The notes below the pieces were generated by a model, which had not been told where the DNA came from, made no database searches, and saw only the letters and a program-made list of their open reading frames with translations. Below are positions 1 through 40,289 of a stretch of 40,289 nucleotides of DNA, piece by piece. Source of the stretch: a virus (lineage: Duplodnaviria > Caudoviricetes); IMG/VR virus record IMGVR_UViG_3300005325_000002, positions 1 through 40,289 of that record, one strand, 5' to 3'. How positions within the stretch are numbered: the first letter of the stretch is position 1; the number at the start of each line of letters is the position of its first letter. A program made the translations under genes and the position numbers.

Positions 1-123
1 AACTTTTCCAAGGTAATTTTAGACCAATCCCTCAAGCTTTAAACCAACGAAAACTTCGTAAAGCTCAACGACAAGGGAGGATTAAGTGAACCTCAACGAC
101 GAACAAGCCGCCGCCTGCCAGGC
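1..123 (+). repeat. Terminal direct repeat copy 1 (identical to 40167-40289; likely assembly overlap)
   Basis: AACTTTTCCAAGG...CCGCCTGCCAGGC read identically at both ends. Confidence 0.95.
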
Positions 124-1360
124 AATGATCGACTTTCTCAGCCCGCGGAATGAGTCTCGTTTCTTCGTCCTCTCTGGCCCCGCCGGAACGGGCAAGACAT
201 ACACCATCCGCGCCCTGATGAATCAGATCAAGAGCAAGCTCATCTTCACGGCGCCCACAAACAAAGCAACGAAAGTCCTCCGCGACACCTTCATTGAGCA
301 CAAGCTTGAAGGCGGATACACACCAACATGCCGGACGATTTACAGCCTTCTCGCATTGCGTATGGAACCGAATGGAGAAGTCAAGCAACTCGCCTATCCG
401 GAAGATCCGGTTGACTTGTCTCAATTTGCGGCGATTGTTCTGGATGAAGGGAGTATGGTTAACTCAAAGCTTTGGAAGTATATTCAAGAGCTCTCCAAAG
501 AACAGAATGTGAAGTTTATTATTCTCGGGGACATGTACCAACTTCCGCCCGTGGGCGAACCGAACTCCCCGGTTTGGCTGCTTCCGAACATCATGCACCT
601 GAAGACGGTAATGCGGCATGACAACCAAATCCTCACACTCGCGACAAGTCTTCGTGAGGTAATGAATCATCCCATCCCCAGTCTCACAATCTCATCTGAC
701 TGGAAGAACGGCGAAGGTGTGATGAAGGTTGATAACGCAAACTTTATTCATCGAATCAAACGGGCGACGGAAGAGGGATTGTTTTCCGGGGCGACAAACT
801 GTAAGGCAATCGCATGGCGGAATGTGAGTGTGGAGAGCTTGAATCGAATCATCCGCCAGACCCTCTTTCCTGGCACCGTGGGCGACTTCTTCCCCGACGA
901 CCGGATCATCCTCCTCGAACCCGCGAAGTCCTTCACCGATGAGAAAATCATCGCGACAACGGATGAAGAAGGAACCATCGAGCGAACGGATATTGACTGG
1001 CATCCTGATTACCCGGAAGTGAAGTGCTATCGCTGCGTGGTGCAGATGGACGGCGGGCATCCGCTCACGCTTTGGAAGCTCCATCCCGATGCAAAGAAAG
1101 CTTATGACATTAAGCTTGCAGAGCTCGCCGCCCGCGCAAAAGCAAACGGACGATACTGGAAAGACTACTGGGGATTCAAAGATTCCTTTCATAACTTCCG
1201 CTACGGCTATGCAATCACTGCCCACCGAGCGCAAGGAAGCACCTACACACAAACCTTCGTCAATATGACTGACATTATGATGAACCGAGACAGGCTGGAA
1301 GCATTCCGGTGCTTGTATGTGGCGGTCACGCGGGCGAAGAAAAGAATTATAATTACATAA
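86..1360 (+). CDS. SF1B (Dda/RecD-like) DNA helicase
   Basis: Walker A GPAGTGKT, motif Ia TAPTNKA, Walker B LDEGSMV, GDMYQLPPV, YAITAHRAQGSTY, LYVAVTRA; GGAGG RBS before GTG. Confidence 0.9.
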   Translation: MNLNDEQAAACQAMIDFLSPRNESRFFVLSGPAGTGKTYTIRALMNQIKSKLIFTAPTNKATKVLRDTFIEHKLEGGYTPTCRTIYSLLALRMEPNGEVKQLAYPEDPVDLSQFAAIVLDEGSMVNSKLWKYIQELSKEQNVKFIILGDMYQLPPVGEPNSPVWLLPNIMHLKTVMRHDNQILTLATSLREVMNHPIPSLTISSDWKNGEGVMKVDNANFIHRIKRATEEGLFSGATNCKAIAWRNVSVESLNRIIRQTLFPGTVGDFFPDDRIILLEPAKSFTDEKIIATTDEEGTIERTDIDWHPDYPEVKCYRCVVQMDGGHPLTLWKLHPDAKKAYDIKLAELAARAKANGRYWKDYWGFKDSFHNFRYGYAITAHRAQGSTYTQTFVNMTDIMMNRDRLEAFRCLYVAVTRAKKRIIIT

Positions 1361-1372
1361 GGAGGAAAAGTA

Positions 1373-1681
1373 ATGCAATTCAATTCAAAGTACGACATCG
1401 GACAAACTGTATACATGATTGGAGCCTTTAACTACCCAAATCGGACAGTCATGGTTGGAGGTCCGGCAACCATTGGACAGATTCAGATAAAACATACTGA
1501 ATCACCGGGAAGGCCGGGGGAGGAACTCTTCGATAATTACAAACCTCAAAAAAGTTATGAAGAAAAGTATATGTTGGTTGAAACCGGAATAGGTACAGGA
1601 ACGGTTTGGGATGTGGATAACTTATTCCTTTCCCATGCCGAGGCTAAGGAAGTTGCAGACCATTTAAACTCTTCAAGGTGA
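1373..1681 (+). CDS. Hypothetical phage protein
   Basis: AAGGAGG RBS; tightly packed in operon. Confidence 0.75.
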   Translation: MQFNSKYDIGQTVYMIGAFNYPNRTVMVGGPATIGQIQIKHTESPGRPGEELFDNYKPQKSYEEKYMLVETGIGTGTVWDVDNLFLSHAEAKEVADHLNSSR

Positions 1682-1887
1682 AAAGAATGAGCACGAATAA
1701 CCAAGTTGACCTCCAGGTCCTCCGCCAGAAAGCAATCTCCGGCGACCTCACCGATGAAGAACTCCGTGAGGCGATTCGGATGCTGCGGGATAATCGCTTG
1801 TCGGCGGCGAAGACCTCACACAAAGCGAATTTGAAGAAAGCGAAAGTTAATTCGGATAGTTTACTTGATGAATTGGAGGGATTATGA
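1678..1887 (+). CDS. Hypothetical protein with acidic C-terminal tail (VNSDSLLDELEGL)
   Basis: GTGA/ATGA overlaps with neighbours; start may instead be ATG 1687. Confidence 0.7.
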   Translation: MKRMSTNNQVDLQVLRQKAISGDLTDEELREAIRMLRDNRLSAAKTSHKANLKKAKVNSDSLLDELEGL

Positions 1888-2114
1888 GAGCGGATGAATT
1901 ATATATTCTTCAAACCACATTCTTTAAACGCCTTGACGCGAAGACTGGTTGGGGGAAAGAGAAAGTGAAGGAAGAGTTTCGGCAAGTGGTGATGGAGACT
2001 ATGATGATGGAGGAAGGAACAAATACCTTAATTCCTCTCATCAAAGAAATGGAAAAACTCGAACAAGGCCTCATTGATCTCAAACAAAAACTTGCAAGCT
2101 ATCAGGAGGGCTGA
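1884..2114 (+). CDS. Hypothetical protein
   Basis: GGAGG RBS; overlaps both neighbours. Confidence 0.7.
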   Translation: MRADELYILQTTFFKRLDAKTGWGKEKVKEEFRQVVMETMMMEEGTNTLIPLIKEMEKLEQGLIDLKQKLASYQEG

Positions 2115-3049
2115 TGAACCAAACAATCTTCCCCCACACAATCGACTCAACTATACTTTCTGCCTTTCGTTCTTGTGCCAGAAAGTGTTATCTTCAATAT
2201 TTTTGTCATTGGAAACCCAAAGGAGAAAGCGTCCACCTAATTGCCGGCGGAGCCTTTGCATCCGGAGTCGAAACAGTCCGTAAAGCCTTCTTCATCGAAA
2301 ATCTTTCCGCCGAGGACGCAATCATGGAAGGCATCCGTGCCCTGCTCATTCACTACGGAGACTTTCAATTCCCGGAAGGTAGTGCTAAGTCCCCCGAACG
2401 AATGGCCGGGGCGCTGGAATATTATTTCAATCAATACCCACTCGGAAAGGATGGTACCAAACCCATAATCTTTTCCGATAAGCTCCACGGAATCGAACTT
2501 TCCTTCGCGCGGCCACTAGACTTCACACATCCAGTGAGCGGCGATCCAATCTTATACACCGGAAGATCTGATATGGTGGCAGAGTTCGCTGGTGGAAAGT
2601 ATGTCTTCGATGAAAAGACCACATCTCAACTCGGACAAAGCTGGACAAAGCAATGGGAGCTTCGATCTCAGTTCACAGGCTATTGTTGGGGGAGTCAAGA
2701 CTACGGAATCTCAGTCGATGGTGTCATCGTCCGCGGAGTCAGCATCCTCAAAACAAAATACGACACGCTTCAAGTCATGACCTATCGCCCGGAGTGGGAG
2801 ATTGAACGCTGGAAAGGGCAAGTGGAAAGGGACTTGGCGAACATGCAAAGATGTTGGGAGGAGGATTACTGGGATTATAATCTTGATCATGCTTGCGCGG
2901 AGTATGGCGGATGTTCGTTCACGCAGATTTGCAAGTCGAACGATCCTGATACATGGTTGCCTATGTATTTCGAAAAGCGAGTTTGGGATCCGCTCCAGCG
3001 CAAGCAGCTCACGGTCGAAGAATATGAATCGCAATGGGAGGTGAAGTAA
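2114..3049 (+). CDS. PD-(D/E)XK exonuclease, Cas4/AddB-like, with probable Fe-S cysteines
   Basis: N-terminal Cys (FRSC), GRSD, DEKTT, QFTGY, C-terminal CAEYGGCSFTQIC. Confidence 0.82.
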   Translation: MNQTIFPHTIDSTILSAFRSCARKCYLQYFCHWKPKGESVHLIAGGAFASGVETVRKAFFIENLSAEDAIMEGIRALLIHYGDFQFPEGSAKSPERMAGALEYYFNQYPLGKDGTKPIIFSDKLHGIELSFARPLDFTHPVSGDPILYTGRSDMVAEFAGGKYVFDEKTTSQLGQSWTKQWELRSQFTGYCWGSQDYGISVDGVIVRGVSILKTKYDTLQVMTYRPEWEIERWKGQVERDLANMQRCWEEDYWDYNLDHACAEYGGCSFTQICKSNDPDTWLPMYFEKRVWDPLQRKQLTVEEYESQWEVK

Positions 3050-3222
3050 TGAGTATGCTTATCTATCCGCCTGTGATACTTTTTCCTCTTGCTCTCTTAT
3101 GGTTTGGAAGCTTTCTCATTGAACTTTTTTATGAACAGAACAAGTGTACAGCATTTTTGTGTCTGATTGCGTCGACTTTAAGCTTTTGGTCGGCGTTGAG
3201 TTTCGTAATCCGCGCGAATTAA
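3049..3222 (+). CDS. Small membrane protein (two hydrophobic segments)
   Basis: TAATG coupling at 3047-3051; GGAGGTG RBS; hydrophobic sequence. Confidence 0.6.
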   Translation: MSMLIYPPVILFPLALLWFGSFLIELFYEQNKCTAFLCLIASTLSFWSALSFVIRAN

Positions 3223-3238
3223 AAATTCTTAATAGGAG
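3213..3238. promoter_or_regulatory. 26-bp palindromic site, copy 1 (CGCGAATTAA-aaattc-TTAATAGGAG)
   Basis: Matches the genome-wide 10-6-10 motif; overlaps the upstream stop codon and the downstream RBS. Confidence 0.7.
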
Positions 3239-3247
3239 TAAATAATC

Positions 3248-3328
3248 ATGTACCTAAGCATCGGAACAATCATCCTTTGTGTCATCCTCCTCGCTTGGTG
3301 GTTCGGCGGCGGAGATGGAGGTTGCTAA
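3248..3328 (+). CDS. 26-aa single-pass membrane micropeptide (MYLSIGTIILCVILLAWWFGGGDGGC)
   Basis: AGGAG RBS, ATG 3248, TAATG coupling to the next gene; too short for the ORF track. Confidence 0.6.
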   Translation: MYLSIGTIILCVILLAWWFGGGDGGC

Positions 3329-3678
3329 TGTACACGCAATCCTTTTTCATTGAAGGTCGGTTTATGGGCAATCACGCCCGGCAGCCGACAATCCGGGCCG
3401 GGGAGCTTATCCCTCCATTCAGCCTTGTCTTCTTCTGCGGAAAGTGTGGGGATACATTCGCAAAGCTCCCCGTCCGGAACTCCGAGGGCAAGACAATGCC
3501 CTTTCAATCCATCCGCGCTTTGTGCAAACGCTGCCCATCCCCCTACATCTCCTTCTGTCCGGGGAGCGTGTGGCTGGAGCATGAAAAAGAACTTATAAAT
3601 TGTTTTCCGCGGGAGTTGCTTCAACTAGAACTCCTTCACCACCTTAACCAAATGGAGCGAATAAATGCAGGTAATTAA
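3328..3678 (+). CDS. Hypothetical zinc-finger protein (CGKC...CKRC)
   Basis: GGAGG RBS and TAATG coupling place the start at 3328. Confidence 0.7.
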   Translation: MYTQSFFIEGRFMGNHARQPTIRAGELIPPFSLVFFCGKCGDTFAKLPVRNSEGKTMPFQSIRALCKRCPSPYISFCPGSVWLEHEKELINCFPRELLQLELLHHLNQMERINAGN

Positions 3679-4504
3679 ATCCGCCCTCCCCGGCATTAAC
3701 GTGTTGTTAATGGGCCCAGCCGGAACGGGGAAAACCCATTCAATCGGAACCCTTGTCGATTCCGGCATCCAGGTTCACTACATGGCCTTCGAAGCCGGGA
3801 GTGAAAGTCTCTTGGGTTACTGGACCGACCGCGGCAAGCCCGTACCAGACAACCTCCACATCTTCACTGTCCGCCCTGCAACCGCCGGATGGACAGAAAT
3901 GGCCAAACAAGTCCAACTCGTAAACACGCTTTCTTACGAAAGCTTAAAGAAATCCAGCGACCCAAACCGGAGCAAGTACGACCAATTCGAAAAGTTCTTA
4001 CTCTCATTTAACGCTGTCGGTGAAGATAACTCTGAAGCCAAGTTTGGCTGCGTCGATTCTTGGGGAACAGATCGTGCCTTGGTTATCGACGGTCTTACAG
4101 GACTTGGCGAAGCTGTCATGCGTGCAGTCATCGGAGGTAAGGCTGATCGGGATCAAAAGGACTGGGGCTTGGCGCAGAACCTTTTGGAAGCTGTCTTGAG
4201 GCGATTGACTTCCGACTGTCGATGTCACTTCATCCTTCTCGCCCACGTGGAACGAGAGGTGGATGTCATCGCCGGAGGAGTGAAGATCATGCCATCCACA
4301 CTCGGAAAGGCCTTGCCTCCAAAGCTCGCCCCAATGTTCAGCGACGTCATCCTCGCCTCTCGAAACGGGACGACCTGGACTTGGGACACGGCCTCCGCCC
4401 TCGCGGATGTCAAGACCCGAAACCTACCCATTTCGGCAAACAATCCGCCGGATTTCTCAACCATCCTCACAAAGTGGAAGGCACGGGGAGGGGTGCTTTC
4501 GTAA
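3665..4504 (+). CDS. AAA ATPase, Sak4-like (AAA_24) recombinase candidate
   Basis: Walker A GPAGTGKT, Walker B LVIDGLT, ILLAH; lies between the exonuclease and the SSB-like gene. Confidence 0.75.
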   Translation: MQVIKSALPGINVLLMGPAGTGKTHSIGTLVDSGIQVHYMAFEAGSESLLGYWTDRGKPVPDNLHIFTVRPATAGWTEMAKQVQLVNTLSYESLKKSSDPNRSKYDQFEKFLLSFNAVGEDNSEAKFGCVDSWGTDRALVIDGLTGLGEAVMRAVIGGKADRDQKDWGLAQNLLEAVLRRLTSDCRCHFILLAHVEREVDVIAGGVKIMPSTLGKALPPKLAPMFSDVILASRNGTTWTWDTASALADVKTRNLPISANNPPDFSTILTKWKARGGVLS

Positions 4505-4524
4505 AAAACTTCCAACAATTATTC

Positions 4525-4553
4525 TTGCAAGTCTCGTGTTCCTAGGATAGCAT
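4525..4553 (+). promoter_or_regulatory. Sigma70-like promoter TTGCAA-17-TAGCAT
   Basis: Hexamers with 17-bp spacing in an intergenic gap; A-rich upstream sequence. Confidence 0.55.
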
Positions 4554-4560
4554 TAAAAAA

Positions 4561-4646
4561 TCGTCCAATACAACCGTGGCGGCGGTGAAGGACGAATAAA
4601 CTTCCCGCCATCCCTCAATTCTCGCTTAGGCGAAAGGAGCCTCACT
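4561..4646 (+). ncRNA. Structured 5' leader (possible pseudoknot) of the SSB-like gene
   Basis: TCGTCC/GGACGA stem; ACCG/CGGT inner stem; loop TGGCGG complementary to CCGCCA 4605-4610; AGGC/GCCT hairpin around the RBS. Confidence 0.45.
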
Positions 4647-5093
4647 ATGTTTGACGCACAGCAATTCCTCGACATGCAAATCAGTGAATCGAACGACACC
4701 ACCCTCATCCCCGTGCCGGAAGGCGAATACATGGCCACAATTGAGAAAGTGGAATGTCGCCCATGGACAAAGAAAAGCGATCCTAGCGTAGGCGGAATCG
4801 CACTTGACCTCGTTTGGAACATTGAAGATCAGAACGTCCTGCAAACCCTCGGGCGGGAGAAAGTGACCTGTAAACAAGGCATTATGCTCGACACAACCCC
4901 CACCGGCGGCTTGGATTTTGGAAAGGGTCGGAATATTGGTCTTGGACGCCTGCGGGAGGCTGTGGACTTGAATACCCCTGGCCAACCTTTCTCCTTCAAC
5001 ATGCTTCCCGGTCGGATGGCGAAGGTTTCCGTGAAGCACCGAGTTGTTGAAGATCAAATCTATGCGGAGATTAAAGCAGTAGCAAAACTGTAA
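4647..5093 (+). CDS. ssb: Single-stranded DNA-binding protein (DUF669-like OB fold)
   Basis: PVPEGEYMATIEKVE N-terminal pattern; position after the Sak4-like ATPase; AAGGAG RBS. Confidence 0.6.
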   Translation: MFDAQQFLDMQISESNDTTLIPVPEGEYMATIEKVECRPWTKKSDPSVGGIALDLVWNIEDQNVLQTLGREKVTCKQGIMLDTTPTGGLDFGKGRNIGLGRLREAVDLNTPGQPFSFNMLPGRMAKVSVKHRVVEDQIYAEIKAVAKL

Positions 5094-5135
5094 AGTATCT
5101 GTAATCAATCTTAATTTTCAGGTAAGGAGGTATGT

Positions 5136-5504
5136 ATGGATGAACTTCAACAAGACGTTAAAAAGAAAATAGAGATGATTGCTCGTGTATGCCATGAAGT
5201 GAATAGAGCTTATTGCCAAGCTCTAGGGGATAATACCCAAGTTCCGTGGAAAGACGCTCCTGCATGGCAGCGAGAATCAGCTCGTATGGGTGTAGACTTA
5301 CACCTCATGGGAGATTTCGGTCCAGAAGCTTCACACATTTTATGGATGAAGCAAAAACTTGACACTGGTTGGACTTGGGGGCCAGAAAAGAACGCGGAGG
5401 CTAAAGAACATCCCTGCATTGTCCCTTTCGATCAACTCCCGGTTGAGCAACAGGCCAAGGATTATATCTTTCGTGCAGTTGTTCATGCACTAAAATATTA
5501 TTAA
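5136..5504 (+). CDS. RyR (ryanodine receptor repeat) domain protein
   Basis: HxxWMxxKxxxGWxWGxxKxxxxKxHPCIVPFDQLPxxQQxKD signature; AAGGAGGT RBS. Confidence 0.8.
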   Translation: MDELQQDVKKKIEMIARVCHEVNRAYCQALGDNTQVPWKDAPAWQRESARMGVDLHLMGDFGPEASHILWMKQKLDTGWTWGPEKNAEAKEHPCIVPFDQLPVEQQAKDYIFRAVVHALKYY

Positions 5505-5526
5505 TATTCCTTTTTCTGGCCCTTCT

Positions 5527-5564
5527 AAGCCCTGTGTCATTTTCCATGGCATGGGGCTTTTCTT
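5527..5564 (+). terminator. Rho-independent terminator
   Basis: AAGCCCTGTGTCAT / ATGGCATGGGGCTT stem (with G-U pairs) followed by TTCTT. Confidence 0.7.
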
Positions 5565-5588
5565 ATAAAAAACTTCGGAGATTCTCCC

Positions 5589-5813
5589 ATGGAAATTAAA
5601 ATCAAACTCGCAATCGATCCTTTCCCTGTTCCAGATATTGTCAAAGTAACCGCAGACCCAGCACGAAAAACTCTGGGATTACCTCAAATCGGGGATATTT
5701 TACTCAAAGACCTATCCATCCTTGAACTCGAAGCGTTGTGCGCGGAGTTCCGGTTGAAGGTATTTGAGAAGGCGGGGAAAGTAGCTCCGACCGTACCATC
5801 CCTGAATGGTTAG
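5589..5813 (+). CDS. Hypothetical protein
   Basis: GGAG RBS, 74 aa. Confidence 0.65.
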   Translation: MEIKIKLAIDPFPVPDIVKVTADPARKTLGLPQIGDILLKDLSILELEALCAEFRLKVFEKAGKVAPTVPSLNG

Positions 5814-5993
5814 CAGTGGATAAAGGTTTAATATAATATGCGCGGATTTATGTGTGGTCGTAGGATGCAATTTTTCAATCACGGGTAAAACCCTACATAC
5901 CCCATTCGGAAAATTGCACCACGACCACCACGTGCCCAAATTGGCCCAAACCAAACCGGCAATCCGGCCAACCAAACCCAAACCGACAATAAA

Positions 5994-7316
5994 ATGCGCA
6001 TGAATACAATTCCCCTATCTTCAATCACTCTCTCCCCCGCCCGCCAGCGCCAGGACTTCGATCCCCAGGCCCTGATGGAGCTAACCGAATCGATCCGCGA
6101 GCATGGCCTTCTCCACGCCCCCGTTCTCCGCCAGGAAGGTGACTCCTTCATCCTCGTGGCAGGTGAGCGTCGCTTGCGAGCGATTCAAGATCTTTGGGCC
6201 TTGGGCGACACGTTTAAATTCAACGATACTTCCATTCCAGAAGGAACGGTTCCTTTCGTCACCTTGGGCGAACTCGACCCAATTGCGGCGGAGGAAGCAG
6301 AACTCGAAGAAAACCTCCGCCGGCAAGATCTCACGTGGCAGGAGCTTGCATCCGCCCACGAACGACTTCACAATCTCCGCACTCGACAAGCGCAAGCGGT
6401 CGGGGAAGTTCATACCGTTGCCGACACGGCGGAAGAGCTCACCGGAAGGCGGGACGGAGGTTATCAATCCGGAATCCGAAAAGAACTCATCGTCGCGAAG
6501 AACTTGTCCAATCCCGACATAGCGAAAGCGAAGACAGTTGACGAAGCCTTTAAAATTCTGAAAAAGAAGGAAATTGGAAAACAAAACGAAGCCCTTGCGA
6601 TTTCAGTCGGGAAGACACTCACATCCGCCTCTCATTCCCTTCATCATGTTGATTGTTTATCTTGGATGCAATCCTGCCCGCCAGAAACTTTCGACATCAT
6701 CCTCACTGATCCGCCGTATGGGATGGGAGCTGACAAGTTCGGGGACGCCGGCGGAAAGCTTTCCGGAATCGAACACCACTATGATGATTCTTATGAATCC
6801 TGGCTTGCTTTGATGAAGGTCTGGTGTCCGCTCTCCTTTCGCGTAACCAAGCCACAAGCCCACTTGTATGCCTTCTGCGATTTCGACCGGTTTCATGAAC
6901 TCAAAGAAATGCTGCAGGTTGCGGGATGGTATGTCTTCCGTACCCCACTCATTCTCGTCAAGCCCGGTTCTGGTCGTGTTCCACTTCCTGAGCACGGCCC
7001 TCGCCGGCAGTATGAAATGATCCTCTACGCGATCAAGGGAAAGAAACCTGTCACTCATATCTATCCTGATGTGTTTTCAATCCAAGGTGATCCAAACGAC
7101 GGCCACGGCGCAACAAAGCCCATTTCCGTCTACACCAATCTCCTCCAGCGATCCGCTCGGCCCGGAGACAAAGTCCTCGACTCTTTTGCTGGAAGCGGCC
7201 CGATCTTCCCGGCCTGCCATATGATGAAGTGTATTGCGACGGGGCTGGAGACAAGCCTTGAGTACTACGGGATGAGTTTAAAGCGACTTCAATCAATGGA
7301 GGAGGAAGATGAATGA
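5994..7316 (+). CDS. ParB/Srx N-terminal domain fused to an amino (N6-A/N4-C) DNA methyltransferase, beta-class motif order
   Basis: LVAGERRLRA and EENLRRQDL (ParB); ILTDPPY then VLDSFAGSG (methyltransferase); start at 5994 or 6000. Confidence 0.87.
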   Translation: MRMNTIPLSSITLSPARQRQDFDPQALMELTESIREHGLLHAPVLRQEGDSFILVAGERRLRAIQDLWALGDTFKFNDTSIPEGTVPFVTLGELDPIAAEEAELEENLRRQDLTWQELASAHERLHNLRTRQAQAVGEVHTVADTAEELTGRRDGGYQSGIRKELIVAKNLSNPDIAKAKTVDEAFKILKKKEIGKQNEALAISVGKTLTSASHSLHHVDCLSWMQSCPPETFDIILTDPPYGMGADKFGDAGGKLSGIEHHYDDSYESWLALMKVWCPLSFRVTKPQAHLYAFCDFDRFHELKEMLQVAGWYVFRTPLILVKPGSGRVPLPEHGPRRQYEMILYAIKGKKPVTHIYPDVFSIQGDPNDGHGATKPISVYTNLLQRSARPGDKVLDSFAGSGPIFPACHMMKCIATGLETSLEYYGMSLKRLQSMEEEDE

Positions 7317-7920
7317 TCCGACTGGAAGAAATGTTTTCGATCCTGGAGCCAAGCTCGATGGCGGAAAAGTTCCCGCCGGTATGCTTATTGGATTTTCTCG
7401 TGCACTTGAAGCCATCAGTCGGGTTTTCGCCTTTGGAGCTAGTAAAGGTTACTGTCGAGGAGGATGGAAAGAGGTACCTGATGGAATTCTCCGTTACAGT
7501 GATGCAGCTTGGCGACACCGACTAGCTTCCGGTAATGACCCTGAATCTGGACTTCCACACTCTTGGCACGAAGCTTGGAATGTACTCGCTGTCTTAGAAT
7601 TAGAACTTGAGGAGGCACAACTTAATGACACACTTTGTAATGCCGTCCGGCCCGTGTCCGGCGAAGATAATGATCGTGGGGGAGAATCCGGGAGCGGAGG
7701 AAGTCCGTCTCAACATGCCCTTCGTCGGGACTGCCGGACGGGAGATGGATCGGATGCTGGCCGAGGCTGGGATTGCCCGCTCGTCGTGCTTTGTAACAAA
7801 TGTGGCCAGGGTTATCCCGCCGGGGGGAAATGCGACTGCGTGGATCGCGGAAAAGAAGAAAGATCGGACGCCGGCGCACAAGGAATTTCAAGGGAAGCTG
7901 ATCCTTCAACCCCTGCTTGA
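7309..7920 (+). CDS. DUF5664 (dATP/dGTP diphosphohydrolase N-terminal-like) protein with a ~98-codon extension overlapping the polymerase gene
   Basis: GAKLDGGK, FGAxKGY...W, RYSDAAWRH, DPESGLPH..H.AWN pattern in the first ~100 aa. Confidence 0.7.
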   Translation: MNDPTGRNVFDPGAKLDGGKVPAGMLIGFSRALEAISRVFAFGASKGYCRGGWKEVPDGILRYSDAAWRHRLASGNDPESGLPHSWHEAWNVLAVLELELEEAQLNDTLCNAVRPVSGEDNDRGGESGSGGSPSQHALRRDCRTGDGSDAGRGWDCPLVVLCNKCGQGYPAGGKCDCVDRGKEERSDAGAQGISREADPSTPA

Positions 7921-10000
7921 AGGAATCCAGCTCCTTACACAAGAAATCAATCTCTGTAAGCCGAACATTATCATTGCTTTCGGAAATGTGAGTTTGTGGG
8001 CGCTGACCGGAAAGTGGGGTGTGATGAAATGGCGGGGGAGCTTGCTTGAAGTCTCCTTGCCTCATTCCGTAGGCAGGCCGGTGAAAGTTATTCCAGTCGT
8101 CCATCCCGGAACCATCTTACGGCGGTGGGACTGGCGGCCTGTGGCGGTTCATGACTTGCGGAGGTGCCTTAAAGAAAGTAAGTCAGAAAAGATAACGTGT
8201 GTGGATTACAATTTTTTAATCCGCGTAAGTTTCCCTCAAGCTCTCGCAGTTCTTAATGAGTTACTCCTCCAAGTGGAAAAGGAACCAACATGGCTCGCCT
8301 GTGATATTGAAACCCGCGCCGGTCACATCGCCTGCATCGGTTTCGCATGGAGTAAGACTTCCGCCATCTGCATCCCATTCATGTGCGTCGAGCGGCCGGA
8401 AGGGTACTTCACACCTAATGAAGAGTTCGCGGTCATCACCCTCATCCGCAAGCTTTTAGTCCACCCTAACGCTAAGATCATCGGCCAGAACTTCCACTAT
8501 GACGCGCAGTACATCCACCGCCACTGGATGATCGTTCCAAACTGCGCTCAAGACACCATGATTTCCCAACATTCCTGCTTCTCCAACATGCAGAAGTCAT
8601 TGGACTTCCTTTCCAGTATGTATTGCGAGAATCACTTATATTGGAAAGATGATGGGAAAGAGTGGACGGATGATATGAACGAAGACCAGCTTTGGAACTA
8701 TAACTGCATGGACTGCGTACGCACGTTCGAGGTCGCGGAAGTCCTCCGACGGAATGTAGTTCAAATGGGACTTCAGAATGTTGATGGATTTCAGCAATCC
8801 CTATTCCGTCCCGTCCTTGAAACCATGATAATAGGGCTTCGAGTTGATAAAGCTCGCCGCGCCACCTTCGCCATGGAACTCATGGATGAGATTGCCAAGC
8901 GCGAACAATTCTTCATCGACATACTCGGACATCCTTTAAATCCTCGTTCAAACACCCAAATGCAGAAGTTATTCTACGACGATCTCGGTCAACGCCCAAT
9001 TAAAAACCACAAGACCGGCGCCGTTTCCTGTGACGATGAATCTCTACGCAAGGTAATGGAACGTGAACCAATCCTCAAGCCACTCATCAACCGAATCACT
9101 GAATATCGTTCGCTTAACGTCTTCCTCTCTACTTTTGTTTCTGCTCCTCTCGACGTGGACGACCGCATCCGCTGCTCCTTCGCAGTCACGGGCGCAGAAA
9201 CATATCGCTTCGCCTCCCGCAAAAACGCTTTCGGTTCGGGCCTCAACCTCCAAAACATCCCAAAGGGCGGTGATGAAGGTTCGGGCCTCGAACTCCCGAA
9301 CGTCCGGACACTCTTCATCCCGGACCCCGGCCACACCTTCTTCGATATTGACCTTTCTTCTGCCGACCTTCGAATCGTGGTTTGGGAGTCCGACGAACCA
9401 GAAATGAAAGCCATGCTCCGTGAAGGCCTTGACCCCTACACCGAAGTTGCAAAGGAGTTCTATCATGACCCATCCATCAACAAAAAGGATCCTCGCCGTC
9501 AGCTCTTTAAGTCTTTTTGTCACGGAACAAACTACCTTGGTACCGCCAAAGGACTTGCAGGAAGGCTTGGACTATCTGTATATGAATCAGAAAAGACTCA
9601 GACGTGGTATTTCGGTCGTTTTCCGAAGATCAAAGAATGGCAAAATAATCTCAAGGAGTCTGTCATCAAGCGTCGAATGGTTGAAAATGTCTTCGGATAT
9701 CGTTGCTATTTTTTCGACCGAATCGAAGGGACAGTTTTTAATCAAGCTGCTGCGTGGATTCCCCAATCAACAGTTGCTTGTATCATCAATCGCGGATACC
9801 GGAATATCTTTGATAATCTTAAGGAAGTCCAAGTACTCCTGCAGGTGCATGACAGCTTGGCTGGACAATTTCAAACCCATCTTGGAGATTGGGCCACGCG
9901 GAGAATAGTGGAAGAGTGTTCGATTGAACTTCCTTACCGCGATCCGCTTATCGTCCCGGTCGGGATTAAGACAAGTACAAAGTCATGGGGGGACTGTTAA
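7625..10000 (+). CDS. polA: Family A DNA polymerase with N-terminal uracil-DNA glycosylase-like domain and 3'-5' exonuclease
   Basis: GENPG..EE, PFVG.AG, HP (family-4 UDG-like); DIET, GQNFHYD, YNCMD (exonuclease); NLQNIP, DLSSADLR, R...KSFCHGTNY, QVHDS (polymerase); GGAGG RBS before ATG 7625. Confidence 0.93.
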   Translation: MTHFVMPSGPCPAKIMIVGENPGAEEVRLNMPFVGTAGREMDRMLAEAGIARSSCFVTNVARVIPPGGNATAWIAEKKKDRTPAHKEFQGKLILQPLLEGIQLLTQEINLCKPNIIIAFGNVSLWALTGKWGVMKWRGSLLEVSLPHSVGRPVKVIPVVHPGTILRRWDWRPVAVHDLRRCLKESKSEKITCVDYNFLIRVSFPQALAVLNELLLQVEKEPTWLACDIETRAGHIACIGFAWSKTSAICIPFMCVERPEGYFTPNEEFAVITLIRKLLVHPNAKIIGQNFHYDAQYIHRHWMIVPNCAQDTMISQHSCFSNMQKSLDFLSSMYCENHLYWKDDGKEWTDDMNEDQLWNYNCMDCVRTFEVAEVLRRNVVQMGLQNVDGFQQSLFRPVLETMIIGLRVDKARRATFAMELMDEIAKREQFFIDILGHPLNPRSNTQMQKLFYDDLGQRPIKNHKTGAVSCDDESLRKVMEREPILKPLINRITEYRSLNVFLSTFVSAPLDVDDRIRCSFAVTGAETYRFASRKNAFGSGLNLQNIPKGGDEGSGLELPNVRTLFIPDPGHTFFDIDLSSADLRIVVWESDEPEMKAMLREGLDPYTEVAKEFYHDPSINKKDPRRQLFKSFCHGTNYLGTAKGLAGRLGLSVYESEKTQTWYFGRFPKIKEWQNNLKESVIKRRMVENVFGYRCYFFDRIEGTVFNQAAAWIPQSTVACIINRGYRNIFDNLKEVQVLLQVHDSLAGQFQTHLGDWATRRIVEECSIELPYRDPLIVPVGIKTSTKSWGDC
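8200..8225. promoter_or_regulatory. 26-bp palindromic site, copy 2, inside polA (TGTGGATTAC-aatttt-TTAATCCGCG)
   Basis: Matches the motif; lies in the linker between the UDG and exonuclease domains. Confidence 0.6.
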
Positions 10001-11197
10001 ATGTCCCCCCGGCAGTATTCCGATTGGCTTCAAGCCTACATCCGCTATGCCTCCGTCTCCGAAGCCCCGCGTTATATGCACTTTTGGGCGGGAGTGTCGG
10101 CAATCGCGGGAGCACTTCGCCGTCGGGTATGGTTTTCAATGGGGCACTTTTCATGGGAGCCGAACTTCTATATCATTTTCGTCGCTCCGCCGGGTGTGGT
10201 CGCCAAGTCCACAACCTCCGGCATCGCAATGAACTTGTTGAAAAAAGTTCCCGGAATCAAGTTCGGGCCGAATATCGTGACATGGCCAGCGCTGGTTGAG
10301 AAGTTTGCGGAATCGCGTGAGGCTTTCGAATACAAAACTGACTTTATCGAAATGTGCAGTCTCACCCTTGAATCCTCCGAGTTTGGGAATCTCGTCGATC
10401 CACAAGACAAACGAATGATTGATCTTTTGGTTCACTTATGGGACGGTCAGCCGGGGGAATTTTCCAAGGCTACGAAATCTTCCGGCGAGGATCAGATTGT
10501 AAATCCTTGGATCAACCTCATTGCTTGCACTACCCCGGCATGGATCGCGGATAACTTCCCGGAATATATGATCGGCGGAGGGTTTACTTCCCGTTGCGTG
10601 TTCGTATATGCGGAGAAGAAGGAGCGGCTTGTCGCATATCCTTTCCTTGAAATGAAATATAATAAGGTTGAAGAGGAAACCAAACTCGTCGAAGACTTGA
10701 TTCGAATATCTGAGATGATCGGGGAGTTCACTCTCGAGGAAGATGCTCTTACATGGGGCCAGCAATGGTATGAAGAACATTGGCGGTCAAAGCCTGCGAA
10801 CCTGGATGACGAACGTTTCGGTGGATACCTCTCCCGCAAGCAGTCCCACCTTCACAAACTTGCGATGATCCTTTCCGCCAGTGAAGCTTCAACCCTTCGT
10901 ATTTCAAAGAGTAACCTAATGACCGCGAATATGATGATTTCGGACTTGGAAAAAGATATGGTGAATGTATTCTCCAAGATTGGAAAATCCTCAACCAGCG
11001 TACAGGTTGACCGTTTAATTGATTATGTCAATCGGCGAGGGGAGGCACCTTATAAAGAAGTCTATCAATTCGCGCATATGTACTTCCCTTCCGCGAGGGA
11101 TTTCGAGGATGTGATGCTTGGATGTATTAAGAGTGGACAATTGAAGTTAATACAAAAAAATGGGCAGCCGATGATTTGCGCGGTTGTCGGTGATTGA
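10001..11197 (+). CDS. DUF3987/YfjI-family P-loop helicase (replicative helicase candidate)
   Basis: Variant Walker A VAPPGVVAKSTT, Walker B ESSEFG, LWDG, GFTSR; abuts polA. Confidence 0.72.
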   Translation: MSPRQYSDWLQAYIRYASVSEAPRYMHFWAGVSAIAGALRRRVWFSMGHFSWEPNFYIIFVAPPGVVAKSTTSGIAMNLLKKVPGIKFGPNIVTWPALVEKFAESREAFEYKTDFIEMCSLTLESSEFGNLVDPQDKRMIDLLVHLWDGQPGEFSKATKSSGEDQIVNPWINLIACTTPAWIADNFPEYMIGGGFTSRCVFVYAEKKERLVAYPFLEMKYNKVEEETKLVEDLIRISEMIGEFTLEEDALTWGQQWYEEHWRSKPANLDDERFGGYLSRKQSHLHKLAMILSASEASTLRISKSNLMTANMMISDLEKDMVNVFSKIGKSSTSVQVDRLIDYVNRRGEAPYKEVYQFAHMYFPSARDFEDVMLGCIKSGQLKLIQKNGQPMICAVVGD

Positions 11198-11208
11198 AAG
11201 GAGGGGAG

Positions 11209-11496
11209 ATGAACACGAAAGAAGTTGCTGAGTGGTTACGAGAGGCTGCTGTTAGGTGTGAAGATTTGAGGGATATAATGGATGACAGGAATGAAATTTC
11301 CACATCATCCTATTATGCAGATGAAGCAAACGCTTTCAGGCAACGCGCCTCACGGGTCGAGGCCATGACTTGCGATAGGTGTGCTGACTTTGACAATCAA
11401 TTCAACGATTGCCTAGATTCGTTCGACGCTTCTTTTGAAAATGGGGCGAATATCGAGAAGTGCGGACCTAAGTTTGGTTGCAACAGGTGGAAGTAG
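11209..11496 (+). CDS. Hypothetical Cys-rich protein
   Basis: GGAGGGGAG RBS before ATG 11209; CDRC...C...C...C. Confidence 0.65.
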   Translation: MNTKEVAEWLREAAVRCEDLRDIMDDRNEISTSSYYADEANAFRQRASRVEAMTCDRCADFDNQFNDCLDSFDASFENGANIEKCGPKFGCNRWK

Positions 11497-11522
11497 AAGC
11501 CCCAAGACGGGCGGGGGGAGGG

Positions 11523-11801
11523 ATGATGGGAAAGTTTGCAAAAGTATTTGAAATTGGAGAAGAGCAACTGCTTGTCAAAACGCAACAAGACGCGGAGGGA
11601 AACCCGCAAGTTTACTGTGCGACTGAGATAGATGGGAATGAAATAGGGATATCTCCAACTTTCACTCCTAAGAGCGACAGCGATTCAGCCTTTGAATCTG
11701 CGTGGGATGCGGCAGATAAATACTTTCTTTCTGTTGATCAGCGTAAGGCTGAGGAAATAAGAGCGGGGATAGTTAGAACATATGAAACATTGTCTAGTTA
11801 A
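11523..11801 (+). CDS. Hypothetical protein
   Basis: GGAGG RBS before ATG 11523. Confidence 0.65.
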   Translation: MMGKFAKVFEIGEEQLLVKTQQDAEGNPQVYCATEIDGNEIGISPTFTPKSDSDSAFESAWDAADKYFLSVDQRKAEEIRAGIVRTYETLSS

Positions 11802-11838
11802 CTGGACCGCGAAACGGTTCGGTCAAGGGAGGGGTGAA

Positions 11839-12081
11839 ATGGCGTTGAGCATGATGCAGCGAATGTCAATCATGGATGGATACGGAAGATGTCGGTGCAG
11901 TTATTGTGGGAAATTCAGGAAAGAATCCGACTTCCCAGATCAACCGGCACACGCTTATTTCGGAGATGGGAAAAGTATATCAGGACAGATAAGCGTCTCC
12001 CCTGCATGTTCTTCTTGTTTCCAAGATGTTTCCAGGCAACAAAACCACCGAATAAACTCCAGCAAAATCAAGCAGTTTTAA
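11839..12081 (+). CDS. Hypothetical zinc-finger protein (CSYC...CSSC)
   Basis: GGAGG RBS before ATG 11839. Confidence 0.6.
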   Translation: MALSMMQRMSIMDGYGRCRCSYCGKFRKESDFPDQPAHAYFGDGKSISGQISVSPACSSCFQDVSRQQNHRINSSKIKQF

Positions 12082-12381
12082 CACCGCCTATTATAATCCA
12101 ATAGTTGGCGTTTCCAAGGTTTTTGTTATAAAATAGGCCGGTTATGGTTGAGCGGATAACTGGTAATTGTTTCCAGATTGTTTCCAGGAGGGTCAGGTGA
12201 TGATTGAACCAATGGTAGACGGAGACAGCCGATTTATTACCATTTTAAAATTGGCATTTCTTATACTGCTTTTTGCTGCCGCTATCGCTCTAGCACCTTT
12301 ATGCGTGATTTGTAGGCCGCTAGACAACCTGATATGGGGGAAGGGGAGAAATGGACGATAATGTTTCCGGATTGTTTCCAG
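12016..12381 (+). repeat. Three pairs of TGTTTCC heptamers with 11-bp period
   Basis: Copies at 12016/12027, 12168/12179 and 12362/12373. Confidence 0.6.
12200..12361 (+). CDS. Small membrane protein
   Basis: GGAGG RBS; one long hydrophobic segment. Confidence 0.5.
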   Translation: MIEPMVDGDSRFITILKLAFLILLFAAAIALAPLCVICRPLDNLIWGKGRNGR

Positions 12382-12602
12382 ATGGGATGGTACAGGTGCA
12401 AAGAAATCCAGACATGGCCGTTGATCTTTCTGATGGCCCATGGAACGGATGGTTATTCTGGAGGCATCCAGACGGGCAGTTTGTGTCAAAACGAAAGCTC
12501 GAACCCTGGGAGGTCATGCAAGTTGAAGATCAGCGCGATGAAGGAATCGTTATTGATGCTGGGCAAATACTCGGAACAAAGAGCGGTGTCCGCTATGGGT
12601 AA
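12351..12602 (+). CDS. Hypothetical protein
   Basis: GGGGAG RBS; 83 aa. Confidence 0.6.
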   Translation: MDDNVSGLFPDGMVQVQRNPDMAVDLSDGPWNGWLFWRHPDGQFVSKRKLEPWEVMQVEDQRDEGIVIDAGQILGTKSGVRYG

Positions 12603-12685
12603 TTGTTCCCAACCTTAACCCCACCCATGCTGCAATAGGGCGCATGGGGATGTCGTTTTACAAGGACGAAAATGAGGAAATATCA

Positions 12686-12928
12686 ATGAGCATGATAACT
12701 GTAGGAACCTGCGGGCTTTGTGGCGGACCGGTGCAAATTAGTTCTATGTGGGGATCTTCAATCCCACAAGAAATGAAATGCTCCAGATGCGGAGCTGTAG
12801 CCGAGAGGTCTTTCGGGCCAATCATCCCGATGCGTTCGGGTAAAAAGTCAGAAGATGAGGGGGAGATAAAAAGAGAATTGTTTTCTGGTTCTGGCCCATG
12901 CCAGTATGACGGTATGCTGGCAAAATAG
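12686..12928 (+). CDS. Hypothetical zinc-ribbon protein (CGLC...CSRC)
   Basis: GAGG RBS before ATG 12686. Confidence 0.6.
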   Translation: MSMITVGTCGLCGGPVQISSMWGSSIPQEMKCSRCGAVAERSFGPIIPMRSGKKSEDEGEIKRELFSGSGPCQYDGMLAK

Positions 12929-12942
12929 CCATGCTGCAGTAT

Positions 12943-12974
12943 CCCCAGTGCGAAGCAACCATCCCGCACTGGGG
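12943..12974. terminator. Hairpin at the convergence of the early and late arms (probable terminator)
   Basis: CCCCAGTGCG / CGCACTGGGG 10-bp perfect stem between convergent stop codons; weak U-tracts. Confidence 0.55.
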
Positions 12975-12979
12975 TTCAA

Positions 12980-14659
12980 TCACTCGGCTGGCTTGGCGAT
13001 AGCTCCGCCTAGTTTATAGCGTTGCTTGCTGACTTGGTATTCGTAGGCTCCGATATCCCACACGCCGTTTTGGGGTTTGGTTGCTCCAGCAATATCTTTT
13101 TTTATGTCTATGCCGTAGCTTGCCAGGAAGATACTATACGGTGTCGTCCCGCTCATAGTTGATCCAACGTCTTTAGCTGCGCTGCTAGAGGTTAGAGCAA
13201 AACTCGTCGGAGGGTTGACCAGCCCAGGGGCAACATCCAAACAACTCCCGCCGCCGTCGTCACATTTACCCGCCGAAACCAGTGTTGACAGTGCGGTGTG
13301 AACTACTCCGTCAAGATGTACTTTCACCGGGCTATAAAAAGCATTGTACTCTATATCTGATGCCGCTACTGATACATCATCAGTCCCGAGAATGATACTG
13401 TATGGGTTGATTCCGGTCACAGCCCCAACCCTGAGATTTGAAATAATATTCCCGACTATATCAATATCATAGTCTGCCCCGGTCATGTAATAAGAAACTC
13501 CGACCGTTGTATCATATATCGTATTATTGTAAACATACACTCTTTTGGTGCTATAAGCAAAAATTGCATAGCCAGACCTGTAGTACGATCCATCAGTATG
13601 ATTTTCAGTAGCATATTCATCCATATCATAGATGACATTGCCTATAATATACAGATTATTCGATCCGCTGCTTACGATTCCTCCTTTTGCGTCGTGTATC
13701 CTGTTGTTAATAAACCAGATATCGACAGGTGAATCATGTACGGAGACAGCGGGCCCAAAGGAATTTGTTTCTCCTGGCCAATCAGTATAGCTGTACATAT
13801 CATTGGAAGAAACAATTACATCTTTACAACCTTTTAGATCGACGGCGTTCTCTCCATCATCGTGGAATGTGTTTCCGCCGATATAAATGTTATATGGAGA
13901 AGTTGCCGTAACTCCACCAGGGTTCCCCACTTGCACAGCATCGCCGCCGTTGTGGTGATGGTGGCTATTCAGAAGCCAGATGTTTCTGGAGTAGTTTTCT
14001 GGCTTAAACGCATGTCTATCATCTTCCCCGATGTAATCATATTTTCCAATATAACTGACTTCATTGTTATACAGGACGATATGCTCGGTCCAGTTGGGGG
14101 ATGCACCATAAAAATTGACGCTTCCAGTATTCCCCAGTAAACCATTCCCCGTAATCTTTGAGTTTCTCAAGCAGATATGGTTTGGAGTATAGCCGTCCTT
14201 TGTCCGTATTTCTGGTTTAGCGACTGAGAACTGCAATCCATCAATGATGACATAAGCTGCGTTGCCCCAATACCACGCCGTGGTTATTGTCGGCAGTGCT
14301 CCGGGGGTTCCAACAAAGAAAATGGGGCTAGCCTCTGTCCCTTGGGCAGTAAACGTCCTCGCATAAGTGTGGGTTCCAGTCAACTCGACCCGACTCCCAG
14401 CGGGGATTGTTATAGGGACGGTGGCGCGTGGCGCTGTTGGGGTTCCATAAGTGCGCCCTGTGTCTGTCCCAGACTGAGGGTTGACATAATAATATCCGGT
14501 CTGCTCGGTAGTCCATGGATCAGGCCGAGATGGAACAGGCGTATCTATTGGATGAATACTCCCCCATGATGGATCAGGGATGCCTACTGGTGGGGTGTAG
14601 GCGTATGCTTGACCAGCCAATAACAGAACGATCAGAAGATTAAAAACTAACGTCATCAT
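12980..14659 (-). CDS. Right-handed parallel beta-helix (pectate lyase/depolymerase-like) protein with N-terminal signal peptide and C-terminal DIGAYEY (choice-of-anchor Q-like) end
   Basis: Repeated I.GN.I/NN.I rungs; MMTLVFNLLIVLLLAGQAYA leader; AAGGTG RBS supports start 14659 rather than 14800. Confidence 0.78.
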   Translation of the reverse strand: MMTLVFNLLIVLLLAGQAYAYTPPVGIPDPSWGSIHPIDTPVPSRPDPWTTEQTGYYYVNPQSGTDTGRTYGTPTAPRATVPITIPAGSRVELTGTHTYARTFTAQGTEASPIFFVGTPGALPTITTAWYWGNAAYVIIDGLQFSVAKPEIRTKDGYTPNHICLRNSKITGNGLLGNTGSVNFYGASPNWTEHIVLYNNEVSYIGKYDYIGEDDRHAFKPENYSRNIWLLNSHHHHNGGDAVQVGNPGGVTATSPYNIYIGGNTFHDDGENAVDLKGCKDVIVSSNDMYSYTDWPGETNSFGPAVSVHDSPVDIWFINNRIHDAKGGIVSSGSNNLYIIGNVIYDMDEYATENHTDGSYYRSGYAIFAYSTKRVYVYNNTIYDTTVGVSYYMTGADYDIDIVGNIISNLRVGAVTGINPYSIILGTDDVSVAASDIEYNAFYSPVKVHLDGVVHTALSTLVSAGKCDDGGGSCLDVAPGLVNPPTSFALTSSSAAKDVGSTMSGTTPYSIFLASYGIDIKKDIAGATKPQNGVWDIGAYEYQVSKQRYKLGGAIAKPAE

Positions 14660-15401
14660 CTTGCACCTTATCCCATACTGAGTCGAAGCAATCTGTCCCG
14701 GAGGTGTATTCACCAGCAAACACCATTTTATTGCTATACTGAGTCCTCGTACCCTCTGTCGACGACGCAAAGTTGCTCCCCGATGTGGGGCAGGTTCCAT
14801 CTATAGAAAAACTGACATCGGAATAGGCATCAGTCCCGCCTCCAGGTTGATACGACGCACACAGGGTATACCAGTTCCCTACGGTTACCGTCCCTGAGGT
14901 GTTTTCAGCCGTTGCATCCCCGAACGCCTGCACTCTCACGGTATATGTAGTGGGTGAAACATAAGTCAGGTAGATTGTCGATAGGGCGGTGGTATTGTTG
15001 AAGAACGTCATCAATGTATCTGAACCAGACGACCCACCACCATTCGCGCTGACTTTGAAAAGTCGCTTTACATAAAGCCGACCAGAAGATAGGGCTGTGT
15101 AAGACACACTCGCTGTTACATCCGTTGCCGCTCCAGCACACCCCCCAAGAAATAGCGATTGATCGCCATCCCCTGGGTTTGTGGTGTAGTCTGGGTTTGG
15201 CGTCCCAAGAACCGTAGCCCATGTTCCATCATCTCCTGCTCCGGTTTCGTACCCCGTTCCTTCAAATCCTTGATCGAGGAGATATGTTCTTGCTGGAGCC
15301 GCCCCGCCACCGCTCGCAATGGCCCCCACAAATCCAGAAGGGTTTGCCCACGCGCTGGTGCAGAACAGAACCAGGATGATTGATAGTAGGTATCTTTTCA
15401 T
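14640..15401 (-). CDS. Signal-peptide-bearing beta-sandwich (ConA/lectin-like) protein
   Basis: MKRYLLSIILVLFCTSAWA leader; Thr/Gly/Ser-rich beta-strand pattern; fold is inferred. Confidence 0.6.
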   Translation of the reverse strand: MKRYLLSIILVLFCTSAWANPSGFVGAIASGGGAAPARTYLLDQGFEGTGYETGAGDDGTWATVLGTPNPDYTTNPGDGDQSLFLGGCAGAATDVTASVSYTALSSGRLYVKRLFKVSANGGGSSGSDTLMTFFNNTTALSTIYLTYVSPTTYTVRVQAFGDATAENTSGTVTVGNWYTLCASYQPGGGTDAYSDVSFSIDGTCPTSGSNFASSTEGTRTQYSNKMVFAGEYTSGTDCFDSVWDKVQDDDVSF

Positions 15402-15402
15402 A

Positions 15403-16725
15403 TCAATCTGCTGCCCCCCCATCTGTGCTGGCCGCTGTCTCGGAATAAACCGACCACGTATCGTCAGCGGTACACATCAACGTGACTTTCGTCCCGGCTG
15501 TTGCCGCCATGTCGAGTTCGTTGTTTGCCGTCAAAGCGGTACCAGCAAACAGATTAAAATGATCCCCAGAAGCAGGGACGACTTCAATCTTTTCCGCATC
15601 TCTTGCCCACAGCAAAACAAAATCCCCGACATTAGCCGTTTCACAGTCCCACATCGTCACTTCATCCGCAGTCGTCATCTGCACAATGCTGGCATTGTGG
15701 TCGGCTGCGGTCAGGGTTTGAGCGGCTGTGTAAGAGTTGAAAACCATCTTCCCTTGGATCGTTCCGGATGTTTCGTAGTTGCCCGTTGCTGGGGGGATCG
15801 CTGCCCATGAAGTAAGGTCAGCATCATACGCTTGATAGGTATCAGCCGTTACGCTGATTACGCCAGCGGTTATATCTATGCCCGTTCCTTCGGTGATTTC
15901 GACAGCGTTATCAAGTTCCGTGGCTATGGTTTGGATCGCAGATTTGTGTGTGGTTTGCCCTGAGAGCAAAGTCCCAGTCCACGAATCCTTGACTACGACG
16001 CCGACCTGTTGGAGTGCAGCTTCTACATTGTCCGTGGTATAGAAAGTGCCAGCATCTGTAATCGCTACCTCGGATGCGGTTTGATCGTCAGTTCCCGTTC
16101 CAGCCAGATTATCAACTGCATCTGCAATTTCTTGAAGTGTATTATCAGTAGTCGCTAAATTCCCATTAAATCCGGATGCGTCAACGGTAAGGCTTGCACC
16201 GCTTCCTGTTGGAGTGAGGTAAGTATCCGTGGCAACAAACCCCATCTGCCCATACTCATCCATATTCATTAAATAAGTAATCCCTGCACCCGGAGGAGCT
16301 GCGATTGGAAGTCGCCAAGATCGGTTTGCCGCCGGAGTCCCGCCTTGAAGTGCGGTCCAATAAGAACCGGTTCCGGCATACAGTTTAATATAATTTCCAC
16401 CATCCGCCGACCCATCCAAACACGGCCCTGCGGTACAATCCCCAACAAGCAGACTCGACGCCGCAATACTCGTCCCCCAAGCACTTCCAGTCGATACCGG
16501 AACTCCTGCATCTGGCCAAGTAAAAAGTCCTGGGGTTGAAGTAGCTACTGTTGTTCCATTCCAAAAATAAAGCACTCCATCATCCGTATCCGTACAGAAT
16601 CCAGCGGTGATTGTACTACAATCCGCTTGATAAACAATCGACGTAGCGTCATCTCCCCAAAGTCCCGCATGAGCTTCCACCGCAAGGAGAATCAAAACCA
16701 AAACTAAAAACTTCATCTTTTTCAT
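15403..16725 (-). CDS. Tail-fibre-like protein with N-terminal signal peptide
   Basis: MKKMKFLVLVLILLAVEAHA leader; fibre-type segments (DAGTFYTTDNVEAALQQV, YQAYDADLT); TGATG coupling at 16725. Confidence 0.62.
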   Translation of the reverse strand: MKKMKFLVLVLILLAVEAHAGLWGDDATSIVYQADCSTITAGFCTDTDDGVLYFWNGTTVATSTPGLFTWPDAGVPVSTGSAWGTSIAASSLLVGDCTAGPCLDGSADGGNYIKLYAGTGSYWTALQGGTPAANRSWRLPIAAPPGAGITYLMNMDEYGQMGFVATDTYLTPTGSGASLTVDASGFNGNLATTDNTLQEIADAVDNLAGTGTDDQTASEVAITDAGTFYTTDNVEAALQQVGVVVKDSWTGTLLSGQTTHKSAIQTIATELDNAVEITEGTGIDITAGVISVTADTYQAYDADLTSWAAIPPATGNYETSGTIQGKMVFNSYTAAQTLTAADHNASIVQMTTADEVTMWDCETANVGDFVLLWARDAEKIEVVPASGDHFNLFAGTALTANNELDMAATAGTKVTLMCTADDTWSVYSETAASTDGGAAD

Positions 16726-17012
16726 CAGCATACCCCGCAAGTAGATGTTGTCCCGCTTCCGGCGGTACGTTGGAATTTTATAGAAACAACACCGCTATTT
16801 AGTGTATCATAATCCGCCGCCGTGACAGAACCTTTCGCCCATGCAATATAATTTGTTCCGTCAAAGGAAATACTAACAGCAACCGTATCCCCAGAAGCCG
16901 GTCTTGCCCATACCGTCGCCGGAAGTGGAGCGCCAACCATATTAAAAATCTGCGCATCTCCGTTTGTTAGGGTTGTCTGAACAAAACTTCCTGTCATTCT
17001 ATTTGCAGTCAT
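16725..17012 (-). CDS. Small beta-rich virion-type protein
   Basis: 95 aa; coupled to both neighbours in the late operon. Confidence 0.6.
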   Translation of the reverse strand: MTANRMTGSFVQTTLTNGDAQIFNMVGAPLPATVWARPASGDTVAVSISFDGTNYIAWAKGSVTAADYDTLNSGVVSIKFQRTAGSGTTSTCGVC

Positions 17013-17181
17013 TACTCTTCTCCTTCGTGAAGATTGCGATTAAACCCGCTGAAGCAATTCCAAACAGTGCAATTCCTTCAGCTTGTTCTTGTGTTAGTTG
17101 TATTCCAAAGACAGTTAAAAATGCTGTAAGCCCATACCAAGTTGACTTTTCTTTCGCTCTTGCAATTATGTATTCTTTCAT
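16999..17181 (-). CDS. Holin-like small membrane protein (two TM segments)
   Basis: RAKEKSTWYGL plus two hydrophobic helices; GAGGGG RBS before ATG 17181. Confidence 0.55.
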   Translation of the reverse strand: MKEYIIARAKEKSTWYGLTAFLTVFGIQLTQEQAEGIALFGIASAGLIAIFTKEKSNDCK

Positions 17182-17185
17182 CCCC

Positions 17186-17395
17186 TCACCAACCTTTTCC
17201 ATTTGAATTACCTTCCTCTGCATGAATAGCTGAACACCGCCCTTCGATTCGGGCAACCTTTTCCGCGAGAACTTTCTGCTCCCGTTGAACATCCTTCAAA
17301 GATTGCAGCGTCTCGCGGAGAAAAAATGCTGTGACAGAAAGTAAGATTGTAATGACTCCAATGAATAAGTTTGAAAGTGATACATCGAAGCTCAT
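17186..17395 (-). CDS. Membrane-anchored coiled-coil protein (holin/lysis-accessory-like)
   Basis: N-terminal TM segment followed by a heptad pattern. Confidence 0.5.
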   Translation of the reverse strand: MSFDVSLSNLFIGVITILLSVTAFFLRETLQSLKDVQREQKVLAEKVARIEGRCSAIHAEEGNSNGKGW

Positions 17396-17408
17396 AATCT
17401 TGGTTCCT

Positions 17409-17639
17409 TTAAGCTGAGGGTAGTTTTTGTCCGGCAACCTTTTCCATACTTTTTAATGTATGGTAATACCTTTCTTTTGAGAATACAATCACAGCATTTA
17501 AGGGGAGGCGAATATAACTTTGATCCTCGAGGACAAGGAATTGAAAGTTATCTTCAATTCCATCTCCGATGACTTTATCAAACTTCATCCATCCCCAGGT
17601 TCCTGGAATTTTAACCTTCGCAGAATAGGTATCCATCAT
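17409..17639 (-). CDS. Hypothetical protein
   Basis: ATGA coupling to the tail fibre stop; GAAGGTG RBS. Confidence 0.6.
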   Translation of the reverse strand: MMDTYSAKVKIPGTWGWMKFDKVIGDGIEDNFQFLVLEDQSYIRLPLNAVIVFSKERYYHTLKSMEKVAGQKLPSA

Positions 17640-18478
17640 TTCACCTTCATTATATACAAACAAGATAAGAATGTGGGACGATTTTCCGTGGCGGAAGGTG
17701 TTCCGGAAGTAGTACTCGGCGGATCGACTGTATGTAAATGCGAATTACCACCTCCGGTTTGGTTTGTCTGCGGAGCTTGAACTAGATTACCATCATATGC
17801 ATAAAATCCTGTTGATCCATCATTCCTTGTCATAAGGGCAAGGTTTATTGTATGCGCATGTGGAGGAATTTGGTCAATACTTAAGGTTGTAGAACCTGAA
17901 CTAAAAGATGTTATATCGACAGTATGAGTATGGCTATCAGTGTTTATGCCGCCGAGTGTTCCTCCAGCGGTTGACCCCATGAGGAAGCGGCTGTCCGTAA
18001 GGTTAGGAAGATACCTTCCCGTTCCGTTAAAAATTGGGGAGTCGGCATCATTCAAAGCCGCCCCATCACAAACATACCAACCTGAGGCGTTGAGGTAAGC
18101 GTTCGCGGCGGCAATACTATTCCCAAGAACACTTGTTATCGCCCCATTCGTTCCATTGGAAAAGTACCCACCACACCAAGCAACAATCGCACCGACTGGT
18201 GATCCTGACCCAACCGCCGCCGCGACTGCAGTGGTCATCTGACCAACCGTGGCTAAGTCACTATCTGCCGAACCGTCCGCCGAACCTGTGACTTTAAACC
18301 CACCCATCGCAAGGTTTGCAAGCATGGAAGCCTGCCCATCCCGAAGGATGGTGATAGACAAGGCTGCGGCGATGTTTTCAATGATGGTATTGAAGTCGCT
18401 CGCCAGAATGTCCGTACCTGAGACAGCAGGGTATTCGGGGGAGGGAAGGTTGTAGGTGCCACTTCCATTGAATGACAT
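17636..18478 (-). CDS. Tail fibre protein (N-terminal anchor, collar-like domain, HxH metal-binding motifs)
   Basis: PVGAIVAW, GWYVCDG, LPNLTDSRFLMG, SHTH/PHAH/SHLH, ENRP..LSC.YIMKV. Confidence 0.78.
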   Translation of the reverse strand: MSFNGSGTYNLPSPEYPAVSGTDILASDFNTIIENIAAALSITILRDGQASMLANLAMGGFKVTGSADGSADSDLATVGQMTTAVAAAVGSGSPVGAIVAWCGGYFSNGTNGAITSVLGNSIAAANAYLNASGWYVCDGAALNDADSPIFNGTGRYLPNLTDSRFLMGSTAGGTLGGINTDSHTHTVDITSFSSGSTTLSIDQIPPHAHTINLALMTRNDGSTGFYAYDGNLVQAPQTNQTGGGNSHLHTVDPPSTTSGTPSATENRPTFLSCLYIMKVK

Positions 18479-18487
18479 AGTTATTTA

Positions 18488-18513
18488 CTCCTATTAAAAA
18501 TTTTTAATTCACA
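18488..18513. promoter_or_regulatory. 26-bp palindromic site, copy 3 (CTCCTATTAA-aaattt-TTAATTCACA)
   Basis: Matches the motif; on the - strand reads TTAATAGGAGTAAATAA, identical to 3229-3245, and contains the RBS. Confidence 0.65.
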
Positions 18514-18517
18514 CAAA

Positions 18518-20560
18518 TTACTCACCCGCTTGCCCTTCTTCCGCCACCGTCTGGTCATAAGCTGTGGTAAGTATAGCCCGGATTAAGGCTTGCCGAGCTT
18601 TCGGTGTAGGACTCTTTGCAATCGCTTCGATTTGCTTCAATCCATCAGGACTTGTCACAATATCCGCAACTTGATTATAAGCTTTTGCCGTTACTTTCTC
18701 CCATACACTTCGACCTGCACGAGATGCCGTAGCAATTACGAAACTGAGAAGGTTCTCACCCGCTTGTTGTTGTAAGGCCGCCCGATCAACTGACGGCGGA
18801 ATTTTCAAATCTTTAACTGTATCAAGTGCATCGATAGTGCGGAAAAATTCCTTGGAAATAATCCGAGGGTTTAAACCCTGTTCCCGCGCCATAACCCCAA
18901 TCGCGGCTTTGACATTCGCAGTCTGCTCTTTCGTACCGAGCATTGTTTGAAGGACTTTATAGGGTTGTTGAATCTTCTCCACATCATTCGCACGTTTGAA
19001 GGTGGAGCTGACTGACTTCATGATATGCTCGCGGAGAAGTTGTCCGACTGTGTCGCCGCCGAGTTCTTTCGAAACCTTCGCAATTTCGCGAGTCTTGTCT
19101 TGATCTTTTGGGAATAGCCATCCGATTGCAGTTTCTTTTGCTGTGATCTTATCCTGTTTAACACCTCCACCCATGGAAGCGAGTTCACCGACAATACTTC
19201 GTTGAAGGGGATTAGTAGAGTTCTTCCAGTGATTGGAAGCTGCTCGTCTGGCGGCACTATAATCAGCGTCAGTAAAATCTTTTAATGTTGTTGCAATGAT
19301 TTTACTTGGAACATCTCCATAACCTTCCTTCGGAGCAACCTCATTAAAAGATTTAACAATACTATTTAAAGTACCTTTATCCATTGTCTCACCGGGTTGG
19401 AGTTCAGGAAGATACTTATTAACAAATGCTTTGATTTCTAAATCCCCTGGCGAACCTTTCCCAAGTATGTTCGAATCCTCCCCGGCGGCAAGTAAACGAT
19501 TTCGAAGTGTTTCAACCTCAAACATATCATAAGTTTCTTGGTTCACTCCAGGACGAAGGTTGGTGGCATACTTCTGCCTACCAAGTCCTTTCTCAGCCTC
19601 AATCCGTTTTGCTGCGAGTTCTTGGATATCCTGAATCGTCCCCTTCCGCCCTTCCACTCCAACCGGGAAGGTTGTGTTGATAAGTTCATCGAACATCGAG
19701 CGAGCCTTATCAGGGAGATCACGAAGATGCTGCATGAACTTTGGGCGGGCAGCGGGATTTGTAGCCGCCTGAGCCACCACGTCATCCAGCGTAGAACTCG
19801 GCCCAAGAACCTGCGAGGCAAGGTATGGAACACCTTTTTCTTCGAGAACATTTGCGAGTTCCTGTCCTCGTCGCCAGTCTGTCTCTGGAACAAACTCTGT
19901 TGCTTGCTGAATTAATCGTTTTGAGTTCGGAATGAAACTTGTTCCAAGGGCTGTCAAACCGCCACCGAGAAGTCCGCCGCCAACACGACCAAGAACACTG
20001 TTTTCGTCTTGCACAGCCTGTGCACCAAGTTCACTTCCCAATCCCGCTGTGGTTCCAATCGCAGCGTTTCGAACAGGTTGAATCATCCCTCCCGGCCCCG
20101 CCAACGCTCCAATCAACCCTTCAATTGCACTCCCTGCATACTTTCCCGAAGTTGTCTGTGGCTTACTTAATTCCCCGCCGGAAATCTTTAAAAGCCCTTC
20201 CACCATACTTGTTTGCGGCGTCATCGCCTCCGGTCCCGGCGCATCAAGCATCGCATCCATCGGCGGAAGGGATTCTTTCAGCCACTCCCCTGTTGCTGCT
20301 CGATATGCAAGCTTCGGAATCTGTTTCGCTCCAGCAATCCCCAAATCCATCAATGCAGGAGCCGCCATCAGCCCTCCGCGGACACCTTTGTCCAGAACTC
20401 TTCCCACTTCAGGGAGGACTCCTTCGGCAGGAGGGCTGAGGGAAGCGCTTGCCGGCGCTTGAGAAAGATTCGCTTTAATTGCGGAAGCAATTTGTTCGTC
20501 GGTCATTCCGTCAGGAAACTCAACATCCCCATGACCAGGAACTTCAACAATTTGTCCCAT
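18518..20560 (-). CDS. Internal virion / DNA ejection protein (large)
   Basis: Position after the nozzle and smaller core genes; N-terminal VEFPDGMTDEQI; Gly/Ala-rich segment followed by a helical body. Confidence 0.65.
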   Translation of the reverse strand: MGQIVEVPGHGDVEFPDGMTDEQIASAIKANLSQAPASASLSPPAEGVLPEVGRVLDKGVRGGLMAAPALMDLGIAGAKQIPKLAYRAATGEWLKESLPPMDAMLDAPGPEAMTPQTSMVEGLLKISGGELSKPQTTSGKYAGSAIEGLIGALAGPGGMIQPVRNAAIGTTAGLGSELGAQAVQDENSVLGRVGGGLLGGGLTALGTSFIPNSKRLIQQATEFVPETDWRRGQELANVLEEKGVPYLASQVLGPSSTLDDVVAQAATNPAARPKFMQHLRDLPDKARSMFDELINTTFPVGVEGRKGTIQDIQELAAKRIEAEKGLGRQKYATNLRPGVNQETYDMFEVETLRNRLLAAGEDSNILGKGSPGDLEIKAFVNKYLPELQPGETMDKGTLNSIVKSFNEVAPKEGYGDVPSKIIATTLKDFTDADYSAARRAASNHWKNSTNPLQRSIVGELASMGGGVKQDKITAKETAIGWLFPKDQDKTREIAKVSKELGGDTVGQLLREHIMKSVSSTFKRANDVEKIQQPYKVLQTMLGTKEQTANVKAAIGVMAREQGLNPRIISKEFFRTIDALDTVKDLKIPPSVDRAALQQQAGENLLSFVIATASRAGRSVWEKVTAKAYNQVADIVTSPDGLKQIEAIAKSPTPKARQALIRAILTTAYDQTVAEEGQAGE

Positions 20561-21798
20561 TATTCAATCCTCCCGGTTGCGGGATTGTACTTCTTCTTTT
20601 TCGTGCCTTGGGTTGGGGCAGGTGTATAACCTTCCGTCGGGAAAGGTAATTCTGATGGTGTGATATCAAGAAGATTACTTGCTTCCGGATATGCCTGCTT
20701 AATCTTTGCTTGAACCGCATCAGCATATTTCGAATCATATTCAGCATTTTGCCGCATTTCCCCAATAATCTGTGCTCGGCCTTGTGGGGAGCTAATGAGT
20801 TGCGGAAATTGTTTCATGAAAGCTTCGCGATCTGCATCCGTCATACTCCGACCAACACCTGCACCTGCCGTGAGAACTTCAGCAACCCGTCGTCCAAGCT
20901 CCGCTTGATAGGTTTCACTGGAAGCAAGTTTGTTCGTATCCACAGGTATTCCGAAGGTGTTTGCAAAACTTGAAAGTGTAGTTGCAATATTTGCAGTCGG
21001 ACCGGAGAACACCCCTTGACTGTCGAGGTTTTCAAGTTTATCAGCAGTAAGACGATTCTGTTGAGCAGCTTTCTTTCTCGCATTTGCCTCTGCAACAGCT
21101 TTCGCGCTCGCCTCTCCGATACCTTCCATGAACTTACCTTCACCCTTGATAATAGGACTGACAGAAACGTTTGTAGTAACCTTTGGCGCATTATCAAGCT
21201 TTTTCAAGCCCGCTCCGGTTTGCTGGTAGAGATCACCGCCAATTTTAACAGTCTTCCAGCCAGGGCCAGATTGTCCATCAACAACCCCTGGAAGTCCGCC
21301 ATCACCTGTTACCGCAGAAGGTTTGAGGTTAAGGGTTTCAAGGGTATTTTTATCATACAAGATTCCGTTGATTTCACCAACCGCCCTTTCACCTTTCTTT
21401 GCTTGCGCCTCCAACTGCGCCATCGCAAGCCCTCGCATAACCGGATGTTCAGAAGCCAAGGCATCCAAGAGTGCTTTCTTCTGATCCGTCTGTGAGGCTT
21501 CCCAGTACTTTCCAAGATCACCTTGCAGCATCTCATTCCCTTGCCTTTGAAACTCACTCTTCTTCTCTCCAAGTTCTTCATTCCGTTTATTTAAAAGCAG
21601 CGCTTGAAGAAGTTGAGCAGTTCCTTGAAGTGGGTCGAGCTTCGCCGCGACGGTGAAGTTTCCGGATCTACCTTCTGCAGGAAGTTCCGTTGGCATGAGT
21701 GTGCGATTTTGAAGAGCATCGAGAATTTTTTGCTGGCGAACCAGATCTTCGTTTTGAGCATCGAATGATGTTGTGGGAAACATTTTTGCTTGTGCCAT
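20560..21798 (-). CDS. Internal virion / DNA ejection protein
   Basis: Gln/Ala-rich helical sequence; C-terminal KYNPATGRIE; synteny. Confidence 0.62.
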   Translation of the reverse strand: MAQAKMFPTTSFDAQNEDLVRQQKILDALQNRTLMPTELPAEGRSGNFTVAAKLDPLQGTAQLLQALLLNKRNEELGEKKSEFQRQGNEMLQGDLGKYWEASQTDQKKALLDALASEHPVMRGLAMAQLEAQAKKGERAVGEINGILYDKNTLETLNLKPSAVTGDGGLPGVVDGQSGPGWKTVKIGGDLYQQTGAGLKKLDNAPKVTTNVSVSPIIKGEGKFMEGIGEASAKAVAEANARKKAAQQNRLTADKLENLDSQGVFSGPTANIATTLSSFANTFGIPVDTNKLASSETYQAELGRRVAEVLTAGAGVGRSMTDADREAFMKQFPQLISSPQGRAQIIGEMRQNAEYDSKYADAVQAKIKQAYPEASNLLDITPSELPFPTEGYTPAPTQGTKKKKYNPATGRIE

Positions 21799-21810
21799 AT
21801 CTTTACCTCT

Positions 21811-22875
21811 TTATCGAATACTTCCAAGTGTTTGACCGCCGCCCGAAACATACGGACTGACTGGCGTGGTTCCACCGCCAAACAATCCGCCGGTCGAGCC
21901 AAACCCACCGCCGCCCTGAAGATAAGCACTTCCAAGCCCAAACAGTCCCTGCATGAGAGAATTATCGGAATTTGTCGCGGCATTTTGTCGAGCTTGATTC
22001 GCTTGATACTCATTCCAATAATTAGATGAAGTTGGTGTGTTTGCGACGTTTGTGGAAGTGTTGGTGGCTTGGAACTGCGGATTGGTAACTTGACCACCTT
22101 CCATAAGAGCTGCCAGTTCGTTCAAAAGTTGGTTTCGCTTAGTGTATTGCTCGCTTAACTGATTCTGCCTATCCCCCCATTGGAGAGCGTTTTGACGGGA
22201 TTCCTCAGCTCCACCCGCGGTAATCGCCGAATCCATGGCGGTTTGATAAGCATCGTTTCGGTCAAATGAAAGGTTCTGAGCCTCCCGATCCCAAGCTTCC
22301 GTTCCTATATTAATCCCTTGATTCACAAGTTTGCTTTCTAAATCCCCCTGCCGCTGAGAGAACTGTGGATCGAGACGACTTGTCATGCGTGAGTATAGAG
22401 CATCTTCCACACGCTTGCGAGTATCCCCACTCGAATCCGGCATCGCTGTAATAGGCTCAACAATAGGTGTACCGACAGTGTTGTTTAATTGATTACTGAC
22501 ATTTGCGCCAAGATAAGCGCTGTTTGTCCTGTTTCTAACAAGTTGATCGTAGATTACTTTCTGTTCGGGAGAAAGGGTTACGGTGGAGTTCCAAATGTCG
22601 GGATTGGAAGCGTCCTGATTCCAGACAAGGTTTCCGTAAGGTGTGGTTTGATTGTAGCGATTTAAACGAGCATTCAGGCGGGCAGTTTCCGCGGAGGATG
22701 CAGCATCGGTACTGTTAATTGAACCGGCGGAAGGGATTGAATTTCCGGCACTATCTTTCTTACTCATCTGAGAAGCCAAGGCTCCTCCGGCGGCTCCGGC
22801 GATAGCGACACCAGTAGCACCAGCACCAAGTGCACTTGCTCCGGCCATAGCGGCGACAGGAATTGCAGCGGGCAT
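21811..22875 (-). CDS. Internal virion / DNA ejection (pilot) protein
   Basis: Gly/Ala-rich hydrophobic N-terminus; NQTTPYG; Gln/Asn-rich; Gly-rich C-terminus. Confidence 0.62.
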   Translation of the reverse strand: MPAAIPVAAMAGASALGAGATGVAIAGAAGGALASQMSKKDSAGNSIPSAGSINSTDAASSAETARLNARLNRYNQTTPYGNLVWNQDASNPDIWNSTVTLSPEQKVIYDQLVRNRTNSAYLGANVSNQLNNTVGTPIVEPITAMPDSSGDTRKRVEDALYSRMTSRLDPQFSQRQGDLESKLVNQGINIGTEAWDREAQNLSFDRNDAYQTAMDSAITAGGAEESRQNALQWGDRQNQLSEQYTKRNQLLNELAALMEGGQVTNPQFQATNTSTNVANTPTSSNYWNEYQANQARQNAATNSDNSLMQGLFGLGSAYLQGGGGFGSTGGLFGGGTTPVSPYVSGGGQTLGSIR

Positions 22876-22877
22876 AA

Positions 22878-23354
22878 TTAAACCTCAGTTGTATTTCGTT
22901 TCATTTGAAAGAAGTGCATGTCAAGTAACTCATCCCCTTCTTTCCAATAGTTAGAGAATGTGCCGCAATGTTCGAAGCCGACATTCTGAGTCATTTTTAA
23001 AGCAAGGCGATTTCGACTTGAAACCATGGTTGTTAGGGTTAGAAGCCAAGAAAAAGTCTCAAAAACATATTCCCGGAACTTCGCACAAATCTCGTCCGTC
23101 CGCCCGAAGGCCGGTTTAAGAAAGCATGTATGAACCTCGGCGGAACACTCCCCTTTTCGTTGAAGCATATACATTCCGACACAAGAACCTTCGAGCTGAA
23201 TACCGATAAGTTCGATCAAAGGGGAAGCAATTAACAACCTTCCACAACCATGGGATATAAATTGACGGAGGAAGTCATCCCCGGAATGTTTAAAAACATG
23301 CGGTTGCATGAGGATATATTCAACCTTCTCTGGACATGTTAAAGAATAGAACAT
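22878..23354 (-). CDS. GNAT-fold acetyltransferase-like protein (podovirus core-assembly position)
   Basis: EVHTCF, N..AL.M...VGF...G GNAT motif; lies between the nozzle and ejection genes. Confidence 0.6.
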   Translation of the reverse strand: MFYSLTCPEKVEYILMQPHVFKHSGDDFLRQFISHGCGRLLIASPLIELIGIQLEGSCVGMYMLQRKGECSAEVHTCFLKPAFGRTDEICAKFREYVFETFSWLLTLTTMVSSRNRLALKMTQNVGFEHCGTFSNYWKEGDELLDMHFFQMKRNTTEV

Positions 23355-23368
23355 GGCAAATTTTCCTT

Positions 23369-23416
23369 AAAGAAAAAGCCCTCTGGCAGGAAACTTCTAC
23401 CCCCGCCGGAGGGCTT
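23369..23416 (-). terminator. Rho-independent terminator
   Basis: AAGCCCTCCGGCGG / CCTGCCAGAGGGCTT stem then TTTCTTT on the - strand. Confidence 0.7.
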
Positions 23417-23442
23417 ACACAAAGAGAAACAACCGGAAAATC

Positions 23443-25032
23443 TTACAACAATCCGCTCGCCGGAACGATGATCAGATCCGTTGCGATCCATTTCATGTTA
23501 ATGTTCTTAGTTGAGAATTTCAACCGTAAAGATAAAGTGCTTCCGGGATAGTGATTCACCGACCGCCAAGAGTTGGTGAGAAAATCTCCAGCCCATTTTG
23601 CAGCATCCCAATGTGCTGTATCCCACAAAGCTGCATCAGTATCTGCTTGGCTAGAAACACTAACTGCGCCGCCGCTTTCATAATCAGTATCAATTCCAAT
23701 ACCGATTGCAAGATTCGAACCGCCACGAGTTACGAGCTTGAGAAGGCTGATTTGTGTGTTTGAGTTTCGAAATAAGCGATTGTAAGCTGTTTTAACTTCA
23801 ACCTCAATTCCCGCTTCATTATCCGCATACCCATCCCAAGCTTTATTAACATACCGACCGAAGGCGAAATAAAGATTACCACCAAACTCACACCAAGCAG
23901 AGGCATTTTGTCCCTTGAATCGTGACCAGGCTCCAGTGCGGGTGTTCATTACAAATTGATAAGAATAGGTGACCGCCAAACCGGAATCATACTTAATCGG
24001 AACATTAACAAGAAGCATGTCCATGGATGGAAAGAGTGTGGTACTCCACCCAAAGAGTCCCTTATAATATTCCATATAAAATTTCCAGGCTTCAGAGATC
24101 TTATCGCTAACAGCAACGGTACGATTTACGCTGGAGGAGATGAGACCTTTTGATAACGGAAACAGACCAGCTTCGGTGATGATATAAACATCCCCGCCAA
24201 CACGGCAAAAGCAATTCCGGCCAACCGGCTTAGCAAACTGAAAAACCCCGATCAAAGCAAACGTAGCGGCGGAAGCCGGATCTGTACCCTTATAAACAGC
24301 AATTTCACCTTGAGACGTTATCGTTACGAGATAGTCGTCGGAACCTTCACCAGCGTCGATTGTCCAGGAAGTTTGCGCGACGATATATCCGCCGCGAGAG
24401 AAGACTGCCCCGAGGGGAAACTCCGTCGCCGTGCCTGCGATCGCATTCAAAGGAAGATAATAGAAAGAAAGAGAGTTCTTTTTAACAAGCAGGATTCGAT
24501 TTTTGAAAATCGAACAGTTGATAACATCCGTGGAAGTGATACCAGTGATTGCGGGGGTTGAAGTTCCGTCCAAACTCACCCACGCCGTTCCATTGTACAG
24601 TAAACACTTATCAGTGCCATTACACGCCCAAAGGAAACTTCCGCCCGGCGTGGTCATGTTGACGGAATGCCAGTCACCGTTCGTACTCGCCACCGCAGCA
24701 TCGGCGTCGAGAAGTGTGTCCTCAACAGTCACGTCAAAAATCCCTTCCCCATTCGCCGCGAAGAGTTTATTTGAACCGCTGGGAGGGAAGTAAGGAAGGA
24801 AGCTTTTGATTTCTGTTTTCGTCGGCGTGGTAGCTTCCGGACAAGTCACAAAAAGATTATAACCTTTCCGTAAGACAACTTCCGTCGGGAGGGGATACAA
24901 GTTATCCATGTAGATCGCGTCATTCGCTTTCATACTGGAAACTTGATCCCGTGCGTTCCACCCTCCAGTAGGAACAGGGAATTGAATGCGCTTTCCGGGT
25001 GTCTCGAAACTTTCCCTTATGTTTTGTTTCAT
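23443..25032 (-). CDS. Tail nozzle / DNA stabilisation protein (P22 gp10-like, beta-propeller)
   Basis: PVPTGGWNARD N-terminus; size; synteny after the adaptor; ATGA coupling gives start 25032. Confidence 0.72.
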   Translation of the reverse strand: MKQNIRESFETPGKRIQFPVPTGGWNARDQVSSMKANDAIYMDNLYPLPTEVVLRKGYNLFVTCPEATTPTKTEIKSFLPYFPPSGSNKLFAANGEGIFDVTVEDTLLDADAAVASTNGDWHSVNMTTPGGSFLWACNGTDKCLLYNGTAWVSLDGTSTPAITGITSTDVINCSIFKNRILLVKKNSLSFYYLPLNAIAGTATEFPLGAVFSRGGYIVAQTSWTIDAGEGSDDYLVTITSQGEIAVYKGTDPASAATFALIGVFQFAKPVGRNCFCRVGGDVYIITEAGLFPLSKGLISSSVNRTVAVSDKISEAWKFYMEYYKGLFGWSTTLFPSMDMLLVNVPIKYDSGLAVTYSYQFVMNTRTGAWSRFKGQNASAWCEFGGNLYFAFGRYVNKAWDGYADNEAGIEVEVKTAYNRLFRNSNTQISLLKLVTRGGSNLAIGIGIDTDYESGGAVSVSSQADTDAALWDTAHWDAAKWAGDFLTNSWRSVNHYPGSTLSLRLKFSTKNINMKWIATDLIIVPASGLL

Positions 25033-25730
25033 GTCACGTTCCACCCACGATCAGGAATTGAAATCCCAGGAATAGAGGGCGGAGCACCGTCGAGAATATA
25101 AGGTGCATTTCCGCCGTCATTTCCGGCGAGGTTGGTGACCTTGACTTCAAAATCCCGGAAGTTTTCCGCATAACGAAGGCCTTTTTCCTTACGCCAAATA
25201 TAGCGGAGGCCCAAAATCATTAACTCATCCGGATAGCGGCAGGTATCAAGATCGGAAGTGAAGTAAGGTTTAAGATTTGGATCGAGATATACAGCATAGC
25301 GAGATTTATACTCGAAAGCGATAGTATTACCCGCAGCGGGAGCAGGGCTGAGAAACAACCTACCATTCTTGACGCGGAATTGTGTTTCGGAGAGTGAGGT
25401 CATCCCGGCGGCCTGTGACTGCCAATTTGCGGAACTTACCGGCCCAAGAATCACTTCATTTGTGGTTCGATTGAAGAGGAGGCTGTCCAGAAAACTTACG
25501 AACCCTGGAGCGAGGGATTCCAGCAATCCTTGATCCTCCCCCTCAATCGAAACAAAAACAGCTTCGGCCTGAAGAAATGTGTAAGCTTTTCGCTCTTCAA
25601 GCACACCGAGAACTTCATTAAGCAAACCCATCATTTGAAGGGCTTGGTCATCACCCGAATTGGCTACGGAGACAGGAGCTGGGATTCCCGTCCGCCGGCA
25701 GAACTCTTTAATTATCTCTAAGAGGGTCAC
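25029..25730 (-). CDS. Head-tail adaptor (tail tubular protein A-like)
   Basis: MTLLEIIKEFC..TGI N-terminus; LSPAP; synteny; GGAGG RBS. Confidence 0.68.
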   Translation of the reverse strand: MTLLEIIKEFCRRTGIPAPVSVANSGDDQALQMMGLLNEVLGVLEERKAYTFLQAEAVFVSIEGEDQGLLESLAPGFVSFLDSLLFNRTTNEVILGPVSSANWQSQAAGMTSLSETQFRVKNGRLFLSPAPAAGNTIAFEYKSRYAVYLDPNLKPYFTSDLDTCRYPDELMILGLRYIWRKEKGLRYAENFRDFEVKVTNLAGNDGGNAPYILDGAPPSIPGISIPDRGWNVT

Positions 25731-25744
25731 TGAGATTCCTCCGA

Positions 25745-26326
25745 TTATTTAGGTTTGGGAAGGGAAGCCTTGAGACTTTCAAACTCCTTACGAATTGCCG
25801 CCAAAGATTCCTTCAAACTCTCGTTCTCCACCTTCAAGGCGGAAAGCTCTTCCGAAGTCTTCCCGACGGATTTACTAGAAGCAAGCCAATCAATAGCGCG
25901 TTGTTTGAAAGCTCGTCCACCCATACCAACGGCTTGAATAGCTTCCTCATTCATCGCGGCTACGTCTTCGACAGTTCGAATTCCTCGGTCGAGGAAAAGA
26001 CGAACTTGTGCGGGGGAGAGGGCGGGCCAGTTTACAAGCGGAAACCCATTTTCAGGAAGTTCCTGACCAGATTTCCAAAGTTTGTAAGCTTCCCGATAGC
26101 CGGAAAGCCACTGCGCCGGGAAACGGTTGGCACGAACCTCGCCTTCCAACATCTGAAACCACTCATCAACAATCAACTCCACTCGATCTTTCGAACCTTG
26201 CGGAGTGATGAAAGCGAAGTCAACATCCTTCGCCACATAATGGCCGGCTTCAATAGAGGCGTTTCGGTCTTCGACAGCACGGACTTCAAAGGTAACATAT
26301 GGGGGTCGGGCTTCAGCAACATTCAT
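25745..26326 (-). CDS. Conserved-type hypothetical late protein with C-terminal coiled coil
   Basis: GIRTVEDVA (HhH-like) motif; heptad C-terminus; GAGG RBS. Confidence 0.7.
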   Translation of the reverse strand: MNVAEARPPYVTFEVRAVEDRNASIEAGHYVAKDVDFAFITPQGSKDRVELIVDEWFQMLEGEVRANRFPAQWLSGYREAYKLWKSGQELPENGFPLVNWPALSPAQVRLFLDRGIRTVEDVAAMNEEAIQAVGMGGRAFKQRAIDWLASSKSVGKTSEELSALKVENESLKESLAAIRKEFESLKASLPKPK

Positions 26327-26354
26327 GATTTTCCTCGCTCCAGGAAAAAGTAAT

Positions 26355-26387
26355 AAAAAGGGGAAGGAAGAACACGCTCCCTTCCCC
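26355..26387 (-). terminator. Rho-independent terminator after the capsid/decoration genes
   Basis: GGGGAAGGGAG / CTTCCTTCCCC stem followed by TTTTT on the - strand. Confidence 0.75.
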
Positions 26388-26411
26388 CGGACTTAACAAA
26401 ATGTGATTAAC

Positions 26412-26906
26412 TTACGCAGCGGAACCATCATCCATGAAGGGATACTGAATTTCCAAGTAGCACTTCCCGGTGGATGGGGTGTCGGTTGCGGAAGCAGTGA
26501 TTGCCTGCTTTACACGATCACCGGAGGTTGCATTATCGTCAATCGAGCCTGCGGTAGAACAGGCATACACAAGCCCATTATCCGCAACGGAAGCAACACA
26601 CTTCGCAATCGCTTTACCACAGATTTGATACCAACCATAATCAGTTGCCGCATCGTTTGCGGACATTGCGACAGCAACTTGACCGATCGCATTAGCGGCG
26701 AGAAGGGCAGTAGTCCAATCACTCTCATAGAAAGTGACCACACTTCCGACGACAGTACTGCCGACGCCTTTGAGGTAAATAAACTCACCCTCACCGAAAG
26801 TCGGGTCGACAGCCTTAACACGAAATCCGAGTGGATGGTTTTGAACAGTGGAAGTATCAGCAATCTGCTGCATACCGATGATTGCATCTTTAATAACAAA
26901 AGCCAT
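26412..26906 (-). CDS. Capsid decoration/cement protein
   Basis: Immediately after the major capsid gene; GEFIYL, YGWYQI.G pattern; TAGGAG RBS. Confidence 0.65.
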   Translation of the reverse strand: MAFVIKDAIIGMQQIADTSTVQNHPLGFRVKAVDPTFGEGEFIYLKGVGSTVVGSVVTFYESDWTTALLAANAIGQVAVAMSANDAATDYGWYQICGKAIAKCVASVADNGLVYACSTAGSIDDNATSGDRVKQAITASATDTPSTGKCYLEIQYPFMDDGSAA

Positions 26907-26929
26907 AATAAAATCTCCTATGAAATTTG

Positions 26930-26963
26930 CGCGGATTAAAAATTCTTAATTTACGCGGATTAT
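26930..26963. promoter_or_regulatory. 26-bp palindromic site, copy 4, plus an extra half-site (CGCGGATTAA-aaattc-TTAATTTACG-CGGATTAT)
   Basis: Fills the gap between the capsid and decoration genes. Confidence 0.7.
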
Positions 26964-26965
26964 TC

Positions 26966-27937
26966 TTAAGCCTTCAACACACCTTGGCGCCGGCGATTAC
27001 TTACAACCATATTCCCCATCCAGAGAATCGGAATAACAACCGCATCCTGATTGATCGCTTTCATCTCTTCCATGGTGGTCATATCGGCATCAGGATGAAC
27101 AACCAAATACAGATAATCAGTATTGAGGAAGTACATGTGTGCAGCAGGGATACCAGAGCCGCCGTCATACATCACGTCGGCAGTCTTATATTTCAGGCTC
27201 GTAAATCCGCCCTTCGCTTCGCCGGAATCGGTGTAGCGCTTCATGGAGATTTGCTCGCGCTCGTAAAAGGCGAAGTATTCATTAGAGGAAACAATCAAAT
27301 CGGGCTTGTCATCACCTTCTGCCAGTTCCATCCACAGAGGAAGCATGAGGCTTTCCATCGTGGTAATACCGGGGGTGATGCTACCGCCGCCTTGAAGCGG
27401 GGAGGCCGCGGATTGAACAATATTCTTCCAGAAAGTCCAGGTGCTTGAATCAATACCGCCGACAGTTCCAGTTCCAGCATCAGCTACGAGAGCTTGAAGG
27501 CCGCCGATCTGGTTGGATAAGGTTCCGGCGGAATACACATCGGAGGAAAAGTTATTCTTGAAAGTTCGGATAGCGTTTTTCATCCTGGATTTCACCAAGT
27601 TGATAATCCGCGCATCGCCACCATTCGTACGCAGCTCCAATCCGGAAGCAACCACGTTAATCGCGATCTGCTTCCAGGAAAACTCTGCTGCCGAGATTAC
27701 ATCCGAGGCACCAATATTCAATGTATCATAGCCCGAATATCGCTGATAAGTGGAGTTCTCAGCATAGTCAAGCGGCTCCACAATCGACAAACCGCCGGAT
27801 TCATACTTCGTATTCCCTTTGCTTTTCAGGCGAGCAAGCAGGGCATTGTTATTCGAAATGTTATCTTTGATCTCTTTCCGGTGCTTGCGAAAGGTTGTAG
27901 TTACGAGTTCGGTGAAGGTGGAATTTGGGGATGCCAT
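26966..27937 (-). CDS. Major capsid protein
   Basis: 323 aa after the scaffold gene; DNISNNNALL, YSGYD.L, GGID...W.FW.N, YFLNTDY, NRRRQGVL; AGGAG RBS. Confidence 0.88.
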   Translation of the reverse strand: MASPNSTFTELVTTTFRKHRKEIKDNISNNNALLARLKSKGNTKYESGGLSIVEPLDYAENSTYQRYSGYDTLNIGASDVISAAEFSWKQIAINVVASGLELRTNGGDARIINLVKSRMKNAIRTFKNNFSSDVYSAGTLSNQIGGLQALVADAGTGTVGGIDSSTWTFWKNIVQSAASPLQGGGSITPGITTMESLMLPLWMELAEGDDKPDLIVSSNEYFAFYEREQISMKRYTDSGEAKGGFTSLKYKTADVMYDGGSGIPAAHMYFLNTDYLYLVVHPDADMTTMEEMKAINQDAVVIPILWMGNMVVSNRRRQGVLKA

Positions 27938-27961
27938 GTGTTAATTCTCCTGAAGTTTTGG

Positions 27962-28981
27962 TTACGCCCTACTCTTTATATTGAGCAAGGTCTCATTGAG
28001 AGTGTCGTCCATGCTTCCAATAGGAGCCGTTCCGCTTCCCGCTTTAGCACTGGTTTTGACGTTTGCCGACGCCGCGGCAGTTAGTTTGACAAGCTTCCCT
28101 TCGTTTTCGCGCTTGACCTTAGCTTCCGTCTCCGCTGCCAAGCGGGCGGTTTCCAAGGCACGAGTTTGAGGGTTTCGCCAAACAGCCTGAGTATAGGCAT
28201 CGGAAAGGTTTTTCGCGAGTCCGGCGCGAATCAATGCAGTCATATCATCAGCAACTGTATCGAAATGAATATTCGCCGGATCGGAAGCAAACGTGGCGAT
28301 CTCTTGTCGAAGAGTCTCGCGGGTCGTTTGCACCCGTTCGTTTGTGATAGCGTTGAGGTTACTTTGAAGTTCCGCAACTGTTTTATTTAAAGACTCGATT
28401 TGTGGGTCGACGAAGATGTCAGGAGTGGCGGAAAGATGTGATGCATCGAGATTGTAGCCCTTCATAAGATTACGAAAGATCTCGATCCGCTGCTCTTGAG
28501 TGCCTTTCTCGAGGACGCTGTTGATTTTAAGAAGAGCATTGATTTGGTGGATAGGATCAATTCCGGCGGCTTGAAGTTCCGGTAGGTAAGGCGAAACAAC
28601 TTCCTTGACAACCTTTCCAATCGCCGCTTCTTGCTTATAACCTTCAATCCCCTTAAACATATCCTCTTCACGCTTGAGGATTTCCGACTGAACAACAGGA
28701 GGAAGCTTGTCCCATTCTTTTACAGCATCGGGACGCCAAGTCTTGGGTGGAGCAAGAGCCTCAACGGATGGAGGAGTCTCGACACCCTCTTCTTCCTTTA
28801 CTTCTGTCGTGGAAGTCTCTTCACCTGTGTCTGCTGGAGGAGTTGTATCACCCGCAGGAATGCCCGAATCTCCTGAGCTTTCAAGCTCATCCTTAGGTGC
28901 TTCAACATCCTCCACCGAATCTGTGATTCCCAGACCTTCAGCGATATCCAGTACTGCCTCATCCATTTCTTTCTCATCCAT
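27962..28981 (-). CDS. Capsid scaffolding protein
   Basis: Acidic N-terminus; PPKTW...WDKLP..VQ.EI.KRE; helical; upstream of the capsid gene. Confidence 0.75.
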   Translation of the reverse strand: MDEKEMDEAVLDIAEGLGITDSVEDVEAPKDELESSGDSGIPAGDTTPPADTGEETSTTEVKEEEGVETPPSVEALAPPKTWRPDAVKEWDKLPPVVQSEILKREEDMFKGIEGYKQEAAIGKVVKEVVSPYLPELQAAGIDPIHQINALLKINSVLEKGTQEQRIEIFRNLMKGYNLDASHLSATPDIFVDPQIESLNKTVAELQSNLNAITNERVQTTRETLRQEIATFASDPANIHFDTVADDMTALIRAGLAKNLSDAYTQAVWRNPQTRALETARLAAETEAKVKRENEGKLVKLTAAASANVKTSAKAGSGTAPIGSMDDTLNETLLNIKSRA

Positions 28982-29402
28982 TGCTCGCTCCAATTCTTGA
29001 ATAATTTATATCAACACCATGTTCCATCTCTTGACAAAGTTTAGCTTGCTTTTCCGCCGGCCAGGAGGCTACGGTTCGCGCCGCTGTCTCGGCGAAAGAA
29101 TCCTCGAAAGCTTGATTCTCCCGTTCACGACGACGAATGTTTGCCTCATGTTCACCAGATTCCAGAACTCGACAATCATGTTTTTTAAGGTTCTCTCTAT
29201 GCGCCCGCTTTCCTTCGATCCAGTTTCCTGTGATTGGACAAGTATAGCCTGGATAGTCCATCTGAATTCGTGGAGCAGGCATGAGCCGTTTCATTGCGCA
29301 CAGGCAGAACGGGCAGAATTGTGATAAACCAAGATCTTTAAGTTTCACAAACCTCTCCTCAATCCGCCCACAGCTTCGACATTCATAATCATGCAGAGGC
29401 AT
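28974..29402 (-). CDS. FmdB-like zinc-ribbon protein
   Basis: MPLHDYECRSCG...CPFC. Confidence 0.75.
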   Translation of the reverse strand: MPLHDYECRSCGRIEERFVKLKDLGLSQFCPFCLCAMKRLMPAPRIQMDYPGYTCPITGNWIEGKRAHRENLKKHDCRVLESGEHEANIRRRERENQAFEDSFAETAARTVASWPAEKQAKLCQEMEHGVDINYSRIGASNG

Positions 29403-31518
29403 CGGAAGCCTCCTCTGACTTAGCCTTTGAGATTTCGTTCATTTCTCGCTTTGCCTCAGCATCCGCCGCCATACTTGCAGTTTTGATTTGAAGTTGAAGG
29501 AGCTTAGCTTGATGCGACTGGATTGCGAGTTCCTCTTTCCGTTGGAGTTCACGGAGTTTTTGCTGAGCATCAAATTCACGAAGTTGAGCCTCTTGCCCCG
29601 CTATTCGTGCTTCGAGTTGAAGTTTAGTAGTATCCGCCTGCATTTTCTGCTGCATGGACTGGATTTCAAGTTTGAGTTTCTGAGCTTCAGCTTCACCTTT
29701 CGCTTTGTCAGTTTCCGCTTTCGGATCAACCGGTGGGGGAGGCGCTTGCATTTGTTCGAGGCTTTCCTCAACCTCCCGCCCGAAACGATAGCGGCGGACA
29801 ACAGCCCCCATGATGGATTTCATCACTTCGAAGGGCAGGACACCACTTTGAGTCAGGGGAAGGGCGCCGTTAAGAAACTGAGCGATGGCGTTGAGGAACT
29901 CTCCCATGTCGGCGCGTTCTTGGGCGGAATCAGCTTCGACAGTGGAGTCGGTTTCAATGTCAATTTTAAAGTTTCGGAGAATGTCATCCTGACAAAGTTG
30001 AATGACCTCTTCCCAGGAAGGAAGTTGGAGTAGTGGGGGCGGAGGAGAAGGAGCCGGCGGTTGTCCAGTCATCATGGCTTGCTGTTGAGCAGCCTGAACT
30101 TGTGCTTGATATTGCTGTGCGAGCTGAGCCTTTTCCTCCTGTGTAGGGATGGGGAGGTTGACCATCTGATGAAGCAGGTCGGCGGGAAGGTGCTTGAACC
30201 CAATCTCCGCCACAATACGCAAGCAATCCCGAACATAAAGTTGCACACGCTTGCGCATGGTTTGAAGTCGAAGTCCGCCCCACTGTGCTTTAATCTCTTG
30301 TGCTCCGAGGGTTTCAGATGCTCGCGTACTTCCTCGCATGATGTCGGCAATGCCCGTTAACTCCTGGATAATAACCTTCACCTGCTCACGTTGCAAGTAA
30401 AGTTGTTGAAGCACCGCCACGAGCTTTTCAATCGGCATCAACCAAATTGATTTTTCAAGCGTCCGTCCATCTTGAAGTGCCGCAACATTTTCGGCGGGAA
30501 GGAGTGTGTTATCCTCCGCTTCGAGGACCTTTTTGATTCCATCAAGAGAGGCGTCATAGAAACCACGAACCTTTAAAGCGCGGACAATTCGATTGATCCG
30601 GACAGTGATTCGATTAAGTTCCTTCGCCTGCTCCTCATAATAAGAATATACGGGAATAGGAATCAAGGATGAAAACTTCCGTTTGAAGTAAAGCGGACGA
30701 GGGACAGGGAAAAATCCTGAGAGTTTGAGTGGATCAGGAATTTCCTTAATTACCGCATCCTTATAACTCGGAGCGATAAAGATAACCATTTTTGTCTCTT
30801 TATCCCAGATTTCACAAACATGCGCGAGACGTACATCGCCAAGATCTTCGGGAGAATTGGATTCTTCCATTCGATCAGAATCCTCCTTTTTCATCACATC
30901 TAGAGGGATTCGTGCTGCCCATTCAGTTCCAAAGTTCTGAATCAACTCTTCCTTGCTCATGAAGTGATCGAAAGCGAGCCATGGAATGTTTGACCAAGAT
31001 TTCGCGTAACCATAACTAATACGATCCCACGGAACTTCTTCACCGCAGACGGATGCGGAAGTGACAACCTGTGTACCACCTTCGCCCTGGGTTATCAAAG
31101 CGTCCACTTTAAATCGAGTCAATCCACGGCCCGGAACGAGTGCTTCCTCCACCGAGGTTTCGATCAGGGCGTCGAAGTTCGAATAGTCCCTATCATTTGA
31201 ATCCATGAAGAATTCAAGAAAGCGGGAGATGGATTCCGATGCGAGCTTACCAACTGGGTCTTTATCCTGGAAGCGGCGCTGAACTTCAGGCCGCGGAAGT
31301 TGATTATAGAGCGCGGATTGGAGAGTTTCGGTATTGGAATAGAGAATATTATAAGGATGCTGCTCCTTTTTCTCATTCTCATACAACTTTATAATCTCTT
31401 TCGCCTCTTTCCGATAGTCCTTTTCTCGTTTCTGGGCATCCTTAATTTCCTGAACCCAGTATTCCACACTCCGCCCTTCCTGCCGGGCCTCGACTTTCTT
31501 ATCTTTTTCCTGGCTCAA
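29389..31518 (-). CDS. Portal protein with long C-terminal coiled coil
   Basis: Follows TerL; YNILYSN, ELTGIADIMRG, ETLGAQEIK; Gln-rich barrel-like tail; TTG start overlapping the terL stop. Confidence 0.85.
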   Translation of the reverse strand: MSQEKDKKVEARQEGRSVEYWVQEIKDAQKREKDYRKEAKEIIKLYENEKKEQHPYNILYSNTETLQSALYNQLPRPEVQRRFQDKDPVGKLASESISRFLEFFMDSNDRDYSNFDALIETSVEEALVPGRGLTRFKVDALITQGEGGTQVVTSASVCGEEVPWDRISYGYAKSWSNIPWLAFDHFMSKEELIQNFGTEWAARIPLDVMKKEDSDRMEESNSPEDLGDVRLAHVCEIWDKETKMVIFIAPSYKDAVIKEIPDPLKLSGFFPVPRPLYFKRKFSSLIPIPVYSYYEEQAKELNRITVRINRIVRALKVRGFYDASLDGIKKVLEAEDNTLLPAENVAALQDGRTLEKSIWLMPIEKLVAVLQQLYLQREQVKVIIQELTGIADIMRGSTRASETLGAQEIKAQWGGLRLQTMRKRVQLYVRDCLRIVAEIGFKHLPADLLHQMVNLPIPTQEEKAQLAQQYQAQVQAAQQQAMMTGQPPAPSPPPPLLQLPSWEEVIQLCQDDILRNFKIDIETDSTVEADSAQERADMGEFLNAIAQFLNGALPLTQSGVLPFEVMKSIMGAVVRRYRFGREVEESLEQMQAPPPPVDPKAETDKAKGEAEAQKLKLEIQSMQQKMQADTTKLQLEARIAGQEAQLREFDAQQKLRELQRKEELAIQSHQAKLLQLQIKTASMAADAEAKREMNEISKAKSEEASDASA

Positions 31519-32972
31519 AGTTCCATCTCCTGAAGTCGTTTTCGTTGTTTACGTTCGATCAGTTCCATTATTGTCATCTGATGCGGCATACGGGGAAGGT
31601 GAATCATCGGAATCCGCGAAGCTTGAGTCACATACGGACGGCTCATGGCGGCGTAGCGGGTTTCATCATAAGCGTGATCCTCGGATTCCGTGTCCACATC
31701 TTCGGGATCGGTTTCATCGTGCTGGAGGACCGGGAGGGTACGGATCGTGTCTTCACAGCAGTCGAGGAAGTAGATCAAAGGTTGCCCACCCTCACCGACG
31801 AGAAGTTGTCGGAGTTTTTCCGCACCCGCCTTGCGTTTGTTATCCGCCCGCCGCCAAGAGCATCCCATCACAGCCATAGTTTCGCCGATTGAAGGGCCTC
31901 CGTCGCGGATGAAGATCGCCGGATCAGCTACACCATAATTAATCCGCTCGCCTTTTTCCCGTTCAAGAACTCCCCGCGCAACAAGATCCGCCGTCATCTT
32001 CAAGCCCTTGTTCGGCCCACTTGCTCCATACCACTCACGATACTTTATGATTGCGTTTTTTGGCAAGCCCCATGTTCCGTCGCTTACAATATACCATCCG
32101 ACGGAAAACGGTTTAGCAGATCCCCAGTCCATGGCCCGGAAGCGAGTCGCATGCAAGGGAAACCGCTCTGACCAAGAGTTTGTTTCCAGAATATGCTTAG
32201 TTTCATCCCATTCATCGAAAAAAGCGCCGTCAACGATATCCCAGTTTCCTTCCAACCACGCCCGTACGAGAGCCTCGGAACCTGACTGACGCAGACGAAG
32301 GATGTATGTTGGGTCGTTTTTCATCAAGAGTTGATTATCACCAATCTTGGAAGGGATGAAGACATACGACAAAGATACAGTCTGCGGGCCTTCTTCGGTG
32401 GTGAAAGTGCACTCTTCGCTTATAATTTTGAAGCCGCGCGGGTCCGGCGTGATGTACCTTTTTTTGACCCAGTTGTGACCGGGGCCGCCAGGGTTTCCGG
32501 TGAGTCGCATTCCGACTGGGACGCCGGCGGCGGAGCGGAGGGTGGCACGGAGCTTGTTGATTGGAGAGGGGGAGGGGAAGTTGGTGACTTCTTCAACGTA
32601 GACGCGGGTGTAGTTGTGGCCTTGATATTCTTCGGCGTCGGAGTCCCGCTCCAGATAGGCGAACTTAAGTCGCGCTCCGTTTGCCATAAGCCATTCCTTT
32701 TTCTGCTCATTATACTTTGCTCCTAATTTTGGGAAGAGTTGTTTGGTGCGAGCGATTACTTCAGCGAGCTGGATGAGCTTCCGGCGGAAGAAGATTCCGA
32801 CAGCATGCTCACCGTAGGTGGAGGAGTGCTGAAGCCAGTCCCCGATACTGGATTCAGTTTTTCCGCCACCACGAGCTCCGCCGTAAAAGACTTCGAAGAC
32901 TGGACACTCGAGGAGGGCGGTCTGAGGTCCAGGCTGCGGCGACCAGATTATTTTTTGAGCGGAGAATTCCAT
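31515..32972 (-). CDS. terL: Terminase large subunit
   Basis: YGGARGGGKT Walker A, YVEEVT Walker B, TGNPGG, RAMDWG, EDHAYDETRY nuclease motif. Confidence 0.93.
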   Translation of the reverse strand: MEFSAQKIIWSPQPGPQTALLECPVFEVFYGGARGGGKTESSIGDWLQHSSTYGEHAVGIFFRRKLIQLAEVIARTKQLFPKLGAKYNEQKKEWLMANGARLKFAYLERDSDAEEYQGHNYTRVYVEEVTNFPSPSPINKLRATLRSAAGVPVGMRLTGNPGGPGHNWVKKRYITPDPRGFKIISEECTFTTEEGPQTVSLSYVFIPSKIGDNQLLMKNDPTYILRLRQSGSEALVRAWLEGNWDIVDGAFFDEWDETKHILETNSWSERFPLHATRFRAMDWGSAKPFSVGWYIVSDGTWGLPKNAIIKYREWYGASGPNKGLKMTADLVARGVLEREKGERINYGVADPAIFIRDGGPSIGETMAVMGCSWRRADNKRKAGAEKLRQLLVGEGGQPLIYFLDCCEDTIRTLPVLQHDETDPEDVDTESEDHAYDETRYAAMSRPYVTQASRIPMIHLPRMPHQMTIMELIERKQRKRLQEMEL

Positions 32973-33637
32973 CAGCTTCGAACCGTCCCACGACAAAACT
33001 TCAGGTAATGGATATCAAATTCCCGAACAAGAACATCACCAGTAACTGCATTATCCGTACGATAAAGCTTACCGAGAAACGTACTTGAAGCATTCTTTCC
33101 TGTGCCGGAGATTGCTGGAAAGCGGAGTTTTTGGGCAAGATTCCCGGAAACCCAAGTATAATAGCCTGTGGAAATAGTAGTGATGGTGGTGAAGTTAGCA
33201 GGTTCTATTTCTCCATCATTGAACCACTTATAATCAAGATTGAAGGTTGGAAGCGTAGCCCCGGTCTGACGGAAGTGGATGTGGGGGATAATATCCGTTC
33301 CACCTAAGTATACGTTAGGGTTTAAAGCATATTCATGTGGAAGTTGGGTGATGAAGTTCGCAACCTCCGTGGCATCATTCTGCGGAAAAAGTAGCCCAAG
33401 GTTGGTGAAATCATAGTCCGGCTTGACAGTGGCGCCGAGTCGAAACTGGGAGGCAGGGATGCGGAGGTCATCCTCGACGCCGTAGCCTACCTGCGCTCCA
33501 GTCCGCATGTCGATGATGATGTTTCCTGGGGCGAGGTAATAAGGAACCTGTCCTACCACGTCAATGACGAGAGGGGTTCCATTTGATCCTCCGAAGTCAG
33601 AGAGGATGGGAGCTGTTGTAACTTGTCGAACAGCCAT
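32972..33637 (-). CDS. Hypothetical beta-rich virion-like protein between terS and terL
   Basis: GGAGG RBS before ATG 33637; TGATG coupling to terL. Confidence 0.7.
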   Translation of the reverse strand: MAVRQVTTAPILSDFGGSNGTPLVIDVVGQVPYYLAPGNIIIDMRTGAQVGYGVEDDLRIPASQFRLGATVKPDYDFTNLGLLFPQNDATEVANFITQLPHEYALNPNVYLGGTDIIPHIHFRQTGATLPTFNLDYKWFNDGEIEPANFTTITTISTGYYTWVSGNLAQKLRFPAISGTGKNASSTFLGKLYRTDNAVTGDVLVREFDIHYLKFCRGTVRS

Positions 33638-33639
33638 CC

Positions 33640-34137
33640 TCAACCTCCGGCGGGAAGAGGGACCGCTTCCACAACCTTTCCAGCCTCAAATCCGCCACTC
33701 TTATATCCGGCGGCCCATGCTTCAGCATTTTCAACCTTTCCCGGCATGGCGACGACGAAGTTGTTATTAACCTCGACTTTTCCGGAATCTCGTGCGCCAT
33801 ATCCAAGAGCTTTCGAAGTGACTTCAAGTGTCCGCAAGGCCATCGTGTCGCTGATCATGGAAGTGGGCTGCGAGAGCTTGTCCATCAACACATCCGCCGA
33901 CAGATTCGCGAGTGTGTTAATTCGATCCTCAAGTGTCAGGCGAATCACGGGGTCAATCAACTCTTTTCTTCGTTCTTCCAGAAACACTTGAAACGCCCCG
34001 GAATTGATAACATACTGAATCCAGGTCGGAGATTTATCGAAAACCAATGCAAGCTCCCGCCGACTCATATCCGGGTTTGTCAGCACCATATCCGCCAGTG
34101 CCTGGTGGCTATAATCAAGTTTTTTAACATCGGGCAT
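33640..34137 (-). CDS. terS: Terminase small subunit (putative)
   Basis: First late gene; N-terminal HTH-like segment (NPDMSRRELALVFDKSPTWI); GGAGG RBS before ATG 34137. Confidence 0.6.
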   Translation of the reverse strand: MPDVKKLDYSHQALADMVLTNPDMSRRELALVFDKSPTWIQYVINSGAFQVFLEERRKELIDPVIRLTLEDRINTLANLSADVLMDKLSQPTSMISDTMALRTLEVTSKALGYGARDSGKVEVNNNFVVAMPGKVENAEAWAAGYKSGGFEAGKVVEAVPLPAGG

Positions 34138-34180
34138 GGGAGTCCCTCCAAGAAAAAGAAATTCGCGTTCGTATACCCCC

Positions 34181-34209
34181 ACCATACAAGCGCGGGGCTG
34201 GCGTGTCAA
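34181..34209 (-). promoter_or_regulatory. Late-arm promoter TTGACA-17-TATGGT
   Basis: Perfect -35 hexamer and 17-bp spacer upstream of terS. Confidence 0.65.
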
Positions 34210-34235
34210 GCTCTTTCCGGCGGAAGTCAATAAGG

Positions 34236-34268
34236 AAATCCGCGCCTATTAAGAATCTTTAATCCACA
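34236..34268. promoter_or_regulatory. 26-bp palindromic site, copy 5, plus half-site (CGCCTATTAA-gaatct-TTAATCCACA)
   Basis: Matches the motif; ~30 bp upstream of the late promoter -35. Confidence 0.65.
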
Positions 34269-34414
34269 CACGTTACTTTTCCTTCTTATACTACTAATAA
34301 GGGTGATAATGGGACAAGTGACAGAGGGTCAAAAATCTGAAATGCGCGTGTGGCGGTAATACACCGTTAACACCCCGATTCACCGCCCCCCACCTGCCGC
34401 TTGACCACCCCCGG

Positions 34415-34507
34415 GGTTAGGTATGACGAACCCTGACAGGCCGACATAACATTCTTCACCCGACATGAACAAAGTTAGTGCGACCGAATATGGTTAGGTA
34501 TGATGAA
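34415..34507 (+). repeat. Direct repeat GGTTAGGTATGAYGAA (34415-34430 and 34492-34507)
   Basis: 15/16 identity; in the divergent intergenic region. Confidence 0.65.
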
Positions 34508-34573
34508 GATGTGGGTCATAATGACCCGCTCTATATAATAGGACGGAAAATGAAACATGCGCGGATTATTTTG

Positions 34574-34601
34574 TTGACATGTTTTCACAAGGTGTTATAG
34601 T
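34574..34601 (+). promoter_or_regulatory. Strong early promoter TTGACA-16-TATAGT with extended -10 TG
   Basis: Near-consensus hexamers; half-site CGCGGATTAT directly upstream (34560-34569). Confidence 0.72.
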
Positions 34602-34655
34602 TAAATCATACCCGAACCATTCCGGGACGGGACAAACCAAACCAGGAGGCACACC

Positions 34656-35162
34656 ATGGAAACCGGAAACAAACGCGACATTACAACAACGGTAGAGGCT
34701 GGCGGTCGATGGATGAACATCAATTTCGCCAATGGGAAAATTATCGGGTTTGACAAGGCTACATTCCCACCGGAAATCATCGAAATGGCAATCATGCACG
34801 GCCTGAAACAAAAACTAGTTGATGCAGCCGCTATTAGTCGTGACCCGGAAACCGGACGGACGGCGGATATTGACGACAAATACGAGGCTGTGAAAACCGT
34901 ATTCGATCGTTTGATGGCTGGTGAATGGAATAAACCCCGTGAGAGTGGCGAACCACGAGGCGGGTTGCTGTTTGCGGCCCTTGTCCGGTTATATCCGACC
35001 AAAACCCCGGAGAGTTTGCGGGAATGGTTGGCCGCGAAAACCAAAAAGGAACAGGCGCAATTGCGATCGAACCCCAAAATTGCCCGAATTATTGACGAAA
35101 TCAGGGCGGAAAACACCTCGGATGTGGATACAGATGCGTTGTTGGAGGAGTTGAACGACTAA
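34656..35162 (+). CDS. Hypothetical protein, paralog A (similar to 37992-38519)
   Basis: AGGAGG RBS; own promoter and terminator; shared FANG/HG..QK/GEW/LR.NP.I/VDTDALL.EL motifs. Confidence 0.85.
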   Translation: METGNKRDITTTVEAGGRWMNINFANGKIIGFDKATFPPEIIEMAIMHGLKQKLVDAAAISRDPETGRTADIDDKYEAVKTVFDRLMAGEWNKPRESGEPRGGLLFAALVRLYPTKTPESLREWLAAKTKKEQAQLRSNPKIARIIDEIRAENTSDVDTDALLEELND

Positions 35163-35186
35163 ACATATCACATAATCCAGCTCTCG

Positions 35187-35220
35187 AACCCGGTCACGAA
35201 AAATGACCGGGTTTTTTGTT
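35187..35220 (+). terminator. Rho-independent terminator
   Basis: AACCCGGTCA / TGACCGGGTT perfect stem followed by TTTTGTT. Confidence 0.85.
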
Positions 35221-35499
35221 GTCCGATGAACCAAACCCGCCGGATGACGGCATGGAATGTGCCCATATCGTTCGCCAAACGCCCGCAAATCAATTTCCCA
35301 TCCAACACGCATCCAACCATACCCGCACACCAAAAACCCCATCCTAGGCCATTTGACGCGTTCATTAGCCACCCCTAACATTATTAGGCCCAATCCCCCA
35401 GCTCCGCCCTCCCACCATCCCGAATTACAAGAATTATACAGTTCCTTCTCCTTCCTTCCCCGAATTTAGTGGCGCAAGTTTGCGACAAAACCAAACGTG

Positions 35500-35533
35500 C
35501 GCGGATTAAAAAATATTAATTGGCGCGGATTAT
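35500..35533. promoter_or_regulatory. 26-bp palindromic site, copy 6, plus half-site (CGCGGATTAA-aaaata-TTAATTGGCG-CGGATTAT)
   Basis: Matches the motif; AAACGTGCGCGGATTAA identical to 38853-38869. Confidence 0.7.
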
Positions 35534-35580
35534 CGACTTCACACACCCTAAGACCATCTCTTACCCGTAATTCGCGCGGA

Positions 35581-35999
35581 TTTGTTCCATGTATTTCAAC
35601 ATTTTGTTTCATGGATTTCACGGTTTTTCATGGTTGTTGAAGTTGTTCCAATGTTCGCAAACCCCACCCATATCCCCGTCCCCATCCCCTTGTAAGTCCC
35701 TCCTTATATCTTCCTTTCCTTGTAATTAGGTATGACTATCCTTCCCTAATACTTTTAGGTATGCCTAAAAAAAAAAAAAAAACTTGAACCAGCAGAAGCT
35801 AACTTGACTGGCCAACCTATGTAGTCATACACCTACCCTTCAAGACACCCACTGCTTGGTATGTCTAGTCATGGGGATAGGGATATAAGGGGATGAGGGG
35901 AGAGGAAGATGGGTGTGTTTTGCGAATATTGGAACAAATGAAACAAATATGAAATACACGAAACAACCATAAACAAACTTTGGAAATACACGGAACAAA
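35581..35999. repeat. Long imperfect inverted repeat (~115-bp arms) around a central A16 tract; candidate origin or genome-end element
   Basis: 35581-35700 vs reverse complement of 35881-35999 (e.g. TTGTTCCAATGTTCGCAAA / TTTGCGAATATTGGAACAA); A16 at 35767-35782. Confidence 0.8.
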
Positions 36000-36172
36000 C
36001 TTATGTTTTTCATCTTGTAAGCATGCCATTTGGGGGGTATGATACCGATAATTCGGAAGAAATGGATAACAAACGCATGTTTCCTTATTGACCTCCGCCG
36101 ACGAGAACCCAAGTTCACGATTCATAAGTCCCGATTCGATGGCCGCCGGAACGCGATTCGACACCTTATTTC

Positions 36173-36206
36173 ATAATCCGCGCAGATTAAAAATTATTAA
36201 TTCGCG
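36173..36206. promoter_or_regulatory. 26-bp palindromic site, copy 7, plus half-site (ATAATCCG-CGCAGATTAA-aaatta-TTAATTCGCG)
   Basis: Mirror-image arrangement of copy 6; just upstream of the RBS of 36233. Confidence 0.7.
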
Positions 36207-36232
36207 CAAATAACCCAAAAGGAGAATCCATC

Positions 36233-36649
36233 ATGCCTTACTACCAAATCTTCGCAACTGCGAAACACAACGGAATGCCAAAACGAATAACCTTAAAGGA
36301 CTTCCCAAGCTCTAGTGTCGCCATAGGGCATTTTATGGAGACTTATAAAACACTACAATTTACAGGGTTTGTTAAGCTTGCACAACATGCACAATCCGCA
36401 CACGAAGAAAAACGAAAAACACCTGATAGAAGGAAAAATCCAACCAAATCCTTGGCCAGCATCCGCAACAAACACCACGGAAGGCTTTGCAGCCTTCGAA
36501 ATAATCTCCAATCCTTCGCGGAGGTGGACGGAATCACACAAGAAGAAAGCCTTGTCCTTTGTCAGGCCGCCTGCAAGCTTTCGCGAATCATTGCGCTCTT
36601 CAAAACCCGAACCATGGAAATTGAATCAGGAGGAACACTCAAATGTTAG
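36233..36649 (+). CDS. Hypothetical basic protein
   Basis: AAGGAG RBS. Confidence 0.7.
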   Translation: MPYYQIFATAKHNGMPKRITLKDFPSSSVAIGHFMETYKTLQFTGFVKLAQHAQSAHEEKRKTPDRRKNPTKSLASIRNKHHGRLCSLRNNLQSFAEVDGITQEESLVLCQAACKLSRIIALFKTRTMEIESGGTLKC

Positions 36650-37059
36650 AGAAAAAATGGAAAGCCTTAAAGGAAATCTGGATGGAGGCCAACCGCCGTC
36701 CGGAGGGCTTACGGCTCGCACTGGAGGGGGAGAAGGAATCCCGCCGACTGAGGCAAGAGTTGTACGCCGCCGGAAGACGATCGCGGAGGAAACGAACCTA
36801 CGACGAAGAGCTCTTAAAAGTCGTGAGTGAGATGAGCATTACCTTCACCCATCCTTTCGGAATTCATATTTACCATCAAAGCTTGCCGCCCGTCATCAAA
36901 CAAGCCCAGGAAACGCTCACCGACTCACAGTCCCGGGATTCCTTCACCCGATTGCAAGAATTACTGGATGGCGTACGGGAAGACAAACCCGCAAAAATCA
37001 AGCCCACAATTGACAAGGGATTGACCTACAGAAATCCTTATCTTTTGAATGGAGATTGA
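36643..37059 (+). CDS. Hypothetical basic protein
   Basis: AGGAGG RBS; overlaps the previous gene. Confidence 0.7.
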   Translation: MLEKKWKALKEIWMEANRRPEGLRLALEGEKESRRLRQELYAAGRRSRRKRTYDEELLKVVSEMSITFTHPFGIHIYHQSLPPVIKQAQETLTDSQSRDSFTRLQELLDGVREDKPAKIKPTIDKGLTYRNPYLLNGD

Positions 37060-37297
37060 GATGAAACTTCCACAAATCGGATATCCGACTTTCGACATTA
37101 ACCTTACCTGCTCAAAGTGCGGAAACGGGTGCAGGATTGACCTGGAAGACCGCTTCGACACGCCGGAAAATACGCGAAACTTTGTTTCCAACTGTTGTGG
37201 GGAGAAAGTTCTTGGGAACGGCAGCCCGCTTGAAGCGGCGGAACTCCGGCACTATTACAAACTTCAGGAAAGCTACTATCAGGAGGATGGAGAATGA
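37049..37297 (+). CDS. Hypothetical zinc-binding protein (CSKC...CC)
   Basis: In operon; start may instead be ATG 37061 (GGAG RBS). Confidence 0.6.
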   Translation: MEIEMKLPQIGYPTFDINLTCSKCGNGCRIDLEDRFDTPENTRNFVSNCCGEKVLGNGSPLEAAELRHYYKLQESYYQEDGE

Positions 37298-37443
37298 GAG
37301 AGCGACTTGAACCCGGAATCCGCCGGTGTGAGAAGTGCAAGAAAGAGGTTCTTGAATGGACCATTACGGAAGTCTTGAAGGATGGTGTGTTTTATTCCGT
37401 TTGTCGGACGTGTAAGGCGGAGATGGAAGGAGAAAAGAAATGA
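37294..37443 (+). CDS. 49-aa zinc-finger protein (CEKC...CRTC)
   Basis: GGAGG RBS; ATGA overlaps at both ends; not in the ORF track. Confidence 0.65.
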   Translation: MRERLEPGIRRCEKCKKEVLEWTITEVLKDGVFYSVCRTCKAEMEGEKK

Positions 37444-37811
37444 ATCGAGAAAAGATCATCAACTTTCTTTCACTTTATGGCATGACACCAGTCTCCGCCG
37501 ACGATCTCCTCTCCACCATCGAGGAAGGAACCTGTCCATACTTCACCATCAATCACGGAAAAGGGGAGCTGAACTCCCAATCCAAGTACACCGAGGAACA
37601 AATCCGGCACGCATGTCAGCTTCTCCAGGAACGCCCTCACCTCTCTTGCGCGGCGATTGCCCGCCTTGCGAAAGTGACGCCGACAACTGTAGAAAGGCTT
37701 TTTCAGGGGCGGCACTGGCGCCACATCACCGCCGGATTCGATTTCAGCAAAAAGCGTGAGCTTGTCAACCTACGAAAAACACGAAAAAACAAAAGTCAAG
37801 AGGAGAAATAG
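37440..37811 (+). CDS. HTH DNA-binding protein resembling the C-terminal module of HNH homing endonucleases
   Basis: GELNSQSKYTEEQI...AAIARLAKVTPTTVERLFQGRHWRHI. Confidence 0.65.
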   Translation: MNREKIINFLSLYGMTPVSADDLLSTIEEGTCPYFTINHGKGELNSQSKYTEEQIRHACQLLQERPHLSCAAIARLAKVTPTTVERLFQGRHWRHITAGFDFSKKRELVNLRKTRKNKSQEEK

Positions 37812-37877
37812 AAAATGGCGAAATGGTGGACGGAAAATAATAATTCGAAAGTTTCACGCGGAAACAAGAAAAAACTA

Positions 37878-37906
37878 TTGCAAGACCCATCCATTCCGGA
37901 TACGGT
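37878..37906 (+). promoter_or_regulatory. Promoter TTGCAA-17-TACGGT
   Basis: Similar to the promoter at 4525 (TTGCAAG...GGATA...TTAA); implies start 37992 for the downstream gene. Confidence 0.5.
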
Positions 37907-37991
37907 TAATCATCAAACGGACACGACACCCGACGGCGGGTCAGGCTTGTCAAGTCCAACAATCCCGCAAGAAAACAAACTGGAGCAAACA

Positions 37992-38519
37992 ATGAGTGAG
38001 AATCAAGTACAAATGGAAGATGGAAGCGTAGAAATTTTCGGCGGAAAGAAAAAGATGGTGAAGAATACCACCATCCAAGAAAACGGTGACATTACCACCA
38101 AACTTTCTTTCGCGAACGGACGTATTATCACCTTCACCATGCCCGAAGCGATGAAAGACAGGTTCGCAGCCCACGGCGCGGATCAGAAGTTTGGTGATGT
38201 TATTGCCGGTGTAGCGGATGTTGAAGATTGCGTTCTCGCGGTTGAAGAGCTTGCCGAACGTCTTGCCAATGGTGAATGGAGCCAGAAACGCGAAGGCGGC
38301 GGAATGGGCGGAACGAGTGTCCTTCTGCGCGCCCTTGTCGAGCATACCGGAAAGGATGTCGAAGCTATCAAGGCATACCTGAAAGGCAAGACTCAGGCGG
38401 AGAAGGTCGCCCTCCGCCAGAATCCGCGAATCAAGCCCATCGTCGATCGCCTGGAAGCTGAGAAGGCATCCAAATCCACCGGTGTGGATACTGATGCGCT
38501 GCTGGATGAGCTTGCATAA
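37992..38519 (+). CDS. Hypothetical protein, paralog B (similar to 34656-35162)
   Basis: GGAG RBS before ATG 37992 (ORF is open from 37815); ends VDTDALLDELA. Confidence 0.82.
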   Translation: MSENQVQMEDGSVEIFGGKKKMVKNTTIQENGDITTKLSFANGRIITFTMPEAMKDRFAAHGADQKFGDVIAGVADVEDCVLAVEELAERLANGEWSQKREGGGMGGTSVLLRALVEHTGKDVEAIKAYLKGKTQAEKVALRQNPRIKPIVDRLEAEKASKSTGVDTDALLDELA

Positions 38520-38565
38520 AGTAACCTGTAGTTAAAATTCCCTGGGCCACCTCCTCCTAGGGCTT

Positions 38566-38605
38566 ACTCCTCCAGCCTGGGTGCCTCCGGGTTGGGGGAG
38601 TTTTT
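38566..38605 (+). terminator. Rho-independent terminator
   Basis: ACTCCTCCAGCCTGG / CCGGGTTGGGGGAGT stem then TTTT. Confidence 0.75.
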
Positions 38606-38644
38606 GCTTGTGGAGGAAGGTGGTTCACATTCTTGGAGGGTATT

Positions 38645-38869
38645 ATGTTATCAAGAAAAGAACTGATAGGAGTTAGAGCACTTATAGAAAATGCAATACA
38701 AGGAAAACATGGAATTATCTATACACTATCAAAAGATAGACAGAAAGATTTCTATAGAGAAATCACACAAACCTTAGAAAAACTTCATATTCACTTTAAA
38801 GCAAAAAATTATAAGATTGAACTTGAGAATAAAGGTTTGATTCAAATACACAAAACGTGCGCGGATTAA
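38645..38869 (+). CDS. Hypothetical AT-rich protein
   Basis: GGAGGG RBS before ATG 38645; stop codon is part of palindrome copy 8. Confidence 0.6.
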   Translation: MLSRKELIGVRALIENAIQGKHGIIYTLSKDRQKDFYREITQTLEKLHIHFKAKNYKIELENKGLIQIHKTCAD

Positions 38870-38885
38870 GATCGTTTAATCCGCG
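38860..38885. promoter_or_regulatory. 26-bp palindromic site, copy 8, perfect arms (CGCGGATTAA-gatcgt-TTAATCCGCG)
   Basis: Perfect 10-bp inverted arms with a 6-bp spacer. Confidence 0.78.
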
Positions 38886-38903
38886 TATTTTATTTTTCAA
38901 AAC

Positions 38904-38931
38904 TTGCGTGCATAATCCGCGCGGATATGGT
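38904..38931 (+). promoter_or_regulatory. Putative promoter TTGCGT-16-TATGGT with the palindrome ATCCGCGCGGAT (38915-38926) in the spacer
   Basis: Hexamer similarity; two fused half-sites in the spacer, an operator-like position. Confidence 0.5.
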
Positions 38932-38997
38932 ACGGTTATTTATAAATAAAAATCAACCCAACAAACCCTTTTCAACCCATCCATCAGGAGGCACCCT

Positions 38998-39426
38998 ATG
39001 GAACCCACACAAGCAGAACTCGACAGCCTGGAACTCGAACTTGACGAACTCCTTAGCGAATCGCAAGTCATCGCTGAAAAACGAAAGGAACTTAAACGCC
39101 TGAGTGCTCGTCATTCCACCGACCTAACGCCACTGGAATATATCCCCCTCGATTCATGGAAGCCGCAATTCACTTGCGCCATGTTCATCCAGCAAACCTG
39201 TCAGCAATGCGGCGCTGTGCATCATTCTTTCTCCCACTTCGCCGAATGGCAGACCTTCACCGGAAAGATCGCCGGGAACCCGAACCGCTGGTGCAAGGTT
39301 GACCCGACGCCAGAAGTTATGGCAGCCATATCCTCAAACCTTCCTCGTCTAATTCCTCAGACAATCCCAATCTGTTCAAGTTGCTTCCCAGCGCATCTTG
39401 CTATACCTTTTTCGAGTGAGAGATAA
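38998..39426 (+). CDS. Hypothetical zinc-finger protein with acidic N-terminus
   Basis: AGGAGG RBS; CQQC...CSSC. Confidence 0.75.
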   Translation: MEPTQAELDSLELELDELLSESQVIAEKRKELKRLSARHSTDLTPLEYIPLDSWKPQFTCAMFIQQTCQQCGAVHHSFSHFAEWQTFTGKIAGNPNRWCKVDPTPEVMAAISSNLPRLIPQTIPICSSCFPAHLAIPFSSER

Positions 39427-39427
39427 T

Positions 39428-39616
39428 ATGCGAACAAGAAACGAAAGGAAAAACGATCCACGAACACATCTTCGAACTACTCATCATCCTGCAAGAGGAG
39501 TGTGTGGATACACTCACAAAGGCGCCGGATGGGGACTGACTGTCGAAAGTTTGACTAACGTAACTTGCTGTCGATGTAGGCAGTGTTCATTGAAAAAACT
39601 TGGAGGAGATAAGTAA
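39428..39616 (+). CDS. Hypothetical His/Cys-rich protein
   Basis: ATG just after the previous stop; TAATG coupling to the next gene; H...C...CCRC. Confidence 0.6.
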   Translation: MRTRNERKNDPRTHLRTTHHPARGVCGYTHKGAGWGLTVESLTNVTCCRCRQCSLKKLGGDK

Positions 39617-39801
39617 TGCCCAGACCAAAGAAAGCAACACCTTCCATCCGGAAGAATATCTGCCTTCCCGAACCGCTCGTCAACCGAATCGACTTGCTCC
39701 TATATTCCGAGCTGGAAGATCGCGTCCCCTTCGCCGCCTGGCAAGGGTTCTTGATCGAGGCGATGGAGGAGAAACTGAAACGAATAGAGGAAAAGAAATG
39801 A
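39616..39801 (+). CDS. Ribbon-helix-helix-like DNA-binding protein
   Basis: MPRPKK, alternating strand RKNICLP, then two helices; GGAGG RBS. Confidence 0.6.
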   Translation: MPRPKKATPSIRKNICLPEPLVNRIDLLLYSELEDRVPFAAWQGFLIEAMEEKLKRIEEKK

Positions 39802-40100
39802 AAGATAAATTTATTAATATGGATTTCTCTGAAATAGAGAAGCGTGTGTTATCCATGCAAGCTTTAATAAACATCGACCCTTACAAACATAAAGCTGGTA
39901 CTATGTTTAATGTTCCTTATAATGAAGTTACGCCAGCACAAAGACTGATTGCAAAGCAGGAAGTTTATCGACAGTGTTATACCCCTCAAGATGGGCCTAG
40001 TTATGAAGATGGGCCTTGGGCAAAAGGTTGGTTGCAGAGATCAACACCGAAGAAAGAGTTACTTCTCCCTCACCCTGAACATAATGGAGCAATCAAATGA
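39798..40100 (+). CDS. 100-aa protein homologous to the family A DNA polymerase motif A plus fingers/motif B region (mini-PolA)
   Basis: DFSEIEKRVL; DPY...A..MFNVPYNEVT..QR..AK...Y...Y; ATGA coupling, GAGG RBS. Confidence 0.7.
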   Translation: MKDKFINMDFSEIEKRVLSMQALINIDPYKHKAGTMFNVPYNEVTPAQRLIAKQEVYRQCYTPQDGPSYEDGPWAKGWLQRSTPKKELLLPHPEHNGAIK

Positions 40101-40255
40101 GCAAGAATTATAGTAGTTTAGCATCTATACCTTTTATTATTTCCTCTTACTTTCGGCCTACCTTTAAACTTTTCCAAGGTAATTTTAGACCAATCCCTCA
40201 AGCTTTAAACCAACGAAAACTTCGTAAAGCTCAACGACAAGGGAGGATTAAGTGA
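40097..40255 (+). CDS. 52-aa basic hypothetical protein spanning the assembly junction
   Basis: GGAG RBS; ATGA overlap upstream; GTGA overlap with the helicase start. Confidence 0.55.
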   Translation: MSKNYSSLASIPFIISSYFRPTFKLFQGNFRPIPQALNQRKLRKAQRQGRIK

Positions 40256-40289
40256 ACCTCAACGACGAACAAGCCGCCGCCTGCCAGGC
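40167..40289 (+). repeat. Terminal direct repeat copy 2
   Basis: Identical to 1-123. Confidence 0.95.

What the first reader, a model, noticed from the sequence alone, without database searches (positions are those of the whole stretch)
12980..16725. Three consecutive late genes encode fibre-, lectin- and depolymerase-like proteins that all start with Sec signal peptides
Seen: once starts are placed by RBS and coupling, the N-termini are MKKMKFLVLVLILLAVEAHA (16725), MKRYLLSIILVLFCTSAWA (15401) and MMTLVFNLLIVLLLAGQAYA (14659), each a hydrophobic core ending in an A-x-A signal peptidase I site. The mature parts resemble a phage fibre (DNVEAALQQV, YQAYDADLT), a carbohydrate-binding beta-sandwich and a beta-helix ending in DIGAYEY, with several Cys that could form disulfides. 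Established: tailed-phage virion proteins normally assemble in the cytoplasm without signal peptides. Inference: an undescribed exported late module. Options are receptor-binding appendages folded in the periplasm and added at or after release, a secreted capsule/biofilm-degrading complex for exit, or surface masking against competing phages.
Basis: partly seen in the sequence, partly recalled or inferred. Interest (0 to 1): 0.85.

Follow-up and report, generated by a model that had tools for sequence, protein, structure and literature searches.

The report
Export-tagged phage fibre, tip and enzyme
A complete short-tailed phage genome carries a swappable three-gene cassette (a fibre, a small tip protein and a predicted sugar-cutting enzyme) whose proteins all begin with bacterial export-type leaders, so they likely fold outside the cytoplasm where the particle is built and would clip onto it only when the cell bursts.

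Summary
Confirmed. In a complete 40-kb podophage, three coupled late genes (A 15403-16725, B 14640-15401, C 12980-14659) begin with Sec-type leaders. My heuristic flags none of 48 other genes. The leaders are family traits: 72 of 96 A homologues pass, and C's conserved sequence begins right after the A-x-A site. The order fibre, small exported protein, second exported protein recurs at 15 of 15 readable loci. A is a mosaic fibre whose tip folds like the Pa223 capsid-spike knob (Z 12.2). C is a beta-helix with an invariant lysine. A leaderless 95-aa jelly-roll protein lies upstream; its homologues precede leaderless fibres. This phage keeps an ordinary leaderless tail fibre, so the trio is accessory. 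In three complete phages with the same tip, 18 of 19 fibre-like proteins have leaders. Best reading (0.55): an exported appendage that joins the particle at lysis. Against: lipoprotein variants, cellular relatives of C, no endolysin found, no docking shown. I found no paper on this route; this scan found the pattern before on other DNA (415 notes).

The parts
15403..16725 (-). Gene A, 440 aa: Sec-type leader (1-20), mosaic fibre shaft, C-terminal knob (about 325-437) of the T4 gp9/gp10-XD1 and Pa223 capsid-spike-knob fold; conserved Cys361/Cys418 pair
   Evidence: Z 12.2, rmsd 2.2, 96 aligned to 9ny6_C; Cys in 35 of 37 and 37 of 37 rows
14640..15401 (-). Gene B, 253 aa: Sec-type leader (1-19), short hydrophobic N-terminal peptide plus Gly/Ala linker, predicted lectin-like beta-sandwich; candidate tip protein
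   Evidence: one homologue, 37%; look-alikes mostly viral; PF22237 0.91 and PF22585 0.90 are leads only
12980..14659 (-). Gene C, 559 aa: Sec-type leader (1-20), right-handed beta-helix with invariant Lys276, choice-of-anchor-Q-like end, short C-terminal tail; predicted polysaccharide-binding or -cutting protein
   Evidence: PF13229 E 1.4e-10, above cut-off; phrog_2234 tail spike E 2.3e-8; NF041518 22.7 bits, under cut-off 25
16725..17012 (-). Leaderless 95-aa single jelly-roll protein coupled to A; candidate capsid-vertex base of the appendage
   Evidence: 0 of 87 with leader; pLDDT 94; YomS Z 8.6, XepA Z 8.2; middling
17636..18478 (-). Ordinary leaderless short tail fibre (context: the trio is not the only adsorption gear)
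   Evidence: phrog_13989, phrog_25848; its N-terminal anchor matches in 34 of 41 capsid relatives
17186..17395 (-). Small membrane plus coiled-coil protein, holin-like (label from sequence features and recall; no family hit)
16999..17181 (-). 60-aa two-helix membrane protein, holin-like (label from sequence features and recall; no family hit)
   Evidence: a similar gene in relatives L208 and L216
12943..12974 (.). Perfect 10-bp inverted repeat with a 12-nt loop just after C's stop, where late and early transcription converge; no T-run
   Evidence: read from the sequence printed

Best explanation
Genes A, B and C form a mobile late-gene cassette whose three proteins carry export-type leaders; they are likely sent through the host Sec channel, likely trimmed and disulfide-bonded in the periplasm, and would join the cytoplasm-built particle as an accessory sugar-binding appendage when the inner membrane fails at lysis. 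Shown: the leaders, their conservation, the recurring gene order and the fold classes. Inferred: (1) export and cleavage at the A-x-A sites; (2) A forms a trimeric fibre; (3) B plugs its freed N-terminal peptide into A's knob, and C adds a polysaccharide-cutting head through a terminal tag; (4) the freed N-terminus of A docks on the leaderless 95-aa jelly-roll protein, which probably sits on capsid vertices; (5) the appendage grips or clears host capsule or biofilm matrix before the ordinary tail fibre acts. Keeping the parts in a separate compartment would allow oxidative folding.
For: Leaders are kept across a mosaic family: 72 of 96 non-self A homologues pass the heuristic, and 16 more show a leader by eye or a start called inside one. 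The tip gene has a leader at 12 of 12 loci with an intact 5' end, and the next two genes have leaders at 15 of 15 readable loci. Even cysteine counts occur in 50 of 69 A-type and 20 of 26 C-type mature proteins, against 17 even and 43 odd in the leaderless 95-aa family (homologues are not independent). A's knob matches virion proteins best: Pa223 capsid spike Z 12.2, CBA120 TSP4 Z 11.6, KP1 baseplate Z 11.5, Solidus tailspike Z 10.9. A homologues hit tail-fibre PHROGs and, below cut-off, the phage head-fibre Pfam. In three complete phages with the same knob (G042, G044, G045), 17 of 19 long T/S/G/A-rich, K/R/E-poor late proteins pass the heuristic, one more has a leader by eye, and the single leaderless one is a 254-aa protein after the capsid gene. 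G044's late operon ends at its largest ejection-type gene with no fibre behind it. A phage needs receptor-binding parts on its particle, so there the exported ones are the obvious candidates. One N-terminal motif occurs with and without a leader in one phage (L003; E 1e-4 in a small search). Homologues of the 95-aa protein follow portal or head genes in 7 of 9 distinct loci shown (two of these are near-copies) and precede leaderless proteins, four of which start with repeated aromatic motifs. This recalls the repeated-leucine peptide that plugs the RcGTA fibre into its pentameric base (PMC7296036, passages).
Against: No export, cleavage or particle association was measured, and SignalP could not be run. 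This phage has its own leaderless fibre and tail core, so it does not need the trio to adsorb. Four of 96 A homologues and two genes in L004 have a lipobox, which would tether them to a membrane. C's relatives include cellular secreted proteins with PKD or other bacterial domains, and C ends in a choice-of-anchor-Q-like stretch. A's knob matches XD1, which the TSP4 paper calls a probable spacer and notes in bacterial glycan-binding domains; the known docking domains are XD2 and XD3 (PMC8825819, passages). A's mature N-terminus lacks the repeated aromatic motif seen after other 95-aa homologues; it resembles only L186's partner, weakly. The 95-aa fold matches are middling, and the best are lysis-cassette proteins whose capsid role is a hypothesis (PMC6834076, passages).
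Confidence: 0.55

Rival explanations
1. The trio is exported but never joins the particle: it is displayed on, or released from, the infected cell as an adhesin plus matrix-degrading complex (surface masking, biofilm clearing for progeny escape), like bacterial surface fibres.
For: Lipobox variants of A; cellular secreted relatives of C; the phage's own leaderless fibre; Bdellovibrio MAT proteins are signal-peptide-bearing mosaic phage-like fibres shown on a cell surface (PMC10769870, passages).
Against: Complete phages with the same knob show almost no leaderless fibre-like protein. In G046 the exported fibre occupies the slot right after the ejection genes. The closest folds are virion parts. 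A leaderless jelly-roll gene is coupled to A. No integrase was found, so there may be little time for surface display.
Confidence: 0.24
2. The cassette is an exit module that stands in for a missing endolysin: C attacks an envelope polysaccharide from the periplasm, with the 95-aa protein acting like XepA/YomS.
For: No endolysin was found in this complete genome by Pfam/PHROG scans of 69 ORFs or by tblastn with 13 endolysin-like proteins. The cassette follows two holin-like genes, where 13 of 19 capsid relatives carry an endolysin-like gene (recognised by recalled motifs). The best fold matches of the 95-aa protein are lysis-cassette proteins.
Against: Other phages carry both the trio and an endolysin-like gene (L003, L004). 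Relatives without the trio also show none near the fibre (MW202489; 6 of 19). A fibre and tip protein make little sense for lysis. C's profile matches are polysaccharide epimerases, lyases and hydrolases, not peptidoglycan enzymes.
Confidence: 0.08
3. The leaders do not export the whole protein: they tether the parts to the inner membrane or hold them inactive, and assembly stays cytoplasmic.
For: In G042 even a second head-tail adaptor (phrog_399) and the gene in the tail-hub slot carry leaders; full export of DNA-sealing parts is hard to reconcile with textbook assembly. C's leader has no basic residue.
Against: Conserved A-x-A sites directly before the conserved mature start; even-cysteine bias; interchange with lipobox leaders; signal peptidase acts on the outer face of the membrane (established knowledge).
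Confidence: 0.1
4. Chance hydrophobic starts, wrong start codons or a chimeric assembly.
For: The heuristic is crude, and longer in-frame starts exist for all three genes.
Against: 0 of 48 other genes and 0 of 87 control homologues pass; conservation across unrelated phages; one contig spans the region.
Confidence: 0.03

Closest known systems
Pseudomonas phage Pa223 capsid spike gp52 (PDB 9ny6; bioRxiv 10.1101/2025.06.11.659172, passages seen)
   Same: Podophage accessory trimeric spike beside a normal tail fibre; its C-terminal knob is the best fold match of A's knob (Z 12.2, rmsd 2.2, 96 residues); proposed to aid adsorption.
   Different: gp52 was modelled from residue 2 and the paper does not mention a signal peptide; it binds the capsid three-fold directly by its N-terminus; 12% identity; no tip or enzyme partner described.
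RcGTA head spike: base Rcc01079 pentamer plus fibre Rcc01080 (PMC7296036, passages seen)
   Same: Small jelly-roll gene followed by a fibre gene; capsule binding through a head appendage; several homologues of the 95-aa protein precede proteins with repeated hydrophobic N-terminal motifs.
   Different: Rcc01079 was not among the 50 listed fold matches and no sequence link was found; A's mature N-terminus lacks the five-fold repeat; the RcGTA fibre binds by residues 2-10, with no leader.
Branched receptor-binding systems: CBA120 TSP4/T4 gp10 XD domains, KP32 gp37-gp38 (PMC8825819, PMC13352976, passages seen)
   Same: A's knob has the XD1 fold; the second protein has a short N-terminal peptide in the position of a docking peptide.
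   Different: Known docking is on XD2/XD3; XD1 is described as a probable spacer; in A the domain is terminal; the KP32 paper does not mention signal peptides.
Bdellovibrio bacteriovorus MAT fibres (PMC10769870, passages seen)
   Same: Mosaic, phage-like trimeric fibres with signal peptides and swappable tips.
   Different: Cellular genes; all 21 share one ~130-aa domain after the leader, whereas the mature N-termini here vary; no S74 chaperone hit in A.
Bacillus prophage YomS and XepA (PDB 6i5o, 6i56; PMC6834076, passages seen)
   Same: Best fold matches of the 95-aa protein (Z 8.6, 8.2); pentamers encoded beside lysis genes, proposed to bind capsid vertices.
   Different: Middling Z, 10-11% identity; vertex binding is a hypothesis there; no exported fibre partner.

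Membership tests
Sec/SPase I substrates | n-region, hydrophobic core, A-x-A site | tested here: met
   (crude heuristic; C lacks a basic residue)
Sec/SPase I substrates | export and cleavage in a cell; SignalP call | not testable with these tools
   no SignalP, no experiment
Phage fibre/spike with XD1 (gp9/gp10/Pa223 knob) domain | XD1-type fold | tested here: met
Phage fibre/spike with XD1 (gp9/gp10/Pa223 knob) domain | homotrimer | not tested
   only a monomer model was obtained; inferred from the fold matches
Phage fibre/spike with XD1 (gp9/gp10/Pa223 knob) domain | present on the virion | not testable with these tools
   indirect only:
RcGTA-type head spike | small jelly-roll base gene next to a fibre gene | tested here: met
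RcGTA-type head spike | homology of the base to Rcc01079 | tested here: inconclusive
   no hit by sequence; not among listed fold matches, which does not exclude it
RcGTA-type head spike | five-fold repeated hydrophobic peptide at the fibre N-terminus | tested here: not met
   absent from mature A; a repeated aromatic motif follows four other 95-aa homologues
Branched RBP (XD2/XD3 plus conserved peptide) | XD2/XD3 docking domain | tested here: inconclusive
   the knob aligns to TSP4 79-186, which I read as XD1 from the passages; the shaft was poorly modelled
Right-handed beta-helix polysaccharide enzymes | beta-helix repeat | tested here: met
   PF13229 41.4 bits, cut-off 25.9
Right-handed beta-helix polysaccharide enzymes | catalytic residues and activity | tested here: inconclusive
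   Lys276 in 27 of 27, Asp214 in 23 of 27; likeness to lysine-base lyases is recalled; no enzyme family assigned
Bdellovibrio MAT superfamily | conserved ~130-aa beta-rich domain after the signal peptide | tested here: inconclusive
   mature N-termini vary widely; no direct comparison with a MAT sequence was run

The most novel reading that the evidence does not exclude
Many tailed phages build their particle in two compartments. Head and core tail form in the cytoplasm; a clip-together kit of fibre, tip lectin and enzyme is exported, processed and disulfide-locked in the periplasm, and snaps on at lysis. Here an exported fibre would dock on a cytoplasmic capsid-vertex base. In relatives the kit is the only adsorption gear, and in G042 it extends to a capsid decoration-type protein, a second adaptor and the hub-slot protein.
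Probability: 0.45. Interest if true: 0.92.

Novelty: new variant of a known kind. Interest (0 to 1): 0.72.

Why it matters
Tailed phages are taught to assemble wholly in the cytoplasm from leaderless parts. If exported appendages join at lysis, virion maturation has a second compartment, with access to disulfide bonding and other periplasmic processing, and host export machinery becomes part of the phage life cycle. It would also mean that many 'secreted hypothetical proteins' in uncultured phages are receptor-binding parts. This cassette is a compact test case: one leaderless base, three exported parts, and a normal tail fibre in the same genome as an internal control.

Tried and rejected
Complex prediction of three A knobs with mature B gave no answer (score 0.18, mark 0.32); it is no evidence either way. 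A pentamer of the 95-aa protein with A's N-terminus was not modelled, so that docking is untested. No match of A's knob in cultured phage records or in species genomes, so no host was found; the only named carrier is a Desulfobulbaceae MAG protein (P0040). No family or solved-structure match by sequence for A, B or the 95-aa protein or for C as a single sequence; Foldseek gave no E<=0.001 match for the 95-aa model. The 95-aa profile found nothing in 41 capsid relatives; that call had no positive control, so it is weak. A scan for loci with A's own N-terminal type gave one uninformative locus; a scan with P0100 gave none. A's knob profile did not match the leaderless fibre of MW202489. T4 gp9/10 N-terminal likeness of some mature starts is recalled and was not supported by Pfam. 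The G042 hub-slot protein could not be tied to a hub by sequence. Small genes upstream of other trios gave no family match. Promoter matches were at chance level. No RNA holder listed. PMC12309495 (abstract and passages) concerns tip proteins without leaders. The 62-kb contig behind L171 could not be read further. Rows dropped: L185 (19-residue match); duplicates L001=L172, L003=L174, L004=L181, L177=L178; the window's own copies L002, L005, L086, L171, L197, P0001, P0098, P0214; 26 of 113 hits longer than 250 aa.
Full report
Setting. The window is a whole virus record with direct terminal repeats, 100% complete by CheckV. Holders of the DNA are groundwater metagenome runs that may be its source. 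It is a podophage. The plus strand holds helicase, DNA polymerase A and primase. The minus strand holds terminase, portal, major capsid protein, tail proteins, three ejection-type genes and a leaderless short fibre at 17636-18478. Then come two holin-like genes, a 95-aa gene and genes A, B and C, coupled stop to start. No integrase was found.

The three leaders sit at starts supported by coupling and purine-rich upstream sequence. My heuristic stands in for SignalP. It passes A, B and C, none of 48 other genes of this phage, and none of 87 homologues of the 95-aa protein. In C's family the conserved sequence begins directly behind the A-x-A site, which does not depend on the heuristic.

The leaders are family traits. 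A has 96 non-self homologues; 72 pass the heuristic. Of the 24 that fail, 16 show a leader by eye or have a start called inside one, seven begin mid-domain, and one is a Muricauda protein. A is a mosaic: homologues share either the shaft motif at about 88-207 or the knob at 314-440. I collected 17 distinct loci with the knob. The knob gene has a leader at 12 of 12 loci with an intact 5' end. At 15 of 15 loci with readable downstream DNA the next two genes also have leaders, and at 13 of 15 the next gene is 180-263 aa, like B. These B-slot proteins differ in body but mostly start with a short hydrophobic peptide and a Gly/Ser/Ala linker. The cassette sits in different places: after the portal, after the terminase, after ejection genes. 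Mature cysteine counts are biased to even numbers (50 of 69 A-type, 20 of 26 C-type; 17 even and 43 odd in the leaderless control), and the knob keeps one cysteine pair. Homologues are related, so these counts overstate independence.

What the parts are. A's knob was modelled with high confidence, the shaft poorly. The knob matches the C-terminal knob of the Pa223 capsid spike (Z 12.2, rmsd 2.2, 96 residues), TSP4 residues 79-186, a KP1 baseplate protein and the Solidus tailspike. The TSP4 stretch is XD1, described as a probable spacer and also seen in bacterial glycan-binding domains (PMC8825819, abstract and passages). So the match shows kinship with virion fibres, not a proven docking site. 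B has one clear homologue, and its look-alikes are mostly viral, with lectin-like families as leads. C is a beta-helix with an invariant lysine; its profile matches polysaccharide epimerases, lyases and hydrolases weakly. Its relatives include cellular secreted proteins, so it may have been taken from a host secretome. The 95-aa protein is a single jelly roll (pLDDT 94) with middling matches to YomS, XepA, a capsid cement and a turret protein. In other phages its homologues mostly follow portal or head genes and precede leaderless proteins, four of which begin with repeated aromatic motifs. That recalls the RcGTA base and plug peptide (PMC7296036, passages). Here gene A occupies the fibre's place, but its mature start lacks the repeat.

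Is it on the particle? This phage cannot answer: it has a normal fibre whose anchor is shared by 34 of 41 capsid relatives. Only 2 of 19 relatives read show a long leader-bearing gene within 4.6 kb after that fibre, and MW202489 lacks the cassette. The trio is therefore a sporadic accessory in this clade. Other carriers are more telling. In three complete genomes, 17 of 19 long fibre-composition late proteins pass the heuristic, one more has a leader by eye, and one 254-aa protein after the capsid gene is leaderless. G044 has no gene after its largest ejection-type gene on the late strand. In G046 (73% complete) the exported fibre follows the ejection genes directly, though a 241-aa and a 132-aa leaderless protein with weak tail-family hits lie upstream. 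G042 also has leaders on the gene after the capsid protein, on a second adaptor (phrog_399) and on the hub-slot gene. Since a phage needs receptor-binding parts on its particle, export followed by late attachment is the simplest reading there, and I extend it by inference to this cassette.

Results against. Four A homologues and two L004 genes have a lipobox and a short linker before a mature-type start; lipid-anchored fibres suit a cell surface unless clipped. Bdellovibrio shows that phage-like exported fibres can be cell-surface adhesins (PMC10769870, passages). No endolysin was found in this complete genome, while 13 of 19 relatives have an endolysin-like gene in that region (recognised by recalled motifs); this keeps a lysis role open, but other carriers have both. 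Export of DNA-sealing parts in G042 is hard to square with textbook assembly and keeps a tethering role open.

Novelty. Five searches for exported or signal-peptide-bearing virion fibres listed no paper on this route; I saw titles and abstract starts only, and the library omits most subscription papers. The one listed phage protein with a cleavable leader that I noted, T4 antiholin RI (PMC8385771, listing only), is not a virion part. This scan has noted the pattern on other DNA many times (415 notes), and none by sequence for this knob; those notes are unchecked and I do not count them as support. Each part is of a known kind; the leaders and the implied route are what is new. Verdict: real, conserved and odd; best mechanism 0.55; interest 0.72.

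Noticed in passing
window, whole genome; slot 16999-17395: Complete genome with two holin-like genes but no recognisable endolysin or spanin; MW202489 also has none annotated.
   Followed up: partly
L221:10634-11881, L221:9084-9758, L221:5830-9084 (G042): Export-type leaders on the gene after the capsid protein, on a second head-tail adaptor (phrog_399) and on the hub-slot gene; the first adaptor is leaderless.
   Followed up: partly
P0006, P0019, P0041, P0079; L004:1823-3124 and 6788-10357: Fibre homologues with a lipobox and a short, often basic linker before a mature-type start; possibly membrane-tethered precursors that a protease clips (speculation).
   Followed up: partly
L167:7801-8160 and 8160-8375 (G044): A 119-aa beta-rich protein and a 71-aa peptide with alternating leucines after the leader, both with export leaders, directly before the fibre: an RcGTA-like base and plug, here exported (no family match).
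   Followed up: partly
L188:5168, L189:4761, L190:8264, L191:8204: Genes after homologues of the 95-aa protein start with repeated Pro-Phe/Trp-x-Gly-like motifs; one is only 36 aa.
   Followed up: partly
window 32972-33637: Leaderless 221-aa gene just before the terminase with no family hit; a similar-looking gene lies in L003:11900-12502. Possibly another decoration protein.
   Followed up: no
window 23443-25029: PHROG 5107 labels this gene 'amidase', but its position and the MW202489 annotation point to the tail hub ('stabilization protein'); likely a mislabel.
   Followed up: no
window 7607-10000; 5994-7316; 5136-5504; 7309-7920: DNA polymerase A fused to a uracil-DNA-glycosylase domain; ParB-methyltransferase fusion; RyR-domain protein; dATP/dGTP diphosphohydrolase without a neighbouring purZ hit.
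   Followed up: no
window 34656-35162 and 37815-38519: Two early genes with similar C-terminal halves, seen by eye; apparent paralogues.
   Followed up: no
window 14066-14437: A minor contig in run X3 differs at 41 places inside gene C: a strain variant of the beta-helix.
   Followed up: no
L171: Identical DNA lies on a 62,313-base metagenome contig, longer than the 40-kb genome; concatemer, overlap or flanking host DNA is undecided.
   Followed up: partly
L218 (G022), L212 (G026), L210 (G027): Capsid relatives that carry different leader-bearing genes after the fibre or lysis genes, suggesting separate gains.
   Followed up: no
window 12943-12974: Perfect 10-bp hairpin where late and early transcription meet.
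   Followed up: no

Follow-up and report, generated by a model that had tools for sequence, protein, structure and literature searches.

The 100-aa protein encoded directly 5' of the helicase gene of this phage is supported by its sequence as a module derived from PolA, with relics of motif A and of the fingers helices N and O. It belongs to a widespread family of more than 100 short homologues that is real and under selection and that has no characterised member. We tentatively favour the reading, itself somewhat doubtful, that the protein is a decoy for host proteins recognising the nucleotide-binding face of PolA; what is shown comprises the anatomy of the protein, its family, the accessory nature of its locus, the weak selection seen in two subfamilies other than its own and co-occurrence with full PolA.

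The window, meaning the whole 40,289-nt stretch of DNA that was analysed, is a complete circular phage genome with a 123-nt terminal overlap, and it occurs in groundwater metagenome runs. Structural genes lie on the minus strand, while the plus strand carries helicase, exonuclease, Sak4, methyltransferase, UDG-PolA and primase. The mini gene sits among small genes without assigned function, and the helicase start (GTG, 40252) comes after the following 52-aa gene, across the circular junction. The unbroken plus-strand frame, the ribosome-binding site and the ATGA coupling to both neighbours described in an earlier note on this DNA all agree with the sequence (Table 1); the final codons of the tail contain both the GGAG (40086-40089) and the ATGA of the next gene, which was likely acquired together with the mini gene. 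Contigs from all three runs, two of them possibly the source of this DNA, span the gene with zero differences. Promoter matches in the sequence were no better than chance (7 found, 6.1 expected). The upstream 61-aa gene is kept in many relatives and by eye resembles a small ribbon-helix-helix regulator; a second allele of its region, seen in one run, shows 13 differences and rejoins just 5' of the mini gene.

Table 1. Features of the mini-PolA locus and the phage's own polymerase
Feature	Position	Strand	Description	Basis
Mini-PolA ORF	39798..40100	+	100 aa, P0001	Translation, PF00476 match, contig coverage
Ribosome-binding site GAGGA	39787..39791	+	6 nt 5' of ATG	Sequence
Motif A relic, residues 9-18	39822..39851	+	D9 = D705 metal ligand, E14 = E710 steric gate	p=0.001
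Shortened linker	39852..39875	+	D705-to-D732 spacing 18; helix M region lost	
Fingers helices N and O, residues 27-61	39876..39980	+		Family-profile alignment to Klenow
Non-PolA tail	39981..40100	+		Low pLDDT
52-aa gene, no assigned function	40097..40255	+	Coupled to mini gene; GC 0.35	
Upstream 61-aa gene	39616..39801	+	ATGA overlap with mini-gene ATG	
Phage's own complete UDG-exonuclease-PolA	7607..10000	+	Asp gate, His762	

The profile PF00476 matches residues 4-61 of the mini protein over positions 153-219 of 381 (E=0.0011), at 18.5 bits, which lies below its curated cut-off of 34.3 bits, and as an enzyme the mini protein is not a PF00476 member. PHROG 6982, 38792 and 17 likewise match it. 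A profile built from the family itself matches Klenow at E=9.7e-12. That profile sets the register D27=D732, R49=R754, K53=K758, Y57=F762 and Y61=Y766, which bears out the R, K(+4), Y(+8), Y(+12) spacing read by the earlier note as motif B (R-x3-K-x3-(F/Y/L)-x3-Y) on helix O. The motif A likeness it had proposed also stands: DFSEIEKRVL, with the catalytic Asp and Glu gate in place, outscores 1000 of 1000 shuffles on a PSSM of full-length polymerases. The mini protein resembles Klenow 705-766 (PF00476; PDB 1d9d, 1kfd) in the fold and the sequence register of its helices N and O, and keeps D705, E710, D732, R754, K758, an aromatic residue at 762 and Y766; it differs in having Tyr29 at the position of His734, in missing the glycines at 763 and 767, in an unrelated tail, and in a shortened link from motif A to helix N, where some 9 residues are gone. 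D705 and D732 are 18 residues apart here and 27 in 61 of the 67 polymerases (of 75 supplied) in which both anchors were found. Residues 62-100 are poorly ordered and have no PolA likeness. Single-sequence searches with the mini protein were weak: one returned only itself, another had no match among PDB sequences, and NCBIfam and PADLOC gave no match.

Motif C, palm sheet, thumb and exonuclease are absent, as the earlier note had stated: the HMM match spans about 65 of more than 700 positions, with no other piece nearby. Split PolAs and an intron-broken polA do occur among the matches, and the mini protein might on that account be one piece of a split or interrupted polymerase that assembles with other subunits. 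An HMM from 75 full polymerases matched only two things genome-wide, the real polymerase and the mini ORF, and the six frames of the complete circular genome hold no PolA remnant beyond these; moreover, the internal deletion and the missing O1 helix are a poor fit for such a subunit, so that this idea is effectively refuted and hardly credible. Several phages with split polymerases (L022, L032, L037, L051 and others) encode C-terminal PolA halves of about 277-310 aa that start just before motif A.

AlphaFold predicts helices at residues 10-21 (in the motif A segment), 28-37 and 46-61, with a pLDDT of 72.6 and a pTM of 0.45; a second monomer model, helped by 31 polymerase segments in its alignment, reached a pTM of 0.55. 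Helices N and O overlay those of Taq and Bst with an rmsd of 0.5-1.0 A over 30-38 columns (best Foldseek rows, all with E>0.1). The Foldseek check proposed in the earlier note thus came out in two parts: the top rows are indeed PolAs and viral mini proteins, but nothing in PDB or BFVD reaches E<=0.001, and the VIA Z is at most 5.0. In both models the motif A helix is off its PolA position and the Glu-Tyr-Tyr sugar pocket is not rebuilt; as modelled, then, the helix pair is rebuilt and the full nucleotide pocket is not. BFVD look-alikes include proteins of Pseudomonas phage PMBT3 (120 aa), Acinetobacter phage Aci02-2 (55 aa) and Maribacter phage Colly_1 (100 aa), the last encoded next to a 990-aa polymerase.

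The mini gene is not a recent duplicate of the phage's own polymerase, as the earlier note had also concluded, since in that enzyme Asp replaces the Glu710 gate and position 762 is His, and since it comes only 56th when 75 polymerases are ranked by their similarity to the mini protein; BLAST between the two gives no motif-level match. The earlier note had added that the mini protein keeps the canonical Glu gate and Tyr762 that the phage's own polymerase lacks; the Glu/Tyr versus Asp/His difference holds, with the refinement that Klenow has Phe at 762. The UDG-PolA gene, through which 38 related loci were found, lies directly 3' of a dATP/dGTP diphosphohydrolase-domain gene and a ParB-methyltransferase, and these neighbours hint at altered nucleotide use.

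A phmmer search of 1.84 billion representatives gave 8 further matches. Seven are stand-alone proteins, 66-104 aa long; the eighth, P0010, was discarded as a repeat protein without relation to the family. With a profile of 18 sequences, 109 of 748 candidates matched, a redundant set in which one subfamily of 89-105 aa dominates (94 of 122 sequences in a single cluster). Among cultured phages, stand-alone copies occur in Ralstonia phage RP13 (ORF9, BCG50027), Pectobacterium phage PPWS2 (ORF5, YP_009816166), CX5 and Friunavirus (a 59-aa protein; ANW09790, QOV07759), while fused versions are found in phiKMV/LUZ19 gp12 (YP_001671954), KarBoss 110 and Pipo gp10. Like PHROG 38792 and 6982, the mini gene is a short ORF in which helices N and O stand without the remainder of a polymerase, and these relatives show the same module amid small accessory genes; it differs from them in linker, motif A and tail. 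Databases label the relatives "hypothetical", "DNA polymerase" or "DNA-binding protein", the PolA similarity appearing in one GenBank note. A search of mostly open-access literature found no description of a PolA-fingertip family, and none appears in the accessible parts of PMC10201439 (a PolA classification), PMC12265669, PMC7824862, PMC5638911, PMC10914365 and 10.1101/2025.06.06.658234. At strict thresholds P0030 and P0110 had no phage record, and the sole match in a plasmid search was a full polymerase. Also set aside were L089-L091 (chance matches to the tail) and L001-L005 with 62 of 69 pattern matches (long or contig-cut polymerases); L085 and L086 are one genome.

The arrangement of the module varies. 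Motif A and the helices are 17-25 residues apart in the mini gene's clade and about 48 in the large subfamily, where motif A reads N-x4-E, with D705 replaced by Asn, in 76 of 78 relics. In phiKMV gp12 the order is reversed, motif A (p=0.001) lying C-terminal to the N/O helices; LUZ19 gp12 (L008:3013-3822) and L118-L123 likewise have the helices first and motif A some 35 residues on. The allele L121 has an additional motif-B-like stretch, and the C-terminus of phiKMV gp12 is a hydrophobic segment that is likely membrane-associated. In a tree of 35 columns the mini gene groups with 8 other mini proteins, with no full polymerase inside (support 96/89); those 8 were originally found through their likeness to it. 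Across the tree the mini proteins require 5 changes, but a single origin is not rejected (p-AU 0.23), so that one origin or several are possible from the sequences.

Several features of the family would suit a nucleotide sponge, in which the protein, probably as an oligomer, would use the pre-insertion site to hold a triphosphate-bearing nucleotide (such as a dITP-type immune signal, (p)ppNpp or a polymerase-poisoning analogue) away from its target. The stand-alone homologues mostly stop within 12 residues of Tyr766 (102 of 118), and Gly767 is present in 17 of 122 mini proteins versus 40 of 42 distinct full-length modules. Among 86 sequences of one set, 84 have R754 and 85 have K758, as against 62 for the adjacent R755, though the searches and the anchor pattern (which placed 122 of 126 sequences and itself demands some conserved residues) select for the same residues, for which reason Arg/Lys at 763 was excluded as evidence. 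The D-x4-E of motif A is intact in 9 of 9 members of the mini gene's clade. Tyr714 of Bst polymerase is presumably the equivalent of Tyr766. In the available text of PMC6231770 the incoming dNTP binds opposite this Tyr714 in the pre-insertion state, and in that of PMC7102940 Arg733, Lys737, Tyr741 and His713 of mycobacterial Pol1, which correspond to the residues kept, grip the dNTP triphosphate. Known sponges are small, often below 100 aa (PMC12265669, accessible part), which is close to the size seen here. As a class they are homo-oligomers whose pockets, deep and positively charged, lie where protomers meet, and by binding an immune signal tightly they inhibit the defence. The short accessory phage proteins Tad1, Tad2, Acb2, Acb4, Sequestin and Lockin share with the mini protein basic phosphate-binding residues, but no sequence or fold match to them was seen, and the mini protein would derive from a polymerase site.

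A sponge is nevertheless unlikely. The motif A helix is misplaced in both models, the one aided by polymerase segments included. Tyr takes the place of His734, the charge is near neutral (14 K+R, 12 D+E) and in the Friunavirus versions motif A is missing and R754 has become Gln. The pair D732-R754 doubles as a structural salt bridge (PMC7102940, in the part available), and normal NTP and dNTP pools would be expected to compete. The sponge for dNTPs or chain terminators that the earlier note had offered is further weakened, on the models, because the sugar pocket is not rebuilt and because the dNTPs that the protein could store in stoichiometric amounts would be very few beside those of genome replication. 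As to ddhNTPs, these bear a 2'-OH, which a Glu gate would exclude.

Selection on the module can be seen in other subfamilies, the mini gene itself being compared with P0003 at the protein level only. Among 9 Friunavirus alleles, drawn from 33 matching records, codon variants number 17 synonymous to 20 non-synonymous, for a pN/pS of 0.37 (p=0.003-0.015 versus neutral); in 7 alleles of gp12 it is 0.30 for the module (19 and 19 variants, p=0.0004-0.002) and 0.55 for the remainder. In all these sets the variants counted are not independent events. A Pectobacterium pair gave 0.43, which by itself is not significant (p=0.16-0.24). Purifying selection in two other subfamilies is thus real but weak, and the dN/dS comparison suggested in the earlier note is borne out in these two and not in the pair. 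The mini protein and P0003 are identical at 23 of 35 positions in the helices, 6 of 29 in residues 62-90 and 8 of 10 in residues 91-100.

These figures bear on whether the gene is a near-neutral remnant, polA pieces being repeatedly captured in accessory regions and kept open mainly by translational coupling. The Friunavirus ratio far exceeds that of the gene upstream (0.047; Fisher p=5e-7), presence is patchy, truncated homologues occur, few as they are, and several origins are possible. Against this stand the synonymous excess in both subfamilies (17/37 and 19/38 variants), the fixed end past Tyr766, the better preservation of module than tail and the supported clade of nine short proteins without a full polymerase; we hold a remnant to be very unlikely. 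The homologues have a defined C-terminal end, and, with pN/pS below 1 in two subfamilies, they are not the random decaying fragments that the earlier note had named as counter-evidence.

Judged from sequence, the mini gene is a mobile accessory, low-GC insert, given its GC of 0.39 (0.485 genome-wide), its GC3 of 0.31 (0.55-0.63 in replication genes) and its absence from all 19 relatives (9 near-complete) in a whole-record search whose positive control was found 5/5. It was likewise in none of the 38 loci found via the phage's own polymerase, the 12 that cover the pre-helicase slot having other small genes there. From the gene numbering we take the homologue in phage PE3 to be gp12. PE3 without gp6-gp12 had the burst size and host range of wild type on the strains tested, according to the accessible part of PMC7835345.

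A stable helix-loop-helix might also have been reused in some other way, for instance to bind the ends of DNA, or else a protein of host or phage, early in infection. This agrees with the annotation of phiKMV gp12 and the Friunavirus homologues as "DNA-binding protein", with the fusion of the module to unrelated domains (the hydrophobic C-terminal segment of LUZ19 gp12, KarBoss 110, L055, Pipo gp10), with the frequency of Arg/Lys at 763 (partly built into the searches) and with the hydrophobic core and cap being the best-kept residues. The label is apparently a similarity-based annotation, a mere scaffold needs neither an exposed K758 nor motif A, and the protein is not strongly basic; such reuse appears decidedly unlikely.

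Carriers of the mini gene tend to encode PolA. All 6 complete carrier genomes, like the present one, also encode PolA at full length, as a gene of its own and a long way from the mini gene; among all carrier records 8 of 10 have a separate long PolA, the other two being 38% and 24% complete. PolB was found in none of 5 carriers. The control was 36 records of at least 37 kb, from 65, with another accessory gene of the phage, 28 of them searchable; PolA was present in 9 of its 21 complete phages. The difference is significant for complete genomes (Fisher p=0.017; p=0.03 if the two Autographiviridae count as one) and for all records (8/10 versus 9/28, p=0.012), in a small sample with one imperfect control and with 3 carriers that had initially come to light through BLAST against cultured phages. 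PolA occurs in more than 25% of dsDNA phages (PMC6302109, as far as accessible). The co-occurrence could come from origin in, or exchange among, PolA-bearing phages. The control gene (5136-5504) encodes a 122-aa RyR-domain protein common to 65 diverse viral loci.

The decoy reading is preferred because carriers encode their own PolA, because the motifs are kept in free spacing and order, because binding residues are lost in whole subfamilies, and because a shallow two-helix site would be a poor competitor with normal nucleotide pools. By sequence the kept residues fit a nucleotide binder and a mimic of PolA's most conserved surface equally, but having only the most conserved active-site motifs, freely linked, suits motif display better than a rigid pocket, and that surface is what sensors reading the fold would be expected to see. 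Avs sensors read active-site residues. The decoy would be made early, to judge from its pre-helicase place and coupled translation; its helices N and O, folded as in a polymerase, would present Arg754, Lys758, Tyr762 and Tyr766, the tether of the motif A helix probably being loose, and a host sensor (for example an Avs19-type receptor) or inhibitor would bind this surface and stay inactive. The real PolA, here the phage's own UDG-PolA, would then be neither sensed nor blocked.

The host systems that such a decoy would target are Avs19 (PMC12803255) and Borvo, which has a polymerase trigger (10.1101/2025.06.06.658234); these are host sensors, whereas the mini protein is a phage product, and no decoy of either was found in the accessible parts of these two reports. 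In the same part of PMC12803255, Avs19 senses family A polymerases of phages whether or not the catalytic Asp is present, its activation requires the whole core polymerase domain, and EcAvs19 ignores E. coli Pol I. Given the need for the core domain, a 55-residue piece may not bind Avs19. The match of several homologues to bacterial Pol I models also counts against the decoy reading, as does the unlikeness of the mini protein to the phage's own polymerase, which a decoy should resemble. None of the genes near the mini gene could be recognised as a known anti-defence gene. Inhibition of host Pol I partners, another proposal of the earlier note, has nothing in the analysis that speaks for it. 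It is possible, but rather unlikely, that phages recycle active-site motifs of essential enzymes as small dead decoys that jam bacterial pattern-recognition receptors; the PolA-fingertip family would then be the first case in which an anti-defence family directed at polymerase sensors such as Avs19 derives from the protein that these sense.

If the protein is a decoy or a sponge, it would represent a class of phage counter-defence built from a piece of the very enzyme that bacteria detect, and phiKMV gp12, which has long been annotated as a putative DNA-binding protein, would gain a function. Should it be neither, relatives are still mislabelled "DNA polymerase" in databases. The cultured carriers (phiKMV-like phages, Friunavirus, PPWS2, RP13), together with the PolA sensor Avs19, make the idea directly testable.

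Elsewhere in the genome, the low-GC small ORFs 38633-38869 (0.30) and 40097-40255 have no family match and are likely recent acquisitions, the former with terminator-like hairpins on its flanks. The products of the unknown genes 34656-35162 (168 aa) and 37815-38519 (234 aa, matching PHROG 28928) have C-terminal sequences that are similar by eye, and the two genes are possibly early-region paralogues.
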